From a virus: 64,000 bases of DNA. The stretch spans positions 1-64,000 of the IMG/VR virus record IMGVR_UViG_3300022745_000001, one strand, 5' to 3'. The number at the start of each line of letters is the position of its first letter. Positions within the stretch are counted from its first letter, which is position 1. The translations under genes and the position numbers were made by a program. Below are positions 1-64,000 of this stretch, piece by piece. The notes below the pieces were generated by a model. That model made no database searches. It worked only from the letters and a program-made list of their open reading frames with translations, and had not been told where the DNA came from.

Positions 1-1143
1 ACCGGCGGCTTGCTGGAACCCTTGCTTTTGCAAGTCGGATGCACCGGCAGAAAGGGTTCCTTGGTATGCTTCATACGGCTTGGATGCCAGTGCATCTGCC
101 TTGCCCAGCATGTCAGTGACATACGGCCCGGCCCAGTTGGATAGGCTGGACTCTATGCCGTTGGCACCCGTAGGTACAGTTGTAGTATCACCGCCAGCAG
201 CAAACCCGCGAACGCCGCCGCCCGCAGCCAGCTTTGCCAAGCCGCCCGGCATAAACTTGTCGGGATTGATCTGCTTGCCTTGCTTCTTGGTGCCGGTGCG
301 TGCCATACGAATCTTGTCCATCATGGCGTAGAGCTTCTTGGCCCCAGCATCGGAGTTGCCGTTGCCAAGATGGGACACCACATCAGCAGGAATGACAAAC
401 TCGCCATGACTCAGTGCGGCGGGCTGGTTGCCGTCGATATGCGCAGGCAGATCGTCAGCCATGCCGTCCGTGGCACCTTGAAGATAGCGTCCTGTTCGGC
501 CGCCTGCTGCGTAACCAACACCAATATCTCCGGGCATCAAGCCACCACCGGCGGCCTTCACATACTTCGTATCGCCAAAGTAGTCGCGGCTTTGTGCGCC
601 TCCGCTGAGAATATCGGCTGTGGATAGTTTGGGCATTGTTTTGCGCTCGCGCGACACTTCGTACTTGGGAATACCGCCGAGGTAGCCTACTGGCTGACCT
701 GTGGAACTGCTCAAAAATTTGTTCAGATTGCCGCCAGTTAGGGCGTCAATACCGCCGATAGCCGTAGCAATACCAGCGATTTTCTTGGGGTCGTACTTGC
801 CGTCTGTCTTCAAGTAGTTGAGCACATTGTCCCAAGAGCTTGACTTAGCCCCCGCGCTTGTGCTTGTATCGCCGGAAATGTCAGAAATTCCAGAGTAACC
901 ACCGCCGGAAGTGGTGCCCTCGGTAGGCGCGTATGCATTTGGATTGGTGCCCGGAATATTGGGCGGCGATGGGTTGTTCGCGCTGCCCCCAGTTACCTGC
1001 TCACCAGTAAGCGGTGCGCCGATGGTTCCCCAGTTATATGGAGCCGCCTGCTCGTCAGGGGTGCCGTCGTCATAGTAGTCCGTATTCTGTACGGGATCGC
1101 CGTTTTCATCATACGTGATGTAGGTGTAGGGCACCTTTGCCAT
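1..1143 (-). CDS. Gly-rich virion/ejection-type protein, N-terminal 381 codons (gene continues past the left edge)
   Basis: ATG at 1143-1141 behind AAGGAG. I hand-translated the frame to position 1 without a stop (MAKVPYTYITYDENGDPV...GEFVIPADVVSHLGNGNSDAG...). It is missing from the ORF track because no stop lies in the window. Contains AAGG/GGG motifs shared with other late proteins. Confidence 0.75.
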   Translation of the reverse strand, partial: MAKVPYTYITYDENGDPVQNTDYYDDGTPDEQAAPYNWGTIGAPLTGEQVTGGSANNPSPPNIPGTNPNAYAPTEGTTSGGGYSGISDISGDTSTSAGAKSSSWDNVLNYLKTDGKYDPKKIAGIATAIGGIDALTGGNLNKFLSSSTGQPVGYLGGIPKYEVSRERKTMPKLSTADILSGGAQSRDYFGDTKYVKAAGGGLMPGDIGVGYAAGGRTGRYLQGATDGMADDLPAHIDGNQPAALSHGEFVIPADVVSHLGNGNSDAGAKKLYAMMDKIRMARTGTKKQGKQINPDKFMPGGLAKLAAGGGVRGFAAGGDTTTVPTGANGIESSLSNWAGPYVTDMLGKADALASKPYEAYQGTLSAGASDLQKQGFQQAAG

Positions 1144-1146
1144 AGC

Positions 1147-2430
1147 TTATCTCCTTAACAGGTGGATTAGGTCTTCAATCGAGCCACCTGAACTTGCGTG
1201 CACGGGGTGTCTTGAAAACGGATTGTCAAGCGTACCGAACGGGTTTACCGTGGATTTTATGTCCACAAGTGGGGTTTGAACAGGCTGCGCTTGCTGTTCC
1301 GGCTGCTGCATCATCTGCATCATCATGAACTGCCGGTATGCATCATTTGTCGGGGCTGGCGGCGTTGCAGGCGCAGTGGTAGTACCCGTAGGTACAGTGC
1401 CGGTAGGGCCGGTAGGGCCGGTAGGGCTGGACTTAGGGCCGCCGGTAATGATGTCTGATACGGTCTTTGCGGTTGTTCCAGTAATGGCGGAGTCAACAAG
1501 CCCGCTGAAGTCGCCATTTGCCAGTTTTGTCAGCGTGTCTACAGGCAGGCCGATCGTTTTGCCAATAGCAGAACCCACGCCTTTTTCAATGCCAGAAACC
1601 ACTGACTTCGGTAGTACGTCAGATAATGAAGTCGTTGCTTCTGCAGGAAACACCCCGGCAGAATCGGCAATGTGCGTGCCGCCAGTGATGAACGGCTCTG
1701 CGCTTTCCGGCGCGGCAGTGGCGGCTGTTGTAGTGGCTGGGCTTAGCGCATTCACTGCGTTGCCAAGTCCGTAAGAAACTAACCCAGTAGTAAGCCCCGC
1801 GCCAACATCACCGTGCTGAGACGTTTGGTTCACGCCCAGTATGGCTGCTGTTGTGGCGGGGTCAATGCCGTTGGCCGCAGCAATAGCTGTGATGGCGGCC
1901 TGCCCGATTGGGTTCTCTGCGACGGCTTTGCTTACGCCGGAGACAATATCACTTGCGGCGCTACCAAGGCCGCTGATGAAGTCGCCAATTCCACCGAACA
2001 AACCGCCACCAGAGGATGGGCGGTAGGTTGCGCCCTGTTTCCCGGCGACATCGAACTGCGTAAACGTCCCATCATGGTTGTCGCGCACGAAGCCGGTAAT
2101 GTTAGACCTGTCGTCCCGCATACCATTGCGGCCGTCAATTTGGCCGTACTGGGTTGTGACACTACCGCTACCAAGCAGATTTTTGATCGGCTCCGAGTTC
2201 AAGTACGCCTGCATGGCGTTGGCGTTCAGCGCGGCAACTGCGTTGTCAAACCCTACGCTATTGAAGTCGCGGTTTCGTCCTCCGCCTGAAGTGTACTGCT
2301 TACGTAGCTCCTCGACCTGATCGTAGGATGCCTTGAACGGGGAGTTTCCGTATGCTGCGCGAGCCGCAGCCGCCTGTGCATCAGGCGTGGCTGCAACGGA
2401 CTCCATGTAACGTCCTCCACCACCGGGCAT
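1147..2430 (-). CDS. virion protein, Gly/Ala/Thr-rich with a PTGPTGPTG tract and a Met/Gln-rich segment (internal/ejection protein candidate)
   Basis: 427-aa ORF. ATG preceded by CAGGAG. Its stop lies 3 nt from the next start. Low-complexity composition is typical of ejected or internal proteins. No specific family recognised. Confidence 0.7.
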   Translation of the reverse strand: MPGGGGRYMESVAATPDAQAAAARAAYGNSPFKASYDQVEELRKQYTSGGGRNRDFNSVGFDNAVAALNANAMQAYLNSEPIKNLLGSGSVTTQYGQIDGRNGMRDDRSNITGFVRDNHDGTFTQFDVAGKQGATYRPSSGGGLFGGIGDFISGLGSAASDIVSGVSKAVAENPIGQAAITAIAAANGIDPATTAAILGVNQTSQHGDVGAGLTTGLVSYGLGNAVNALSPATTTAATAAPESAEPFITGGTHIADSAGVFPAEATTSLSDVLPKSVVSGIEKGVGSAIGKTIGLPVDTLTKLANGDFSGLVDSAITGTTAKTVSDIITGGPKSSPTGPTGPTGTVPTGTTTAPATPPAPTNDAYRQFMMMQMMQQPEQQAQPVQTPLVDIKSTVNPFGTLDNPFSRHPVHASSGGSIEDLIHLLRR

Positions 2431-2456
2431 AAGCTACTCCTGAAAAAAGGTCGGCA

Positions 2457-3098
2457 TCATGTTGGTGCGGACACAAAAGATAATGTTACTACTGAGGACG
2501 GAACGCTTGGCCGCACAAAGGGGAGCGTAGCGTTCGTATAAGCCTCGATATTAAGTCCTGTGGCGTCGGCTGCAACAATCAGCTCAATATAGTCGTTTGC
2601 CACCAAATTGACAAAGAAATTGCACGCGCCGATTGCGTATCCGTTGGTGCCGCCGTGGGATGCCACTACCGCCCATGTACTAGCGGTACCCGCCACATCG
2701 GCCCCGTTTTTACGTATCCAAACCCACGCATCTATGATCTGCGCGGTTGTGTTCTCAAACTGCAAGCTGAACTGGCAATTATAGATACCGTCCTGTGCAA
2801 CGGCCATCTTGTTTGAGGCAAGCGTAACTCCGTTTCCATAGTCCGTGGTGTTCAGAACAACCACGTAGGGGGTGCTGGCGGCCGCAAGCGACTGCGTTGC
2901 CGAGTTACTGAAAGCCCCATAGGGGTTGTTCAAGATTCTCCCGCCGCGCGTACCCAGCAGGGTACTGAAGGCCGCATCCACTTGGTTGAAGTACAACCGC
3001 AGGGTATTGACGATCCGGTTGAACGGCGTTGACTCGTACTCGTCCGGCACCTGCGCAAGCGCAGGGGACTTTACGAGCGGTACGCGGCGGGTTGTCAT
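2457..3098 (-). CDS. tail/receptor-binding candidate with a C1q/TNF-like jelly-roll pattern
   Basis: 213-aa ORF. C-terminal part (DGIYNCQFSLQFEN...VWIRKNGADV...DYIELIV) resembles C1q/TNF-type head domains. Lies in the tail gene block. Confidence 0.45.
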   Translation of the reverse strand: MTTRRVPLVKSPALAQVPDEYESTPFNRIVNTLRLYFNQVDAAFSTLLGTRGGRILNNPYGAFSNSATQSLAAASTPYVVVLNTTDYGNGVTLASNKMAVAQDGIYNCQFSLQFENTTAQIIDAWVWIRKNGADVAGTASTWAVVASHGGTNGYAIGACNFFVNLVANDYIELIVAADATGLNIEAYTNATLPFVRPSVPSSVVTLSFVSAPT

Positions 3099-3100
3099 GC

Positions 3101-4975
3101 CTACCGGCGACCGTCAGGTCGGATGTCGATACGTGGGGCACCGAGCTGCCACGTTGTACCGAGCTGGTTAGTCTCGATCTTGAATGCCATCTGCCGCCCA
3201 CGCACACGGATGTACAACTGCCCGGTGAACTGCTCGATGGTAACCGTGGAGGTACGCACCACACTGCCGCTTGCCGAGCCAGCCACCGACATAGGGTTGT
3301 TGTAACCAGAGCCAGAGTTCTGCATCGGCATGAGCGTCATGGTGGCCGTAGGGGCTGCATTTGTCGAACCATCAAACGTCATGTCTGGGATCAGCCGCCA
3401 CACGAAGCCAAAGTTGTGGCCGTCGTCAATATCAAATTCCGAAGTGACAATGTAGGCGTCGATCGGCTGCGGGACACCGGACTCGTTATCGTCCAGCCCC
3501 GTTTCATGGGTAACAATGTTCTGACTGTAGGTTGCAGCGATGGGTTGCGTAGTAACACCGGAGTCCAGCCAAGCCGTACGTGCCATCGAGCCGTAGTACC
3601 ACGCATCTTCGACGTAGTTGTACACAACGTACCGATTCACCGTTGTCGAGCCTGAGGTGCAATAGAACCACCAGATTTCGTTAAACCCCTCGTTGGTCGC
3701 GCCAAAGATTTGGTACGCCTCCTGCTGGTTGATGTCGGAAAAGATGAACTGGCGCAAGTCGCAGCGCAACGTAGAGACGTGGCCGTCGTACTTATAGAAC
3801 TTGTCCACGCCCATCCAGTAGGTAACCCCGGCCGCCACTGCTTGCGCGTTGGGGCTGATGATCGTGATGGCGTCGGCCAGCAACTGCACACTCCACACCG
3901 CTGGGTAGCCAACGTACTGCATGGAATACATGGACGAGTCTGTCCAGATCAAAATTTCCTGCCGGGTCTGCAGGGTAGCTACGATCTCGTAGCCGTGCGA
4001 CAGGCGGATGCCGCCCGCTTGGTTTGTGGCCGCTGGTGTCCACATGGTCACCGACTCTTGATCCGACCAGCGGATGTACATCGGGTCTTGCACGGCTGAG
4101 CCAATGGTGTTGGTACCGAATGCGATGACAAACCGGGACACATCCGACACCACAACATTGAGAGCCACTACCGGCGGATCAGATGCGCCGGGAAGCGAGG
4201 TGATGTTCACGGCCCGCGCAGACAGGCCGCCCGAGGCCGTCCAGTAGTAAATCGCGCCGTAGCGGGGGTTGAACAGCAGGTTCTCGCCAAAGTTGCACTG
4301 CGTCCAGAGGCGCAGCTTCTCCACAGCGGTTTGCCCGAATCCCCACGTACCGTAGCCCCAGTTACCCGCACCCCAGCCGACAACCGCAACGGTAGAGGCG
4401 TATCCGGGGTTGATCTGGTAGGCCGCAGACACTGCCGCGCCGCCACCCGGCGAACCAGTAACGTCCGCCGCAATAGCGGTGGCTGCCACGGTAATGGTGT
4501 AGGTATTCACGCCCACATAGGTGAGCTGGTACTCCTTGTTGAGCACCGTTGCAGTGATGTTGCCGCCAAGGCCCGTAGCCCCGGAGAATGTCACAAACGC
4601 ACCATCCAGCGCACCGTGCGCGGCTGCCGTAACGGTAATCACCGAAGACCCAAGCGTTGCCCGGAAGGGGTTAGCCGCCAGCGTGACCGTTGTACGTAAT
4701 GGGGTTACGTCATAGTAAGCCGTGCCGGACTCGATGTAGAACTTCAGGTTGGTGCCGACACCAGTATAGCGGAACTGGGCCAGCGTCACCCATTGGAAAA
4801 GCGAGCGGCACACTCCAAGAAATGTATTTGCAGAAGTACGCACCCAACCGCCAATCTTCTCGGGAGTACCTTGGCGGAACCGTACCTTGTCCGACTCAAA
4901 ATACCCGCCTTCATTGGTATATCGGGTGTTCTCCCGGTTTACGCCGGGCTTAAACTGCAGCTTTTTTAAGGGCAT
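3101..4975 (-). CDS. large tail structural protein (nozzle/tail-tube-B-type candidate)
   Basis: 624-aa ORF. N-terminus KPGVNRENTRYTNEGGYFESDKVRFRQGTPEKIGGW is a pattern I associate with podovirus tail hub proteins. Call also rests on position. Confidence 0.5.
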   Translation of the reverse strand: MPLKKLQFKPGVNRENTRYTNEGGYFESDKVRFRQGTPEKIGGWVRTSANTFLGVCRSLFQWVTLAQFRYTGVGTNLKFYIESGTAYYDVTPLRTTVTLAANPFRATLGSSVITVTAAAHGALDGAFVTFSGATGLGGNITATVLNKEYQLTYVGVNTYTITVAATAIAADVTGSPGGGAAVSAAYQINPGYASTVAVVGWGAGNWGYGTWGFGQTAVEKLRLWTQCNFGENLLFNPRYGAIYYWTASGGLSARAVNITSLPGASDPPVVALNVVVSDVSRFVIAFGTNTIGSAVQDPMYIRWSDQESVTMWTPAATNQAGGIRLSHGYEIVATLQTRQEILIWTDSSMYSMQYVGYPAVWSVQLLADAITIISPNAQAVAAGVTYWMGVDKFYKYDGHVSTLRCDLRQFIFSDINQQEAYQIFGATNEGFNEIWWFYCTSGSTTVNRYVVYNYVEDAWYYGSMARTAWLDSGVTTQPIAATYSQNIVTHETGLDDNESGVPQPIDAYIVTSEFDIDDGHNFGFVWRLIPDMTFDGSTNAAPTATMTLMPMQNSGSGYNNPMSVAGSASGSVVRTSTVTIEQFTGQLYIRVRGRQMAFKIETNQLGTTWQLGAPRIDIRPDGRR

Positions 4976-4983
4976 GGCGCATC

Positions 4984-5505
4984 CTATTTGGTTGGCTGAG
5001 CCTGCGCCAGCAGCTCGGTCTTACGCTGACTGTTAGAGTTGGAGCCGAACCAAAAGCCCAGAACCATGATAAGCGCGGAATCCATTGTACCCAGAACCCG
5101 CCCAATAATGATAGGGTCTGCGTTGGCTGGCATGGCGTGGAACAGCAGCAAACCTTCGGCGGTGAGCGTGATCAGGACGATCAGCCAAGTCAGCAAGCTG
5201 GGGGTTACGCTATGGGTGGCGATAGCCATGTTCCGCGCGGAGTCGCGGTCTTTGAACTCAAGCTCGGCAAACTTGAACCCGTTGTCCATCTCGTGCTGTT
5301 TGAACTCAATCTCTAGCTGACGCAGCTTTGCCAAGTCTTCCGGCTTTAGCTGGTTGTCTTGGAAGATTTTGGCTACGTCCTGTTGCGTGGCGTTGTCCAC
5401 ACCGAACACCTTACCCAGCGCAGATACCGCCATTCCACCCAGCGGGCCGAGCGCAGCGGATGCAACCGTGGGGGCCAGAGATTTGAGTACGTCGATCCAG
5501 TTCAT
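4984..5505 (-). CDS. holin-like membrane protein (GTA-type 3-TM holin pattern)
   Basis: 173-aa ORF with an N-terminal Gly/Ala hydrophobic segment, a charged helix with DRDSAR, and two C-terminal TM segments (LLTWLIVLITLTAEGLLLF, ALIMVLGFWFG). Confidence 0.5.
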   Translation of the reverse strand: MNWIDVLKSLAPTVASAALGPLGGMAVSALGKVFGVDNATQQDVAKIFQDNQLKPEDLAKLRQLEIEFKQHEMDNGFKFAELEFKDRDSARNMAIATHSVTPSLLTWLIVLITLTAEGLLLFHAMPANADPIIIGRVLGTMDSALIMVLGFWFGSNSNSQRKTELLAQAQPTK

Positions 5506-5747
5506 AGTTCACCCCAGTTCGTGATGTACTTACGGCCCTGCGTAAGCTCTAGCCACATAATCCACGCGGCGGTGCCCGCCCCATGCGCTTCTTCGTTTCG
5601 CCCCTGCCGCACATACTGTTCGCGTTTGGCAAGGATTTTTGCTAACCCTACGGCTTCAAGCTCCGTTATGCGGGGGTCTTGCAGGTCAATCTGTGCCAGT
5701 ACATTTTCGGCTTTAGGGAGCGCCATGTTTTGTGCTCCAAAGCACAA
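5502..5747 (-). CDS. hypothetical protein in the lysis cluster
   Basis: 81-aa ORF. 4-nt overlap with the downstream holin-like gene. Confidence 0.55.
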   Translation of the reverse strand: MCFGAQNMALPKAENVLAQIDLQDPRITELEAVGLAKILAKREQYVRQGRNEEAHGAGTAAWIMWLELTQGRKYITNWGEL

Positions 5748-5795
5748 ACGCCCACACTAACGTGCAGGCGATCAGAACGGCTTTAGTTGTGCGGT

Positions 5796-6212
5796 TCATC
5801 CCACATCTCCACTGCTGTAGGTAATCCAGACTTCTTCACCCTTGTCGATGGCATCCCGTATTTTGGGGAAGAGGGCGTCAAAGGCGAGTCGTGACTCGGT
5901 GACGGAGTTTCCCGTATGTCCTCTTCCAACGAGCAGGCACCCTTCCGTTTGGGTTGCGAGGTTTCCGGGGTGAATTCGGATACCGGAAAAATTCGGTACA
6001 TCACATACCAAAGGCAGATCACGTTGAAAACGACTGCTATGAGTAACCACCACACGATAACGTCCATAAGGAATTGCCGTTTCTCCAAAGACTTTTTCAC
6101 CGTTCGGGCGCACAACATCTTCCAGCGTCCAGCACTCATGCTCACCGTTGACCAGTAGTTGTCCGAGCGTGCACTCGGCACCACACATGAAACGAACTAC
6201 GGACAGTTCCAT
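5796..6212 (-). CDS. DUF5675-like protein; candidate cell-wall-active enzyme in the endolysin position
   Basis: 138-aa ORF. Pattern CWTLED...AIPYGRYRVVVTHSSRF...PNFSGIRIHPGN...TEGCLLVG. Flanked by spanin-like and holin-like genes. Confidence 0.4.
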   Translation of the reverse strand: MELSVVRFMCGAECTLGQLLVNGEHECWTLEDVVRPNGEKVFGETAIPYGRYRVVVTHSSRFQRDLPLVCDVPNFSGIRIHPGNLATQTEGCLLVGRGHTGNSVTESRLAFDALFPKIRDAIDKGEEVWITYSSGDVG

Positions 6213-6448
6213 TACTTGTCTACCTTGTTTTCCAAGCGATCAAATATCTTTCCCAGCATCTCCTTAATGTCTTTCACATCGGATTTGAAGTCCTCGCGGG
6301 TGACGTAGGTTTTGGGGAGTTCTTCGCGTAGCTTGCCAAGATCGCGCTTCAGGTCGTTCACTGCTGCCCACAGCTCACGGGCAAACCAACCCATGACAGA
6401 CAAGGCAGCGCCGCCCACGATGTTGATGAGGTTTTGGTACTCGTTCAT
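6212..6448 (-). CDS. N-terminally anchored membrane protein, i-spanin-like
   Basis: 78-aa ORF with one N-terminal TM segment (IVGGAALSVMGWFA) followed by a charged helical region. Overlaps its neighbours. Confidence 0.45.
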   Translation of the reverse strand: MNEYQNLINIVGGAALSVMGWFARELWAAVNDLKRDLGKLREELPKTYVTREDFKSDVKDIKEMLGKIFDRLENKVDK

Positions 6449-6633
6449 TTCTGAGATTGCTCCAATTCGTTTTTGATAGCCAGCGCATTCGCACCAGCCG
6501 ATTCAACAGCAGCCACTGCCCCAGCAACTAGAGCCACTTGCCCGATAGCTACCTGATTGGTAGTCACCCAAGCAGATAGGCCAGCGCAGCCGGATAAAGA
6601 GATTGCGGTGAGTGCGATAAGTAGGGTTTTCAT
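6445..6633 (-). CDS. small lipoprotein, o-spanin-like
   Basis: 62-aa ORF. Signal peptide plus lipobox MKTLLIALTAISLSGC. 4-nt overlap with the next gene. Confidence 0.5.
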   Translation of the reverse strand: MKTLLIALTAISLSGCAGLSAWVTTNQVAIGQVALVAGAVAAVESAGANALAIKNELEQSQK

Positions 6634-6643
6634 GGTGTGCTCC

Positions 6644-7792
6644 TTAAAGACCTGCTGCGGCTAGACGTGCTGTGAGGGATTCGATTAGGGCTTGCTGCTC
6701 TTTGATTGCAGCGACCAATAAAGGGATAACGTCTGTGTATTGAACGCCCAGCTTTGAAGCATCAGAAGCGTCAACAGCTTCTGGAAAAACTGCTTGCACA
6801 TCTTGAGCTATTAGAAAACTGCGTCGGGTTCCGTCAGGGTCTGTCTTATATTTACCAATGACTGAACGCAATGCTTTTGTTTTTTCTACTGCACCACTTA
6901 TTGGCTCAATAATGTCTTTAAACCGCTCGTCCGAAGTTGCAGTCCAAGCAGTATTTCCAGACACAAGATATACGCCAGAACCTGCTGTATTCAAGACGTA
7001 AAAGTTAGCGCCAGCAGAAGCGGAATTTGTGCCAAACCCCCAGACCTGACCCGAGCCAATGTAATTATTGAAGCTCGTGTTTACGGCATTTACAGAACTA
7101 CTTCCGACCGCAAGCCGCCCGCTGGCATCAAGCGTCATTGCAGATACACCAGTTATCACGCCACCAGCAGTTCCTGAAATAGCATTTTGCCAAACGTGTT
7201 GACCAGCATTTTGGTAATAGCGTGTTGCTACCCCAGTATTTATATAGCGATCATTGGCGTTATCTGTATACCAGTTAGTTGATACTGTCGTAATGGCAGA
7301 TGCTGATCCTATTGAGCCCCATACCCCAAGCTGGATTGATTTGTAAGCACTACCCCACGCACTCGGAGTAACACCCAAGCCAAGGTTGCCGGAGGTGTCT
7401 AGGGTGGCGTGTAGCGTAGTACCTGCATTGCCGCTGAAGTTCAATCCGTTACCAGAGGCTACCGATCCTGAGTAAGCAGACGTTCCAGTAATGATTGTCC
7501 CGCCAGTAGAGGACTCGATACCGGCATAGAAGTTAGTCCCAGTGTTAGCAAATCGCAGATACTTACCGGAGGTTGTTGCTCCTGTGTTGGAGAGCATTTC
7601 TCCTGTAGCACTCGCACTCAGCGTAGTAAACGCACCCGTTGAGGGGGTGGTTGCGCCGATTGGTGTGGAGTTGATCGCGCTGGTGACCAACGATGGAATG
7701 GTCATCGCTGATGTGGTGAAGCTGAACGCATCAACACCTCCCACCTGCACTTTGCTGGTGGTGCTATTGACGGAAATTATCGAAGTAGTCAT
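6644..7792 (-). CDS. tail fibre paralog A with a C-terminal S74-type intramolecular chaperone domain
   Basis: 382 aa. N-terminal GATTPSTGAFTTLSA box. C-terminal SDERFK...LIAQDV...AIKEQQALIESLTARL (about 6644-6934) matches the autoproteolytic chaperone pattern. Confidence 0.8.
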   Translation of the reverse strand: MTTSIISVNSTTSKVQVGGVDAFSFTTSAMTIPSLVTSAINSTPIGATTPSTGAFTTLSASATGEMLSNTGATTSGKYLRFANTGTNFYAGIESSTGGTIITGTSAYSGSVASGNGLNFSGNAGTTLHATLDTSGNLGLGVTPSAWGSAYKSIQLGVWGSIGSASAITTVSTNWYTDNANDRYINTGVATRYYQNAGQHVWQNAISGTAGGVITGVSAMTLDASGRLAVGSSSVNAVNTSFNNYIGSGQVWGFGTNSASAGANFYVLNTAGSGVYLVSGNTAWTATSDERFKDIIEPISGAVEKTKALRSVIGKYKTDPDGTRRSFLIAQDVQAVFPEAVDASDASKLGVQYTDVIPLLVAAIKEQQALIESLTARLAAAGL

Positions 7793-9024
7793 GGATGTGC
7801 CGCCTTATATGCGTCAAATTCTGCCTTGAGTTCTTGGATTGCTTTGACCAGAGTGGGCAATATGTTTCCCATTTGGATAGACTTTTTGGTAACACCTTCT
7901 GAATACAGAGATTCAGTTACCAAATCAGGAAGTACCGTTTCTAACTCTTGGGCAATGAAACCAGCAACATTTGAAGCATCGCCATTTTTCCAATCAAAAC
8001 GGCGCGGTTTCAATGCCATTACTTCCGTTAGACCTGTTTCTAAGTCACGAATGTTTTCTTTCAGCGATACGTCAGAGATTGCAGTGATTGATGTATTTGT
8101 CGCATGGATAACACCATCCAATCCAACATAGAAGCGATATGCAGCGGCACCAGTTGAATAGACGTGGTATGTGTTTACAGCGGAGGTACTTGCTGTTAGT
8201 GCCGTTGACACAGTACCGGGTATCGTCCCACTACTACCCTGAACAGAGAAACCAACGGTAGTTTGTGAAATTGCGCTCTGCCCCACCAGCAAATTCCCGC
8301 TGGCATCAAGCGTTACTCCAACAGCGTTGTTAGTAGCAAACTGAAGCGAGGTAGAGTTTGTGGTTCCAAGCACAGCAGCATATGCACTCGACCCTGTGAA
8401 TATGGTTGCGCCAGTGCTTGCCTCTACTCCAAATGCGTAAGAACCACCTGTATTTGTAAAGTTTGCATACGTCTGCGCGGTAGTTGAGCCGGTGACATTC
8501 AGAAACTGCGAAGCGGTTGCAGCAGTGTTTATCTTTGTGATAGTCCCCGTCGCACTCAGCGCACCAGTGACGGAGAGGCCGGTGGAGGTGACAGCAGCTT
8601 TCAGGCTGTACGTCTCAGACCCTACTGCACCCGTATATGTGTAGAACTCACCACCTCCACCAGATAGCGGAAGAATCACCAACCCTCCACCACCTGAATT
8701 TGGGAACTGAATGCCGCCTTGGGCTACTGCGCCAACTGCTGCGACAGGAGTACCAGACACTCCGTTGAACTTTGCCTGACCCGTCGCACTCAGCGTAGTA
8801 AACGCACCCGTTGAGGGGGTGGTTGCGCCTACAGTACCGTTCAAACCAACGCCCGCTGTCAATGCGCCTGCTGCGTTGACCGTCAAAATGTCCTGCGTGG
8901 TGGCTCCGTAGTTGCCACGGGCGAGTTTCGCTGTACCGTCTACTGCAGTCGATAAGGCGAAATTTTGTGTAGCAGTGGAGCTATCTCCAAGCTGCAAAAC
9001 ATTAACCGTGACACGACCAGCCAT
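7789..9024 (-). CDS. tail fibre paralog B with a divergent S74-type chaperone domain
   Basis: 411 aa. Same GATTPSTGAFTTLSATG box. C-terminal SDVSLKENIRDLE...IAQELE...AIQELKAEFD (about 7789-8076). Confidence 0.8.
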   Translation of the reverse strand: MAGRVTVNVLQLGDSSTATQNFALSTAVDGTAKLARGNYGATTQDILTVNAAGALTAGVGLNGTVGATTPSTGAFTTLSATGQAKFNGVSGTPVAAVGAVAQGGIQFPNSGGGGLVILPLSGGGGEFYTYTGAVGSETYSLKAAVTSTGLSVTGALSATGTITKINTAATASQFLNVTGSTTAQTYANFTNTGGSYAFGVEASTGATIFTGSSAYAAVLGTTNSTSLQFATNNAVGVTLDASGNLLVGQSAISQTTVGFSVQGSSGTIPGTVSTALTASTSAVNTYHVYSTGAAAYRFYVGLDGVIHATNTSITAISDVSLKENIRDLETGLTEVMALKPRRFDWKNGDASNVAGFIAQELETVLPDLVTESLYSEGVTKKSIQMGNILPTLVKAIQELKAEFDAYKAAHP

Positions 9025-9026
9025 AA

Positions 9027-9194
9027 TTATTCTCCTGCAGGCACTTGCGGCGCGGGGTTCAACTGCTTTTCAGCTTCGGATTTGATGCGGGTAAACACTT
9101 CAAGAACCTGTGCCAATGGTAACTGACCAAGGCCAGCAAGTACAGCGTTGACTTCGTTTACGGACAGGGTGAGGGTTACGGTTTGGTCGTTCAT
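9027..9194 (-). CDS. small hypothetical protein between fibre genes
   Basis: About 55-aa ORF, below the track cutoff. ATG at 9194 behind AAGGAG. Stop 2 nt before the fibre B start. MNDQTVTLTLSVNEVNAVLAGLG... Confidence 0.45.
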   Translation of the reverse strand: MNDQTVTLTLSVNEVNAVLAGLGQLPLAQVLEVFTRIKSEAEKQLNPAPQVPAGE

Positions 9195-9203
9195 GGTGGC
9201 TCC

Positions 9204-10607
9204 TTAAAGACCTGCGGCGGATAGACGTGCGGTGAGGGATTCGATTTGGGCTTGCTGCTCTTTGATAGCTGCCAGAGCAAGCGGGATAAGGTCGCTGTAA
9301 CCAACCCCCAGATACTCTGTGTCGTCGTTTGGCAACTTATGAGTGCTAACGGCTTCTGGTAAAACCTTGATTACATCTTGCGCAATAAGAAATGAGCGAC
9401 TAACCCCAACTTCATCCGTCTTATAACGCCCTGTTACTGTGCGCAATGAAGCCACTTTGGTAAGCGCATCAGTGATTGGGATTAGGTCAGTTTTAAGACG
9501 TTCATCGGAGTTAGCAGTCCAGACAGTAGCTCCGTCAGACATATACATTCCAACGTTGCTGTTGTTGTAGACCAAAAATGCGTTTGACGTGTCAGCGGCA
9601 GTGAACCTGAATTTACCGGCGGTGGCACCAGAAGCCCTATAAGTAATTTGTGAGTTAAGCCCTAGTGCAGCTATACCTCCGCCAGATGTTCCAGCAGCAA
9701 CAATTGACCCCACCAGCAAATTCCCGCTGGCATCAAGCGTCATTGCTTGGGTGAAGGTGATTGGATTACCTGCTGTGCCGCCGGGAGCCGTATACCATTG
9801 ATGCCCGCCAGTTGCATCTAGCTGGTACGACAGAACATATGACCCTGATGTTTGGATATATTTTGGCGTTCCTGTGCTGTCGTAGTACCAGCCATTTGAT
9901 ATACGGAACGTTGAAGTGTTGTAGGAAAGCGCACCAGTTGTCCCTACTTGCAATGCTTTGAACGCATTGCCCCACGCACTCGGAGTAACACCCAAGCCAA
10001 GGTTGCCGGAACCGTTTAATGTCAGTGAGTCGGTTCCGCTGAGTCTCCACACATGACCATCACCGTTGGCATCGTTGTAAATCAGCCCAGTACCAGCAGC
10101 GCCGTGGGTAATCTCTCCGTATGTTGCGCCATCAGCACGATATGCACGAAGACCAGCACCAGCAAGAGCGCTAATATATGAAGACGTACTCAGCGCCCCG
10201 GTGACTGCCAGTCCGGTGGAAGAAAGTACAGCCTGTGAGTCCAACACGCCAGCACTAACGTGGTTTAGAGAAACGCTGGTGCCACTTATTTCAATACCTG
10301 CTCCAGTGCCGGAGCGAGTAGCTGAATTGTTTCTAGTAACCCCAACGTAGGTATCAATCTCACCAAAAGCGGTAGCTATGGTTGCCCCAGAAGGCCCGCC
10401 TGTTACAGTGTTCCAAGATGTTCCCCATCCGGTTGATAACGACCCTCCAACAGTGGCATTCCCCGTCGCACTCAGCGTAGTAAACGCACCCGTACTAGGT
10501 GTGGTTGCGCCAATCGTTGCATTGATAGCACCGGAGGAACTGTTCAGGGTTGTTGCTGTAAACGTGGTCTGGTTAATACCAGTGGAGCCGCTTATGGTGG
10601 TTGGCAT
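9204..10607 (-). CDS. tail fibre paralog C with an S74-type chaperone domain
   Basis: 467 aa. GATTPSTGAFTTLSATG box. C-terminal SDERLK...LIAQDV...AIKEQQAQIESLTARL (about 9204-9509), near-identical to fibre A at its extreme end. Confidence 0.8.
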   Translation of the reverse strand: MPTTISGSTGINQTTFTATTLNSSSGAINATIGATTPSTGAFTTLSATGNATVGGSLSTGWGTSWNTVTGGPSGATIATAFGEIDTYVGVTRNNSATRSGTGAGIEISGTSVSLNHVSAGVLDSQAVLSSTGLAVTGALSTSSYISALAGAGLRAYRADGATYGEITHGAAGTGLIYNDANGDGHVWRLSGTDSLTLNGSGNLGLGVTPSAWGNAFKALQVGTTGALSYNTSTFRISNGWYYDSTGTPKYIQTSGSYVLSYQLDATGGHQWYTAPGGTAGNPITFTQAMTLDASGNLLVGSIVAAGTSGGGIAALGLNSQITYRASGATAGKFRFTAADTSNAFLVYNNSNVGMYMSDGATVWTANSDERLKTDLIPITDALTKVASLRTVTGRYKTDEVGVSRSFLIAQDVIKVLPEAVSTHKLPNDDTEYLGVGYSDLIPLALAAIKEQQAQIESLTARLSAAGL

Positions 10608-10616
10608 TTCAAATCC

Positions 10617-11594
10617 TTAAACAATCGACCACGATGCACCGGACGGAATCGTCACTACTGCGGAATCCAGCACCGTCAACGGCCCTGCTGACTCTGCGTT
10701 CTTGATCTTACCAACGGAATGCACCCCGGACTGTGTACCGGAGGTGTTCACCGCCGTTCCGGCGTAGCTGGTAGACACTTGGAATGCAGAGGTGGTCAGG
10801 CCCGTGGCAATGACGTAGTACGCCGTGCTGGTGTCCAGCCCCGTAGGCAGTGCGCCCGTGGTGGTCAAGCGAATCTGCTGGCCCGCCACAAAGCCGTGGT
10901 TGGTCAGTGTAAACACTGCCGGAGTTGCCACGGTAACCGTTACGCCCGCTACCAATGCATTCTGCCCAATCGTGTAGCTGGTGGTCACCACGCAGTCATT
11001 CTCCACGAAGGCCGTATCCGTACCAGCACCTGTTGCGCCGCCGCCCACCGTAGTCCATGCGGAGCCGTTGTACCACTCCATTGAGTTGGTGCTGGAGTTG
11101 CCCCGGATGTAGCCCGCTACAGGAGATGCGTCTCGCTGTGCTGTGGTGCCGTAGGTTCCTACCAAGGAGCCTGTCGGGCTGGTAATGTTGGCAGAGGCTA
11201 CCAGAACAAAGTCCGTACCGTTCCATGCAACCAGTGCCCTGCGGCCATAGCCAATCAGGATGCCAGTTGTCGGGCCTACACCTACCAGCTTCACGTCAAA
11301 TCCGCCGGTTGTGTCGTTGATGACGATGTACGCCTTGCTGGATGCCGGAGCGGTGATGGTGCGCAATGCGGTACGCGCCCCGCTGCAGTAGAGGATGGCT
11401 GACCGTGCTTGGTTGGCCGCAAGCGTTGTAGCCGTCAGGGTTACATCCGCATCAGTAGACAACGTGGTTGTCCCAGCCACTGCCGTGTCCAGCAGGCTGG
11501 TGATGCTGTTGTTTACAACGTCACCCCATGTACCAGAGAGTTCTCCTTGTACTGGTAGGGCAAGACCTAGTAGTGCCGAAGCTGCAGTTGTCAT
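10617..11594 (-). CDS. tail fibre/fibre-adaptor-type protein
   Basis: 325 aa. N-terminus LGLALPVQGELSGTWGDVVNNSITSLLD is a pattern I associate with podovirus fibre N-termini. Lies directly upstream of the three fibres. Confidence 0.5.
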   Translation of the reverse strand: MTTAASALLGLALPVQGELSGTWGDVVNNSITSLLDTAVAGTTTLSTDADVTLTATTLAANQARSAILYCSGARTALRTITAPASSKAYIVINDTTGGFDVKLVGVGPTTGILIGYGRRALVAWNGTDFVLVASANITSPTGSLVGTYGTTAQRDASPVAGYIRGNSSTNSMEWYNGSAWTTVGGGATGAGTDTAFVENDCVVTTSYTIGQNALVAGVTVTVATPAVFTLTNHGFVAGQQIRLTTTGALPTGLDTSTAYYVIATGLTTSAFQVSTSYAGTAVNTSGTQSGVHSVGKIKNAESAGPLTVLDSAVVTIPSGASWSIV

Positions 11595-11603
11595 GGAGAA
11601 CCT

Positions 11604-12017
11604 TTAATTGGATGATCGCAGTAGCGCTGTGGTCGGCGTGTTCGCCGGGAGTTGAATGGTGAACGCCACGGCTGATGTTTTGTCCGCCCCAAAATCCAGC
11701 ACCGCCACAGAGCGGTTAGCCTTGCTCGAATTGTAGATCAGCGCGTATCGCGCCGTAAGCGACCCCGCCCACGTCGGGTCAGCAAAATCCACGTAAACAA
11801 TGTACCCGTCCGTCCCTAGTGTCACGCCAGTAAGCACTTGACCGCCAGCCGTGTAGCCGGAGCCGGTTATCTCATTGGTCGTGCTGTACACCGTAGTGCT
11901 GGCGTCCAAAGTCGCGTTGCCCGTGTAGAGCGCGATCTTCAACGTGTCGGTCAGCAGGTTGTGTACCGCTTGCCAGCACTCCGCCTTGAAACTTGTGGTC
12001 TGGGTCTGGATGCTCAT
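11604..12017 (-). CDS. hypothetical virion protein
   Basis: 137-aa ORF, coupled to its neighbours (1-nt overlap at 12017). Confidence 0.6.
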   Translation of the reverse strand: MSIQTQTTSFKAECWQAVHNLLTDTLKIALYTGNATLDASTTVYSTTNEITGSGYTAGGQVLTGVTLGTDGYIVYVDFADPTWAGSLTARYALIYNSSKANRSVAVLDFGADKTSAVAFTIQLPANTPTTALLRSSN

Positions 12018-12673
12018 CAGGTCACCTTCTGCTTAGGTGCGCCGTCGCGGTACATATCTCCGCGCTCCATACCGTCGCCAAGGCGCTTGGCAAGCAATAG
12101 GGCTTCCTTGAACTTGGTGTCGTAGAGCTGCTGCATGTCCTGCTCGCCCTTCATGAATGTATACGCCTCCACCAGCGCCCCATACAATAGCACGGAGTCA
12201 AAATTGTCGCCAAGCCACGTATGTCCCCCGGCCACAGTCGTGATGGACTCAGGGTAGTAAAAATACTGCAGCTCTGTCGAATATGCGCTTGCCGGTGTCG
12301 GGCCTAAAACAAACCGCAGTTCTGTAGGCACACTTGCTTGCGGGCCGAACAGGGCGTAGTATTTAGGTACGCCGGTAGCAGTTGGCGTAGGGTATGCCTC
12401 GCGGATGAAATTCTCGTCCTTGTTCAACAGGTACGTATAGGCACCCGTGCCGTCAATGACGGCAAACGACACAACCGCCAAGAAGTCGCTCGGGCAATCC
12501 AGATAGCGGTTATTTGCAGTCAGCGCCGTAGTGGAGATGTTGCGCAGCGCGGGGAACTGAACAGCGTTGTAAATCCTTTGCTCTGCCTGAACGATGAACG
12601 TGTTCATGTCTGCCGTAGCAAACGTGTTCTCGCAATAGTCTTGGATTGCTGTCACCAGCGCCGCGTAGTTCAC
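12017..12673 (-). CDS. head-tail connector-type protein (tentative)
   Basis: 218-aa ORF. N-terminal MNYAALVTAIQDYCENTF...IVQAEQRIYN resembles head-completion/adaptor proteins. Call also rests on position. Confidence 0.4.
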   Translation of the reverse strand: MNYAALVTAIQDYCENTFATADMNTFIVQAEQRIYNAVQFPALRNISTTALTANNRYLDCPSDFLAVVSFAVIDGTGAYTYLLNKDENFIREAYPTPTATGVPKYYALFGPQASVPTELRFVLGPTPASAYSTELQYFYYPESITTVAGGHTWLGDNFDSVLLYGALVEAYTFMKGEQDMQQLYDTKFKEALLLAKRLGDGMERGDMYRDGAPKQKVT

Positions 12674-12683
12674 CTGCTACTCC

Positions 12684-12914
12684 TTACGCCAACGGGCCGC
12701 GAGCGGTACGTCCTTTGGTTGCCGCGCCGTTGCCGCGCGTCACAACGCCGGAGGTCTTGATCGGCTCTTTCTGGTTCGACTTGTCCACGAATGCAGTGCT
12801 GGCGTCCAGCTCATTGATCTGCAATGACGGTTGCGTGGTCGGAGCCTTTGGGCCGGGTTGCGACTTGTACTTGGCATCACCCGGTTTTGTGGAGCGGAGC
12901 GATTCGGTAGCCAT
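12684..12914 (-). CDS. small basic protein, tandem paralog 2 (MATESLRSTKPGDAKYKS...)
   Basis: Internal ATG of track ORF 12684..13040, chosen because it follows the stop of the upstream paralog by 2 nt and shares its N-terminus. Confidence 0.6.
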   Translation of the reverse strand: MATESLRSTKPGDAKYKSQPGPKAPTTQPSLQINELDASTAFVDKSNQKEPIKTSGVVTRGNGAATKGRTARGPLA

Positions 12915-12916
12915 GA

Positions 12917-13123
12917 TTAGTACGCCTTTCCATTGGCAGCAGCGCGGGCCATGCCAGTGCCGAGCTTCAGCACCGCCTCGTTGGTCTTGCCGCCTTTGGA
13001 GCCGCCAACGCCCGTACCGCCATTCATAGTGGGGGCACACTTGTCGGAGCCGAAGCTACCGGCTGGACGCGATTTGTACTCGGCATCGCCGGGCTTGTTG
13101 GATTTCAGTGCATCAGTAGCCAT
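12917..13123 (-). CDS. small basic Gly-rich protein, tandem paralog 1 (MATDALKSNKPGDAEYKS...)
   Basis: 68-aa ORF. N-terminal 20 aa parallel those of 12684..12914. Confidence 0.6.
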   Translation of the reverse strand: MATDALKSNKPGDAEYKSRPAGSFGSDKCAPTMNGGTGVGGSKGGKTNEAVLKLGTGMARAAANGKAY

Positions 13124-13131
13124 AATTTCTC

Positions 13132-13521
13132 CTACGTGGTTACTACAGTTACGGCACCAACGTAAGTTCGCGCCACAAGGTTGTTAGGTGTCAGATCATA
13201 CGCGTTTGCGCTCGCGCCGCCAACCGGTGCCCAGCCCCACTGGATGTCGCGGCTGCCCTCGCCGGGTAGGCCGTTTGCCAGCAGGCCGGACTGGTAATAG
13301 CTATTGTCACGCCGGGGGTTCCGTACAGCCTGTGGGTCTTCCACAGGATACATGCCAAGCTGGAGTTGCGGGTGGTCAGGCTCATAGCACTCTGGGCACA
13401 CCAAGATGTTGACCCGCTTGGTCTTAATGACCAACTCTTTGAGCTGTTTGAGCTTGTACCGCTGTCCACAGCGGTCGCACTCTGCAATCGAGTGCTTGCC
13501 GGATGAGAAGCGGTTTGGCAT
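13132..13521 (-). CDS. zinc-ribbon virion protein (function unknown)
   Basis: 129-aa ORF with CDRC...CPEC (CxxC-N24-CxxC). Confidence 0.6.
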   Translation of the reverse strand: MPNRFSSGKHSIAECDRCGQRYKLKQLKELVIKTKRVNILVCPECYEPDHPQLQLGMYPVEDPQAVRNPRRDNSYYQSGLLANGLPGEGSRDIQWGWAPVGGASANAYDLTPNNLVARTYVGAVTVVTT

Positions 13522-13524
13522 GGC

Positions 13525-14217
13525 TTAGGTGATGAACTGCTGACGGGGGACGAAGCGGATGGCGGCCTTCTCGCGGTCTTCACCGGCGGCGTTGTCGAAC
13601 GCCTCGTCGTACATCTGTTTGAGCATACCCACGCGATCCATCAGCTCCGGCGTCTTGACGGCCAAGTGGTATGCCAGCCCGGCCACCAGCGCAGGCAGGA
13701 AGCGGAACTGCACATCCGGTGTCTCGGCACCGGCACCCGCGTCTTGCACGCGGCGCAGCCGCCAGTAGTTCAGGACGTAGTAGCTGGACTGATCCGGCAC
13801 AGGCCACACAGTGACTTTCGGCGCATCGCGCAGCCGCTGCACGTAGAGCTGAATTGGTCGTGCCTGCGTCAGCTTATTCGGGATGCTGGAGTACGTCGAG
13901 ACACTGATGCGTGTGATGGTCAGATCAGTCTGAGTAGCAGTGTTTCCGCTACCTGTTCGGATAACATGATCCAGAAGATCAATGGTGTCAGCAGGAAGAT
14001 CATAGGTTGCAGTTCCTTGCACCAGCGGGATAGACCCTTCATCAATCGTCCACATATTGATGCCGCGACTCTGCCACTCGATGGTGAGCAGGTTCATCGA
14101 CCGGCGGGCAGTACGTAAGTCGTAGCCAGAACGCATCTCTTTACCGGCACGTTCCCATGCCTCTTCTGCGATCTCAGCAAAGTCGAGGTTGAATGCAGTT
14201 GTGCCGGATGTGGTCAT
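13525..14217 (-). CDS. head-tail adaptor-type protein (tentative)
   Basis: 230-aa ORF. Pattern ...LLTIEWQSRGINMWT...YDLPADTIDLLDHV...ISVSTYSSIPNK...PIQLYVQR resembles podovirus adaptor/gatekeeper proteins. Confidence 0.45.
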   Translation of the reverse strand: MTTSGTTAFNLDFAEIAEEAWERAGKEMRSGYDLRTARRSMNLLTIEWQSRGINMWTIDEGSIPLVQGTATYDLPADTIDLLDHVIRTGSGNTATQTDLTITRISVSTYSSIPNKLTQARPIQLYVQRLRDAPKVTVWPVPDQSSYYVLNYWRLRRVQDAGAGAETPDVQFRFLPALVAGLAYHLAVKTPELMDRVGMLKQMYDEAFDNAAGEDREKAAIRFVPRQQFIT

Positions 14218-14354
14218 TTCTTAGGCTTCTGTTGTGGCTTCACTTTTCCGCCTTTGGCATACTGCGTGAAAGCGGTGTCGTCCCGGCGGGGCTGTGCCTT
14301 GCCCTTGGGCATCTTGGATGGGTTGATGTCGCCCATTCCACGGCTTCCACGCAT
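14214..14354 (-). CDS. 46-aa basic peptide with a YAKGGKV motif
   Basis: Hand-translated MRGSRGMGDINPSKMPKGKAQPRRDDTAFTQYAKGGKVKPQQKPKK. TGATG overlap upstream and ATGA overlap downstream. Confidence 0.45.
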   Translation of the reverse strand: MRGSRGMGDINPSKMPKGKAQPRRDDTAFTQYAKGGKVKPQQKPKK

Positions 14355-14584
14355 CAGCAGCTCCTACCGCGCGTCTTGCCGCGCTGCGCGATGCCGTCGA
14401 TCTTGCCGCCTTTTTTGAACTGGATACGGTCTACGGCCAGCTTGGCTTTCGCCCGCTCCGCGTCTTCCGCAGCGGCCGCTTTAGCAGCGGCAGCATCTTC
14501 TTTATCTTTGGCGTCCTGCGCCTTCAGCGCTTTTACCGATGCGCTTTCGGGCATCAATTTCTTGATGCTGTCCATCAGTCCCAT
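14354..14584 (-). CDS. small charged protein with FKKGGKIDGIAQRGKTRG
   Basis: Start taken at MGLMDSIKK (TAATG overlap with the upstream stop), inside track ORF 14354..14611. Confidence 0.55.
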   Translation of the reverse strand: MGLMDSIKKLMPESASVKALKAQDAKDKEDAAAAKAAAAEDAERAKAKLAVDRIQFKKGGKIDGIAQRGKTRGRSC

Positions 14585-14946
14585 TACCGCTTCACCTTGC
14601 CGCCGCCACACATGGCGATCTGCTTGGCTTGGGTCTTACCGCGCTGGGCAATACCGTCAGCCTTGGCGACAAAACCGCCCTTGGCGAAAGCCATCTGCTT
14701 CTTGTCGAAGGCTTCCTCTTTCTTGGAGCCTTCCTTCATGCCTTTGGGTTCGACATCCTTGCCGGACTTCTCGAACGGGAACGGTTTTTTAGCCATAGTA
14801 ACACCACCTTCTTTGAACTTGCGGCCCTTGTCGGCCTGATTGAAATCTTTACCAACCGATTGGGAAATACCTACCTTCTTCGCAAAAGAAGGAGAGTGCG
14901 CCACCGCAGCCATAAGGCGGGCTTGTGCTGCTGATTTTGATGGCAT
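14584..14946 (-). CDS. small basic protein with three KGG-type motifs and GIAQRGKT
   Basis: 120-aa ORF MPSKSAAQARLMAAVAHSPSFAKKVG... contains FKEGGV, FAKGGFV...DGIAQRGKT and CGGGKV. Confidence 0.65.
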   Translation of the reverse strand: MPSKSAAQARLMAAVAHSPSFAKKVGISQSVGKDFNQADKGRKFKEGGVTMAKKPFPFEKSGKDVEPKGMKEGSKKEEAFDKKQMAFAKGGFVAKADGIAQRGKTQAKQIAMCGGGKVKR

Positions 14947-14991
14947 GGGCTACTCCAAGCACGAAGACGTTGACATTGTACTGTTCATGGG

Positions 14992-15858
14992 TTAATCGTC
15001 AAACACAAACAGTTTTTTAGGCACCAATGTGCCGGTATATATGCCGCCGGGGCCGTACACAACGCCGATCCGCACGTCGGAAGGGTCTGGGTAGCCGCTG
15101 GCATTGGTGTGCGAGGCTGTACCAACAATAGTAGATACTGCGCCAATGAGAGCACCGGTTGTGGGGTGTACACGGAAGCGGGCGGCCGCGCCGACAATAG
15201 AGCTGCCTTGGCCTACCAGAGCGCCAGAAGTATCGTGCGTCACCGGGCCGCCAACTCGTGCAGCAGAGCCGACGATTGTGGAACCTTGGCCTACCAGTGC
15301 GCCAGAACTTCCCATTGCGCGGAACCGTGCAGCGGAACCTACGACTGCGCCAAGCTGGCCGATCAGGGCACCAGTAGCATCGAACAGGTGTACGCGGTTT
15401 GCCGCGCCTACAACGGCCGATCCCTGTCCTACTAACGCACCTGTGCCGTCATGTGTCACCGGGCCGACGCCGTGGTTGGCCGCGCCAACGATTGTGGAGC
15501 CTTGGCCTGTCAGCGTACCGGACGCGCCAAAGGTACGGAACCGTGTAGCGGAGCCGACGATCGCGGAGCCGGGGCCAGTCAGTGTGCCAGTAGTTGTATG
15601 CTTGGCGTTGTATACCGCAGTACCGACAATCACCGCACCGGGGCCAACCAGTGCGCCGGGGGCGTCATGCACGCGCGTGCGTGCGGCGGAGCCGACAATA
15701 ACAGCGCCGGGGCCAGTCAGCGCACCAGAGGCTACATGGTTGTGTGCCGCCGCGCCAACAATGGCTGCACCGGGGCCAACAAGTGCACCAGAGGTGCTGT
15801 GTGTTACTGCACCCCCACCCGGCCTCAGATTGATGAGGTTCTGTAGGGCGAGTAACAT
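14992..15858 (-). CDS. virion protein built from ten tandem repeats of about 23 aa (GALxGxGSxIVGSAxR...)
   Basis: 288-aa ORF. Repeats counted by hand. Minus strand chosen to match its neighbours; the plus-strand mirror ORF 15104..15865 is a by-product of the repeats. Confidence 0.7.
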   Translation of the reverse strand: MLLALQNLINLRPGGGAVTHSTSGALVGPGAAIVGAAAHNHVASGALTGPGAVIVGSAARTRVHDAPGALVGPGAVIVGTAVYNAKHTTTGTLTGPGSAIVGSATRFRTFGASGTLTGQGSTIVGAANHGVGPVTHDGTGALVGQGSAVVGAANRVHLFDATGALIGQLGAVVGSAARFRAMGSSGALVGQGSTIVGSAARVGGPVTHDTSGALVGQGSSIVGAAARFRVHPTTGALIGAVSTIVGTASHTNASGYPDPSDVRIGVVYGPGGIYTGTLVPKKLFVFDD

Positions 15859-15861
15859 GGT

Positions 15862-17601
15862 TTAGTTGTAGCTAGTCAGCACCTTGACCTGTGCCGCAGC
15901 GACTGCGGTTGCGTCAGTATCTGCTGCAAGGTTGGTAATCGCCAGCGCAATGCCTGTGGCAAAACGATAGCCAAAAGGCCCGAACGGTACGTTCACGGTG
16001 CCCGAAGCTGGGATGCTCAACGTGATCACTGGAACGCTCGTACCGACTGTCGGGGCAGTAGCCAAATTGTAGAACTTGACGAACGCAGCCGCCGCGCCGG
16101 TATTGCTTGCTGTGATGCTGAACACCGTACCCGCTGTAGCCTTGACAGAAGTGGCGTTCGTCGTAGCCGCGCTGTTGATGGCGCTGGCCGTGACGGTCAT
16201 GTTTGGTGAGATGCCTACTGTCAGTGCAGGATCAGTAGCTGCAACAGCGGTCGATGCGGCTTTTACTGCAGCGTTGTTTGTACCATCACCAATCTTTATT
16301 GCACTGTTTGCACCTGCAACGGACACGACAAGCGATGGGTCGGTGGTCGCAGCGGCAGTCGATGCGGCCTTCACCGCAACAGCGGTGGCACCAGAACTGA
16401 TTGCCACCAGTTGTTCACCACGCGCAGTAGTCTGTACGTTTACCGCCTGTCCGGTTGTTACCGTGGGCAGCGTAGTCGTGAACGTACCGCCCATCAGCAC
16501 AGGGTTACCTGCGATAGTCGCAGCAGACGCAGCAGCACCCTGCACAAAGAGGGAAGCCGTACCTGTTGTGTTGGACACCTGCGTCAGCAAGTTAGCAGCA
16601 GTAGGATTGATCACCAACTGTGGGTTGCTCGCACCTACTGGATAAGCGATAGCTTGGACACTGAAGGTTGTTGTACCGGCAGTCGTAGCGGTACTCAACC
16701 GTAGGCGTAGATACCTAGCAACTACGTGGGTTGACCACAGGCCCGCAGCCGAAATAGTCGTTATTTCAAGGCCCGTTTGTGCATCAAGAGTTGTAGCGGC
16801 AACCCATGTCGCGTTGTCGTTTGACCATTCCGGCGTAACCACACCGGACGTACCCATGCTAACGCACTGGATAGACACGGCAGCATCCGTTGAACAATCA
16901 ATAGTCAGCAGTATCGTGTTGATGGCAATCACGCCTGCTACGTTGTACGTAGTGCCAACCATCGGATCAACTGCAGTAATAGCCGACTGATCCGAGGCTA
17001 ACACCACCGGCAAGCTGGAAGTCATCGCCTTCTGGCCCAGCGTGAAGTTCACGCCGTTGACTTCGTTCAGGGAGGTAAGTCCATTACCAAGACTTGATAC
17101 GGAAGGCAGTGTTCCATATGCTACGTTTAGGTTGAACGTAGTGGTTGCACTCGCTCCGTTGTTGATGAACGTGGCTTTGAAGTAGTTACCGTTGGCGGTG
17201 TATGCCTCGCTGAACGGGACGTTGGCCGCAATATTCTCGGTGAAGTCGTTACAGACTTTGGTGCCGCCTGCATCGATGTACTGGATCAAATGCAACGTAC
17301 CCGGCTGATCGCTTGTCAGCAGGATAGAGATGGTCTGCTGGCTCTGGATCGACTCAACTGTGCCGGTGAATGTAGCGGCGGCAGCAAGCTGCGTGGTGCT
17401 GGAGTTGACCCCGTTGGCCGAGAAGATGAAGTACGTTGCCGCGTTCTGAACAGGGTGCGGGTTTGCAAGGGTCACCAAGGACTCAGTGCCAGAACCCCCT
17501 ACGTCGAGGACAACTACCTGCGACTTTATGCCCGCGCCTTTATCAATGTCACGGATAGTGTCTCCACCCGTACCGAGATTGAGTAGGGTGTTATCTGCCA
17601 T
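15862..17601 (-). CDS. large virion protein, function unknown
   Basis: 579-aa ORF, Ala/Thr/Ser-rich beta-type composition. Start 1 nt after the upstream stop. Confidence 0.7.
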   Translation of the reverse strand: MADNTLLNLGTGGDTIRDIDKGAGIKSQVVVLDVGGSGTESLVTLANPHPVQNAATYFIFSANGVNSSTTQLAAAATFTGTVESIQSQQTISILLTSDQPGTLHLIQYIDAGGTKVCNDFTENIAANVPFSEAYTANGNYFKATFINNGASATTTFNLNVAYGTLPSVSSLGNGLTSLNEVNGVNFTLGQKAMTSSLPVVLASDQSAITAVDPMVGTTYNVAGVIAINTILLTIDCSTDAAVSIQCVSMGTSGVVTPEWSNDNATWVAATTLDAQTGLEITTISAAGLWSTHVVARYLRLRLSTATTAGTTTFSVQAIAYPVGASNPQLVINPTAANLLTQVSNTTGTASLFVQGAAASAATIAGNPVLMGGTFTTTLPTVTTGQAVNVQTTARGEQLVAISSGATAVAVKAASTAAATTDPSLVVSVAGANSAIKIGDGTNNAAVKAASTAVAATDPALTVGISPNMTVTASAINSAATTNATSVKATAGTVFSITASNTGAAAAFVKFYNLATAPTVGTSVPVITLSIPASGTVNVPFGPFGYRFATGIALAITNLAADTDATAVAAAQVKVLTSYN

Positions 17602-17602
17602 G

Positions 17603-17992
17603 TTATGCGCTCAGTGCGGTGTAGGTCAGGGAAGAGCAGGAAACGGTATCGCCCGCAGCCACTGTCAGGCCGTTGGTCATGTTAATGTCGGACGCCGACG
17701 CAGCCACAGCGCAGTGGATCACAACAGTACCGGCAGAGGTCTGCAGCGTAGCGGTTGCTACAGGGGACGCGTTACCGGTTGCATTGGTGTCGCTGGTGAT
17801 CGCGTTGGCCGTGGCTGTACCGGTTGCCGAGGCACCAAACGCCGTGGCCGACAAGGACAGGGTGGCGACAACCGTACCCGGTGCGGCTACCGTACCGGTC
17901 AGGCGGAACGCCAGTTTGCCGGACGCGCCGATCAGGGCCGTGACGGCATCCGTTGCGGCGTTACGCGCCGCTGTCGAGTGTGTTACTGCCAA
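17603..17992 (-). CDS. hypothetical virion protein
   Basis: 129-aa ORF with a TTG start behind AGGAG. Confidence 0.55.
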   Translation of the reverse strand: MAVTHSTAARNAATDAVTALIGASGKLAFRLTGTVAAPGTVVATLSLSATAFGASATGTATANAITSDTNATGNASPVATATLQTSAGTVVIHCAVAASASDINMTNGLTVAAGDTVSCSSLTYTALSA

Positions 17993-18131
17993 GATGTTCT
18001 CCTAAAAGTTTCTTTAGTTCTTCCGGGTCGGAGTGACCCACCATTTCGTACGTCTCCACCTTGCCAGTGTCCGCACGCGTGATCTCCAACGTGAACCGGA
18101 GTTCTGCCTTCTCGCCTACCAATTCGATCAT
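17961..18131 (-). CDS. possible 56-aa protein
   Basis: ATG in an ATGA overlap with the stop of 18128..18466. Overlaps the next gene by 32 nt. Below the track cutoff. Confidence 0.3.
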   Translation of the reverse strand: MIELVGEKAELRFTLEITRADTGKVETYEMVGHSDPEELKKLLGEHLGSNTLDSGA

Positions 18132-18466
18132 GCTCCGACCTCCTCCAAGACAAAAGTCACTGCGACAGACGCGGCCACACTCAAGTTTACGACCAATGTG
18201 CCGTCCACCGGCCCTGTCATCTGCTGGCGCTTGCTCAGCGCATAGACCCGGAACTTCTCGGTGCCGCCAAGGATGATCTTGATCAGCGGAGACGCCGAGG
18301 AGCCGGGGTCAGTGATGGCATACGACCAATAGACCCGGATGCGCTTGCCTGCGGACGGGGTGTACACAACGGTGTCACCGGAAGCAGTAACGGTAGCCAC
18401 CACATGGGTGAACTCGTAGTTACCGCTGTCCAGCCCTTGGACATAGGTTACACCGCTGGTAGACAC
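18128..18466 (-). CDS. hypothetical virion protein
   Basis: 112-aa ORF within the co-oriented late block. Confidence 0.6.
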   Translation of the reverse strand: MSTSGVTYVQGLDSGNYEFTHVVATVTASGDTVVYTPSAGKRIRVYWSYAITDPGSSASPLIKIILGGTEKFRVYALSKRQQMTGPVDGTLVVNLSVAASVAVTFVLEEVGA

Positions 18467-18469
18467 ACC

Positions 18470-18985
18470 TTACCCCAGCTTTTCGCGCAGCTTGTCCAAA
18501 GCCTTCTGTGCCAGTGCTTCGCGGTTGGTCAGCTCGGCAATCGACTTCTCCAGCTCAGCCGCGCGGGCAGCAGCGTCGGCTTCCACCGCCTCGATACGCT
18601 CTTTAGCCTGCAGTTCAGCTTGGTTTGCGCGGGCGTTGTGCTCAATTACGGCCGCGTCAGCGGCGTACTTGGCAGCGGCAGTGGCGTCGGCAGCGGCTTC
18701 CTGATCGGCAGCCAGCTTGGTTCGGGTGCGCTCGATCTCTGCACGTAGGGCTTCCTGCTGATCCAGCAGGCCGGTAATGACACCGTTCTGCTCAGTGATA
18801 CGGCGGTCAGCCTCATCGTACGCCTTCTGCACTTCGGCTTTCGCCTTCTCGATGTCTGCCTGATAGGCGGCCATCGTGCGATCCATGTCGGCCTTCTTCT
18901 CCAGCATTTCGACCACCTGTGGAATGGCCTCCATGATGGGAGAAAGCATCGAATGGAACAGTTTGATTGATGCCATGTCAGCCAT
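18470..18985 (-). CDS. coiled-coil protein (assembly or decoration candidate)
   Basis: 171-aa ORF with long Ala/Glu/Lys heptad-like stretches. Confidence 0.6.
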   Translation of the reverse strand: MADMASIKLFHSMLSPIMEAIPQVVEMLEKKADMDRTMAAYQADIEKAKAEVQKAYDEADRRITEQNGVITGLLDQQEALRAEIERTRTKLAADQEAAADATAAAKYAADAAVIEHNARANQAELQAKERIEAVEADAAARAAELEKSIAELTNREALAQKALDKLREKLG

Positions 18986-18987
18986 CG

Positions 18988-19326
18988 TTATTCTCCAGAC
19001 ATACCTGCTTGGATCACGGTCATGGTGACAGTGCCAGAGGTGTAGAGTGTTACGTTCAGGCGAATAGCCGTCACTGGCACGACGATATTACCGTCAGCCG
19101 ATGTTGTCTTTGCCGCCAGCGTGGCGTGGTCAAACCACGTTGCCGTAGAGGCATTGAACGTAGCCGCTTGCACATCATCGTAGGTGTACTGCACCTTGTA
19201 CGTCAGGGACGCACCAGCAGACAAAGCACACCCGATGCCGATGTTGAACGGCGTACGGTAGTTGTCGAGGGGAATGACATTGGAGGTCGTTGCCGACCCC
19301 ACCGTCACACGTACGGGTTGTGCCAT
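18988..19326 (-). CDS. hypothetical virion protein
   Basis: 112-aa ORF. Confidence 0.6.
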   Translation of the reverse strand: MAQPVRVTVGSATTSNVIPLDNYRTPFNIGIGCALSAGASLTYKVQYTYDDVQAATFNASTATWFDHATLAAKTTSADGNIVVPVTAIRLNVTLYTSGTVTMTVIQAGMSGE

Positions 19327-19339
19327 GTCAGGCTCCTAA

Positions 19340-19828
19340 TTAAGCTGTAGCTGCGCCGCCGTTAGGAACGTAGTAGTACAGGTGACCGGTCAGAGAACCG
19401 CCGGTAGGTGCACCGGTCAGTGCGCCCGTCAGGGTCATCAGGGAAGTGGTGCTCAGCGCCGCGCCGATGTTGGCACCGGCAGTTGCCGAAGCGATGTTCA
19501 CCACGGCAGCGGTGGACACGGAGGGGACTGCATTGCCCAGAGCGGTAGCGGTGTTGGTGCCGGTAGCGTTGACACGCAGGCCCAAGTTCAGGGTAGGCGT
19601 GGTACCGCCGGTCACAGCGGGCTTGATGTCGAAGAACGCAACTTCAGCGCCAGCGGGCAGAACCACCGGGTTGGTATTGCTTGCGCCGATCTGGACGGCC
19701 GTATTGGCAGTCTGCTGGGTGCTGGGCATATAGAACTCAGCGACCATCAGCATGTCGCCAGCATAGGCGGTCTTGGTTGTGTCGCCGCCGAACGAACGCC
19801 ATGCGGATTGGGTGGTGGAAGTAGCCAT
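19340..19828 (-). CDS. hypothetical virion protein (beta-rich; decoration candidate)
   Basis: 162-aa ORF with RBS GTAGGAG. Confidence 0.6.
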   Translation of the reverse strand: MATSTTQSAWRSFGGDTTKTAYAGDMLMVAEFYMPSTQQTANTAVQIGASNTNPVVLPAGAEVAFFDIKPAVTGGTTPTLNLGLRVNATGTNTATALGNAVPSVSTAAVVNIASATAGANIGAALSTTSLMTLTGALTGAPTGGSLTGHLYYYVPNGGAATA

Positions 19829-19914
19829 GAATAACTCCTACGTTGAGGTGCTGCAATCTCGTAGGGAAGTCTGCCGGGACAGTTTGCAACACCGGAAAAC
19901 CCGGATGACAGATA

Positions 19915-20781
19915 CTACCCCACATCCTGCGGCTGTGCAACATACCTGAAGCTCCATCCTTTGAATGGCCCGCGCACCAGTGCCTTTCCGTCCTTCAGTG
20001 CGCGGTTTACAGTCGGCGGCTTCAGGCCCAGCTTCTCGCGCAGTTCTTGGATGCTTGCATAGGGTGTCTCTACCCCAGCAGGGTCAGTTACGATAACCGC
20101 TTTGCGGATAGCGGCCTTGAACTCCTCCGACCGCTCTTTGCCATACCAGAAATTGCCAGCGCCTGACAGTGTGCGGGAGATTTGCATTCGCTGCGCCGTA
20201 GAAATCTCACGCCCTTTTAAGGCTAGGGAACGCTTAGCGCGGGCCTCTTCAGATACAGGACGGCCTTTGCTGGCGGCGGCGATCTTGGCTATTGCTTCGG
20301 GGGTGTGCTTCCGGTCTTTGTGCGGATAGGCGCGGTTAGCCGCTGCGATCTTGGCCTTACGCTCCTCCGGCATCGTAGTACCCCAGTTAGGGTGGTTAGC
20401 GCCTGACAGGCTGGCACTAATCTTGTCGCGTACGGCCCGTGGAACCACTGTTCCTGTTTTTGGGTTGTCTGTGCCAAACACCCCCCGCATAGGCGCACCG
20501 GCATATTTTGACCAGTTAAAGCATTCATCACTGCCAACGTGTTTATCTAGGTAGCGTTGCTCCACAGCAAACAGCAGCGTTTTGTCGGCAACTTCTTCCA
20601 GCACCTCAAAGGTGAAAGCCGCCTCACCGTACTTGGCCCACGCAGCCTGCAGGTGTTTGTTGACGTGGGTGCCTGCGCGAAGTTCCTTGCGATGCCGTGC
20701 CCACCGCTGGGCCTTGTTCATGGTACTGCCAATATAGAACTTCTGTGTTACGACACAGGTAATTTTGTAAATGATGCTCAT
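19915..20781 (-). CDS. free-standing GIY-YIG homing endonuclease with NUMOD3-like repeats
   Basis: 288 aa. IYKITCVVTQKFYIGST...RWARH...FEVLEEV (GIY-YIG core), then repeated ...HPNWG...EERKAKIAAAN, ...EAIAKIAAASKGRP, ...RAKRSLALKGR segments. Confidence 0.85.
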   Translation of the reverse strand: MSIIYKITCVVTQKFYIGSTMNKAQRWARHRKELRAGTHVNKHLQAAWAKYGEAAFTFEVLEEVADKTLLFAVEQRYLDKHVGSDECFNWSKYAGAPMRGVFGTDNPKTGTVVPRAVRDKISASLSGANHPNWGTTMPEERKAKIAAANRAYPHKDRKHTPEAIAKIAAASKGRPVSEEARAKRSLALKGREISTAQRMQISRTLSGAGNFWYGKERSEEFKAAIRKAVIVTDPAGVETPYASIQELREKLGLKPPTVNRALKDGKALVRGPFKGWSFRYVAQPQDVG

Positions 20782-20822
20782 GGGTACTCCGGTGTTATTA
20801 ACTGATAGTGTAACACAGAGCT

Positions 20823-20850
20823 AAAAGAAAAGGGGCCGAAGCCCCTTTTC
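20823..20850 (-). terminator. intrinsic terminator downstream of the capsid gene
   Basis: Minus strand reads GAAAAGGGGC-TTCG-GCCCCTTTTCTTTT: a GC stem with a tetraloop and a T-run. Confidence 0.7.
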
Positions 20851-20855
20851 TGCGT

Positions 20856-20881
20856 AAAAACGACGTTTTATTGTCGTTTTT
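20856..20881 (-). terminator. weak hairpin/T-run immediately after the capsid stop
   Basis: AAAACGAC-N8-GTCGTTTTT. Short stem, so low confidence. Confidence 0.3.
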
Positions 20882-20892
20882 AGCCGTTTCGC

Positions 20893-21804
20893 TTAGAACG
20901 AACCGGGACTGCCATAAACCCCGAGCGGATCGCTCACGCCAAACGAGTAGCGCTCACGAGCCTTGTAGCGAACGTTCCCTGTATCAAAGTCACCGTCCAT
21001 TCCGGTAGACATGGGGGTACGAACGAAGTGCTTCAGGCCGTTGGGCACATCAGTGATCAGGAACCAAGCGTTGGTGTCTGTCAAGAAGTGGTTGACGGTA
21101 TATCCATCGGGGATCGAGCCGTTGTTCTTGATGGCGTTGATGTCGTTGTCGGTAGTGCCAACACGCAGGTTGGTTTCCAGCAGACGAGTAGCAACGAACA
21201 TCAAAGCAGGCGGGATCACCAGCTTCTTGGGCTTAGCAGCGATCAGCAGACCGCGCTCATCAGTCCACGCAGCGATCTGGATCACAGCGTTTTCCAACGA
21301 GGTTTCGTTCAGGTCAACACCGGTTGCGGGACGGTTGCTGTTGGTAGCACCGTTGACCAGCGGGTGGGCTGTCGAGAACAGAACCTGACCGTCACCGTAG
21401 GTGGGGCCACCAGCGAAGCCGTTGTTCAGCACATAGGCACCCTTGACTTGCTTGGTGTACGCCATACCGCGAGCCAAGCCCTTGGTGTAACGTGCAGACA
21501 GGCTATCGTACAGGTTGTCTTCCACCGCTTCTTCAGTGATGGAGAAACCCATTGCGATGGTTTCGTGGGTGTAACGTGCAGTCCATGCTTCTTGCGCGTT
21601 GTCGTAAGCGATGGCGGAACCTTCGCTCTTGACAGGGGCCGCGCCGAAACCGGCCAGCTTGGTTTCTTCTTCAAAAGAACGCTCGGAAGTCTCGATGTCG
21701 TAGACTTCCTTGTGCTCTTCGCCATAGCGGGCGTACTCCAGACCGAACAGAGCGTTCAAACCGGGCAGCAGTTCCTTCAGGAGTTGCGAACGTGAAATAG
21801 CCAT
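20893..21804 (-). CDS. major capsid protein (HK97-fold type, by position and pattern)
   Basis: 303-aa ORF after the scaffold and followed by terminators. The N-terminal pattern LKELLPGLNALFG...YDIETSERSFEEE resembles capsid families I know. Confidence 0.7.
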   Translation of the reverse strand: MAISRSQLLKELLPGLNALFGLEYARYGEEHKEVYDIETSERSFEEETKLAGFGAAPVKSEGSAIAYDNAQEAWTARYTHETIAMGFSITEEAVEDNLYDSLSARYTKGLARGMAYTKQVKGAYVLNNGFAGGPTYGDGQVLFSTAHPLVNGATNSNRPATGVDLNETSLENAVIQIAAWTDERGLLIAAKPKKLVIPPALMFVATRLLETNLRVGTTDNDINAIKNNGSIPDGYTVNHFLTDTNAWFLITDVPNGLKHFVRTPMSTGMDGDFDTGNVRYKARERYSFGVSDPLGVYGSPGSF

Positions 21805-21817
21805 TTTGCTTTACTCC

Positions 21818-22441
21818 TTAGACGCCAGTAGCGAGGTTGTAGGAATGCGCACCGCTGTTCCAACGAACCAGCAGTTCTGGGAATGTATCGTTTTCAGTAC
21901 CGGGGACGATACCGATGATACGCATTGCCAAGGTGGCGGTAGAAGCCAGCGAAGCACCGTTGGTACCAACCACAGCGTTGACTGCGGAGTTACCAGTTGC
22001 GGTGGAACCAGCACTGAAGTTACCCAGAGCCACGTTCTTGCCGACAGCGCCAGCAGCACCGTTGGTCAGCGTACCGAAGGCTGCGGAGCCTTGGACTTGC
22101 ATGACCAGATCGTAGTCATCAGCAACGTAGATGTACACGTTGGTGTAGCCGTTGGTGATGGCGTTGGCCGGAACGTACTGTGCCCAGATCGACTGACCTG
22201 TGGTGGGCAAAGTGTAGCGGCAGCCGGTCATCACACCCACAACGCCAGCGGTAGTACCGGTGGTGATGGTGGCGGTCAGGGCTTGGGGGTTGCCAGCAGC
22301 GGTGAGCTGGATAATGTCGCCGTTGAACAAACCAGCGGTATTGTTCGTAGACAGCTTGATTTCGCGGACAGAACCCGCGTAGGACTGACCACCGGTAAGC
22401 GATACCGGCTTCAGGCCATAGGGAGAAGACACTGATGCCAT
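21818..22441 (-). CDS. second capsid-associated protein (decoration/cement candidate)
   Basis: 207-aa beta-rich ORF directly upstream of the capsid gene. Confidence 0.4.
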   Translation of the reverse strand: MASVSSPYGLKPVSLTGGQSYAGSVREIKLSTNNTAGLFNGDIIQLTAAGNPQALTATITTGTTAGVVGVMTGCRYTLPTTGQSIWAQYVPANAITNGYTNVYIYVADDYDLVMQVQGSAAFGTLTNGAAGAVGKNVALGNFSAGSTATGNSAVNAVVGTNGASLASTATLAMRIIGIVPGTENDTFPELLVRWNSGAHSYNLATGV

Positions 22442-22455
22442 TTAAGACTCCTTTG

Positions 22456-22914
22456 TTAAGACCCGCGTCCGAATGTCACGCTGCTACGCTTCTCACTGAA
22501 GAGAGGCATACGCGGATCATTCTCGCGCATGAAGTTGTTATCCACGGACGCCATCTGGTTATCGGTTTGGTTCCGATAGTACGCAGAACGCTGTTCCATG
22601 AACTCGGCCGGGATTTTGCACAACATCAGTCCACCCACAACTACGCTGTCAGGGAAGCGGTCGTTTTTACCGCCGCTGCTGTACAGGCCCAGTTCGGGAT
22701 GGGCGGATGCCTTCACAGGCTCCCAACCTTCACGCAGTTTTGCAGAAATGTTCATTGGGTCGTCATTGTTGAGCGTACTCAGACGAATCCAACGGAAAGT
22801 AAAGCCCGGCTCGGGAGTCGGATCAGGCAGGAGCGCAGGCGGTGCCCATGATTTGGCACGCTCGGTTGTTTCGCGCTTGTCCAGACTACGTGGTTGTCGA
22901 GTTTGTTCCGTCAT
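22456..22914 (-). CDS. hypothetical head-module protein
   Basis: 152-aa ORF. 4-nt overlap with the scaffold gene. Confidence 0.6.
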   Translation of the reverse strand: MTEQTRQPRSLDKRETTERAKSWAPPALLPDPTPEPGFTFRWIRLSTLNNDDPMNISAKLREGWEPVKASAHPELGLYSSGGKNDRFPDSVVVGGLMLCKIPAEFMEQRSAYYRNQTDNQMASVDNNFMRENDPRMPLFSEKRSSVTFGRGS

Positions 22915-23855
22915 TTCACATTCCTCATTTCTTCCGCAACCTTACGGGCGTACAGTTCCAATGGAACGCCGAGCCGCTTGGCGATATTTACTTGCGACTG
23001 CGTAAGTACGACTTTTCGGGGCGCTGTACTACGGGTCACAGGTGCTACTACATTTGAGCGGCGCTGAGTGTTCGCATCAGCATCGCTACCATTTCCGTTG
23101 TCAGAAAACTGTTCAGGGAAGCGTTCACGGAGGTCGGCATTCAGTCGATCGTAATACTGCTTGCTACCAGCCGGTACGCCTTCACTAACCAAGTCCTCAT
23201 GCACCCCGAGTGCGTAAGCGGTCATCCGCTTGTTGGCACCAAACCACTGATTTTCATCACGCCATTTGGCAAGATTGTTGTCAACTTGTGCAGCGGGTTG
23301 CTGACTCTGGGCGATTTGTACCTCATTTTCTGGCTGGTGTAAAGGCGTGGGGCGGTAGTTTTCAATTTTGTCCGCCTTGATCTTTGCCACCGTCATCGCT
23401 TCTTGCGCGGCCAGCATTGCCTCGGAATCAAAAGATTCTGCAGCCTCCTTGTAGCTGCGCTTGGCCTGCTCCAGCTCGCTGGCAACCACACGCTTTGCCT
23501 GCTCCAACAGCGCGGTCTGTCCTTCCGACAGTGTTCCACGCAGTTTTTTGTTCTCTTCCACAACGACTTGGGCCAGTCGCAGGGCTTCTTCCTTCTCACG
23601 CTGTGCCGCTTCTTTTGCCCGGCGTTCTTCGTGATAGCCCTTGGTGAAGTGCTGGATGCGTTTTTTGACGCTCTCGTCGTACTTACTAAGCTCTTCGTCG
23701 GTAGGGTCTTTCGGGGGGTCGATCATGGGCTTGCGGCCGCGATCTGCCTCCGGGGTATCGTCAACAATCTCCAGTTCAGGCTCCGGCGGAGCAGCCTGCT
23801 GCTTGTTTTCCACCTCGTCGGGGAACTCGAATTCAGTCTTTTCAACTTGTGCCAT
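22911..23855 (-). CDS. scaffolding protein
   Basis: 314 aa, highly charged and helical (EERRAKEAAQREKEEALRLAQVVVEENKKL). Lies between the portal and capsid genes. Confidence 0.6.
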   Translation of the reverse strand: MAQVEKTEFEFPDEVENKQQAAPPEPELEIVDDTPEADRGRKPMIDPPKDPTDEELSKYDESVKKRIQHFTKGYHEERRAKEAAQREKEEALRLAQVVVEENKKLRGTLSEGQTALLEQAKRVVASELEQAKRSYKEAAESFDSEAMLAAQEAMTVAKIKADKIENYRPTPLHQPENEVQIAQSQQPAAQVDNNLAKWRDENQWFGANKRMTAYALGVHEDLVSEGVPAGSKQYYDRLNADLRERFPEQFSDNGNGSDADANTQRRSNVVAPVTRSTAPRKVVLTQSQVNIAKRLGVPLELYARKVAEEMRNVK

Positions 23856-23864
23856 GATGCCTCC

Positions 23865-24266
23865 TTAAACGCGGGAAATGCCGCGCGGGTCTTGCACAAC
23901 CGCTTCAACGGAATCGTCGTTGACCAAACGAAATTCACGACCGTGAATCTTCATGCGCGTGCCCGTGTTGGGGCGCACGATGACGAAATCACCGATCTTG
24001 CACGAGGGGCCGGACGGGAATCGCTTCTCATCCTTGAACGCATCAGGCCCAACTTTCAAGACGAACAGCACCGGGGACAGCAGCTCTTCAAATTGGACGG
24101 TCTTGTCCGCTTTGATCAGCCCGCTATCGTACTTGTCGTCGGCCTCCGGCAGTACGCACAGGAGGTGGTAAGTGGCAGGATCAGGCAGTTGTTTTGCCTT
24201 TTCCTCTGCCGAGGTGTTCAGCACCCCGGACAGGTCTACAGCAGCGACGTTGAACTCAGTCGTCAT
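23865..24266 (-). CDS. GroES/Gp31-like co-chaperonin candidate
   Basis: 133 aa. The layout ...LLCVLP...DSGLI...VLFVLKVGPDAF...KIGDFVIV...GREFRLVNDDSVEAVV parallels GroES strand order. Confidence 0.35.
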   Translation of the reverse strand: MTTEFNVAAVDLSGVLNTSAEEKAKQLPDPATYHLLCVLPEADDKYDSGLIKADKTVQFEELLSPVLFVLKVGPDAFKDEKRFPSGPSCKIGDFVIVRPNTGTRMKIHGREFRLVNDDSVEAVVQDPRGISRV

Positions 24267-24459
24267 TTTCGGCTTCCTTTAATCTACGCAAGAGGTCGGT
24301 TACTTCCATTTGGGCGGCAGCAAGACCCCGAACCTGCCCTACCAAATTTTGATACGCTGCGTAGTCGGGTGCCGACCCCGACGACAGCGCTTGTTCAATC
24401 CCAGCAATACGTTCCTCCAATTTACGCAAGAGGAGCTGGAGAATTTTGTCGTCCATCAT
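24256..24459 (-). CDS. small hypothetical protein
   Basis: 67-aa helical ORF, overlapping both neighbours. Confidence 0.55.
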   Translation of the reverse strand: MMDDKILQLLLRKLEERIAGIEQALSSGSAPDYAAYQNLVGQVRGLAAAQMEVTDLLRRLKEAENDD

Positions 24460-27050
24460 TCAGCCTTTTTCGGTGCTGGTTTAGCCTTGGCCGCAGCGGC
24501 GGCCGCTGCTTTCATCTGTTCGAGCCGGGCCTCGTGGGCAGCCTGCGCGTGTAAGGCTTTTTGCGAAGCGGTCTGCGCGTTGGTGTGCAGGTTCAGCGCG
24601 TGCTGTTGTCCTTGCTGCTGTAGGCTCGCCAGATGCGCCTGTTGTGCCATTGCCAACTCTTGTGCGTGCTTTTGTGCCAGTTGTTGCTGCTCTTGCTGCT
24701 GTGCAGCAAGCTCTTGCGCGTGGCGCTGGGCTACCATCTCTGGCGTCTCCTGCGGCGCTTGTTGCCCCATCTTCATCTGCAGTTCTTGCGCTTTGAGTTG
24801 CAGGTCGCCCTTTGCCTTCATGGCTTTGGTGTCGGCATCCTGCTTCTTGATCTGCAGTTCCTGCATCTGCATCTGAATGATCGGGTCTTGGGCTTGCTGT
24901 TGTGCCTGCTGTTGTGCGGCCTGGGCTTGGTGCTGCTGCAAGAGCTGCACAGCGGCCTGCGCCATCAACTTGGACACCTGCGCTTCGATCTGCGGCTCCA
25001 TCTCTGTATCCGGGGCGGGCAGCGTAGCACCCAACTGCTCTTGCAGTTTGACACGGTACTGGAACGCCAAGTGTTCAGCAATGTGGGCCATGATGGCGGC
25101 CTGAATCTGCTGGGCCATCGGGTTTTGCCCCAACTGTGCCATCACCATTGGGTCTTGCATCATGCTGCTGTGCACGGCAATGTGGGCATCGTGATCTTGG
25201 GCGATGAACGCCTTTGTCGGCTTGCCCGTGATCAGCGACATATTCTCCGATACCGGGTCGCGCGGCAACTGGTCGTCATCGGTCGGCACCAGCTCTTCGG
25301 CGTTCTTGATGCCCAGCACCTCCAGCATCTGGCGGTGCAGCTTGGGCAGGTTGTAAATCTGGGGAGCGCCTTGGGCCAACTGGATAGCGGCTTGGTACTG
25401 CATGATCCGCTGCGCCATCGTGGCGCTGTTCGGATCGCTGACCGGTATGACATCCACCATGTCGTAGTCGGCCTGCTTGGCTTTGCGGTCGCCTTCCTGC
25501 GGGTCGAAGCTGTATTCCTTGGGGGTATAGTCGCGGATGATCGCCTTCAGGAGCTTCAACTCCTGCTTGAAGCTGAAGTGCACACGCGCCTGCACGGCTG
25601 TCATCGTCTTGAGCTGGCGCTCCAGCAGTGCCAGCGTGGTGCCTACCGGCGCTTGACTCGACATATCGCTGATCTGCATGTCAGCGATCGCACCCAGACG
25701 GCGGCCCTCATCGGTGATCTTGTCCAGCAGCCCGGCCAGAACCGCGCTCGGTTCTTTGTACGGCAGCGGCATGATGTTGTCGCGCAGCGTACCGCTTGGA
25801 ATGTCCACGTCACGGAACTCACCGGGTGCGATCGGAGTGTCATCTCCCTTGGTGCGCAGCCCACGGGTTTTCATACCGCCGGGCAGGTTGGACAGGGTGC
25901 CAGCGTCCACCAACTGGCGGATGATCGACGTTCCAGCGCGGGCGTAGCCACCGATCAGATGGATCAGGCCGATGCCGTAGGCACCGAAACCGGGGATATA
26001 TGTATATTGAGCGAAGTGCTGGCGCTTGGCGAATGTGTCGTCACCCTCGTCCCAGTTCCTGCGCACCGCCAGCACCTTGGATGTCCCGCGCTCGATGGTC
26101 ACCACATATGGGTGGGCCAACGCGTTCTCGTCGTCTTCACCGGTGTAGCCAGCCTTCTTGTCACCGCCGGGCAGCACGTAGTCAACGTGGAACTCCAGAA
26201 TCTGGAAGCGGTCGTCTTCGTTCAGGGTGTACCCTTGCTCTTCCGCTTTCTTCTTCTCGATGTCCGTGTGGAACATCACCGGCTCGCCCAAGTCCACGCT
26301 ACGGTAGAACCCAGCGGCCTGCAGCCGCTTGATCTCGTTCTTGGTCTTGCGCATCATCTGCGTCAGGCGCTCTGCCGTGAACGCATCGGACGTACCGTAC
26401 GGCAGGATGATGTCTTCGGCTTGCACAAACACACTCGTTTGCCGTTTTTTGGCCGGGTCGTAGTAGACCTTCTTGAACGCCGCGCCGCCCAACCCGAGGT
26501 TGAACAGCATCTTCTCGTGCTCCGGGCGGAACTCCGGCATCTCTTCGGTGAGCTGGAAGTTCATGTCTTCAGCCACGCGCTCGGCCGCGTCTTCCTTCTC
26601 CGGTGTCTGTGCCCCGATGATCTCTGTGAGCACCGGGCCTTTGGCCGGAAACGTTTCAAGAATCGTATCAGCTTGGAACCGAATTGCCGCTTCGGTGAGG
26701 ATCGTGGAGTACACGCCGCACGCGCCCGACCAAGGCTCGGTGCGCTCCTCGTACTTCATCCCCAGCACCTCCATCCCCTTGACGAACATCTCAACCCAGT
26801 CGCGGCGGCTCATCACGTCTTGGTCAAACAAGTCCATCAGGTCGGAGGAAAGGGTCTGCAAGTCGGACTCGGAAAGCGTTTCAGCCAAGTTCTCACCAAA
26901 GTCGCCTTTTTCAGCCGGTTCGGTAGCATCATCCTCCGGCTCCCCGGCCAGAATTATGGTTATGCTGCCTTCCGCGTCGGGTGTCATGCTGTCTTCTTGC
27001 AGGCCCAACGGTGCTTGGGAAAGGGCGGCGGTCATGGAATTTGAGGCCAT
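24456..27050 (-). CDS. portal protein with a long Gln/Ala-rich helical C-terminal extension
   Basis: 864-aa ORF immediately downstream of TerL. The last ~190 aa are Q/A/K-rich. Confidence 0.8.
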   Translation of the reverse strand: MASNSMTAALSQAPLGLQEDSMTPDAEGSITIILAGEPEDDATEPAEKGDFGENLAETLSESDLQTLSSDLMDLFDQDVMSRRDWVEMFVKGMEVLGMKYEERTEPWSGACGVYSTILTEAAIRFQADTILETFPAKGPVLTEIIGAQTPEKEDAAERVAEDMNFQLTEEMPEFRPEHEKMLFNLGLGGAAFKKVYYDPAKKRQTSVFVQAEDIILPYGTSDAFTAERLTQMMRKTKNEIKRLQAAGFYRSVDLGEPVMFHTDIEKKKAEEQGYTLNEDDRFQILEFHVDYVLPGGDKKAGYTGEDDENALAHPYVVTIERGTSKVLAVRRNWDEGDDTFAKRQHFAQYTYIPGFGAYGIGLIHLIGGYARAGTSIIRQLVDAGTLSNLPGGMKTRGLRTKGDDTPIAPGEFRDVDIPSGTLRDNIMPLPYKEPSAVLAGLLDKITDEGRRLGAIADMQISDMSSQAPVGTTLALLERQLKTMTAVQARVHFSFKQELKLLKAIIRDYTPKEYSFDPQEGDRKAKQADYDMVDVIPVSDPNSATMAQRIMQYQAAIQLAQGAPQIYNLPKLHRQMLEVLGIKNAEELVPTDDDQLPRDPVSENMSLITGKPTKAFIAQDHDAHIAVHSSMMQDPMVMAQLGQNPMAQQIQAAIMAHIAEHLAFQYRVKLQEQLGATLPAPDTEMEPQIEAQVSKLMAQAAVQLLQQHQAQAAQQQAQQQAQDPIIQMQMQELQIKKQDADTKAMKAKGDLQLKAQELQMKMGQQAPQETPEMVAQRHAQELAAQQQEQQQLAQKHAQELAMAQQAHLASLQQQGQQHALNLHTNAQTASQKALHAQAAHEARLEQMKAAAAAAAKAKPAPKKAE

Positions 27051-27059
27051 ACGGGTTCC

Positions 27060-28583
27060 TTAATAGTACGCGCGGTTACGGCGGCGCTCGAATGGCTCGC
27101 CATCATCGTCGGATTGTAGGCGGATGAGGCCGCCTTGTCGAAAGCGCATGAGCGCCTGCGAGCAGCAGTCCACCATTTCATCGTGCTCGCCGTTGGGGAA
27201 CTCCGCAATCTCGTCCATCACCGCGTGCGCCCAGCGCCTATCAGGACACCACACCATGCCGGACGCGAAAATGTCAGCGACCGAGTTCAACCGGGCGCGT
27301 TTGTCCGCTCCCCGGCTGGGCGTGTACTCCCCCACCGGGATGCCTATCGCGCGGAACTCCTGAATCAGCGGTGCACCGGCCGCTTTCTTCTCGATGATGG
27401 TCAGGTCGGGCTTCCACTCCTTGTAATAGTCCAAGGCGAACTTCTTCAGCTCTGGAAACTCCTTGCGGCCCGTCCACGCGTCCAGCAAAATCAGCTCATC
27501 GCGGTTGTTTTTCTCGTTCCAGAAGATTCCCCAGCTTTGAACGCCGCTAGGGTCGGCAGATTCCTTGGCGGTGTGCGCTGTATCCCAGCTATGCAGGATG
27601 ATTGAGCACGGCGGCGGGTCTTCTTTGTCCCAAATCTTCCACCATTCGCGCTTGACGATGGCTCCTTCCTCAGAAGTTGGCTCCTGCATGTACTGCGCGG
27701 CCCAAAATTGAGGAAACATGCCCGCTTTTTTCCCCAAAAGTTGTTCTACGGGCCATTGTTCGGGCCAAAGTGAGGCTCCAGAGGGCAAAATCGCCGGAAA
27801 ACGCACCTCATTCCACGGTAGGGAGTCCGAATTGTTCTCCGCCCACTGCAACGCGCGACCGATTGGGTCTTTTTTACCCCACCGGGTGCCGATCATGATG
27901 ATCCGCCCGCCCGGCATCAGTCGCTGGAGGGGGCCGACTTGCATGTATTCCCATGCTTGGGCGAAGGTTTTGTCAGGATCGGAGGCAAGAACGGCCTGTT
28001 CAGATACCAAGTCATCCCCGATGAGTAGGTGTGCGCCGTGGCCTGCCACGTTTGCCCCGATACCGATGGCAAGATACTTGCCACCCAGCGTTGTTGACCA
28101 GTTGGAAGCAGCGGACTTATCGCGGGCGACGACTGTATCTGGAAAAACTTCATGGTAAATGTCCGAATCTAGTAAGTTGCGCACCTTGCGGCCGAAGTCA
28201 GCCGACAGGTCGGCCGTGTGCGTCACCATCATGATGTGGTGGCCGGGGTTGTGGCCGAGGTACCAAGCCACGAACAAGTAGGCGATCGTCTCGGACTTGC
28301 CGAACCGGGGCGGCATCGAGACGGTCATGCGCAGCTCGGTTCCCGAGTTGACGTTGTGCAGCAGCGGGCGCATGTGCCGGTGGTGCGGCCCCTCCTTGAA
28401 TCCGGGGTACACGAAGTGGCAGAACTTCAGGAAGTCCGCCTTGGCCCCGGCGCGGGCCATCTTGCGCTCCAACTCTTCGAGGTCAAGCAGCAACTGCTCC
28501 TGCTCATTGCGCGGCAGATTTGGTAGTGCCGCCAGCAGGATGTCGATTTCTTGCGGAGTTAGCGCATCCGCGTTGAGCTGCAT
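27060..28583 (-). CDS. terL: terminase large subunit
   Basis: 507 aa. Walker-A-like PPRFGKSE and ATPase/nuclease-type acidic motifs (LLIGDD, IIMIGTRW, HSWDTA). Lies upstream of the portal gene. Confidence 0.85.
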   Translation of the reverse strand: MQLNADALTPQEIDILLAALPNLPRNEQEQLLLDLEELERKMARAGAKADFLKFCHFVYPGFKEGPHHRHMRPLLHNVNSGTELRMTVSMPPRFGKSETIAYLFVAWYLGHNPGHHIMMVTHTADLSADFGRKVRNLLDSDIYHEVFPDTVVARDKSAASNWSTTLGGKYLAIGIGANVAGHGAHLLIGDDLVSEQAVLASDPDKTFAQAWEYMQVGPLQRLMPGGRIIMIGTRWGKKDPIGRALQWAENNSDSLPWNEVRFPAILPSGASLWPEQWPVEQLLGKKAGMFPQFWAAQYMQEPTSEEGAIVKREWWKIWDKEDPPPCSIILHSWDTAHTAKESADPSGVQSWGIFWNEKNNRDELILLDAWTGRKEFPELKKFALDYYKEWKPDLTIIEKKAAGAPLIQEFRAIGIPVGEYTPSRGADKRARLNSVADIFASGMVWCPDRRWAHAVMDEIAEFPNGEHDEMVDCCSQALMRFRQGGLIRLQSDDDGEPFERRRNRAYY

Positions 28584-28828
28584 CAGACTTTCTTCGAGAT
28601 GCCGTAGCCCTTGTAGCCGTTGATGCTGCCGCCTTTGGCGTAGCCCTTGGTACTACGGCTGGCACGCGCTTTTGCTACTTCGGCGTCCTCTTCGGCCATG
28701 TTGGCACGCTTGTCGTCGGCAGCCTTCTGATTCTTCATCGTTGCCGCTGTCGGATTTCCAAGCGAGTTGTTCTCGTCAGTCAAACGAAAAGCGTCTTTGA
28801 GCGACGGGGGGCTTTCTTTGATTCCCAT
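28583..28828 (-). CDS. small basic protein with YAKGGSI
   Basis: 81-aa ORF. 1-nt overlap with the terL start. Confidence 0.6.
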   Translation of the reverse strand: MGIKESPPSLKDAFRLTDENNSLGNPTAATMKNQKAADDKRANMAEEDAEVAKARASRSTKGYAKGGSINGYKGYGISKKV

Positions 28829-28829
28829 A

Positions 28830-29378
28830 TCAATCCTTCGGGGTTACGGTTTCTATCTCGACCACCTTTGGAATAAGGGTCGCCAGTCGGGCGGCGGTTG
28901 CCCGCACACGCGCCTGCAACTCCTCGGAGGTCGCGTCGATTTTCTTGATTTCCACACGTTCTGTAAAGCTGCCAATCTCGGTCAGCTTGCCCAGCAGCTC
29001 AATGGCCTTCAGACGTATGCGTGCATCGGGGTGTTTGGACTCTTCAAGGAGCTTGGCTACGACATAGCCGCGCATCTCCTTGGCCTGCTCGACGTAGGCC
29101 CAGTCGTACTCGCTGAGCATCCCAGCAAGATGTTTCACAGCTTGTGGCACGCGTAGCGTGGCAACGGCCTTCTTCTTTTCGGCGTCTGTCAGGTCGGGGT
29201 TTGTCACGGCGGCGAATGCCTGCCGCGCGGCGTCCTTCTGGTTGTCACTCACCACGGTAGTGGTGTCCACGGCGTCGAGCCAGTGGGCGGTGGTGGCCTG
29301 TGCGTCCAGCAGTTCTGTGGTGTCCATGTCTTCGAAGTCATCGAAGTCAGGATTAAGTAAGTGTTCCAACGGTTTCAT
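28830..29378 (-). CDS. terminase small subunit candidate
   Basis: 182-aa acidic ORF, first gene of the late block. Contains ARIRLKAIELLGKLTEIGSF, resembling TerS helices. Confidence 0.45.
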   Translation of the reverse strand: MKPLEHLLNPDFDDFEDMDTTELLDAQATTAHWLDAVDTTTVVSDNQKDAARQAFAAVTNPDLTDAEKKKAVATLRVPQAVKHLAGMLSEYDWAYVEQAKEMRGYVVAKLLEESKHPDARIRLKAIELLGKLTEIGSFTERVEIKKIDATSEELQARVRATAARLATLIPKVVEIETVTPKD

Positions 29379-29406
29379 CGCAGCCTCTGGTAAGTGGCGT
29401 TGGCGT

Positions 29407-29434
29407 ATGGTACCATTCTGTCACGGCATCGCAA
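29407..29434 (-). promoter_or_regulatory. possible sigma70-like promoter for the late block
   Basis: Minus strand reads TTGCGA-N16-TACCAT, about 30 nt upstream of the 29378 start. Confidence 0.3.
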
Positions 29435-29486
29435 GCCGTCTTGCTTTATGTCATCTCCCTGACTTCCGGGTTGCCCCCGGACTTAC

Positions 29487-29519
29487 CCCCCAGATCGCAA
29501 GGTCTGGGGGTTATTTTTT
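29487..29519 (+). terminator. intrinsic terminator-like hairpin just upstream of the early promoter
   Basis: CCCCCAGA-tcgcaagg-TCTGGGGG followed by TTATTTTTT. Confidence 0.55.
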
Positions 29520-29529
29520 GCCCAAATAG

Positions 29530-29559
29530 TTGACAATTTTTGTCGGAAAATTTTATAAA
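29530..29559 (+). promoter_or_regulatory. sigma70-like early promoter
   Basis: TTGACA-N18-TATAAA in an AT-rich tract at the head of the plus-strand block. Confidence 0.55.
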
Positions 29560-29656
29560 AAATTTTTGGTATGTACTAGCTTAATTTTTAAGCAAAAACG
29601 GTAAGAACGGGTGCGGAATAGTGTTTTACGCGCGATGCACAGGGCCATCAAATCTT

Positions 29657-29677
29657 GGGGGGTTGGGGTAGGGTGGG
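29657..29677 (+). other. G-quadruplex-forming motif in the early leader
   Basis: GGGGGGTTGGGGTAGGGTGGG: four G-runs of at least 3 with 1-2 nt loops. Confidence 0.5.
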
Positions 29678-29759
29678 TCAGCCAGCCCCCGATTTAGGGA
29701 CATCAAACACCCCAAATAAACACGGATTGATGTAATAAAGGCATGAATTGAGGGTTCAA

Positions 29760-29776
29760 AGGGACATATTGTCCCT
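29760..29776 (+). promoter_or_regulatory. early hairpin palindrome, copy 0 (7-bp arms)
   Basis: AGGGACA-tat-TGTCCCT, 30 nt before the 29806 start. A TAGGGACA half-site lies at 29694-29701. Confidence 0.6.
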
Positions 29777-29805
29777 ACTCTTTGGTTCATTACTGGAGAT
29801 TTATT

Positions 29806-30228
29806 ATGTCTATCGCTATCCAAGTCAATGCTATTACCACTGCTATCAACCAAATGGTTGATGGGTTCCTATCCTTCGATGATGCCTGTGCAAAGGTGCG
29901 GGCCTATCGTGCGGCCGAGCAACTCGACGCGGACACCGCCCGCGAGTACATCCAAGTTGCCTTGCTTGCCAAGAAGCCAGAGTATCGCAAGCAGGTTACA
30001 GAGAATGGCAAGCCCGCTCAGGACAGCGCATTCAAGAAGGCCGTGACCCGCATGATGAGCGCTACAGACCCAGACAAGGGCGCTGTTGCCGAGCAAACCG
30101 GCGCAGTGACCAAGGCTGGCAAGAAGCTCAGCGCTGACCAGAAGGCGCTGAAAGAGTACATGGCAACCATCGTTGCAGAGTTGATGGCTCAGGGCTGGAC
30201 CAAGACTGATATCAAGGCTGCCATCTAA
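29806..30228 (+). CDS. early protein, function unknown
   Basis: Start moved to ATG 29806 (MSIAIQV...) behind GGAG, within track ORF 29782..30228. Confidence 0.65.
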   Translation: MSIAIQVNAITTAINQMVDGFLSFDDACAKVRAYRAAEQLDADTAREYIQVALLAKKPEYRKQVTENGKPAQDSAFKKAVTRMMSATDPDKGAVAEQTGAVTKAGKKLSADQKALKEYMATIVAELMAQGWTKTDIKAAI

Positions 30229-30230
30229 TT

Positions 30231-30253
30231 ACTAGGGACACAATGTCCCTAGT
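30231..30253 (+). promoter_or_regulatory. early hairpin palindrome, copy 1 (10-bp arms)
   Basis: ACTAGGGACA-caa-TGTCCCTAGT, starting 3 nt after the stop at 30228. Confidence 0.65.
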
Positions 30254-30368
30254 ATCTTGCGCTGTATATGTTAGTGAGCGCTTACGTTCGATGGGGGCTG
30301 GCGGGTTCCACCGTCTCGCCGCTCCACATCGCCCATTCCTTTTACTGCGATACGTTTAGGAGAATCTC

Positions 30369-30527
30369 ATGCTGACAACCCGCACCATCTTCTATCGCAA
30401 GATGTTTCGCAAAGCCATGCGTTCCTTCCGCTTCTGGCGGGCACAGGGCGCAGAGACGCGGCACTACAAGGACGAGGCACGCGCCATGCTCATCGCATAC
30501 CGTGATGCCAAGCTACACAACCTGTGA
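30369..30527 (+). CDS. 52-aa Arg-rich early peptide
   Basis: Hand-translated MLTTRTIFYRKMFRKAMRSFRFWRAQGAETRHYKDEARAMLIAYRDAKLHNL behind TAGGAG. Below the track cutoff. Confidence 0.5.
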   Translation: MLTTRTIFYRKMFRKAMRSFRFWRAQGAETRHYKDEARAMLIAYRDAKLHNL

Positions 30528-30622
30528 CTTGTCACAGTCGCGCGACCCGTAACAGAACCCGTGTGACAACCAACTCTCCGTGCCTTGCGTGCAGGGCATC
30601 GGGGGCGACTTGCCCATAACCC

Positions 30623-30641
30623 TAGGGACACATTGTCCCTA
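30623..30641 (+). promoter_or_regulatory. early hairpin palindrome, copy 2
   Basis: TAGGGACA-cat-TGTCCCTA, followed by CCTCTAGGAGATTGACATG. Confidence 0.65.
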
Positions 30642-30657
30642 CCTCTAGGAGATTGAC

Positions 30658-30873
30658 ATGACACAACTACGCACCATCAACCGCAGCAACCACTACCTCG
30701 GCATCCTTGCCAAGCTGCAGTCCGAACGCGAGGCCCGTGAGATAGCCGACTCACTCAACCCACCCGTTGCTGCAACCCGTTGCGGCGGCACATACCAGAC
30801 CCATTACTTTGGTGACGTACGTATTACGTACAAGCGCAGCCGCGCAGCAGTCATGATTCGCTTTTCTTACTAG
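30658..30873 (+). CDS. early protein, function unknown
   Basis: 71-aa ORF behind GGAGATTGAC. Its TAG stop lies inside the next palindrome. Confidence 0.65.
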   Translation: MTQLRTINRSNHYLGILAKLQSEREAREIADSLNPPVAATRCGGTYQTHYFGDVRITYKRSRAAVMIRFSY

Positions 30874-30891
30874 GGACTAACTGTCCCTAGT
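30869..30891 (+). promoter_or_regulatory. early hairpin palindrome, copy 3 (variant loop)
   Basis: ACTAGGGAC-taact-GTCCCTAGT. Confidence 0.6.
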
Positions 30892-31009
30892 ACATATACC
30901 TAAGATTTGACAAACCCGATTTGTACTAGGTGTCATGTTGCGGTAGGTTGGGTACCATCTAAGGCGTTTACCCAATGAAATCAACAACTTAGCGATTTCA
31001 AACGCCCCT

Positions 31010-31096
31010 ACACACACATATACATAATACAGATATATATGAGAGAGTGTATATATACATATATGTGTGTCTATCTATAAATATATGTTTGTATCG
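31010..31096. repeat. AT-rich alternating purine-pyrimidine tract with an 11-bp inverted repeat
   Basis: ACACACATATA (31012-31022) and TATATGTGTGT (31060-31070), plus TA/CA/GA dinucleotide runs. Lies in the 313-bp gap 30874-31186. Confidence 0.7.
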
Positions 31097-31186
31097 AAAA
31101 ATGAATTTTCTGTGGCTGTTGTTTTCGCCGGAATTTCGGCCGGCACCGTGCTATACTCATATGCCAACCACTGAAAGGACTCAAAA

Positions 31187-32032
31187 ATGGCTGATTTACG
31201 CACCATCATGCTCGAACAGGGCGTGTCACCCCACACTGCGGAGGCTGTTCTACTAGCCTACACCGCTGCTCGTAAGCAACGCAAGGAACCAGACGCCATC
31301 TGGAGCGCTCTGCTTTCCAAAGCCAAGGCCGCTCGATTGAACATCACGTCCAATCGACCCAAGCGCGTAGGCAACCCCGTTGCACCCTTGTATGAGGAAT
31401 ACTACGATCTTATATGCAGCGCCATTGCCAAGATCGAGGAGGCATCGCTCCTCCTACTAGACGACGGCAAGCCGGTGCAGCCAAAGGATTTGGAGGCCAA
31501 GCGTGCCCAGACAAACAAGCGCCGCGCGGAAGAAGGCAAGCCCTTGCTAGCCGAGTGCATGGCTGACGCATGGCACACATGGATCGCACCCCAGACACGC
31601 GCCGACTTCCAAGAGAAGGTGCGCCAGTTCTACGCCAACAGCAACGCCACCCGCAAGGGCGGGCGCTTCACCCCATTCGTACTGCAGGCCGACAAGACCT
31701 CACTCACGAATGCCACAAACAAACTGTTGCAAGACCTGACGGAGCATCGTACCTTGCACAAGATGCCCGAGGCACCGGACAACGGCAAGGCATGGGGCAG
31801 CACCCGCTACTCCGCGCTTCAGCTTCGCATGGTGGCTGAAGGGTTCAAAGAACTGCGCTTGTATGGTGAGGCCGTGCGCGATGGGCGCATCGACCCGCTG
31901 ATTGACCCGCCGCCCAAGGACTGGCGGATGCTGTTGCCCGGCGACTTCCGTGCCCGCTTGCGTGCCGCTGATGCGAACCCGCCCGCCACTGAGCTGACGG
32001 ACTACGAAGAGCGGAACTTCTTGGCGGCATAG
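31187..32032 (+). CDS. early protein, function unknown
   Basis: 281-aa ORF. No motif recognised. Confidence 0.7.
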   Translation: MADLRTIMLEQGVSPHTAEAVLLAYTAARKQRKEPDAIWSALLSKAKAARLNITSNRPKRVGNPVAPLYEEYYDLICSAIAKIEEASLLLLDDGKPVQPKDLEAKRAQTNKRRAEEGKPLLAECMADAWHTWIAPQTRADFQEKVRQFYANSNATRKGGRFTPFVLQADKTSLTNATNKLLQDLTEHRTLHKMPEAPDNGKAWGSTRYSALQLRMVAEGFKELRLYGEAVRDGRIDPLIDPPPKDWRMLLPGDFRARLRAADANPPATELTDYEERNFLAA

Positions 32033-32036
32033 CACC

Positions 32037-32267
32037 ATGCCCCGCAGCGACACTATCTTTAGGGTGACTTCAGGCGCTTTCGGTAGGCTGAAGTTTCACA
32101 ACGTGCCCGATGAGTTGCTGGACTTCAAAGACCCGGACGGGCGTTTGAAGAAAGCCAGCCGCAACCTGCACATCTACCCACGCTATATAGGCGCACAGCC
32201 GTGGGACACGGACATTGACTTGCTTAACAAGCTGCGTTGGTACGTCAACGGGCTTAAGCAGTCATGA
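32037..32267 (+). CDS. early protein, function unknown
   Basis: 76-aa ORF. Confidence 0.6.
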   Translation: MPRSDTIFRVTSGAFGRLKFHNVPDELLDFKDPDGRLKKASRNLHIYPRYIGAQPWDTDIDLLNKLRWYVNGLKQS

Positions 32268-32274
32268 ATCGAAC

Positions 32275-32293
32275 TAGGGACACATTGTCCCTA
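32275..32293 (+). promoter_or_regulatory. early hairpin palindrome, copy 4
   Basis: TAGGGACA-cat-TGTCCCTA, 8 nt after the stop. Confidence 0.65.
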
Positions 32294-32299
32294 CCCGTC

Positions 32300-32316
32300 G
32301 CCAGTCGGTTACTGGC
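32300..32316 (+). promoter_or_regulatory. second hairpin of the bipartite cassette
   Basis: GCCAGT-cggtt-ACTGGC. Confidence 0.5.
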
Positions 32317-32334
32317 AAATCAAAGGAGATTGAC

Positions 32335-32523
32335 ATGACAACAAACCGACGCCCCACGTACCGCGTGAACTCCGTCACCCTCAAAGACGGACGCTACCTG
32401 CGCTTCTCGCACCGGTTCAATACTTGGCAAGTCCTTGATCGTGTGGGTAACTGGCGCAACGTGCGCCCTGAACTGGCCCGCTGCTATGCGGCAGCAGGGA
32501 TGATGATTGGGGTGCAGGTATGA
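32335..32523 (+). CDS. early protein, function unknown
   Basis: 62-aa ORF behind GGAGATTGAC. Confidence 0.65.
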   Translation: MTTNRRPTYRVNSVTLKDGRYLRFSHRFNTWQVLDRVGNWRNVRPELARCYAAAGMMIGVQV

Positions 32524-32696
32524 CCAGCAAAGCCTTCATCGCAAACCTGCTTGCCCTCGCCAGTATGCCTCGCATACTGGACGACGATGAGCAATACGAT
32601 GCACTGCAAGAAACACTTCATTCTGCTCACGTCGATGCGTACTGGGAAGATCGGTATGAGCGCGAGTGGGAAGAAGAACAGAACGACTGGGAGTAG
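32520..32696 (+). CDS. 58-aa acidic early peptide
   Basis: ATGA overlap with the upstream stop. Hand-translated MTSKAFIANLLALASMPRILDDDEQYDALQETLHSAHVDAYWEDRYEREWEEEQNDWE. Confidence 0.5.
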   Translation: MTSKAFIANLLALASMPRILDDDEQYDALQETLHSAHVDAYWEDRYEREWEEEQNDWE

Positions 32697-32736
32697 CACG
32701 CCTATCACCAGTCATGAAAGCGCCGCCAAGAGCGCA

Positions 32737-32755
32737 CGGTTAACGCTGTTAACCG
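32737..32755 (+). promoter_or_regulatory. 8-3-8 hairpin with a different sequence
   Basis: CGGTTAAC-gct-GTTAACCG, 60 nt before the 32815 start. Confidence 0.45.
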
Positions 32756-32814
32756 CTACGGCCGCCTGTCCGCCACAGGCACAACAACGAGGCATAGACC
32801 TCATGGAGATTGAC

Positions 32815-34344
32815 ATGAAAGATCGTTCCTTCCCAACTATTTGGGCACAAGCTGTTCGCGCCATCAACCGCGTCAACCGCTATCAGTATTTTGTCGAGAC
32901 GGATACCTACGCCTACGGCCCACACAAATGGTGGCTTAGTATCACCCACGCGTTCGACCTACACCCTGTGGTCGCCCACATCGTAGGTACCGAGATGATA
33001 CGCCCCATCGACTGGCAACTGCTGTTGCTGGAGTGGCCGCACGTCAGCACTGATGACGACAGCCAGATCGCCTACACACGCAACGAGGCCGCTGGCCGTG
33101 ACTTCATCGACAACGGCAGTCGCCGTCAGACCCGCACGTCTATCGGCAAGTACCTAGCTCGCCACTGGCCCCATGTGGCTGACCATGTGCGCCGTGATTG
33201 GGCTGGCCGACACGCAGCCAGCGTGTGCGAGATTTGGGATACCAAGGAGGGCATCATCAGTGGTGTCGAGCTTGGCCCACGCTCGTGCATGAAGTCAACC
33301 TATGGCAGCATCCCGTTCAGCAGCGGCGACAACGCAGCGTTGGTGCAGTATCGTGCTGGCAACTGCGAGTCCAGTGACGTAGCATGGGACTACCACCCCT
33401 ACTCGGTGTATGACCCCGCACTCGGCTGGCGCATGGCAGTGCGCTTGGAGAAGGGCAAGCCTGACCTCGTGCTGGGTCGTGCGCTGGTGCACACAGAGCA
33501 GAAGACGTTCGTGCGCAGCTACCTGCGTGGTGAGACGGAGAGCAGCACATCGTACACAGACGAGAAGCTCGAAGCATGGCTGCGTGAGCAGGGCTACAAC
33601 AAGGCTGACGGCTGGGTGTTCGGTACCAAGTTCGCCAAGGTGTCGCACCCCAGTCAGGGCGGATACATGATGCCGTACATCGACGGCGGGTATCGCAACT
33701 GCGAGGAGGATGGCAACTACATCGTGCTGGTGCGCCGTGGTGGCTACTGCTGTGACAACACAGACGGTACGTTCGACAACCGTGAGGCGATGGGTGATTG
33801 CGAGGACTGCGGCGAGACTGTGTATGAGGAAGATGATGACCGCATCTGGGTTGGCCGCAGCGAGGATCGCCTGATCGGCGGTGCGTGTGGTTGCGCCAAC
33901 AACTATCGCTGGTCTGAGGGCTACCGTGGCGAATACTATGTGCACGAGGATGATGTGATCGTCGTTGGTCGTACAAACTACGACCAGACTAGCTTGCCTG
34001 CGTGCATCAGGGAGCTGCATGATGGAGAGTACGCACACGAGGACGACTGCGTGTACATCGAGAACTGCGATGCGTACTACCTGTACGATGACTGCGTGAG
34101 GTGCGAGACTGACGACGACTACTACGTCAATGATGACGACGAGATCGTTGAGATCGACGGCAAGTATTACCGCAAGGATGACGACGAGGTAGTCAAGTGC
34201 GCTGACGATGAGTACCGCATGAGGGACGAGTGCTGGCAGTGCGCATACAGCGAAGAGTGGTACCCCGATGAAGATGACGGCGTAGATGTCGCGGAGGGCA
34301 AGTATCACCCCGACTCGCTGCGCGAGATGGCAGACAACGCTTAA
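32815..34344 (+). CDS. early protein with a highly acidic, Cys-rich, Tyr/Asp-repeat C-terminal region
   Basis: Start set at MKDRSF (ATG 32815) behind GGAGATTGAC, inside track ORF 32551..34344. C-terminal repeats of type YYVHEDDVIVV / YYVNDDDEIVEI / YYRKDDDEVVKC. Confidence 0.7.
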   Translation: MKDRSFPTIWAQAVRAINRVNRYQYFVETDTYAYGPHKWWLSITHAFDLHPVVAHIVGTEMIRPIDWQLLLLEWPHVSTDDDSQIAYTRNEAAGRDFIDNGSRRQTRTSIGKYLARHWPHVADHVRRDWAGRHAASVCEIWDTKEGIISGVELGPRSCMKSTYGSIPFSSGDNAALVQYRAGNCESSDVAWDYHPYSVYDPALGWRMAVRLEKGKPDLVLGRALVHTEQKTFVRSYLRGETESSTSYTDEKLEAWLREQGYNKADGWVFGTKFAKVSHPSQGGYMMPYIDGGYRNCEEDGNYIVLVRRGGYCCDNTDGTFDNREAMGDCEDCGETVYEEDDDRIWVGRSEDRLIGGACGCANNYRWSEGYRGEYYVHEDDVIVVGRTNYDQTSLPACIRELHDGEYAHEDDCVYIENCDAYYLYDDCVRCETDDDYYVNDDDEIVEIDGKYYRKDDDEVVKCADDEYRMRDECWQCAYSEEWYPDEDDGVDVAEGKYHPDSLREMADNA

Positions 34345-34356
34345 CAACCAAGGAGA

Positions 34357-35580
34357 ATGACAATGACTAGCAAACCTACTACCCCTGTTGTGGCATACGC
34401 ACCGTACGTCAAGCCCAAGTATGAATACTCGCACCTACCGCTGGTAACAGCGGGGGATGTGCCCAGCACCATGCTGATGCAGACACTGCACCGTGCGCTC
34501 AGCGTCAAGCGTGACCACGGTAGCATGAGCGAGGCGCGGTTCGTGGCGTGGCTGGTGAACCGCCTGCCCGTGACGATGATCGACGGCGCTGGCAACGTGC
34601 ACGTTGACTTGCGTGAAGGCCCACACCACCGCACGATGTTCACAAGCCATACCGATACTGTGCATCAGGGCGGTGGGGCCAATAACATCAGGCTCGATGC
34701 GAGTCAGCAGTCACGAATTGTTTGGCGTGCCGATGAGGGTGCCTGCCTTGGTGCAGATGATGGTGCCGGTGTTGCGCTCATGATGCACATGATCGACCGC
34801 AAGGTGCCGGGCTTGTATGTGTTCTTCCGTGGCGAGGAGTGTGGTGGCCTTGGCTCTAGCTGGATGGCCGATGACTTTCCCAAGTGCCTCAAAGACATTG
34901 ACCGCTGCGTGTCGTTCGACCGTGCTGGCTATAGCGATGTGATCACCCATCAGGGTGGTGCGCGTTGCTGCTCCGATGCGTTCGCACTTGCGCTGGCTGA
35001 TGCGTTGACCACGATGGACATGACGCTGGCCTTCTCGCCCAGCAATGCGGGTGTGTTCACCGACAGCGCCAATCTCGTGTACAAGGTAGCTGAGTGCACC
35101 AACGTCAGCGTGGGCTACAAGCATCAGCATGGCGATGGCGAGTGGCAAGATGTCAGCTTCCTGCAGCAGCTTGCTGACCAACTCTGCCTCGTTGACTGGG
35201 ATGCGCTGCCTGTCGAGCGTGACCCCAGCGTTGCACAGCCTAAGTACAAGTACACAACCGGCATCTATGATCCGCATGGTGCGTTCGCAGCCGACTACTG
35301 GCCTGAGCAGAAGGCAGACAAGGTAGCCAACACCGGCGACGAGTACAAAGACTTGCTGATCGAGGCGCTATGGGATGCCAGTGTGGGTATGTACTTCTCA
35401 CTCAAAGAGATCGTGTCCGCATGGATGTGCCCCGAGGAGCCGTCTACCTACCGCCATCTGATCGACGGCAAGCGTATGTCCGACATTATGTATGAGCAGT
35501 TCGCCGTTGGCCTGACCGATGGCACTGACACATACGAAGAAGTGTTGGACATCCTTACCGAAGACCTGACACGTAGCTAA
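34357..35580 (+). CDS. M28/M20-type zinc peptidase-like protein
   Basis: 407 aa. Motifs SHTDTVH, GADDGAGVA, RGEECGGLGS and VGYKHQHG, in the order expected for co-catalytic zinc peptidases. Confidence 0.55.
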   Translation: MTMTSKPTTPVVAYAPYVKPKYEYSHLPLVTAGDVPSTMLMQTLHRALSVKRDHGSMSEARFVAWLVNRLPVTMIDGAGNVHVDLREGPHHRTMFTSHTDTVHQGGGANNIRLDASQQSRIVWRADEGACLGADDGAGVALMMHMIDRKVPGLYVFFRGEECGGLGSSWMADDFPKCLKDIDRCVSFDRAGYSDVITHQGGARCCSDAFALALADALTTMDMTLAFSPSNAGVFTDSANLVYKVAECTNVSVGYKHQHGDGEWQDVSFLQQLADQLCLVDWDALPVERDPSVAQPKYKYTTGIYDPHGAFAADYWPEQKADKVANTGDEYKDLLIEALWDASVGMYFSLKEIVSAWMCPEEPSTYRHLIDGKRMSDIMYEQFAVGLTDGTDTYEEVLDILTEDLTRS

Positions 35581-35583
35581 TCT

Positions 35584-35602
35584 TAGGGACAAGCTGTCCC
35601 TA
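35584..35602 (+). promoter_or_regulatory. early hairpin palindrome, copy 5
   Basis: TAGGGACA-agc-TGTCCCTA, 4 nt after the stop. Confidence 0.65.
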
Positions 35603-35607
35603 CCGCC

Positions 35608-35624
35608 GCCAGTCGGCCACTGGC
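35608..35624 (+). promoter_or_regulatory. second hairpin of the bipartite cassette (copy 2)
   Basis: GCCAGT-cggcc-ACTGGC. Confidence 0.5.
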
Positions 35625-35641
35625 ATTCTTAGGAGATCGTT

Positions 35642-35848
35642 ATGAAATTGTTCAACCCGTTCAAAGCACCTAGCGCAACACATCTTGCGGTACAGGAATT
35701 AGAAGATGCCAAGCGTGAACTGCTTGCATCCCTGAGCGCACAGGAGTACGCCACGGCAATGGTTGCGTACAACACCGACCGAGTGCGCCGCCTGTCGGCC
35801 ACCGTGTCTTCCAGCAGTCATGATTTTTTGGAAGGAGAAGTGAAGTGA
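35642..35848 (+). CDS. hypothetical protein
   Basis: 68-aa ORF behind AGGAG. Confidence 0.6.
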   Translation: MKLFNPFKAPSATHLAVQELEDAKRELLASLSAQEYATAMVAYNTDRVRRLSATVSSSSHDFLEGEVK

Positions 35849-35928
35849 TGGACTGGATTGACTGCGTGGTCATCACGCTCGCTGGGCTGTACGCCCTTGT
35901 CTTAACCATGATGGAGCATTTCAAATGA
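35848..35928 (+). CDS. possible 26-aa hydrophobic peptide
   Basis: MDWIDCVVITLAGLYALVLTMMEHFK, linked to both neighbours by overlapping stop/start codons. Confidence 0.3.
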   Translation: MDWIDCVVITLAGLYALVLTMMEHFK

Positions 35929-36137
35929 CACTGGATGACTTTGACAACGCGGTTGCGTTCATTCTCGAACGCGCCGACGACAACGGCATTGAAGAGTGGT
36001 ATACGACAGACAGAAACATACTGAAAAGCATACTGAACGATATGCGCGAGTGCTATTACGGCGAGGAGGTGCAGCGCCGCACCGATTTTGCAGAGTACCA
36101 ACGGCTGAAAGCCATTTTTGAAGGAGAAGGCAAATGA
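35925..36137 (+). CDS. hypothetical protein
   Basis: 70-aa ORF. Confidence 0.6.
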   Translation: MTLDDFDNAVAFILERADDNGIEEWYTTDRNILKSILNDMRECYYGEEVQRRTDFAEYQRLKAIFEGEGK

Positions 36138-36325
36138 TCGAAGTAACTTTTACTGAACTCGCCCTGCTTGTCTGGGCGCTACTCGCAACGGCATACGCCC
36201 TGCGCTACCGGCACGAACGCTCGATGCTCAGCCGCATCCTGCAGCAGCTCACTGAAGACCCCACGCTGTACGCACAGTTGCGGGACGGCTGGGAATCTGT
36301 ACGAAAATCTTTTGTCAAGAGTTGA
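36134..36325 (+). CDS. small membrane protein
   Basis: 63-aa ORF with a TM segment LALLVWALLATAYAL. ATGA overlap. Confidence 0.6.
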   Translation: MIEVTFTELALLVWALLATAYALRYRHERSMLSRILQQLTEDPTLYAQLRDGWESVRKSFVKS

Positions 36326-36342
36326 ACTTTTACTGCTATAAT
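36312..36342 (+). promoter_or_regulatory. sigma70-like promoter (TTGTCA-N19-TATAAT) with the conserved downstream box TATAATCACAGCACAACA
   Basis: Same -10 and downstream box as at 53776-53818. Confidence 0.45.
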
Positions 36343-36374
36343 CACAGCACAACACATTTACCGGAGAAAATGAC

Positions 36375-36416
36375 ATGAGCAAAACCCTACTTTCTGCACG
36401 CCAAGTTAAGACCTAA
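36375..36416 (+). pseudogene. orphaned original 5' end of the AAA ATPase gene (13 codons then stop)
   Basis: ATG AGC AAA ACC CTA CTT TCT GCA CGC CAA GTT AAG ACC TAA = MSKTLLSARQVKT*, compared with MSKTLLSSRQVKQ at 36976. Preceded by the usual GGAG..TGACATG context. Confidence 0.7.
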
Positions 36417-36469
36417 AGGTGTTGACACCTTTGGCAAGACGTTGTACATTGAGGCTTTAAGGAACAGCT

Positions 36470-36979
36470 ATGGCACAACCTTGCGGAAAAGACAACACGG
36501 CCTACAAACATGGATTTGCGGTGCAGGGCAAGCGCCCTGCAATATATTGGCACTGGCGACACATGATCGCTAGGTGCCATGAGCCACGCTCCAAGGACTA
36601 CCACAAATACGGTGCGCGAGGGATTGTCGTGTGTGATCGTTGGCGCTACGGGGAGGACGGTGTTAGCGGCTTTGTCTTGTGGTTGCAAGACATGGGGCCG
36701 AAGCCGTATCCCGGAGCATCAGTAGACCGTAAAGACAACGACAAAGGGTACGCACCAGACAACTGTAGGTGGGCCTCGGTACACGAGCAGGCAAACAACC
36801 GCAGAACCAATGTGCTTGTAACAGCTTTCGGGCAAACAATGACCGTTGCACAATGGGCACGCACGCTAGGGATAGGGCCAAAGACTATCGGCTACAGGCT
36901 ACGGCAAGGCGCTTCGCCGGAAGAAGCACTTATGAAAAAACCGCATCGCGGAACTAAACTTAAATCGAGATCGACATGA
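36470..36979 (+). CDS. HNH-family homing endonuclease (paralog of 48399..48866)
   Basis: 169 aa. Pattern WRHMIARCHEP..KDYHKYGARGIVVCDRW...DRKDNDKGYAPDNCRWASVHEQANNRR, plus a C-terminal HTH-like TVAQWARTLGIGPKTIGYRLRQG. Confidence 0.7.
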   Translation: MAQPCGKDNTAYKHGFAVQGKRPAIYWHWRHMIARCHEPRSKDYHKYGARGIVVCDRWRYGEDGVSGFVLWLQDMGPKPYPGASVDRKDNDKGYAPDNCRWASVHEQANNRRTNVLVTAFGQTMTVAQWARTLGIGPKTIGYRLRQGASPEEALMKKPHRGTKLKSRST

Positions 36980-38103
36980 GCAAGACATTACTTTCATCCC
37001 GTCAAGTTAAGCAGCTTATCAAGGCTGTTGGTAACAAGCGAACTGTGCTGGTAGAAGGGGAGGCAGGCTGTGGCAAGACATCCATTCACTACGCGCTGAA
37101 GGCCGACCCTCAGTTCGCCAACTACTACGCGCCCAAGCCCATTGACTGCACGCAGTTGAGCGATGGCTCCATCGTGATGCCCGACATCGACCGCAGCCGT
37201 GGCGTGGCGCGTGAGCTGCCCAACGAGCGCTTGGGTGTGAGCGACGAGAACCACTTGGGCACCAAGGATGCGACCCCTGTGCTGATGTGCTTCGATGAGA
37301 TCGCCAAGTCTCGTCAGTTCATCAAGGACACCATCGCACCTATCGTGTACGAGCGGCGCATCGGCAACTACGTCATGCCCAATGGCAGCGTGGTGTTCGC
37401 CTGTACCAACCTGAGCGAAGAGGGTTTGGGCGACAGCCTTGCTGCACACCTGCGCAACCGCTTGGTCATCGTCGGTATGCGCAAGCCTACCAAGGACGAG
37501 TGGGTGCAGGACTTCGCCATCCCCAACGACCTCAACGAGAACGTCATAGCTGCGGCTGAGATGTACCCGATGGTGTTCAACTCGTTCATGGACTATCGCC
37601 CCGGCGGTCAGTTCGCAAGCAAGCAGTTGCGCAAGGACAACCCGTACATCAGCGACCCCGCTGACGCAGGACAGGAGCAGGTGGTCACACCTCGCTCGCT
37701 GCACGCAGCCAGTGATCTGGTCGATCAGATGGCGCACGTTGACAACCAGACGCTCCAAGCTGCGCTGGGCGGCACAGTGGGCGAGCCGTTCGCAGCCAAC
37801 ATCATGTCGATGATCCGCTTCGGTGAGAGCCTGCCTGCATTCGACCGCATACTTGCCGACCCCGAGGGTAGCCCGCTGCCATCCAACCCCACTGCGCAAG
37901 TGGTACAATGCTTTCAGTTCCTCACGCAAGTGAAGGACAAGGAGGCAGCGGAGCAGACCAGTATCTACGTGCAACGGATGCGTGAAGAGATGCAATCTCT
38001 GTTTGTCAACTGTGTTGTTAACAGCACCAAGATGGACAAGTTTGCATTGAGCAAGACGTTTGGTTCTGCCCTTGCCAAGAATCGACAGTACCTTGGTCAG
38101 TAA
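36976..38103 (+). CDS. AAA+ ATPase, MoxR/CobS-like
   Basis: 375 aa. Walker A GEAGCGKTS and Walker B LMCFDEIAK. Paired with a downstream VWA protein. Confidence 0.8.
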   Translation: MSKTLLSSRQVKQLIKAVGNKRTVLVEGEAGCGKTSIHYALKADPQFANYYAPKPIDCTQLSDGSIVMPDIDRSRGVARELPNERLGVSDENHLGTKDATPVLMCFDEIAKSRQFIKDTIAPIVYERRIGNYVMPNGSVVFACTNLSEEGLGDSLAAHLRNRLVIVGMRKPTKDEWVQDFAIPNDLNENVIAAAEMYPMVFNSFMDYRPGGQFASKQLRKDNPYISDPADAGQEQVVTPRSLHAASDLVDQMAHVDNQTLQAALGGTVGEPFAANIMSMIRFGESLPAFDRILADPEGSPLPSNPTAQVVQCFQFLTQVKDKEAAEQTSIYVQRMREEMQSLFVNCVVNSTKMDKFALSKTFGSALAKNRQYLGQ

Positions 38104-38112
38104 GGAGGCGTC

Positions 38113-38592
38113 ATGGCTGAGTTTATCTTTCGCCCAGAAGAGGGCTATATAGATCGCGTGTTCAAGAACGGCACGGTGCGCACGCGTGTAGGAACAGACA
38201 CCGGTAGCGGCCACCTTGTCGTAAACACACGCGGTGGGAAGAAACTTGTGCACCGTTTGTTGTGGGAAAGTGTACACGGGTCAATTCCTAAAGGGCTTGA
38301 GCTTGACCACATCAACGGAAACAGAAAGGACAACCGTATCAGCAACCTGCGCTTGGTCAGTCGCAAGCAGAATGCCGAGAACCGTAGCAAGCCCCATAAG
38401 GGCAACACCAGTGGGGTGAAGGGGGTATCTTGGTACAAACGCTACGCGAGGTACGTTGCACAGATTTGCGTAAATGGCGAACGGATTACGTTGGGGTACC
38501 GCAAAACTTTGGAGGAAGCGCAAGCGCTTTACGCCGAGGCTGCTGCGAAGTACCACACCCACAATCCGTCAGCAGATAGCGGGAGCATCTGA
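38113..38592 (+). CDS. free-standing HNH homing endonuclease with a C-terminal AP2-type DNA-binding domain
   Basis: 159 aa. LELDHINGNRKDNRISNLRLVSRKQNAEN (HNH), then GVSWYKRYARYVAQICVNGERITLGYRKTLEEAQALY (AP2-like). Confidence 0.8.
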   Translation: MAEFIFRPEEGYIDRVFKNGTVRTRVGTDTGSGHLVVNTRGGKKLVHRLLWESVHGSIPKGLELDHINGNRKDNRISNLRLVSRKQNAENRSKPHKGNTSGVKGVSWYKRYARYVAQICVNGERITLGYRKTLEEAQALYAEAAAKYHTHNPSADSGSI

Positions 38593-38594
38593 TC

Positions 38595-39029
38595 ATGCAA
38601 GTCATTACGTTTGGCGGGCGCAAGTACAAGCCCATGCTTACGAATGATGGCAAGCTCGACGTGCGTACCGCTGTGGCATACGGCCCCGCTGGCAGGGGCC
38701 AGTTCATGCTCACTGTGTACGTGCGTTGCCACTCGCAAGGCGCAGGCAGCCGAGGCGGAGAGATACAGTGCGTGGACATCAACGTGATGCGCGAGATGGT
38801 ACCCAACACGATCACTGAAGCTACCCAACTAGCGAAGCTGACCTTCATGTGCAATGTGATGGCAACCAAGTGCAACACGGACTACAGGCTGCGCCTGCCG
38901 ATAGCGACGCGACCGACACCGAAGTATTCACGACCAAAGAAGGAGGTGACCAAGCCTATGGGCATGTTCTTTGATGAGTACGAAGCACAACTTAGAAAGG
39001 AGATGGAGAATGGCATACAAAGACCTTAA
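38595..39029 (+). CDS. hypothetical protein
   Basis: 144-aa ORF between the HEG and the VWA gene. Confidence 0.6.
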   Translation: MQVITFGGRKYKPMLTNDGKLDVRTAVAYGPAGRGQFMLTVYVRCHSQGAGSRGGEIQCVDINVMREMVPNTITEATQLAKLTFMCNVMATKCNTDYRLRLPIATRPTPKYSRPKKEVTKPMGMFFDEYEAQLRKEMENGIQRP

Positions 39030-40206
39030 ACCGGAGCAGAAGATCGTGGCAGTGCACACGGACTTCATGCGCCACCCCGACTTCGCCATACTTGGCGGGG
39101 TCACACAGATCGGCAAGGTGCTGATCACTGACTTGGTGCCCACTGCAGGCACCGATGGCGAGGACGTGCTGTACAACGCCGAGTTCATCAAGGACATGAC
39201 GCGCAAGCAGTTGCGCTACCTTGTTGGGCACGAGGCTATGCACAAGGCGCTGCACCACTGCACTGAGTACATGCACCTGAAGAAGAAGCACCCGCAGGAG
39301 TTTGCTATGGCAATCGACTACGTGGTGAACTGGCAGCTTGAGAGCATGGACACAGCCAAGGAGAAATTCTTGGAGCGCCCGACCAACGTGCCCCCGCTCA
39401 TTGATGACAAGTACGCCAACATGAGCGTGCCTGAAGTCATGCGCAAGCTGTTGCAGAACCCACCGCCACCACAGCAACGCCCGCAACCGATGGACGAGCA
39501 CATGGACGGCAAGCCCATGTCCGTTGACTCTAGCGAAGCCGCCGATGGCAAAGACCTGAAGACGCGCATCGAGGATGCCGTGGCGCAGGGCGCTGTCGTG
39601 GCCGAGCAGTTGCAACAGATGCGGGGTACTGCCCCCGGTGACAACGCACTGTCGGGATTCCGTGAGCGCAAGACAGACTGGCGTGGCCCGCTGCGCAAGT
39701 TCATCGCTGAGATATGCGAGGGCGATGACCAGTCACGATTTGTGCCGCCCAACCGCAGGCTGTTGCCGCTGGACATCATCATGCCGAGCCGCTTCAGTGA
39801 GGCAACCGGTGAGTTGATCGTGGCGTGTGACACATCGGCATCCATGCACGGGCTGTACCCAATCGTGTTCGGTGAGATCGCCCGCATCGCACAGCAGATG
39901 CAGCCCGAGCGCGTGCGCGTGCTGTGGTGGGATACGCGTGTGGCAGGTGATCAGGTGTTCGCCCCCAAGGACTACGCCAACATCGCCAAGCTCATGCACC
40001 CACGAGGCGGAGGGGGAACCACTGTGTCGTGCGTGGCGGGCTACATCCGCGACAAGCGGTACAAGCCCAAGGCGACGATATACCTGAGTGACGGGTACGT
40101 GGAAGCGAAGTATGAAGTTGCACCGGGGAATGTCTTATGGGGCATCTGCGGCAACACCAACTTCCGCCCCATCCGGGGCAAGCTGCTGCGCATTGAGGAG
40201 GTGTGA
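39010..40206 (+). CDS. VWA-domain protein with an N-terminal metallopeptidase-like HExxH region (DUF2201/CobT-like)
   Basis: Start set at MAYKDLK (ATG 39010) behind AAAGGAG; the track start 38971 is a TTG. Contains HEAMHKALHH and the MIDAS motif VACDTSASM. Confidence 0.7.
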   Translation: MAYKDLKPEQKIVAVHTDFMRHPDFAILGGVTQIGKVLITDLVPTAGTDGEDVLYNAEFIKDMTRKQLRYLVGHEAMHKALHHCTEYMHLKKKHPQEFAMAIDYVVNWQLESMDTAKEKFLERPTNVPPLIDDKYANMSVPEVMRKLLQNPPPPQQRPQPMDEHMDGKPMSVDSSEAADGKDLKTRIEDAVAQGAVVAEQLQQMRGTAPGDNALSGFRERKTDWRGPLRKFIAEICEGDDQSRFVPPNRRLLPLDIIMPSRFSEATGELIVACDTSASMHGLYPIVFGEIARIAQQMQPERVRVLWWDTRVAGDQVFAPKDYANIAKLMHPRGGGGTTVSCVAGYIRDKRYKPKATIYLSDGYVEAKYEVAPGNVLWGICGNTNFRPIRGKLLRIEEV

Positions 40207-40207
40207 T

Positions 40208-40621
40208 GTGCAACATCTCGAAATCGACCGCATCTCTATCTTTGATGCAATGGGGAATCTTATGGCAACAATGAATAGGCCGCCGTGGATTTCCCCCGGC
40301 GATCAGATGGCGGCAGCAGCCGCCATGAACGGCAACAGCTTGGTGCCCCTGCTCCAAGGCAAGCTCATCCGTGCGACAGCGGGCGGTGTCGAATGGGACA
40401 TGAGCAAGGAGTGGTATGGGCGTGAGCTGACGCAGTACGTGGTGCGCAAGACGAACTGGACGAAGGGCTACACAGTGCAGTTCTTCTTCGCCACCGTTGA
40501 CGGGCAGCCCGCACGCATCCACGAGTTCACCTTGTGGCTCGATGAGAAGCACACGCGTGATGAGGTCGAGCAGGCAGCGCAGGTGTACATGATGACACTC
40601 AACATGAGGAGGGTCGAGTGA
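40208..40621 (+). CDS. hypothetical protein (C-terminus parallels the next gene)
   Basis: GTG 40208, 6 nt after GAGGAGG, in frame with track ORF 40088..40621. Confidence 0.5.
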   Translation: MQHLEIDRISIFDAMGNLMATMNRPPWISPGDQMAAAAAMNGNSLVPLLQGKLIRATAGGVEWDMSKEWYGRELTQYVVRKTNWTKGYTVQFFFATVDGQPARIHEFTLWLDEKHTRDEVEQAAQVYMMTLNMRRVE

Positions 40622-41184
40622 TGGCGATAACGAAAGAGCAGTTATTGGACAAGTTTGAACGCATGTGCAAGCAGGCGCATGACGAAGCAAGTATGGTAGG
40701 AGACTTCCAACGTGCGAAAGAGATCAGACGGTATTACGAAGAAAGGAAATATGACATGGACAACGACATGATGAACAGTATCTTGGGACAGACACTGACA
40801 ACGGGCATTGGTATGGGGCAGCTTGGTGTCAGCAACGGGCTGGTCAATGCGTCCAGCACCAGTAGTATCTACCAGAACGCGTTGTTGCAACAAAACCAAT
40901 TCACGCAGGCAGCTACGCAGGCGTCAGGACTGATGGACTTCTTGCCGGAGTTCGGCGTGCTGTACCTGAACAACAAGGAGCTGCCTGCGGATTGGGCGGG
41001 CGCAAAGGTAACCGAGTTCAAACGCTTAGTTGCACGCGAGAACTGGCATGTGCAGTTCCTTAGCAAGTGGGACAAGGCGTTGGTGATCAACCTGTATCTT
41101 GACATCGAAGAGTACAACGGAAAGGAGGTAAACGAGATGGCCGCTACCTACATGGAAGCGCTCAATCAACGGAGGATGGGGTAG
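40618..41184 (+). CDS. hypothetical protein
   Basis: 188-aa ORF with an ATGA overlap. C-terminus ...EVNEMAATYMEALNQRR parallels ...EVEQAAQVYMMTLNMRR of the previous gene. Confidence 0.6.
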   Translation: MMAITKEQLLDKFERMCKQAHDEASMVGDFQRAKEIRRYYEERKYDMDNDMMNSILGQTLTTGIGMGQLGVSNGLVNASSTSSIYQNALLQQNQFTQAATQASGLMDFLPEFGVLYLNNKELPADWAGAKVTEFKRLVARENWHVQFLSKWDKALVINLYLDIEEYNGKEVNEMAATYMEALNQRRMG

Positions 41185-41238
41185 CTTGCTTAACCGACTG
41201 ATAGATAAATTTTTTCGTAGTAACTAAGGAGAGATGAC

Positions 41239-42114
41239 ATGAGCAATTTCAATTTGAATTCCGTCGCAATGCTTTGTGAGTTCAACGCCAGCGTGTGGAC
41301 AGCACGCAAGCTGGATCGCAAGAAAAGCGATGACGTGGTGAACGGTGCAGGTGCCAAGGCCAAGGGCGCTGCGCGTGTGAACAAGAACCTGCTGGCCGGT
41401 CGTGGTGAACTGGAGGCAATCGGCTCGCTGGTGGGTGAGGCTCGCACCTATGTGTACGAGAACACAACGCCGTGGTCTGACGCAGGCCAGCGACTAATCA
41501 TCACAGCACGTTTGCCTAAGTTCGATACCCGCATCGAGGACTACAAGAGCAGGTTCAATCTGCTGGTTGACGACTTCGTGAACCTGTACCCGACACTCAT
41601 CACGGCGCAGGCAATGGCGCTGGGTGATATGTTCGACCGCTCCGAGTTCCCCTCGGCCAGCGAGATTCGCCACAAGTTCGCTATGTCGTGCGACTACATC
41701 CCAGTGCCCGCCGCTGGCGACATCCGTGTGGACATCGGCAACCAAGCGCAGGACGAGCTGCGTGCACGACTGGAGGCAACCAGCAACACGCGACTCAACA
41801 AGGCTATGGCTGACGTGACCGAGCGCTTCGTGGGCCACCTGCGCCGCATGGCCGACCGCCTTGTGACCGAGAAGGACAAGAACGGCGAGGACAAGAGCCG
41901 CCGGTTCACCGAGACGCTGGTGTCCAGTGCCTTCGAGCTGTGCGACCTTGTGCGTGACTACAACGTCACGGGCGACCCGGTGCTGGGTGAGGCACGCAAG
42001 GCGCTGGAGTCTGCGCTGACAGGCGTGACGGTGGTCACACTGCGTGATGACCCAATAAAACGCGAAGAGGTGCGCGTGGCTACCAACACCATCCTGAGCA
42101 AGTTCAAGTTCTAA
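41239..42114 (+). CDS. DUF3150-like protein (tentative)
   Basis: 291 aa. The N-terminal pattern FNASVWTARKLDRKKSDDV...TPWSDAGQRLI...RFNLLVDDFVNLYP matches my memory of that family. No search was run. Confidence 0.35.
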   Translation: MSNFNLNSVAMLCEFNASVWTARKLDRKKSDDVVNGAGAKAKGAARVNKNLLAGRGELEAIGSLVGEARTYVYENTTPWSDAGQRLIITARLPKFDTRIEDYKSRFNLLVDDFVNLYPTLITAQAMALGDMFDRSEFPSASEIRHKFAMSCDYIPVPAAGDIRVDIGNQAQDELRARLEATSNTRLNKAMADVTERFVGHLRRMADRLVTEKDKNGEDKSRRFTETLVSSAFELCDLVRDYNVTGDPVLGEARKALESALTGVTVVTLRDDPIKREEVRVATNTILSKFKF

Positions 42115-42129
42115 CCAAGGAGAGATGAT

Positions 42130-42591
42130 ATGAAACTCGTTAAGTACCAGAAAGAAGCAATCGTCAAAGCCATCATGGCAGACGTACCCCGTGTAGATGA
42201 GAATGCCCGCATCAAGGAGGTGCAGCAAAAGCTCGTGGCGGCTATGTCGAAAGAGGCACAGACGCTGTACGCCGTGCGACCCAAGGCGCTGCGCACGCAG
42301 TGGCTGGCAAGCTATGACATCAACACGGATCGGCGCGGGCAGGACTTCATCGTGGGCGATGCGGACGTGGATAAGGTCATCGCCGTCTACAAGGAAGAGC
42401 AGAACGTGCGCAGCAAAGCACACAACAAGTTGAGCATGGCTGTCCACGCCTGCACCACGCTGAAGCAACTGCACGACCGCCTGCCTGAGTTCAAGAAGTA
42501 TTACCCGACTGAGGCGCAGCCCAACAAGAATGTGCCCGCGCTCATGGATGTGGCAGCAGACCTGTGCAAACTCGGCTGGCCCAAGAAATGA
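42130..42591 (+). CDS. hypothetical protein
   Basis: 153-aa ORF behind AAGGAGAG. Confidence 0.65.
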   Translation: MKLVKYQKEAIVKAIMADVPRVDENARIKEVQQKLVAAMSKEAQTLYAVRPKALRTQWLASYDINTDRRGQDFIVGDADVDKVIAVYKEEQNVRSKAHNKLSMAVHACTTLKQLHDRLPEFKKYYPTEAQPNKNVPALMDVAADLCKLGWPKK

Positions 42592-42803
42592 AAATCAAAG
42601 TAACTGGATTCTTCTTCGAGAAGAAGTGGGTTGCGGTGGTGCGTAATCTTGACGACATCGCATACTCCGGTAGCAACATGACTAAACGCGTGCTGGATCG
42701 CTACGAGTTCCCGGCTGATTCGATGAGCAAGAAGCAGCGGGACAAGTTCAAACTGACAATGCGCAAGATGTGGGAAACCCGTATTCAACTGGAGCAGTCA
42801 TGA
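42588..42803 (+). CDS. hypothetical protein
   Basis: Start at MKIKVTG (ATGA overlap), inside track ORF 42564..42803. Confidence 0.55.
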   Translation: MKIKVTGFFFEKKWVAVVRNLDDIAYSGSNMTKRVLDRYEFPADSMSKKQRDKFKLTMRKMWETRIQLEQS

Positions 42804-42949
42804 TTCCGACAAATTTATTGCAGTGGAGTAAGGACGGTGTGTTGCAGCAGTGGTGGGTTCAGCCCTCCTTGCTGCGCTACTCACCGGCAGAAGTGGAGGC
42901 CATCGCATGGGGCGGTGGCGAATGGCGTGACATACCAAAGGAGAAGTGA
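42800..42949 (+). CDS. possible 49-aa Trp-rich peptide
   Basis: ATGA overlap. MIPTNLLQWSKDGVLQQWWVQPSLLRYSPAEVEAIAWGGGEWRDIPKEK. Confidence 0.4.
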   Translation: MIPTNLLQWSKDGVLQQWWVQPSLLRYSPAEVEAIAWGGGEWRDIPKEK

Positions 42950-42950
42950 G

Positions 42951-43697
42951 ATGAGTAAAGCAAAAGTGATCCATGAGTACCTCCAGTCGCATCCCGATGC
43001 GCTGGTGGCCGACATCGCAAAAGCGACAGGCCTAGTCAACAGCGACATCGCAGCGCGGCTGTGTGGGCTGCGGGACAAGGGCATAGCGGTGTCCACGGAG
43101 GCAGGGCGCAGCCTGTCCAACCGGCCCATCCTGCGCTGGTCGCTGACCGGCAAGACGTTCGACAAGCCCAAGCCTCGTGAACCTAAGCAGAAAGAATACG
43201 TATCCTCACAGCCGAACATCAGTCTGGATGCGTTAGTGGAGAGCATGGCCGAGGGGCTGGTGGCGGCGCTGGTGCAGAAGGTCAAGGCCAAACTGCCCGC
43301 CGCACTGGCCGGTGTCACGCCTGCGGCACACCTCACGCTGCCCGCTCCAGCCCCTGCGGCGGTGGCGCTACCTGCGCCTGAGCCCACCCCCGCACCACGC
43401 ACCTACAAGCCCGTCATCGGCGTTGTGGGCCTTCTGCCGCAGCAAGCCGGGGCGTTGCAGGAGAAGTTCGGCGGGTCACTGGACATCCGCTTCTGGAACG
43501 ATGGCGACGACAAGGGGCGGCTGCGCTCCATTGCCGACAACTGCGAGGCTGTGTTCCTGCACACACGCCACGCCGGGCACCATACCGACCAGATGCTGAA
43601 GACCTACAGCGCCAACCTGCGCCGCGTGACCGGCGGCACGAGCAACATGGAGGTGGCGATCCGTGGGTACTTTGTGAATAAGGAGACAGCGAAATGA
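42951..43697 (+). CDS. winged-helix DNA-binding protein with a C-terminal domain of unknown function
   Basis: Start at MSKAKVIHEYL behind AAAGGAGAAG. The N-terminus HEYLQSHPDALVADIAKATGLVNSDIAARLCGLRDKGIAV is MarR/wHTH-like. Confidence 0.55.
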   Translation: MSKAKVIHEYLQSHPDALVADIAKATGLVNSDIAARLCGLRDKGIAVSTEAGRSLSNRPILRWSLTGKTFDKPKPREPKQKEYVSSQPNISLDALVESMAEGLVAALVQKVKAKLPAALAGVTPAAHLTLPAPAPAAVALPAPEPTPAPRTYKPVIGVVGLLPQQAGALQEKFGGSLDIRFWNDGDDKGRLRSIADNCEAVFLHTRHAGHHTDQMLKTYSANLRRVTGGTSNMEVAIRGYFVNKETAK

Positions 43698-43789
43698 TCG
43701 AACGTGTTTTCTATGCCGTGACGTGGACGCTTGGCCTGATCGGCGCACCCATCGTCTTCCTCGTGTACCTGTTGGATTGGAGTAAATGA
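43694..43789 (+). CDS. possible 31-aa membrane peptide
   Basis: MIERVFYAVTWTLGLIGAPIVFLVYLLDWSK, with ATGA overlaps on both sides. Confidence 0.35.
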   Translation: MIERVFYAVTWTLGLIGAPIVFLVYLLDWSK

Positions 43790-44034
43790 TGCCGCAATTT
43801 GGAGTAAACACAACCCTTGAGGTGCATCTGTGTGAGGATGCACATGACGCCACTAAGCGTGGCTTTTTCTACCGCCCGCCTATCTTTCTGCCGATTGAGA
43901 TCGACAAGGTTGTGGTGGTGGATAAAGGCACAGTGGATGGTAATGCGACGGTCGATCTGGTGATGGTCGATGAGAAGGGTCAGAAGTACGTGTGCATGGT
44001 TACAGCTAACTTGTTGAGGAGTCTTCCGATATGA
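43786..44034 (+). CDS. hypothetical protein
   Basis: 82-aa ORF. Confidence 0.6.
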   Translation: MMPQFGVNTTLEVHLCEDAHDATKRGFFYRPPIFLPIEIDKVVVVDKGTVDGNATVDLVMVDEKGQKYVCMVTANLLRSLPI

Positions 44035-44246
44035 AACACTTACACACCAAGACATTGAAGGATGGTCGCCAGCACATCTTGATTGAACTCCAACCCGGAG
44101 AGGGCACTGGGATTCTTCACGTAGCGCCGCACAGCTTTTACAAGCTGGGCTACCCGCTGGATGACCAAATCATTGAGAGCCACCACCTTGCAGAAGTCAA
44201 GCGCGTGGCATGGGACGCTTACTCGCAAGAATGGGTGGACGTATGA
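44031..44246 (+). CDS. hypothetical protein
   Basis: 71-aa ORF with an ATGA overlap. Confidence 0.6.
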   Translation: MKHLHTKTLKDGRQHILIELQPGEGTGILHVAPHSFYKLGYPLDDQIIESHHLAEVKRVAWDAYSQEWVDV

Positions 44247-44596
44247 CAGACCTTGAAATCAGCAAAGCTCTTGCACTGGCGATTGGGTATCTGCCTGAGC
44301 ATGTACGCGAGTACGGTGTTGGCAGCAGCAACTACAACAGGGGCGAAGGCATCATCCAAGTCTTCCGTCACGACGGCGTGTATGGCGTTAATCGCACCGA
44401 GTGCAATTTCCTATGGAACGACTTTCGGTACACCACATGGAACGTCATCGGCCCGATAGCTGAACGCTTTGATGCGTTCCCTAAGAAACTGGCAAGCATG
44501 GAGGGTTGGTGGGCAGACGTGTTCGGTAAGGATGCACGGTTCGCAGACACCCCGCAGAAAGCCATCGCGCTTGCGGTGATTGGAGCGAAGCAATGA
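44243..44596 (+). CDS. DUF2591/NinX-like protein (tentative)
   Basis: Start at MTDLEISKALALAIGY (ATGA overlap), inside track ORF 44210..44596. Confidence 0.4.
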   Translation: MTDLEISKALALAIGYLPEHVREYGVGSSNYNRGEGIIQVFRHDGVYGVNRTECNFLWNDFRYTTWNVIGPIAERFDAFPKKLASMEGWWADVFGKDARFADTPQKAIALAVIGAKQ

Positions 44597-44805
44597 CACC
44601 AACCAATGAGTTGCGCTTTGTTGAGCGCACAGTACAGCTAGGCCCGTTCTATGTAACAACCGACAGTAACGGCAACCTGATACCTGCTACGCAAGGCTAT
44701 AAGGTTTTGCAGCAGAAGTGGCAGAAGATTGAATTCATTCACGATATGAATCGAGTTACTGCTGAAGAATGGCGCGATGTGCCACTAGTGAAGGAATTCG
44801 CATGA
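44593..44805 (+). CDS. hypothetical protein
   Basis: 70-aa ORF. Confidence 0.6.
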   Translation: MTPTNELRFVERTVQLGPFYVTTDSNGNLIPATQGYKVLQQKWQKIEFIHDMNRVTAEEWRDVPLVKEFA

Positions 44806-45368
44806 ATGATGCAGAACGCATAGCCCAATGGCTTGAATCGAGGCCAAGCCTTTACGTTGGTGTGTCACAAGCAGCAGCACTACTCCGTAGCCAAGCGGCT
44901 GAGATTGAAGGATGGAAAGCCGACCAGAAAGAGAACCTGCGTAATCAGTGTGACTTACATGCTGAGATTGAGCGGCTGAAAGCAGAGTCCAACGAAATGG
45001 CGCTGATCGGTGTGCGGAGCGTGGCTGATGTTCTTGAACTCCGCGCAGAGAACGAACAACTGCGTGAGTCATTAGCAGACTTTGCAAGCGCAGCGGTCTC
45101 TTTGCAGAGACAGGTTGAATCACCAAAGCAGGAGCAAGCGGAGCCGGTGGCGTGGATGACTGAAAAAGGTGATGTTTACAACGTAGAGCAGTGCGGAAAT
45201 GTTATTGACCCTAGCCATACGCCGCTCTACACCGCACCCAAAGGCCAAACCGAGTTGCTGCGGCAGGCTATGGAAGCGTTGGAGCATAGCTTTATGAAGG
45301 ACGACAAGTTCGACAAGATGAACGCATCCATCACCGCAATCAAACAGCACTTGGGGGAAGCAACATGA
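44802..45368 (+). CDS. hypothetical coiled-coil protein
   Basis: Start at MNDAERIAQW (ATGA overlap), inside track ORF 44769..45368. Confidence 0.6.
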   Translation: MNDAERIAQWLESRPSLYVGVSQAAALLRSQAAEIEGWKADQKENLRNQCDLHAEIERLKAESNEMALIGVRSVADVLELRAENEQLRESLADFASAAVSLQRQVESPKQEQAEPVAWMTEKGDVYNVEQCGNVIDPSHTPLYTAPKGQTELLRQAMEALEHSFMKDDKFDKMNASITAIKQHLGEAT

Positions 45369-45577
45369 TCAGCGAATTCGACCACCCCGATCACGGATGG
45401 AAGTGGACACGCCTTGAAGTTGAGTTCATCAACAAGAAGCTGAAAGAGGCGTACGACAAGGGCTACAAGCACGGCGCATCTGGCAATACCACCAACGATC
45501 CCGCTGAAATTCGCAGGGTCTTTGAACTGGACGATGCCGAATACCCGCCGCCTGAATCGGGGTTTATGAAGCTATGA
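45365..45577 (+). CDS. hypothetical protein
   Basis: 70-aa ORF. Confidence 0.6.
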   Translation: MISEFDHPDHGWKWTRLEVEFINKKLKEAYDKGYKHGASGNTTNDPAEIRRVFELDDAEYPPPESGFMKL

Positions 45578-45855
45578 GCGCCGCGCCTATCAGCCTTGAG
45601 CGCTACAAGCGGTGCATACGCGCCGTGTATGACGCACTCAAAGACAGCGATGGTCTTACTGCATACGAGCTGGAGAAGGAAACGGGGTTTCCCCGCAGCA
45701 CCATCCGGTTCGCGCTGGATGACAATCTGCTGTTCTACGTTGATCGTTGGAAGCTCACACGCAAGCACTACGCAACGCAGGTGTGGTGCGCCGCAGAGAT
45801 GAAGCGTTACGACGACTGCCCACGACCGGAGAGTATGAATGACACACACAATTAA
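45574..45855 (+). CDS. small winged-helix-like DNA-binding protein
   Basis: 93 aa. YDALKDSDGLTAYELEKETGFPRSTIRFALDDN. Confidence 0.45.
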   Translation: MSAAPISLERYKRCIRAVYDALKDSDGLTAYELEKETGFPRSTIRFALDDNLLFYVDRWKLTRKHYATQVWCAAEMKRYDDCPRPESMNDTHN

Positions 45856-46039
45856 CCGCGACAAGACCGCCGCCGTTGCGACCGACTACTACTGGATACC
45901 CATCACCAAGGACACGCCGCGAGGCGTGAAGCTGCAACTGTTGGGTATCGGTGGTGTCGCCGCCTATGGAATCTGGGATGGCAAGTCCCAGTTTTTTACG
46001 CACTGGGCACCATTGCCCAAGAAGCCCTATGATGTATAA
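45839..46039 (+). CDS. DUF551-like protein (tentative)
   Basis: 66 aa. YYWIPITKDTPRG...THWAPLPKKP. Confidence 0.4.
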   Translation: MTHTINRDKTAAVATDYYWIPITKDTPRGVKLQLLGIGGVAAYGIWDGKSQFFTHWAPLPKKPYDV

Positions 46040-46281
46040 TGTTCAAAACTTTACAAACTTGGAGAAGTATGCTTACCTATGAAGTACACAACCGGGAGGA
46101 GTTGGTGGCGGCTATCAAAGCCGCATCGCAGCCCTCCTTTGCGGAGGCCCGCAACAACCCCGTGGTGATCAAGAACGGCAGCGCAACCTACCGTTTCAAG
46201 GAGGGGATTCAGGAAGACCGCGGCTTGAAGATCATCGCCAACATCCGTGCGACCACCAAGAAGGCGTTCGACATCGCATGA
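46039..46281 (+). CDS. hypothetical protein (alternative start 46069)
   Basis: TAATG overlap at 46039. A second ATG at 46069 follows GGAGAAG. Confidence 0.5.
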   Translation: MFKTLQTWRSMLTYEVHNREELVAAIKAASQPSFAEARNNPVVIKNGSATYRFKEGIQEDRGLKIIANIRATTKKAFDIA

Positions 46282-46484
46282 AAGCCAAAGACCAATGTTC
46301 ACCGTTCAACTGGCAGGGCAAGCCGTCTATCTTCACCACTGGCAACTGGAGGTCAGCCCAGAACTTCACAGGGGCGAACTCGACACGCTCGGCCAACCAG
46401 TCTCGGCTGGAGCCGCGCCCGACATACATCACCAGCGACTCGGTGTATCTTCGTGCCGCAACGCCCATGAGGCCCATGAAATGA
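46278..46484 (+). CDS. hypothetical protein
   Basis: 68-aa ORF with an ATGA overlap and G/C-rich third codon positions. Preferred over the overlapping track ORF 46247..46654. Confidence 0.45.
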   Translation: MKAKDQCSPFNWQGKPSIFTTGNWRSAQNFTGANSTRSANQSRLEPRPTYITSDSVYLRAATPMRPMK

Positions 46485-46654
46485 AAGACAGTGACGTACC
46501 CAACTTCGCAGCTTGGCAGACTGACACCCTCGCCAAGTATGCGCTGGAGCAGTACCTTCAGAACATCGAGCTGCGCAACGCGTTGGAGCAAGTCAGGCTG
46601 GACTTGCGTGACGCGATGAAAGAGCTTCGCAAACATCAGGACGACTGGAAATGA
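46481..46654 (+). CDS. 57-aa helical protein
   Basis: MKDSDVPNFAAWQTDTLAKYALEQYLQN..., with its ATG overlapping the upstream stop. It is the 3' part of track ORF 46247..46654. Confidence 0.45.
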   Translation: MKDSDVPNFAAWQTDTLAKYALEQYLQNIELRNALEQVRLDLRDAMKELRKHQDDWK

Positions 46655-46866
46655 TCGAAGACACCGAAGCCCTTGTGTGCGTTGACATCCGCTACCGCCA
46701 GCAGATGGGCATCAAGAAGTACGGCACTACGGTGGCAGGCAACAAGCTGACACAGCGCCAATGGCTGCAACACCACTACGAAGAGCTGCTTGACGCAGCA
46801 GTTTATGCCAAAAGACTTTTACAGGAGATGGACGATGAAACTGGACGGAATGCACGTAATGGTTGA
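46651..46866 (+). CDS. hypothetical protein (weak MazG-like helical pattern)
   Basis: 71 aa. ...QQMGIKKYGTTVAGNKLTQRQWLQHHYEELLDAAVY. Confidence 0.4.
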   Translation: MIEDTEALVCVDIRYRQQMGIKKYGTTVAGNKLTQRQWLQHHYEELLDAAVYAKRLLQEMDDETGRNARNG

Positions 46867-47353
46867 TCTGGAGACGCTGGGCACTGCGCCCGGCTCTGTG
46901 ATCATTTCTCTGGGCGCAGCCCAGTTCAATGAAGGTGGCGTGATCAGCACCTTCTACCGGCGCATTGATGCACAGTCTTGTGTACGCGCAGGCTTGACGA
47001 TGGACGCATCCACGGTGGAGTGGTGGATGAACCAGAGCGCCGATGCGCGTCATGTGTTCACCCAAAAGGGTGACGCGTTGCACGATGCGCTGCACGACTT
47101 CTGCGGTTGGTTCCCCAAGGGGGCATGCCTGTGGGGTAACGGCGCTACGTTTGACAACGTACTGCTCGACAGCGCGTATCGGGCAATCAAGCTGGATAAG
47201 CCTTGGCCCTATTGGGGCGACCGCTGCTACCGCACGGTGAAGGCTTTGTACAAACACATTGAGGCCGACCCGTTTGAAGGCGTGAAGCACAACGCGCTCG
47301 ATGACGCAGTACATCAGGCCCGCCACGTAGTGAAGATTGCAAATGACGCTTAA
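46835..47353 (+). CDS. DEDDh 3'-5' exonuclease (DnaQ-like)
   Basis: Start at MKLDGMHV behind AGGAG. Motifs VDLETLG, NGATFDNVLL and HNALDDAVHQA. Confidence 0.75.
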   Translation: MKLDGMHVMVDLETLGTAPGSVIISLGAAQFNEGGVISTFYRRIDAQSCVRAGLTMDASTVEWWMNQSADARHVFTQKGDALHDALHDFCGWFPKGACLWGNGATFDNVLLDSAYRAIKLDKPWPYWGDRCYRTVKALYKHIEADPFEGVKHNALDDAVHQARHVVKIANDA

Positions 47354-47561
47354 ACCCGTATCCCCTGTTGCGAAGCTGGATCGCAACGAAGTCCGTATCG
47401 TGCTTGAAGAAGCACTGTCGCAAGACTTCGAGCAGGTCTACATCATCGGCTTCAAGAACAAGCAGGCGCACTTCAAAGGCTCCAAGATCGACTCCAACAT
47501 GGAGGCTATCGGGGCGCTGGAGATGTGCAAGATGCAAATCTTTGAGGTGAGCGGACGATGA
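47343..47561 (+). CDS. hypothetical protein
   Basis: ATG 47343; the track start 47337 is a TTG. Confidence 0.55.
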   Translation: MTLKPVSPVAKLDRNEVRIVLEEALSQDFEQVYIIGFKNKQAHFKGSKIDSNMEAIGALEMCKMQIFEVSGR

Positions 47562-47887
47562 CCCCGGAAGCCAAGGTAAAGACAGCGGTGAAGCGCCTGC
47601 TCGTTGAGCGGGGCATCTACTACTTCATGCCGCCCGGCGTTGGCTATGGCCGCGCCGGGATACCAGACATCATCGCCTGCCCCAGCGGGCGCTTCTTGGC
47701 AATCGAATGCAAGGCTGGTAAGGGTAAGCCCACCGCGCTGCAAGAGCGCGAGATGCAGATGATCGAAGAATCAGGCGGGCTGGCTTTTGTGGCCCGCGAA
47801 AACAATATGGAAGAACTGTGCGACCTCATAGAACTAATCAAGGAAATGACATGGAAGATGAATTCAAAACACAACTCCTCGCCCTGA
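47558..47887 (+). CDS. VRR-NUC domain nuclease
   Basis: 109 aa. GIPDIIACPSGRFLAIECKAGKGKPTALQ (D...ExK core). Confidence 0.75.
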   Translation: MTPEAKVKTAVKRLLVERGIYYFMPPGVGYGRAGIPDIIACPSGRFLAIECKAGKGKPTALQEREMQMIEESGGLAFVARENNMEELCDLIELIKEMTWKMNSKHNSSP

Positions 47888-48105
47888 GCGAAGCGGAGCA
47901 GCACACGGTGCTGGCTATCGCCAGTGCAGCGGTGCGCACCATCAGCAGCGAGCGCGGCGCGATGATAGTCGTGTACGACGAAGAGGGCGATGGACAGGCC
48001 ATGCTGATGTCCTGTGGCAACCAGTTCATCGTCGGCCCGATGCTGGCAACAGCGCAGGCTATTGGTCGCCGCTTCTACGCAGACACGCCCGAGGTTGTGC
48101 AGTGA
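47851..48105 (+). CDS. hypothetical protein
   Basis: Start at MEDEFK behind AAGGAAATGAC; the track start 47818 is a GTG. Confidence 0.5.
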   Translation: MEDEFKTQLLALSEAEQHTVLAIASAAVRTISSERGAMIVVYDEEGDGQAMLMSCGNQFIVGPMLATAQAIGRRFYADTPEVVQ

Positions 48106-48353
48106 AAGTTACGTGGTACATCAGTGCCGACGCATGGCTGCAAGGCATCCTGTGCGGTCAGTTTCGCGTCGAGGAACGCGACAACTTCAGCGTGGTGCGT
48201 GATGCCCTACATGGCTACAACGCGCTGCGCGTGGACTGGGATGAAACAGACCCGCCACTTGTAAAAGACCGCATTGAGATAATGAACAACATGCTACTCG
48301 CAGTAGAGGTGCGCTACAACGACATGAAGGACAAACATGGCACAACCGTATAA
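48102..48353 (+). CDS. hypothetical protein
   Basis: 83-aa ORF. Its end overlaps the orphaned polymerase start. Confidence 0.6.
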   Translation: MKVTWYISADAWLQGILCGQFRVEERDNFSVVRDALHGYNALRVDWDETDPPLVKDRIEIMNNMLLAVEVRYNDMKDKHGTTV

Positions 48354-48375
48354 GACAATCCTGTGTTATCATTGA
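48337..48375 (+). pseudogene. orphaned original 5' end of the DNA polymerase gene (12 codons then stop)
   Basis: ATG GCA CAA CCG TAT AAG ACA ATC CTG TGT TAT CAT TGA = MAQPYKTILCYH*, compared with MSQPYKTILCIDYE at 48863. Six of the shared codons differ only at the wobble base. Confidence 0.7.
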
Positions 48376-48398
48376 TTTTCCAATATGTTGGGAATAAT

Positions 48399-48866
48399 AT
48401 GAAATCACATGGAGAAATAAAAAGAGTTGACGGGAAACGCGTGGCCTCACCGGAGTACCGTTCTTGGCAAATGATGAAAAACAGGTGTCTAAACCCAAAA
48501 GCCAGAGACTATCCGTACTATGGCGGGCGCGGAATCAAACTATGCAAACGTTGGTTGCAGTTTGAAAACTTTTTGGAGGATATGGGGCGCAGGCCAGACG
48601 CCATGTATACCCTCGAACGTCGGAACGGAGACAAGGACTACACCCCTAAGAACTGTTGCTGGGCGACACGCGAAACACAAGCGCGTAACCGAGAATATGC
48701 GGCTACGAAGGAGTGGGAACTGGCTGACAAGTTGCAAGTGTCAAGAGCTACCACGCGACACTATCTTTGGGTTTTGCGAAAGCTAGTACGCGGCACGCCG
48801 ACACGCTATAAATTGTCGGAAACAACAATCAACATCATCAAAACGCACATGGGAGATCGTTTATGA
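48399..48866 (+). CDS. HNH-family homing endonuclease (paralog of 36470..36979)
   Basis: Start at MKSHGEIK, inside track ORF 48363..48866. Pattern YRSWQMMKNRCLNPKARDYPYYGGRGIKLCKRW...ERRNGDKDYTPKNCCWATRETQARNRE. Confidence 0.7.
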   Translation: MKSHGEIKRVDGKRVASPEYRSWQMMKNRCLNPKARDYPYYGGRGIKLCKRWLQFENFLEDMGRRPDAMYTLERRNGDKDYTPKNCCWATRETQARNREYAATKEWELADKLQVSRATTRHYLWVLRKLVRGTPTRYKLSETTINIIKTHMGDRL

Positions 48867-50881
48867 GCCAACCCTACAAGACCATACTTTGCATAGACTA
48901 CGAGACGGCGTGGTCTTCCAAGGAAGACAGCCCGTTAGGTAAATATACTTTGGCGTCCATGACAACCGAGGAGTACATTCGTGACGAACGCTTCCACGCC
49001 CACGGTGCCTGCATCCACGAAGTCGGAGCAGATACGAAAATCCAATGGTATTCACACAGTGAGCTACCAAAGATTCTTGCCATGTACGACTGGACTAAGA
49101 CTGCGGTGGTGGGGCACAACGCCATGTTCGACGTGGGCATCCTGTCCCTGCGTTACGGCGTCAACCCATGCTTCATCTTCGACACGCTATCAATGGCCCG
49201 CGCTATGCGTGGAAGTGAAGCCGGTAACAGCTTAGCGAAACTGGCCGAAGCCTATGGCTACCCGCCCAAGGGTCGCGCTGTGTACAGCACCGATGGGCTG
49301 CGCGAGCTTGATGCGCAGACTGAAAAAGAACTGGCCGAATACTGCAAGCATGACGTGTACTTGTGCGAACAGATTTTCGGCAAGCTGCTGATGCGTGTGT
49401 TCCCCGACGGCAGCACCGCCGGGTCATACCCCACCAAGGAGCTGCGCCTGATCGACATGACCCTGCGTATGTTCACCGAGCCGGAGTTCGAGCTGGATCG
49501 GGAGCTGTTGGAGAAGGCGCTGGTGGAGGAGAACGACAAGCTGGCCGCTGCGCTGACGAAGGTGAGCGTGGAGCCTACCCAACTGGCAAGCAACGATATG
49601 TTTGCTGATGTACTGCGCAGCCTCGGCATCGAGCCGCCGCAGAAGGTGAGCAAGACAACCGGCAAGCTGACCTATGCGTTTGCCAAGACAGATGCGCTGT
49701 TCCAAGCACTGCTCAACGGCGACAACGAAGACGCCGCCCTGATGTGCGAAGCCCGCCTGAAGGTGAAGTCCACACTGGAGCGCACACGCGCACAGCGGTT
49801 CATCGACATCTCCAAGCGCGGTTGCCTGCCGGTGCCACTGCACTACTACGGCGCGGGTACTGGACGGTACGCTGCCACCGGCAACATCAACATGCAGAAC
49901 ATGAAGCGCGGCTCGTTCCTGCGCAAGTCGATCATGGCACCGGATGGTTATGTGATCTGCGCTGGTGACTTGTCACAGATTGAGCCGCGTGTGCTGGCGT
50001 GGCTGTCGGACTACGATGAGATGCTTGACATCTTCCGTGCCGGTGGCGATCCCTATGCTACGTTTGGCGCAACGATGTTCAGCATCCCCGGCTTGACCAA
50101 AGAGAGCCACCCGCTGCTGCGTCAGAGCGCGAAGTCTGCGTTGTTGGGCGCTGGGTATCAGCTTGGCTGGGCCTCGTTCGCTGGGCAGCTCCTGACAGGC
50201 TTCCTCGGTGCGCCGCCGCAACGCTATACCAAGGCCGATGCCAAGCAGTTGGGTGTGACCGGCAATCAGGTCAGCGCCTTCATCAGCAACGGCGAGAACC
50301 TGAAGAAGATGGAGAAGATCGCCCACACCTGCACCGATGAGGAGCTGCTGATCCACTGCCTTGCAGCCAAGGCGATCATCGACAAGTACCGCGCAGCGGC
50401 ACACCCGGTAGCAGGCTATTGGGAGTTGCTGGGCAACCTCATCGTGCACAGCTTGATCGAAGGCAACGAGTACAACCACAAGGGAGTGCTCACGTTTCGC
50501 AAGGGCGAGATCGAGATGGTCAACGGTATGCGGATGTATTACCGCGACATCAAGGAAGAGAAGGATGAGAAGGGCCGTGCGCAGTATTCATTCAGCACCG
50601 GCAAGCTGCGCAAGAAGCTGTACGCTGGCTTGCTGGCAAACAACACCACGCAAGGACTGGCCCGCATCGTGATGACGGACGGCCTGTTGCGCGTGCAGAA
50701 GCGCTTCCCTGTGAAGGGGACAGTGCATGACGAAGGACTCGTGCTGGTGCCAGAGGCTGGCGCAGCGGAGGGGAGCGCTTGGATCAAGGAGCAAATGATT
50801 CAGGTGCCCAAGTGGATGCCCGGCATCCCGCTCAATGCGGACGTTGGGTACAACAAACGGTATGGACTTGCGAAGTCGTAG
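48863..50881 (+). CDS. family A DNA polymerase with a 3'-5' exonuclease domain
   Basis: 672 aa. Exo motifs CIDYETAW, HNAMFDVGIL and YCKHDVYL. Pol motifs DLSQIEPRVLA (A), RQSAKSALLGAGYQ (B) and VHDEGLV (C). Confidence 0.9.
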   Translation: MSQPYKTILCIDYETAWSSKEDSPLGKYTLASMTTEEYIRDERFHAHGACIHEVGADTKIQWYSHSELPKILAMYDWTKTAVVGHNAMFDVGILSLRYGVNPCFIFDTLSMARAMRGSEAGNSLAKLAEAYGYPPKGRAVYSTDGLRELDAQTEKELAEYCKHDVYLCEQIFGKLLMRVFPDGSTAGSYPTKELRLIDMTLRMFTEPEFELDRELLEKALVEENDKLAAALTKVSVEPTQLASNDMFADVLRSLGIEPPQKVSKTTGKLTYAFAKTDALFQALLNGDNEDAALMCEARLKVKSTLERTRAQRFIDISKRGCLPVPLHYYGAGTGRYAATGNINMQNMKRGSFLRKSIMAPDGYVICAGDLSQIEPRVLAWLSDYDEMLDIFRAGGDPYATFGATMFSIPGLTKESHPLLRQSAKSALLGAGYQLGWASFAGQLLTGFLGAPPQRYTKADAKQLGVTGNQVSAFISNGENLKKMEKIAHTCTDEELLIHCLAAKAIIDKYRAAAHPVAGYWELLGNLIVHSLIEGNEYNHKGVLTFRKGEIEMVNGMRMYYRDIKEEKDEKGRAQYSFSTGKLRKKLYAGLLANNTTQGLARIVMTDGLLRVQKRFPVKGTVHDEGLVLVPEAGAAEGSAWIKEQMIQVPKWMPGIPLNADVGYNKRYGLAKS

Positions 50882-50892
50882 AAAGGGGTGAC

Positions 50893-51198
50893 ATGAAGAT
50901 ACCAAGTGAAATCAAGATCGGTTCGACGCTGTACACTGTGCAGCTCAAACCAGACTTAGGCAAAAAGCGCTACGGCGTGACCTACCTCGACAGTGGCGTG
51001 ATGAAAATCTCTACCACATGGAAGGGTAAGCCGCGCAGCGAGACAGGTGTGCTGGGTACCAATGAGACGTTCTGGCATGAGGTAACTCACTGTATCCTGT
51101 ACGACATGGGGCACAAGCTCTGGGACGACGAGGCGTTTGTCACAGCGTTCAGCCGCCGACTGACGCACATGATCGACACCGCAAAATTTAAGGAGTGA
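50893..51198 (+). CDS. small protein with an HExxH motif (minimal zincin-like)
   Basis: Start at MKIPSEIK behind GGGGTGAC. Contains FWHEVTHCILYDMGH. Confidence 0.45.
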   Translation: MKIPSEIKIGSTLYTVQLKPDLGKKRYGVTYLDSGVMKISTTWKGKPRSETGVLGTNETFWHEVTHCILYDMGHKLWDDEAFVTAFSRRLTHMIDTAKFKE

Positions 51199-51199
51199 C

Positions 51200-51865
51200 A
51201 TGGCACAACACAGCTACTCTGGCATCAAGGCATACGAGACATGCCCGCGCCAGTATTACGAAACCAAAATCCTCAAGCTCTACCCGCGTGAGGAGACGGA
51301 CGCCACCCTCTACGGCACACGCCTGCACGCGGCTGCGGAGAACTTCATCCTGAACGGTACGCCGTTGACGGACGAGTTCAAGTTCCTGCAGCCAACGCTG
51401 GACATGCTGGCGGCGATGCCGGGCAAGAAGTACCCCGAGCTGGAGATGGCTGTGCGCGAAGACCGCACGGTGTGCGACTTCAAAGACCCCGACTACTGGG
51501 TGCGCGGCATTGCCGACTTGGTGATCGTGGACGAGGAGAACTACACCGCTCGCGTGTTCGATTACAAGTCCGGCTCCGACAAGTACCCTGATACCGACCA
51601 GCTCATGCTGATGTCGCTGCTCATCTTCGAGCACTTCCCCAATGTGAAGCAGGTATCGGGCGGTTTGCTGTTCGTGCTGCGCGACACCGTACGCAAGTAC
51701 CGCGTGAACAAGGACATGCAGGCCACTTTGTGGTGGAAATGGCGCGAGAGAGTTGCTAAACTGGATGCCTCGCTCCACCATAATGTGTGGAACGCAAAGT
51801 CCTCGGGCCTGTGCCGCAAGCACTGCCCGTGCATCGCCTGTGAATACAACGGCCGGAGGGTCTAA
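51200..51865 (+). CDS. PD-(D/E)XK nuclease, Cas4/RecB-like with a Cys cluster
   Basis: 221 aa. N-terminal ETCPRQYY, core GIADLVIVDE...FDYKSG, C-terminal CRKHCPCIAC. Confidence 0.75.
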   Translation: MAQHSYSGIKAYETCPRQYYETKILKLYPREETDATLYGTRLHAAAENFILNGTPLTDEFKFLQPTLDMLAAMPGKKYPELEMAVREDRTVCDFKDPDYWVRGIADLVIVDEENYTARVFDYKSGSDKYPDTDQLMLMSLLIFEHFPNVKQVSGGLLFVLRDTVRKYRVNKDMQATLWWKWRERVAKLDASLHHNVWNAKSSGLCRKHCPCIACEYNGRRV

Positions 51866-52137
51866 TGCCTAAGTCATCGCCAGCAAAACTTGCCTACATG
51901 GCTAAGTACCAGAAAAGCCCCGAGCGCATCGAAGCGCGGGAGGAAGCAAACAAGGCTCGCTATCAGGCCATGAAGGCGGGCAAGGTGCGCAAGGGCGATG
52001 GCAAGGATGTCGCCCACATCAAGGCGCTGGACAGCGGCGGCAAGACAGTGCCGGGTAATACAAAAATCGAAAGCGAAAAGTCCAATCGGGACTGGCGTAA
52101 GGGCCGGAGTTCGTATAAAGTACCGGTTGACAAGTAA
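51865..52137 (+). CDS. small basic protein with an HNH-like motif (tentative)
   Basis: 90 aa. DVAHIKALDSGGKTVPGNTKIESEKSNR. Confidence 0.35.
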   Translation: MPKSSPAKLAYMAKYQKSPERIEAREEANKARYQAMKAGKVRKGDGKDVAHIKALDSGGKTVPGNTKIESEKSNRDWRKGRSSYKVPVDK

Positions 52138-52203
52138 GCCGTAGTCGCGGCAAGCGGCCTCCATCTGCATAGCGTTGGAGGTACATCACTGTTAAGGAAG
52201 ATC

Positions 52204-53766
52204 ATGGAAGTTGTGGATAACACCGCACTGCGTTTTCGCGTGCGCGATCCCGGCAAGTTCAAGATTATTCCCAAGCACCACGTTACCCCAGTCCAAGGTG
52301 GATATGAGGTCATGGTGTATTGGGGTCTTGACGAAGCACGGGTCTTGAAGAACTTGGGTTTCAAAGATATACCCTCGCCCATTGAGCGCAAATACAACTG
52401 GCCGGGCCGGTACAAGCCTATGGCACACCAGAAGGTAACCGCTGGGTTCCTCACCATGCACCGCCGTGCATTCGTGTTCAACGACCCCGGCACCGCAAAG
52501 ACGATCAGCTCTTTGTGGGCGGCAGACTACCTGATGAACCGTGGCGAAATCCGGCGCGTGCTCATCATCTGCCCGCTGTCCATCATGCACTCGGCATGGA
52601 TGGGCGACATCAACAACAGCATCATCCATCGCAGCGCCATCGTGGCCCACCATGCGCAGGCATCGCGCCGTGCAGAGATGGTGCGGGGCAACTACGAGTT
52701 CGTGATCATCAACTACGATGGGCTGAACTTGGTGGCCGACGACATCATTGCTGATGGTCGCTTCGACCTCATCATCGTGGACGAGGCCAACGCCTACGCG
52801 CTGCCTACCACCAAGCGTTGGAAGACGTTGGCGAAGATTCTTCGCCCCGATACGTTCCTGTGGATGATGACAGGCACACCGGCTGCACAGTCGCCGGTAA
52901 ATGCGTATGGGCTGGCGAAGCTGGTGAACCCCAGCGCCGTGCCGAACTACCTCACAGCGTGGCGCGACAAGGTGATGAACAAGATCACGATGTTCAAGTG
53001 GGCACCCAAGCCCAACGCCAAAGACTTGGTGTTCAACGCACTGCAACCGGCGATACGTTTCTCCAAGAAGGACTGCCTCGATCTGCCGCCCGTGTTGAAG
53101 ACCACACGCGAAGTGCCGCTCACACCGATGCAGCAGAAGTATTACGACAAGATCAAGAACGAGATGCTGGTGGTGGCCGCAGGCCAAGTGATCAGCGCCG
53201 TGAACAAGGCGGCTGTCGTGAACAAGTTGCTGCAGATCAGTTGCGGTGGCGTGTACTCGGAAGATGGCGAAGTGGTGGTGTTCGACGCCAGCCCGCGCAT
53301 GAAGCTGCTGTCGGAAATCTTGGAGGAGACAAACCGCAAGGTCATCATCTTCGCCACGTACCGCTCCAGCATCAGCGCCATCGAAGAGTACCTGACCAAG
53401 GCCGGGCATAACGTGGGCGTGATCCACGGTGGCGTGACGGCCAGCAAGCGCGGCGAGCTGATCAATGCGTTTCAGAACACCGACAGCCCCAACGTCATGG
53501 TCATGCAGGCGCAGGCAACGGCGCACGGTATCACGCTGACCGCCGCCGACACGGTGGTGTTCTTCGGCCCACTCATGTCAGTGGAGTTGTACACGCAAGC
53601 TATCGCCCGTGCCGACCGCAAGGGGCAGACCTCCGACAAGGTGACTGTGATCCACATCGAGAGCAGCCCCATCGAGAAGAAGATGTTCAAAGCTATGGAC
53701 GCCCGCGTCAACGACCATACGCTTCTCACCGAGATGTTTGACGAAGAACTGGGGATCAACAAATGA
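52204..53766 (+). CDS. SNF2-family helicase
   Basis: 520 aa. LIICPLS, IIVDEANAY, MMTGTP, QAQATAHGITLT and QAIARADRKGQ. Confidence 0.85.
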   Translation: MEVVDNTALRFRVRDPGKFKIIPKHHVTPVQGGYEVMVYWGLDEARVLKNLGFKDIPSPIERKYNWPGRYKPMAHQKVTAGFLTMHRRAFVFNDPGTAKTISSLWAADYLMNRGEIRRVLIICPLSIMHSAWMGDINNSIIHRSAIVAHHAQASRRAEMVRGNYEFVIINYDGLNLVADDIIADGRFDLIIVDEANAYALPTTKRWKTLAKILRPDTFLWMMTGTPAAQSPVNAYGLAKLVNPSAVPNYLTAWRDKVMNKITMFKWAPKPNAKDLVFNALQPAIRFSKKDCLDLPPVLKTTREVPLTPMQQKYYDKIKNEMLVVAAGQVISAVNKAAVVNKLLQISCGGVYSEDGEVVVFDASPRMKLLSEILEETNRKVIIFATYRSSISAIEEYLTKAGHNVGVIHGGVTASKRGELINAFQNTDSPNVMVMQAQATAHGITLTAADTVVFFGPLMSVELYTQAIARADRKGQTSDKVTVIHIESSPIEKKMFKAMDARVNDHTLLTEMFDEELGINK

Positions 53767-53775
53767 AAAAATAAT

Positions 53776-53805
53776 TTGTAAAGAACTGGACAAAGTGTGT
53801 ATAAT
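53776..53805 (+). promoter_or_regulatory. sigma70-like promoter (TTGTAA-N18-TATAAT) with the conserved box TATAATCACACCACAACA
   Basis: Lies in the 67-bp gap after the helicase gene. Matches the element at 36312-36355. Confidence 0.5.
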
Positions 53806-53833
53806 CACACCACAACAAAAATTGGAGTGACAT

Positions 53834-54301
53834 ATGACAGATGAAGATGAACTGACAACCGACCAGCAGATCGCGGTCTACAAAGATGTCGCTGACATCG
53901 CGGAGACTGGCGTGACGATGGATCGTCTGACGAAGGTATACGTCAAAATCCGTGACAAGCGTGCCGAACTGACGCGCCTGTTCGAGACAGAAGATGCACG
54001 CCTCAAAGGTCAACAAGCCGAAGTCGCAGGCGCAATGAAGGACATCCTTCGTGCAGCCGGTGGCACCGGTATGAAGACCAACTTTGGTACGGTTACGTTG
54101 AAGACCACCATGCGCTTCTATGCGCAGGACTGGGATGCGATGTACCGTTTCATTCACGATAACGATGCAGGCTTCCTGCTGGAGAAGCGCATCGCGCAGC
54201 GCAATATGTCCGAGTTCTTGGAAAAGAACCCCGGACTCGTACCGCCCGGACTGAACACCATGTCCGAGCTTGAAGTTAGTGTGACCAAACCAAGGAAGTA
54301 A
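53834..54301 (+). CDS. hypothetical recombination/replication-module protein (Gp157-like, tentative)
   Basis: 155-aa helical ORF next to the SSB-like and nuclease genes. Confidence 0.3.
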   Translation: MTDEDELTTDQQIAVYKDVADIAETGVTMDRLTKVYVKIRDKRAELTRLFETEDARLKGQQAEVAGAMKDILRAAGGTGMKTNFGTVTLKTTMRFYAQDWDAMYRFIHDNDAGFLLEKRIAQRNMSEFLEKNPGLVPPGLNTMSELEVSVTKPRK

Positions 54302-54302
54302 G

Positions 54303-54659
54303 ATGAACCGTGAAGACATCGCACGCGTCTGCCACGAAGTGAATCGCGCCTACTGTGCAGCGTTGGGGGACAACTCCCAACCTGCATGGGAAGATGCGCC
54401 ACAGTGGCAAAAAGATAGCGCCCTAGTTGGCGTACACCTGCACTGCGACAGTAATGTCGGCCCGGAAGCCAGCCATTTTTCGTGGACTGTGCAGAAGGTA
54501 AACGATGGCTGGAAGTATGGCCCCGTAAAAGATGCCGACAAGAAAGAGCACCCCTGCATGGTGCCGTTCGAGCAATTGCCAAAAGAGCAGCAAGCGAAAG
54601 ATTTTATTTTCCGCGCTGTGGTTCACGCCCTGCGCCCAACAAGCCCCGCAACCAACTGA
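54303..54659 (+). CDS. RyR-domain-like protein
   Basis: 118 aa. ...KVNDGWKYGPVKDADKKEHPCMVPFEQLPKEQQAKD. Confidence 0.5.
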   Translation: MNREDIARVCHEVNRAYCAALGDNSQPAWEDAPQWQKDSALVGVHLHCDSNVGPEASHFSWTVQKVNDGWKYGPVKDADKKEHPCMVPFEQLPKEQQAKDFIFRAVVHALRPTSPATN

Positions 54660-54666
54660 GGAAACC

Positions 54667-55668
54667 ATGAGCAACGTAGCTATTTTCAACCCCGCACAAC
54701 TCCCTGCCTTTGCACGTAAGGGCGTTATCTCTGACGCAGCCAAAGCCCTCGCTGGTGGCGGCGGTCAATCCGGCAAGCGCATCTCCATCAAGGGCGGCGT
54801 GTTCCGTCTGATTGCCAACGGCAAGGAGGTCGCATCCATCGAAGACCGCTACTTGGATGTGGTCATCGTCAATACCGCGCCCAAGGTGTCGCGCACTTAT
54901 TACGTCGGTACCTATGTGGAAGGTCAGGCAACCGCACCCACCTGCTGGTCTGCTGACGGCGACAAGCCCGATGCCAGCATCAAGTCGCCGCAGTGCGCCA
55001 ACTGCGCTCAGTGCCCGCAGAACGTGAAGGGTTCCGGTCAAGGCGACTCGCGTGCCTGCCGCTTCAGCCAGCGCTTGGCTGTCGTGTTGGCAAACGATAT
55101 GGAAGGCGATGTGATGCAGCTCACGCTGGCTGCGACTTCGATCTTCGGCAAGGCTGACGGCGAGAACCGTCCGCTGCAGGACTATGCCCGCAACCTGATC
55201 GCCCAAGGCGTTGACCCCACCATGCTGATCACCCGCATGAAGTTCGACACCAAGGCTCCGGTGCCCAAGCTGTTCTTCAAGCCCATGCGCTGGCTGACCG
55301 ACGACGAGTTCGCCACCACCAGCGAGAAGGGCGCTTCGCCTGAAGCTATCAGTGCGATCACCATGACGGTATCGCAGCAGGACGGCGTGCAGCCTGCGGC
55401 TCCCGCTGGCTTCGGTATGGAGGGCGCACCGCCCAAGGCTAAGACCAAGGCCGCTCCTGCGCCCGAGCCGGAAGAGGAAGACGAAGCTCCGGCACCTGCA
55501 CCGGCACCTGCCAAGAAGGCAACCAAGGCCAAGCCCGCTCCGCTGCCCGCAGAGGATGACGAAGGCGAGACGCCCGAGCCGGTAGTCAAGGCTGCACCTG
55601 TGAAGGCCGCTGCCGCAGCGCCCGCCAACGGCGTTGCCAAGACCTTGGCCGAGTGGGACGACGAGTAA
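54667..55668 (+). CDS. ssDNA-binding protein candidate with a Cys cluster and an acidic tail
   Basis: Start at MSNVAIFNP, inside track ORF 54532..55668. Contains CWSADG...CANCAQC...C. C-terminal PAPAPA/EEEDE linker ends in EWDDE. Confidence 0.45.
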   Translation: MSNVAIFNPAQLPAFARKGVISDAAKALAGGGGQSGKRISIKGGVFRLIANGKEVASIEDRYLDVVIVNTAPKVSRTYYVGTYVEGQATAPTCWSADGDKPDASIKSPQCANCAQCPQNVKGSGQGDSRACRFSQRLAVVLANDMEGDVMQLTLAATSIFGKADGENRPLQDYARNLIAQGVDPTMLITRMKFDTKAPVPKLFFKPMRWLTDDEFATTSEKGASPEAISAITMTVSQQDGVQPAAPAGFGMEGAPPKAKTKAAPAPEPEEEDEAPAPAPAPAKKATKAKPAPLPAEDDEGETPEPVVKAAPVKAAAAAPANGVAKTLAEWDDE

Positions 55669-55814
55669 TTTGAATCGGGGGAAAGTAGCGGAAGCTCAGA
55701 GGGCTGATCAACCGTTATGTAAGTTGGCTATAAAAGGTAATCGGCCGTAAAGCCTGTGATGCCAACCAAACAGTCCGCTATGAGTACCCCACCTTTTAAC
55801 CAATGGAGAATGAC

Positions 55815-56084
55815 ATGGACAATCAACATCAGAAAATCAAAGGCTACCGCGATCTCACTCAGATTGAGATCGACCTCATGAACGAGGGCAAGGCGCTTGC
55901 AGAGCAGTGCGGCGCGTACATCGCCAAGCTGCGCAAGATGCCTATGTCGCAAGTCGAAGGCCCGTGCGTACTGAATGACGGCACACCCACGCTGGATCAG
56001 CGCTGGGTCAGTATCGGCGCAACAGAACTGCAGCAAGGCTTCATGGCCGTCATTCGCGGCATCGCACAACCAACAACTTTTTAA
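55815..56084 (+). CDS. hypothetical protein
   Basis: Second ATG (MDNQHQK) behind GGAGAATGAC, inside track ORF 55803..56084. Confidence 0.55.
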   Translation: MDNQHQKIKGYRDLTQIEIDLMNEGKALAEQCGAYIAKLRKMPMSQVEGPCVLNDGTPTLDQRWVSIGATELQQGFMAVIRGIAQPTTF

Positions 56085-56093
56085 GGGACTGAC

Positions 56094-56504
56094 ATGAAAT
56101 ACACAATCGCAATCATCGCCGCCGCCGCCGCACTGAGCGCCTGCAAGAAGGAAGAAGTTTCTTTTGACACGCTGGAGACGGCACGCACCCAAGGCAAGGC
56201 CAACGCTGAGTGGAACGCCCAAGGATATCGTGCAGCAAACCCGCAGTACGCCAACACTGCCATCGTCGCGCAGACTGACTCCAGCATGACACCAGACTGC
56301 CCGCAGGGCGACGGTTGGGCCAGCGTGAAGCTGGTCAGCAAGGACAACCCGGCCAACAAGCTCGGGCTGAAGTGCAGCACGGTGTCCGGTGCAGTGGGCT
56401 GTCTGACGGATCAGGAGTTCGCAACCAAGTCCTACGCCGGGGATGACGGGCGCTGCCAAGAAACCAGCAAAGTGCCGTTCCCTATCCCCAAGATTGCAAA
56501 ATGA
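56094..56504 (+). CDS. phage lipoprotein (superinfection-exclusion candidate)
   Basis: 136 aa. Signal plus lipobox MKYTIAIIAAAAALSAC. Confidence 0.6.
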   Translation: MKYTIAIIAAAAALSACKKEEVSFDTLETARTQGKANAEWNAQGYRAANPQYANTAIVAQTDSSMTPDCPQGDGWASVKLVSKDNPANKLGLKCSTVSGAVGCLTDQEFATKSYAGDDGRCQETSKVPFPIPKIAK

Positions 56505-56611
56505 TTATCATTGACATCCTTCTCCTGTTGGGTGTCTTTGTGGTAGCCATTGGGTGTCTATCCATTGGCTACTTCATCGGTAAATCTGTAGGTCGCAGCG
56601 GACACAAATGA
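56501..56611 (+). CDS. possible 36-aa membrane peptide
   Basis: MIIIDILLLLGVFVVAIGCLSIGYFIGKSVGRSGHK, with an ATGA overlap. Confidence 0.4.
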   Translation: MIIIDILLLLGVFVVAIGCLSIGYFIGKSVGRSGHK

Positions 56612-56612
56612 C

Positions 56613-56900
56613 ATGGGTTACCACTTCAAAACGAAGCGGTTGGCTAAGCAGGCTTCCCAAGGACAGGGGACACGCTTAGCCAAACTCGCTGTATCAAAAG
56701 GGCTGTCTGTCCAACAGATCGCCACCATTACCGGCGCGTCACGCGCCACGGTTTACAACTGGTTTGCCGGGGCTGAAGTGTCGAAGGCGTACAAGGCTCA
56801 TGTGCAGGCACTTATCCACAAGTTGCGCACAGGAACAGAAGAAGAAATCGTGGAATTGCAGGGCGCGAAGGCGTATATTCCACCCTTGCTTTTGATCTAG
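56613..56900 (+). CDS. HTH DNA-binding protein
   Basis: 95 aa. LSVQQIATITGASRATVYNWFAG. Confidence 0.6.
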   Translation: MGYHFKTKRLAKQASQGQGTRLAKLAVSKGLSVQQIATITGASRATVYNWFAGAEVSKAYKAHVQALIHKLRTGTEEEIVELQGAKAYIPPLLLI

Positions 56901-56912
56901 TTAGGGGATGAC

Positions 56913-59885
56913 ATGGCTTTGGATTTTCTGTCGGCGGTACTGCCGACTACAGGGAAGTATTGCGTATTCACACTGCGCAACGGCAAGCCCTTCAAGCAGG
57001 TATTTGTAGACGACATTGACAATCTGTACGCAACGGCGCTCAACTTCAGCTCCCAGCGTCTCAACGTATTCCACGCGCTCGCTACCTTTGACGATAGCGG
57101 CACCAGAGAAGCCACCAGCGCCCGCTACATGCGGGCGTTGTTTCTCGATCTGGACTGCGGCAAGGAGTGGGTCGAAGAAAAGATGGTCAATGACACGCTC
57201 GTACCAGCACACTGGAAGGAGAAGTCGTTTGCCAGCAAGCGGGCGGCTGTGGAGCAGTTGCACGCGTTCCTGCAAAAGACCGACCTCAATGCGCTAGGAA
57301 TGCCGTGGCTGGTTGACTCCGGCGGAGGCGTGCATGTGTACTTCCCCCTGCGCGAAGACGTGCCTATCGAGGCATGGCGGCCCGTGGCGGTGGCACTGAA
57401 GCGTGCCGCCAAGGCATTCGGCTTTCCGATTGATGAGAAGGTCACGTCCGATGCCGCGCGTGTGCTGCGCACGCCGGGCACCAGCAACTGGAAGTATGGC
57501 GACCCCAAGGAGGTTGTGCTGCGCCAGCGTGGGGATGTGTTTGATCTGGAGGCCATCGCTGCCTGCCTGCGCGAGCACAATGCCCCGGTGCCCAAACAGA
57601 CGAGCACAGCAGTCATGATTCCCGGCAAGCGGCCCAGCACCGAGATGTCGCCAGTCGCAAAAGCGATGGCAGGCAACAACGTCACGTACTTCAAGAACAT
57701 CATGGTGCGCACCTCGCAGGGCACCGGCTGCAAGCAGTTGTCAGCCTACATCGACCGGGCCAGTGATGACGGCATGGAGCCGTTCTGGCGTGCATGGTTG
57801 TCCATAGCAAAGTATTGCGAAGATTCAGCCAAGGCATCCAAGATACTGAGCGACTTGCACCCGTACGACTACGACCGGATGAACACCAAGCTCAACGCCA
57901 TCAAGGGGCCATACTCCTGCTTGGCGATTGAGTCAGAGAACGAAGGTGGCTGCGATGGCTGCCCACACAAGGGCAAGATTACAAACCCACTGGCGCTGGG
58001 GCGTGTGGTCAAGACGGTGGAAGAAGAGACAGTCGTCCAGTATGCGCCCCAGACTGACAATGAGTTGCCAGAACCCCAACAGAGCTACATCCGTCCGAAG
58101 CCGCCGCGCGGCTTTTCTTTCGGACAAAACGGCGGCCTCTATTACGAGAAACAGTCGGACAAACCCAACGAACCCCCCACGCTTATCATGCTCACGAACT
58201 ACGACTTCTTTATGACGCGTATGTTCAGTGACGGCCCGCAGTACACAGCAGAGTTTGTTGCTGTGAAGAATAACGTCTTCTACTCCTTTGGCGTGCCGAC
58301 AGACACGATGGGCGCATCCAAGGAAATCACCAAAGTGCTCGCCAAGAACAACGTGGTCGCTGTTGGCGGGGCTGGTTGCGATTCGTATCTGGCGGCGTAT
58401 GTCCGCGCCTGCGTGTCGGAAGCTAGTAGCACCGGCAAGCACGTCAATGTGCCGCCGCATCTGGGCTGGCAGTATGACGACTCCTTCGCCGTGGGCGACA
58501 CGGTGTATAGCCCCAAGGGAGAAGCGCACGACTACACCTACAAGTCCGAGCGCCTTGAAAACGTGATCGACGCCACGCTGCCGCGCGGCACCTTCGAGAA
58601 CTGGCGGCGTGTGTTTGAGATGATGATCAAGAAGGCGTCCACCACGCCGCTGATGTGGGGCCATGTGTCGGCGGGCCTGATCGGTTTCGCATCGCCCCTG
58701 ATGCGCTTCGCACCGGACGGTGCAGACGCCATCACCTTCCACCTGTGCGGCAAGGAGTCGGGCGCTGGCAAGACGCTGGCATCGTTCATGGCGAACTCAG
58801 TGTGGGGCCACCCCAAGGGCATGATGGTAGGCAACAAGACCTCCGAGACAACCATGATGCAGCGGGCCGGTATGCTGCACAGCCTGCACATGCACGTCGA
58901 TGAAGTGACCGACAAGAACCGCAAGTCCAAGGGCGAGTGGCTGCCCAATTTCGTGTACGACTTCGGCCACGGGGCGCACAAGGTCAAGGGGTCGAACTCA
59001 GGCAACGCCGAGATCACGCAGAACTGCACATGGAAGTCCTTCAGCATGATCTCCTCCAACGACCCGCAGTTGGAAGCCATGATGGGGGCGCGGGAGCACA
59101 CATCACTGGGCGAAGCCCGCCGGGTCATCGAGTGGAAGCTGCCAGCGAACTGGAAGATCAAGTGGACACCCGAGGAAAGCGAAACAATCAAGCTGATCAA
59201 CGACAACTACGGCATTGCCGGGCGCAAGTGGATTCGTTGGTTGCAGAAGAATATGGACACCGCAGAAGAGGTGTTCCGCTGGGTCGAGAAGAACTGGCGT
59301 GAAGAAACTAAGGCGGATGACAACGAGCGCTTCTGGATATACGGCATCGTGTCCATCATCACTGCAGCCATCCTGCTCGGCCCCAAATACGCGAACATCC
59401 TGAACGTGCCGGTCAAGCCGATCTTCAACTTCCTGCACGGTCTGGTCAAGGATATGCGCTCCGTGATCAAGTCCAATATGTCTGACGCGCTGGATGTGCT
59501 GAACGCCTACACCCGTGAGTTCGTCGGCAACTTCGTGATGATCGACTGCAGCGCCGCCCAGAAGTTCAACCTGTCGCACCTTGTCCAGCCAGCTACCCGC
59601 ACCAAGTCAGCCGTGCGCGGGCGTATCGAGTACGAGATCGCACCGGGCTACAGCGACTACTACATCGAGATCAAGCTGCTCAAAATCCACTGCGCCGCCA
59701 TTGGCTACAGCTATTTGGACTTCGAGCGCGAGCTGGGCAATATCCCCGGCGTGTCGGTCGGGCCGCCCGTGCGCAAGGACTTGCTGGCGCATACCGGTGG
59801 GCCTGCGATGCGCGTGCTGTGCCTGAAGATCACTATGGAGACGAAGCACGTTGAACCGCCTGACGTTGCCGTGGCACCGGTGTAA
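56913..59885 (+). CDS. bifunctional primase-polymerase (AEP) / D5-type SF3 helicase
   Basis: 990 aa. AEP motifs FLDLDCG, SGGGVHVYF and RVLRTPGTSN. Walker A GKESGAGKT and Walker B HMHVDEV. Confidence 0.85.
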   Translation: MALDFLSAVLPTTGKYCVFTLRNGKPFKQVFVDDIDNLYATALNFSSQRLNVFHALATFDDSGTREATSARYMRALFLDLDCGKEWVEEKMVNDTLVPAHWKEKSFASKRAAVEQLHAFLQKTDLNALGMPWLVDSGGGVHVYFPLREDVPIEAWRPVAVALKRAAKAFGFPIDEKVTSDAARVLRTPGTSNWKYGDPKEVVLRQRGDVFDLEAIAACLREHNAPVPKQTSTAVMIPGKRPSTEMSPVAKAMAGNNVTYFKNIMVRTSQGTGCKQLSAYIDRASDDGMEPFWRAWLSIAKYCEDSAKASKILSDLHPYDYDRMNTKLNAIKGPYSCLAIESENEGGCDGCPHKGKITNPLALGRVVKTVEEETVVQYAPQTDNELPEPQQSYIRPKPPRGFSFGQNGGLYYEKQSDKPNEPPTLIMLTNYDFFMTRMFSDGPQYTAEFVAVKNNVFYSFGVPTDTMGASKEITKVLAKNNVVAVGGAGCDSYLAAYVRACVSEASSTGKHVNVPPHLGWQYDDSFAVGDTVYSPKGEAHDYTYKSERLENVIDATLPRGTFENWRRVFEMMIKKASTTPLMWGHVSAGLIGFASPLMRFAPDGADAITFHLCGKESGAGKTLASFMANSVWGHPKGMMVGNKTSETTMMQRAGMLHSLHMHVDEVTDKNRKSKGEWLPNFVYDFGHGAHKVKGSNSGNAEITQNCTWKSFSMISSNDPQLEAMMGAREHTSLGEARRVIEWKLPANWKIKWTPEESETIKLINDNYGIAGRKWIRWLQKNMDTAEEVFRWVEKNWREETKADDNERFWIYGIVSIITAAILLGPKYANILNVPVKPIFNFLHGLVKDMRSVIKSNMSDALDVLNAYTREFVGNFVMIDCSAAQKFNLSHLVQPATRTKSAVRGRIEYEIAPGYSDYYIEIKLLKIHCAAIGYSYLDFERELGNIPGVSVGPPVRKDLLAHTGGPAMRVLCLKITMETKHVEPPDVAVAPV

Positions 59886-59918
59886 GCCGGGCGAGTCGTT
59901 CTTCGTGGCGTCCCTGCA

Positions 59919-59939
59919 GCCGTGGCTACTTGCCACGGC
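59919..59939. terminator. hairpin in the convergent gap (possible terminator)
   Basis: GCCGTGGC-tactt-GCCACGGC, with no U-tract. A second hairpin CGCCCCCA-N12-TGGGGGCG lies at 59976-60003. Confidence 0.3.
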
Positions 59940-60028
59940 GGGCATCAAGCAGGGCAAGAAGGTGTTGGGCAGTGCCGCCCCCATCCGTGCAAGGGTGGGG
60001 GCGTACAACGGTATGCTGGGCGTGCTGT

Positions 60029-63000
60029 TTACTGTAAAGCCGCCCCGACATTCTGAACCGCCGCCCGATACTGCTTCGCAATAGTTTGCTTGGCTTCGCG
60101 CAGCCGATCCAGTTTTTCCTGCTTGTCGGCACCTGACATATCAGGGGAGTTTGTGACGGCCTGTTCCGCCTTGGCAAGATTACGCAGGGCAGTCTGGAAC
60201 TTCTGCATAGCCGGTGCAAGCGCGATGTCCTTCTTGTGCTGCTCAAAGTACGCCAGAGCTTCAGCCGAGCGACCGTCTTTCAGCTTCTTCGTGTAGGTGT
60301 CCTTGGCTTCAATAGAAGCGTTGGCCTGCTCATAGACGTGCGACACGTCATCATTCGTCCGGTTACCTTGGAAGAAGCGCCCAATCAACGGTGTATCAGA
60401 GGCGTGGCCGGTGGGCTTCTCGCCCTTGCTGGCGTCCGCAAACGCTTGGTTAGTCATCGTGGCAACAGCTTGTGGGAACTGGCCTAGATAGGCGTTGGAC
60501 AGGTACTCGATCTGCATCGGGGACAACTTCACACCCATGTCAACGAGGTGCTTGGACATCGCCTTGGCGGCCTCCGTGGTGCGTTGGTTGTAGCGTTCCT
60601 CCGGTGACAGGTGTTCCATGCCCTTTGGCTCGATAGGCATACCGGTGCCGCTGTTGTAGTTGCGGCTGACATCGTATGTGCCTTTGAACAACTGGGGCAT
60701 GATGCTGCCGTTGCCCGGCAACTGGTTGGCAAACAACTCACGTACAGTTTTCCAGTCTTCCGGCGAGAAGTCGTTGCGCATGGACTCCACAATAGCCACC
60801 GGCAGCGAATAGAACGCCATGCCTGTTTCAAACGGAGCGGGAAAGCGCAGCGGCTCGTCCGTGGGGCTGAGCCATTTGGGGAAATGGATGTAGTTCACCT
60901 TGTCGCGCAGCGACATCTTTTGCCAATCAGGGTCGTCTTCCATCATCATGGCATAGGTGAACGCCATGCCAGCCAACCCCATAGCGCGTGCGTAGAATTT
61001 GTTCTTGGAGTCCAGCAACTCGCTGGTGCCCATCTTGCCTTGGGCAGACTTCGCCATGACGTTCAAGCCCTGAATCTGGGCGTTGAAGAACGGGATCATG
61101 CGGGTGATCATCTGCATCGTGCTGGACGAACCGCGCTTGGTAAAGTTCTGCATTTCGCGGGCACCCAGCGCAGCCTCGACTTCGGAGCCGCCGGAGTTGA
61201 GCACATCGCGGTAGTGCTGCTCGCGCGTGGCAGCGTCAGCGGTCATGGCGGCGTGATCCAGTCCGGCCATAAAGCGTGAGAACGCGCCTTGATTCTTACC
61301 GGCGATTTGCATGTACACCTTTTTCATGTCCTCCGGTGTACCGTTGAACACTTGGCTGTGCAGCACACCCATCTTTGCCAGCGCCTGCGCATCCGCGCTC
61401 TTGCCAGTCAGATTACCGGTGAAGTTGCCAATCGTCTTGATGGCGGCTGCCACAGGGTTGGCCTTCAGGTTGCCTAGCATCGCCGCGTTGAATGGGTCTT
61501 TGATGGCCTGCGAAACGAGGTACGTTGGCATACGGGTCACACCCGAGCGCAGGATGTCGCTGGCCCAACCAGCCACCTTCAGGAATGACGGTAGCGTGGC
61601 GTAGGAACCGGCAACGCTTTGTGCCAACAGCTCGGTTGGGATGTATTCGGCAGCGGTGCCCTTGGTGTCGATCACAATGTGCCGCCAGCCATCGTCGTCC
61701 GAACCGTTGCGTTTTGCAAGCAGCGCGTCAAGTTCCGCTTTTGTGCGCTCCAGTTCTTTTACTTGCGCCGCACTGCCCCCGTTGTCCAACGCCTTCTCTG
61801 CGGCCTCGCGTTGTTCCATTTTTTCGGCAATGGCCTTATTCAGCTCTTGCAGTTTTTCGCCCGTAGGGCGCATCGGGGCTTGGCGGAAGCGCATCACGTC
61901 CTGCCCGGCACCACCCTTGCCGCGTTGAATCTGCATGACACCGGCCTTGGAGCCAAGGTCTTGCAGCGCGTAGGCGATCCGCTTGCTGGACAGGTTGCGC
62001 ATGGCAAGGCCGGTCAGCACGCCAGCGTTCTTGAATGCGGCGTCTTCAAACGGCATGAGCTTCTGGTCGCCGCCAACAAGCGAGTGCAGGAACGGTTGGC
62101 TGCGAATGTCGCCAAGCGAGATTGGGTGGCCGTCAGGCATCAGGACTTCAATCGAGTCGCCATTGACGCGGTAGAACGGCACGTACTCCTTGTCGGCAAG
62201 CATGGCGTTTGCCACAGCTTCTGGCAGCGCGTGGGTGTCCTTGGCGAACTGCACCAGCCCGCGATTGAACTCGTTGTACGTGTCCTTGGCCTTGTCGAAC
62301 GCAACCTTCATCTTGGGGTCAGCGTTGATGGCCGCGAGTGCCGCGCGACCGTCTTTCTCGGCCTGCACCGGGTCTTTGAAGTTCAGCTTGTCCCAGCCTA
62401 CCTTCATGCCGCGCAACGCCATCATACCGCCGTAGAACGTGTTGGTCTTGGCGCGGGCGTCACCGCCGGGGATAGCGCTGATGGCCTTGGTCACGTCAAC
62501 AAACGAAGCGGAATGGCCGGAGGTTACCTGATCGTAGTTTTTCGAGTCCTTGGTAATCTTGAACCCACCGTTGGACAGTACAGCCCGCACCATACTGGTC
62601 AGATCGTCGGTGTTGGACAGGTCGTAGAGCGCCTGCGTGCCCAGCTTTTTGTCGCCCAGCATAAGCGCCCGGCGCAGTGAGGCACGCATATCCACTACAG
62701 CCTGCTCGACCGCAAGCCCCAGATGGGACTTGGATGCGTTCAGTTTCGCCAGCTTACCGCGCTCATCGGTATATTGGCGACCGAAGGCTTCGGCAGCGTT
62801 TTGGGCAGGTTTGCTACGCAGCAGCGTGGCGTCTACCCCACCGCCTCCGCCACCGCCCGGCCCGCGCTCAATGAAGCGGCGTGCATTTGCCACGATCTGG
62901 CGCACTTCTCCATCGCTGACGTTCTTCACACCAAACGCCTTGTAGATGGCGGCTTTGACAGCGTAGTAGAAACGCTTCACGGCGCTGTACTCGGGGTGCT

Positions 63001-64000
63001 CTTCTGCCATGTCGGCCAGCACTTCTTCAACAGCCTGTTCGCGGGAGATCGTCGGGTCTTTCTCCATCTGCTGCTTTGTCTTTTCAGCAACATCCTTGTT
63101 GCCTGCTTCCAAGCGTTGCATGGTTTCGGCATACTTGTCGCCAAGGAGTCCTTGTAAGCCACGGTGCCCGGCGATCTCGTGCAGGATGGTGACGTGCGCA
63201 TCGTGTGCGTCACGGATGTCGTCGGCAATCAGGAACACCTTTCCAGTCTTGCTGTCGTACAGGCCCGGCACACGGCGACCTTCGCCACCTTCTTTGTGCA
63301 AGCGGATGCGGCCCTGCATACGCAGCGGTAGCTCCGACTCATTCTGGACAACGACAACATCCGGGGTGTTCTTCCAGCCCTTTGTTGTCGCATCAACTAC
63401 CCGCTGCACAACACCTTTGTCCATACCAGCCGGGCCTTTGGCTTCGGAGCGGAACAAAACGGACTCGTGTTCACCTTCCCAGCCGCCAAAACCAAGATCG
63501 CCAATATCGCCGTCATCTGCAAAGATGTCGTCTGCATACACGTTCTCTACGGCCCGCGCTTTACGTGCAGATTCCAGACCCTTGCGGGACTTTTTCAGTT
63601 TATCTGTAGCAGCTTTCTCTGCCTTGGCTTTAGCCTCTGCTTCAGCTTTGTTGCGTGCCGCCACTTCGGCGGATACCTTGTTGCCTTCGGTAACGGCCTC
63701 TTTTGGTGTGGCCCAGCGCGTGCGGGTGGGTTCTTGGACAGGGTTTTTGGTGCCCGTCTTATTTTCTCCCTTCTTGCTTTCTTCTGTGCCCGTTCGTTGC
63801 TCACCAGCGACCACTTCTTTGCGTGTCACCGGCCCGAGCTTGCGTGGGGGCAGCTTTTGGTTTGCAAGCATGGTCATCTCGACGCGCTCTTGCAAAAGGT
63901 TCTTGCGATCCTTGCCCTTGGCTGTTTTGAGTTCTTCCTCGATAACGGCCAAGCGATCACGCGCGTCCGCCGTATTAACGGCTTCGTATTCCTGCGCCTC
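60029..64000 (-). CDS. giant polyvalent virion protein, C-terminal 1323+ codons, with a zincin HExxH domain (gene continues past the right edge)
   Basis: The track ORF starts at a TTG at 63952, but the frame stays open to 64000 (...EAQEYEAVNTADARDRLAVIEEE). HEIAGH at 63164-63181, a poly-Gly linker, and a long helical C-terminal region. Confidence 0.8.
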   Translation of the reverse strand, partial: EAQEYEAVNTADARDRLAVIEEELKTAKGKDRKNLLQERVEMTMLANQKLPPRKLGPVTRKEVVAGEQRTGTEESKKGENKTGTKNPVQEPTRTRWATPKEAVTEGNKVSAEVAARNKAEAEAKAKAEKAATDKLKKSRKGLESARKARAVENVYADDIFADDGDIGDLGFGGWEGEHESVLFRSEAKGPAGMDKGVVQRVVDATTKGWKNTPDVVVVQNESELPLRMQGRIRLHKEGGEGRRVPGLYDSKTGKVFLIADDIRDAHDAHVTILHEIAGHRGLQGLLGDKYAETMQRLEAGNKDVAEKTKQQMEKDPTISREQAVEEVLADMAEEHPEYSAVKRFYYAVKAAIYKAFGVKNVSDGEVRQIVANARRFIERGPGGGGGGGVDATLLRSKPAQNAAEAFGRQYTDERGKLAKLNASKSHLGLAVEQAVVDMRASLRRALMLGDKKLGTQALYDLSNTDDLTSMVRAVLSNGGFKITKDSKNYDQVTSGHSASFVDVTKAISAIPGGDARAKTNTFYGGMMALRGMKVGWDKLNFKDPVQAEKDGRAALAAINADPKMKVAFDKAKDTYNEFNRGLVQFAKDTHALPEAVANAMLADKEYVPFYRVNGDSIEVLMPDGHPISLGDIRSQPFLHSLVGGDQKLMPFEDAAFKNAGVLTGLAMRNLSSKRIAYALQDLGSKAGVMQIQRGKGGAGQDVMRFRQAPMRPTGEKLQELNKAIAEKMEQREAAEKALDNGGSAAQVKELERTKAELDALLAKRNGSDDDGWRHIVIDTKGTAAEYIPTELLAQSVAGSYATLPSFLKVAGWASDILRSGVTRMPTYLVSQAIKDPFNAAMLGNLKANPVAAAIKTIGNFTGNLTGKSADAQALAKMGVLHSQVFNGTPEDMKKVYMQIAGKNQGAFSRFMAGLDHAAMTADAATREQHYRDVLNSGGSEVEAALGAREMQNFTKRGSSSTMQMITRMIPFFNAQIQGLNVMAKSAQGKMGTSELLDSKNKFYARAMGLAGMAFTYAMMMEDDPDWQKMSLRDKVNYIHFPKWLSPTDEPLRFPAPFETGMAFYSLPVAIVESMRNDFSPEDWKTVRELFANQLPGNGSIMPQLFKGTYDVSRNYNSGTGMPIEPKGMEHLSPEERYNQRTTEAAKAMSKHLVDMGVKLSPMQIEYLSNAYLGQFPQAVATMTNQAFADASKGEKPTGHASDTPLIGRFFQGNRTNDDVSHVYEQANASIEAKDTYTKKLKDGRSAEALAYFEQHKKDIALAPAMQKFQTALRNLAKAEQAVTNSPDMSGADKQEKLDRLREAKQTIAKQYRAAVQNVGAALQ

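Follow-up and report, generated by a model that had tools for sequence, protein, structure and literature searches.

Positions 48367-48958 of the window, the viral DNA stretch of 64,000 nucleotides analysed here (IMG/VR record IMGVR_UViG_3300022745_000001, positions 1 to 64,000), probably constitute a mobile homing cassette, which combines a promoter/leader flank, the gene of an HNH-like endonuclease and a diverged but functional replacement for the initial 22-32 codons of the DNA polymerase gene. The initial annotation had described an endonuclease gene (HEG) inserted near codon 10 of the polymerase gene and followed by a duplicated start recoded at wobble positions. The observation itself is real and beyond chance; the end of the feature, placed at 48905, has to be moved, as the foreign segment runs further, to about 48958.

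Displaced and Replaced Polymerase Starts

The host gene of the cassette (48863..50881, plus strand, as are all features described with HEG1 and HEG2) is intact and encodes a family A DNA polymerase of 672 aa with a 3'-5' exonuclease, which matches Pfam DNA_pol_A and DNA_pol_A_exo1 as well as phrog_17. Upstream of it, a mini-ORF at 48337..48375, MAQPYKTILCYH followed by a stop codon, represents the native 5' end of the polymerase gene, now displaced. Native codons 1-10 occupy 48337-48366; the mini-ORF's two final codons and its stop are cassette-derived. The mini-ORF overlaps the stop of the preceding gene as originally noted; this gene of 83 aa (48102..48353), which belongs to the context outside the cassette and is about 96% identical to the relative L001 here, runs 17 nt into the native start of the polymerase. 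HEG1 (48399..48866) encodes 155 aa, an HNH-like endonuclease whose C-terminal domain is helical (HTH-like), and its ATG start was confirmed by homologue alignment. The functional polymerase start was correctly placed at 48863, where the gene reads MSQPYKTILCIDYE and overlaps the HEG1 stop as ATGA; its SD sequence GGGAGA, at 48851-48856, sits inside the last HEG1 codons.

Comparison of the remnant with the new start gave three identical, six synonymous and one non-synonymous codon, in agreement with the six wobble differences first reported, and 21/30 identical nucleotides. The two share 9/10 amino acids, a likeness beyond shuffled sequence: none of 2000 shuffles of the upstream 600 nt reached even 7/10. 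By alignment with HEG-less L001, the mini-ORF copy is native and the downstream "regenerated" start is foreign. The mini-ORF equals the L001 polymerase start at 30/30 nt, and homology to L001 ends at 48370 and restarts at 48959. Codons 1-32 of the window's gene (48863..48958) are only about 65-70% identical to L001, with identity rising to about 98% from 48959 onward, and this 5' end has 49% GC vs 59% in the remainder of the gene. The L001-type 5' region reads ATGGCACAACCGTATAAGACAATCCTGTGTATCGACTTTGAAACC... and the window's own allele …ATAGACTACGAGACG…. The foreign tract consists of a core common to the second phage L166 (48863-48927; 64/65 nt identical) and a window-specific segment with a 7-codon insertion (48928-48958). 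A diverged second copy is thus present as claimed, but in place of a wobble-only rewrite of ten codons it is an allelic, diverged donor copy of the 5' end, which covers 22-32 codons with non-synonymous changes and an indel.

Between remnant and HEG1 lies the conserved 5' flank of the polymerase cassette (48367..48398; 25% GC), which has three elements. These are a -10-like TATCAT at 48367-48372 with a TG before it at 48364-48365, a decayed old copy of polymerase codons ~10-19 at 48368-48394, and an SD-like GGGA at 48390-48393. The old copy reads IIDFPICWE in the +1 frame and agrees with native ATCGACTTTGAAACCTTTTGGGA at 16/23 nt. The pattern TAYAxT-GAYTTYCCA-...-TGGGA is kept in 11 cassette lineages; a DNA-pattern scan of IMG/VR with the flank returned only four contigs, all found previously. 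As the promoter scanner gave no full sigma-70 -35/-10 site in the polymerase cassette, the extended -10 reading draws solely on conservation between cassettes, from which a promoter role of the flank may be proposed. The older remnant also bears on the insertion point: the current junction does follow codon 10, but since the decayed copy reaches about codon 19, the ancestral site would have been further in.

Empty Relative and Horizontal Transfer

L001 and the ATPase relative L161 are one 70-kb contig, whose aligned blocks are 93-99% identical to the window and from which HEG1 and HEG2 are both absent. This contig showed presence/absence polymorphism at a precise site between near-identical genomes, as expected of a homing element. 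In L166, a second metagenomic phage, the cassette (48367-48927) is identical at 554/561 nt (98.9%), with HEG1 also 98.9% identical, whereas the upstream genes are 69-80% and the downstream polymerase 81% identical. An element more alike than its flanks again fits homing mobility. The junction CTGTGT/TATCAT is the same in both phages, and the two polymerase remnants agree at 27/30 nt. Together, the cassette of about 99% identity within flanks of 69-81% and the shared left junction indicate that the polymerase cassette moved horizontally, and recently. Co-conversion tracts, a further mark of homing elements, were seen at 48863-48958 and, in the ATPase gene, at 36976-37071; in both, diverged sequence gives way to 97-100% identity. 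GC content is 48-49% in cassette and co-converted tracts, vs 59-61% in the native cores of the genes. No donor lineage turned up for the window's cassette, and GenBank phages gave no DNA match, the best polymerase match being 31% identical.

A Second Cassette at the ATPase Gene

The layout recurs at an ATPase gene within the window, as initially proposed, except that the remnant starts at 36375 and not at 36376. The displaced native ATPase 5' end, MSKTLLSARQVKT plus a stop codon, lies at 36375..36416; its native codons 1-12 (36375-36410) equal the start in HEG-less L161 at 36/36 nt. At both genes, the HEG-less relative therefore has the start kept in the mini-ORF; with the shuffling result above, neither of the two refuting outcomes named in the initial annotation occurred. 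Homology to L161 ends at 36410 and restarts at 36973. HEG2 (36470..36979; 169 aa), rightly called a paralogue of HEG1 (42% identity over 96 aa, E = 3e-22), also overlaps the new start as ATGA.

The foreign replacement ATPase 5' end (36976..37071; codons 1-32, ending at the Walker A motif) matches L161 at about 76% identity, its codon differences being 17 synonymous and 4 non-synonymous, and has 48% GC vs 61% in the native core; the next ~800 nt are about 99% identical. Against the remnant, the new start has six identical, five synonymous and one non-synonymous codon. The 5' flank of HEG2 (36411..36469) holds a promoter-like TTGACA-17-TACATT at 36422-36450 (10/12 scanner matches), an 8-bp inverted repeat at 36415-36432 and a decayed Walker-A remnant, GGCAAGACG, at 36433-36441. 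The string GTnGACACCnnnGGCAARACR is common to this flank and L181, and L183 has TTGACA-16-TATAAT. HEG2 homologues always precede a gene for an ATPase of ~375 aa; they came from a large protein database, as IMG/VR gave no close HEG2 relatives.

The Endonuclease Family and Its Recurrence

HEG1 matched PHROG 3377, 374 and 8790, which are annotated as HNH endonuclease, with E = 1e-34 to 1e-36, and 750 homologues were obtained at E <= 1e-20. Pfam and NCBIfam gave no match to HEG1, and sequence and fold searches of the PDB returned nothing significant (PacI, E = 3.4). Predicted phage structures gave 103 matches at E <= 0.001, and several of the named ones are called HNH or homing endonucleases. The AlphaFold model of HEG1 (pLDDT 93) has strands at 71-74 and 86-89 and a helix at 91-96, which may form a beta-beta-alpha element, and N85 and N97 are invariant in the HEG1 alignment. 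In 56 sequences an invariant Arg (R74, motif (D/E)R) aligns where HNH enzymes canonically have their general-base His, in the first strand of the motif; a nearly invariant His4 is found elsewhere in the protein. By hhalign, the motif region aligned weakly with that of the window's HNH_3 protein (E = 0.021). These data suggest that HEG1 is an HNH-like site-specific endonuclease. The HNH label first given to it is supported by the PHROG profiles and the weak motif alignment, but is to be qualified by the Arg in place of the catalytic His.

Close HEG1 homologues showed a family-wide association with their target: in 12/12 contexts (8 look-ups and L081-L084) PolA follows them immediately, mostly joined by an xTGA overlap, and HEG2 homologues lie before the ATPase gene. 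None of 80 polymerase-relative loci from IMG/VR has a HEG, and only L001 among them has a homologue of the 83-aa upstream gene. A third HEG lineage (L210, L200) precedes a VRR-NUC-like gene. The three lineages have in common a native 5' remnant, then a promoter-like element, the HEG and a synonymously diverged new start. By this recurrence in many cassette lineages at PolA, the ATPase and a third gene, and by the ~99% identical cassette of L166, the earlier view of one architecture at different targets, as opposed to an accidental rearrangement, is supported; cleavage at the extreme 5' coding end, part of that view, is a prediction.

Further remnant mini-ORFs were detected in L168 (MSKPYERILC), L171 (MTQPYKTML), L177 (MTAPYDRIIA) and L173 (MFGR), with z = 3-13. 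Remnant length ranges from 2 to 17 codons between lineages, L081-L084 and L167 having only 2-3; the left junction may thus arise in more than one way. In the distant cassette L168, the junction lies at the same codon boundary as in the window. Surveys of 145 loci found the N-terminal duplicate absent in most family members; the design therefore marks particular lineages and not the whole protein family. Two candidates were set aside: the very high duplicate score of L225 reflects tandem HEG paralogues, and the match MPLLVK vs MPVIVK in L114/L116 was marginal (z about 4) and left out of the count.

Predicted Target and Mechanism

Across 51 distinct polymerase alleles without a HEG, the exonuclease motif codons GAY TTY GAR AC (ExoI) show conservation of at least 95%. 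Alignment of HEG-linked alleles showed a pattern of alteration at these codons, with the TTY codon changed in 10/12; two occupied alleles, L167 and L168, retain TTT at the proposed target. In the cassette-borne old remnants, GAR is altered in all. The functional copy of the window reads GAC TAC GAG ACG (D-Y-E-T; 48896..48907), an F to Y change at the middle ExoI codon, and its old remnant is without the Glu codon. The ExoI codons GAY-TTY-GAR-AC are thus the probable target of HEG1, 48896..48907 being the predicted immunised target core; the occupied allele would be uncuttable, and the empty allele would be cleaved by HEG1.

From these comparisons, a mechanism can be proposed. The endonuclease would cut cassette-free polymerase alleles where codons 10 and 11 meet, or close by, within a recognition sequence that would cover the ExoI codons, and during co-infection the break would be repaired off a cassette-bearing genome. 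At the left end, the recipient's codons 1-10 would be retained and become the stranded mini-ORF, while at the right end recombination would fall within polymerase coding sequence, close to the invariant MTTEEYIRD block. The left junction may be either a homologous crossover or an end-join. The outcome would be a native remnant, the cassette and a hybrid, intact polymerase gene, in which both target copies would now be uncuttable, the functional one by a changed ExoI codon and the old remnant by loss of the Glu codon. In this scheme the nuclease activity, the exact cut site and the repair pathway are inferred. The endonuclease stop and the start codon of the replacement overlap, and the ribosome-binding site of the replacement is located within the endonuclease gene; translation of HEG and polymerase may be coupled, with expression possibly driven from the promoter-like flank. 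With both homology arms within a conserved essential gene, the cassette would be independent of the variable upstream neighbour, and it would need neither intron nor intein.

A broader reading is that such cassettes form a widespread, previously unrecognised class of phage 'gene-start-replacement' homing elements, a counterpart of the yeast WHO elements in prokaryotic viruses, with the stranded gene pieces as functional parts; we put this forward tentatively and with more doubt than belief. The fresh native remnant would then serve as a left homology arm guaranteed in every target genome and feed ribosomes to the HEG, and the old decayed target copy would have been exapted as HEG promoter and leader. 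The decayed copy might also be an operator, so that the endonuclease, by binding its own disabled target, would regulate itself as I-TevI does.

Alternative Explanations

The remnants could instead be accidents of an ordinary intergenic free-standing HEG, in which, if donor and recipient have no homology upstream, one-sided repair and an illegitimate left join strand a native 5' piece each time, with the remnant neither heritable nor useful. Upstream genes do vary among relatives, the fresh part of the remnant is native to the recipient, and remnant length differs by lineage, down to the 2-3 codons of L081-L084 and L167. This account is unlikely, however, in view of the junction, which the window and L166 share to the nucleotide and which falls on an identical codon boundary in distant L168, and of the layout recurring in three HEG lineages. 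Every cassette also carries the conserved older remnant of codons ~10-19, so the duplication is inherited with the element. The Arg in place of the canonical His, the lack of a match among solved structures, the C-terminal helical domain and the constant translational coupling to one specific downstream gene could also suit an HTH DNA-binding regulator of that gene, which would have no active homing nuclease and spread passively by phage mosaic recombination. We consider this quite improbable: passive recombination leaves the displaced start at three genes unexplained, and the conserved target motif is altered systematically in both copies. Presence and absence between near-isogenic genomes, a 99% identical cassette within 70-80% identical backgrounds, sharp co-conversion tracts, and the invariant N85 and N97 with the putative beta-beta-alpha element also speak against it.

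Group I introns bearing HNH genes are known from phage polymerase genes, and the mini-ORF keeps the native start and the coupling to the upstream gene, as it would if it were exon 1 of a polymerase gene interrupted after codon 10 by a self-splicing intron (or an intein) with the HEG inside. Yet no Rfam family matched at E <= 1 anywhere in 36200-49200, the non-coding sequence amounts to 32 nt before the HEG and none after it, and the mini-ORF stops two codons past the junction, with stops between remnant and HEG. A separate SD and ATG serve the downstream copy, which, with mostly synonymous changes and conservation at the protein level, must be translated; an intron or intein thus has a negligible probability. 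Equally negligible is the chance that the gene start was first duplicated in tandem, locally within this genome, and that the HEG later inserted between the copies. Two N-terminal codon copies do flank the HEG, but the upstream one is 100% native, the downstream one is foreign (about 65-70% identity to the sibling genome, lower GC), and HEG and downstream copy are 99% identical in a diverged phage.

Relation to Known Homing Systems

HEGs are thought to be safe in coding sequence only within introns or inteins, and otherwise in intergenic positions. To our knowledge, all descriptions of a replaced gene end concern 3' ends, in the nuclei of yeasts and the mitochondria of fungi, where such replacement was called unique and rare. 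The homing cassettes proposed here would be the mirror-image, 5'-end solution in bacteriophages, with at least three endonuclease lineages directed at three replication or repair genes and hundreds of homologues in metagenomes, and in phages this replacement of gene starts appears common. It would explain how a free-standing HEG becomes independent of the mosaic phage gene neighbourhood. For annotation, it supplies a rule, as puzzling mini-ORFs resembling the N-terminal part of the essential gene that follows would be explained. The ExoI and Walker-A regions become concrete predicted recognition sites for an uncharacterised nuclease family without the canonical HNH histidine, and the altered alleles would illustrate, in nature, an arms race over the codons of catalytic motifs.

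The closest parallel is provided by the WHO ('weird HO') elements at yeast FBA1 (Coughlan et al., 2020, PMC7282813; Osborne et al., 2026, preprint, 10.64898/2026.08.13.744650). Both systems pair an endonuclease gene with an allelic replacement for one end of an essential host gene, restore the gene on integration instead of disrupting it, leave the displaced native end as a fragment and diversify the target region in occupied alleles. By these comparisons the phage cassette works like a WHO element, but it is not a member of the WHO family. WHO elements replace the 3' half of FBA1 in a yeast nuclear genome and encode a WHO/HO-type LAGLIDADG intein-like nuclease with a zinc finger, whereas the phage cassettes replace the 5' 22-32 codons of other host genes and encode an HNH-like protein. 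The phage cassettes also differ in their promoter-like leader and in the coupling of host-gene translation to the HEG stop, and no tandem element clusters were seen among them, unlike WHO. WHO elements are described as rare, while the phage HEG family has hundreds of members.

The mobile ORFs (mORFs) of fungal mitochondria encode endonucleases of other families, GIY-YIG and LAGLIDADG. They carry foreign gene C-termini, in Allomyces macrogynus atp6 and in Glomus atp6, atp9, cox2 and nad3 (PMC3630166). The phage cassettes resemble them in joining a foreign duplicated gene end to an endonuclease ORF, in a displaced native end identical to that of a sister taxon, and in an inserted end diverged in DNA but conserved in protein. 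However, mORFs affect the 3' end, in organelle genomes, and in many cases the ORF forms an in-frame fusion with the host gene; the phage cassette affects the 5' end.

HEG cassettes can also invade the coding region of essential phage genes with function preserved, as in the T4 mobA/gene 60 bypass cassette and Aeh1 nrdA/mobE. There, function depends on ribosomal bypassing or a two-subunit split, in contrast to the full-length gene obtained here through a duplicated, replaced start. A survey of HEGs in ICP1 did not describe 5' remnants, and a Xanthomonas phage paper on HNH genes and duplications, considered as a precedent, deals with tail-fibre domain duplications and is not relevant. Classical free-standing phage HEGs co-convert flanking markers, as known for the T4 seg and mob genes (PMC2988022, PMC2790892). 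Like the phage cassette, these are intronless endonuclease genes adjoining their target, with a target that is polymorphic when occupied and co-conversion from the donor; unlike it, they are intergenic and have no duplicated gene fragment, whereas the cassette lies inside a coding region with a replacement start. The window also contains a HEG of this free-standing type, HEG3 (38113-38592), which behaves as a classical one.

Displaced and imported gene starts at the polymerase locus

A 12-codon mini-ORF at 48337-48375 (MAQPYKTILCYH, then a stop) has its ATG 17 nt ahead of where the upstream gene (48102-48353) stops and precedes the 155-codon endonuclease-like gene HEG1 (48399-48866). The 672-codon family A DNA polymerase (48863-50881) begins MSQPYKTILCIDYE, its ATG overlapping the HEG1 stop as ATGA, with a Shine-Dalgarno sequence GGGAGA at 48851-48856 inside the last codons of HEG1. 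Ten codons are shared between the mini-ORF and the polymerase start, 3 identical, 6 synonymous and 1 non-synonymous. The mini-ORF, HEG ORF, ATGA overlap and synonymous codon differences described in the initial annotation are thus all present, and the similarity of the mini-ORF to the polymerase N-terminus (9/10 residues) exceeds shuffled sequence, where 2000 shuffles of the upstream 600 nt gave at most 6/10 identities (0 above).

No close relatives of the window were found among GenBank phages. A 70-kb IMG/VR contig (loci L001 and L161) is 93-99% identical to it in aligned blocks and lacks HEG1 and the paralogous gene HEG2. At the polymerase, homology to L001 runs up to 48370 and returns from 48959. 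The L001 polymerase starts ATGGCACAACCGTATAAGACAATCCTGTGT/ATCGACTTTGAA, matching the first 30 nt of the mini-ORF at 30/30 positions, while the functional start of the window has diverged from it: codons 1-21 comprise 7 identical, 10 synonymous and 4 non-synonymous codons, followed to 48958 by a 7-codon indel and then by ~98% identity. Since the remnants at both loci are identical to the HEG-less starts and the functional polymerase start is diverged, the mini-ORFs are the native starts, left stranded, and the starts in use were imported. Imported tracts and HEG have a GC content of 48-49%, vs 59-61% in native gene cores. The proposed recoding of a ten-codon start holds as regards the mostly synonymous divergence, but the imported tract exceeds the duplicated part and includes non-synonymous codons and the 7-codon indel. 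The 31 nt at 48928-48958, coding DSPLGKYTLAS and including the 7-codon insertion, are absent from L001 and from a second phage contig, L166 (both EYTLSK), and may reflect either a donor tract of greater length or subsequent change.

The ATPase locus

HEG1 matches HEG2 (36470-36979) with 42% identity over 96 residues (E = 3e-22), as expected of the paralogues first proposed, and the surroundings of HEG2 have the same layout. An ATPase remnant at 36375-36416 (MSKTLLSARQVKT, then a stop) lies 5' of HEG2, and the functional ATPase start at 36976 (MSKTLLSSRQVK) overlaps the HEG2 stop as ATGA. The remnant is identical over 36 nt to the native L161 start, placing the insertion after codon 12. Compared with L161, ATPase codons 1-32 include 11 identical, 17 synonymous and 4 non-synonymous codons, while 255 of the next 268 are identical. 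The HEG2 flank contains a sigma-70-like promoter, TTGACA-17-TACATT, at 36422-36450. A perfect 8-bp inverted repeat at 36415-36432 (AAAGGTGT-TG-ACACCTTT) overlaps its -35-like TTGACA and could be an operator or hairpin.

Mobility of the polymerase cassette

L166, a 1.6-kb ENA contig from a more distant phage, carries an HEG 99% identical to HEG1. Upstream genes of the two phages share 69-80% identity and the remnants 27/30 nt, while 48367-48927, spanning flank, HEG and polymerase codons 1-22, matches at 554/561 nt (98.9%); identity falls to 81% in the polymerase downstream. The left junction, CTGTGT/TATCAT, lies at the same nucleotide in both. The cassette far exceeds its surroundings in similarity, shows presence/absence polymorphism between near-isogenic genomes and has sharp co-conversion tracts, which together are the signature of a homing element.

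The window and the HEG-less contig differ at other sites as well. HEG3 (38113-38592), a canonical HNH_3 + AP2 protein gene just downstream of the ATPase, is absent from L161, and the adjoining ATPase 3' end (37881-38103) is ~78% identical to L161 vs ~99% in the gene core; HEG3 resembles a classical intergenic HEG that has left a co-conversion tract but no duplicated fragment. L001 has its own HNH-AP2-type ORF at 9108-9764 (218 aa, ...IDHIDGCSTNNVLSNLR...), the equivalent site (52104-52132) being empty in the window, so that the two differ by reciprocal HEG presence at at least 4 sites. Further window insertions relative to L001, at 47346-47572 (228 nt including ORF 47337-47561) and 54302-54657 (~357 nt), are additional mosaic differences between the pair.

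Cassette flank and candidate target

A database search recovered 750 HEG1 homologues (E <= 1e-20). A search for this family directly upstream of gene starts with mini-ORFs, as the initial annotation had suggested, found PolA of the same family directly downstream in all 12 contexts (8/8 retrieved homologue contigs and four IMG/VR contigs), with a 4-nt overlap in most. The gene upstream of the polymerase varies between lineages. Several lineages carry their own remnants: (V)SKPYERILC with functional start MSRPYERILCVDFET in L168, MTQPYKTML with MKQPYERILTIDVET in L171, MTAPYDRIIA with MSRPYDRILTVDLET in L177 and MFGR.. with MFGRRTLVVDVET in L173; in other occupied PolA lineages just two or three codons are left. 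Occupied polymerase sites are a minority, since an HEG is missing from all 80 of the top polymerase relatives in IMG/VR.

The 32 nt between native remnant and HEG are conserved in 11/11 cassette lineages, with the consensus (TGn)TAYAxT-n-GAYTTYCCA-nnn-nnn-TGG-RAA ending ~5-10 nt before the HEG ATG. This flank is colinear with polymerase codons ~10-19, matching native ATCGACTTTGAAACCTTTTGGGA at 16/23 nt and reading IIDFPICWE in the +1 frame vs native (I)DFETFWD, which places the ancestral insertion after ~codon 19. What the cassette now includes is the ExoI region in a second, decayed copy. The conserved TAYAxT would serve as an extended -10 element and TGGGA as the Shine-Dalgarno sequence of the HEG; a generic scanner called no full promoter in this flank.

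Directly 3' of the insertion come the I-D-F-E-T codons, which encode the ExoI (DxE) motif in the proofreading domain and are the probable target. The GA. TT. GA. AC positions are at least 95% conserved among 51 distinct HEG-less alleles, and D-F-E is found in 77/78 HEG-less alleles. Of 12 HEG-linked functional alleles, 10 have a substitution in base 1 or 2 of the TTY codon (the window has TAC, others CTA, GTA or GCA), giving D-Y/L/V/A-E, while all cassette-borne old remnants retain TTY and have lost the catalytic Glu codon (CCA or CTA). In occupied genomes the site is thus altered in both copies, each as its function allows. The pattern is not absolute, as two occupied alleles (L167 and L168) keep TTT.

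In two more distant HEG-PolA loci, L085 (~2010-2200) and L087 (~4410-4650), the polymerase after the HEG is apparently shifted by +1 nt within or directly after the DFET codons (MNILTLDF / ETYFDDDYTLKKMTTESY; MSIERILFLDFET / ..YAKGYTLRSMTPAEY), a shift that a sequencing error, a pseudogene or a frameshift at the putative target could each explain. The HEG-linked polymerase of L175 (3470-6370) has IDAET at ExoI and overlaps the HEG by 8 nt; its called length of 966 aa is unusual for the family, so it may carry an insertion or fusion.

The HEG1 protein and alternative explanations

HEG1 had no match in Pfam, NCBIfam or PDB sequence searches. PHROGs whose annotation is HNH or restriction endonuclease match at 1e-34 to 1e-49. 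An AlphaFold model from a 56-sequence alignment is confident (pLDDT 93): a hairpin and helix at the N-terminus are followed by a central beta-beta-alpha unit and then by a helical domain at the C-terminus. Nothing significant was found among PDB folds, the best nuclease being the HNH enzyme PacI (E = 3.4), vs 103 matches at E <= 0.001 among predicted phage structures, several of the named ones labelled HNH or HTH homing endonuclease. Profile alignment with the genuine HNH_3-AP2 protein of the window pairs LDR..NC.W..Q..NR with LDH..NL.L..N..NR, at a weak E of 0.021. Because the Asn residues are invariant but the general-base His position is an invariant Arg, HEG1 is called HNH-like, in keeping with the PHROG and predicted-structure matches. 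We base the inference of nuclease activity on the population-genetic signature rather than on chemistry. A passive regulatory role for the protein is very improbable, as it leaves the homing signatures unexplained.

An intron or intein was excluded: there is no Rfam match, just 32 nt of non-coding flank is present, stop codons separate remnant and HEG, and the downstream polymerase start is translated independently. Local tandem duplication was likewise excluded, because one start copy is native and the other foreign. Accidental one-sided repair, arising anew each time, is a possible origin of the architecture, but it accounts neither for the identical junctions nor for the inherited old remnant.

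Relation to known end-replacing elements

WHO elements of Torulaspora combine an endonuclease gene with a second version of the 3' half of the essential gene FBA1, leaving FBA1 fragments behind, an end-replacement mode that their authors term unique and rare (PMC7282813; 10.64898/2026.08.13.744650). The phage cassette matches their organisation. Fungal mitochondrial mORFs (PMC3630166) also bring foreign C-termini; the native end that they displace is identical to that of a sister taxon, and the end that they insert has diverged in DNA sequence, as in the phage cassette. Unlike both, the cassette replaces the 5' end, resides in a phage and encodes an unrelated HNH-like nuclease; it also has a putative promoter or leader of its own, which the decayed target gave rise to, and the host gene is probably translationally coupled to the HEG. 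No description of a 5'-end equivalent was found in the phage literature searched.

Gene-start replacement at other genes

Among 225 HEG2 homologues (E <= 1e-20), all retrieved members have a ~375-aa ATPase directly downstream, followed by a DUF2201 gene. The contig L181 has the remnant MAKFLSHRQVSALIKAV-DTH-GKTG (then a stop) 5' of the HEG and MTKPLGRKQVYNLIKAVGHKRTVLVEGEAGSSKT 3' of it. Its flank shares with the window GTnGACACCnnnGGCAARACR, a decayed Walker-A segment. Another HEG2-type flank, in L183, contains a sigma-70-like TTGACA-16-TATAAT.

When 145 loci were scanned automatically for N-terminal duplicates against shuffled controls, the polymerase and ATPase cases came up again (strongest z = 7-13, weaker z = 3-5), together with a third lineage 5' of a VRR-NUC-like gene. 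The remnant and functional start in this lineage are ATGGCACAAACACCTGAA/CCACGGTATAAT... and ATGGCACAGACCCCAGAA in L210, and MARMPE/CCATGGTAAAAT and MARTPE in L200. The same architecture at independent targets, initially proposed for polymerase and ATPase, is hence borne out and extended. Most other HEG-family members in the scan showed no N-terminal duplicate; the design is restricted to particular HEG lineages. The window ORF at 47558-47887 (MTPEAKVKTAVKRLL...GIPDIIACPSGRFLAIECKAGKG) has an N-terminus homologous to the VRR-NUC-like targets, and its site is empty. In L225, positions 1560-2400 hold two tandem paralogous HEG genes of the HEG1/HEG2 family (MVRKRLELTGRRFGSWTVL... and MGRNRLELTGRKFGSWTVL...), reminiscent of clustering at one locus.
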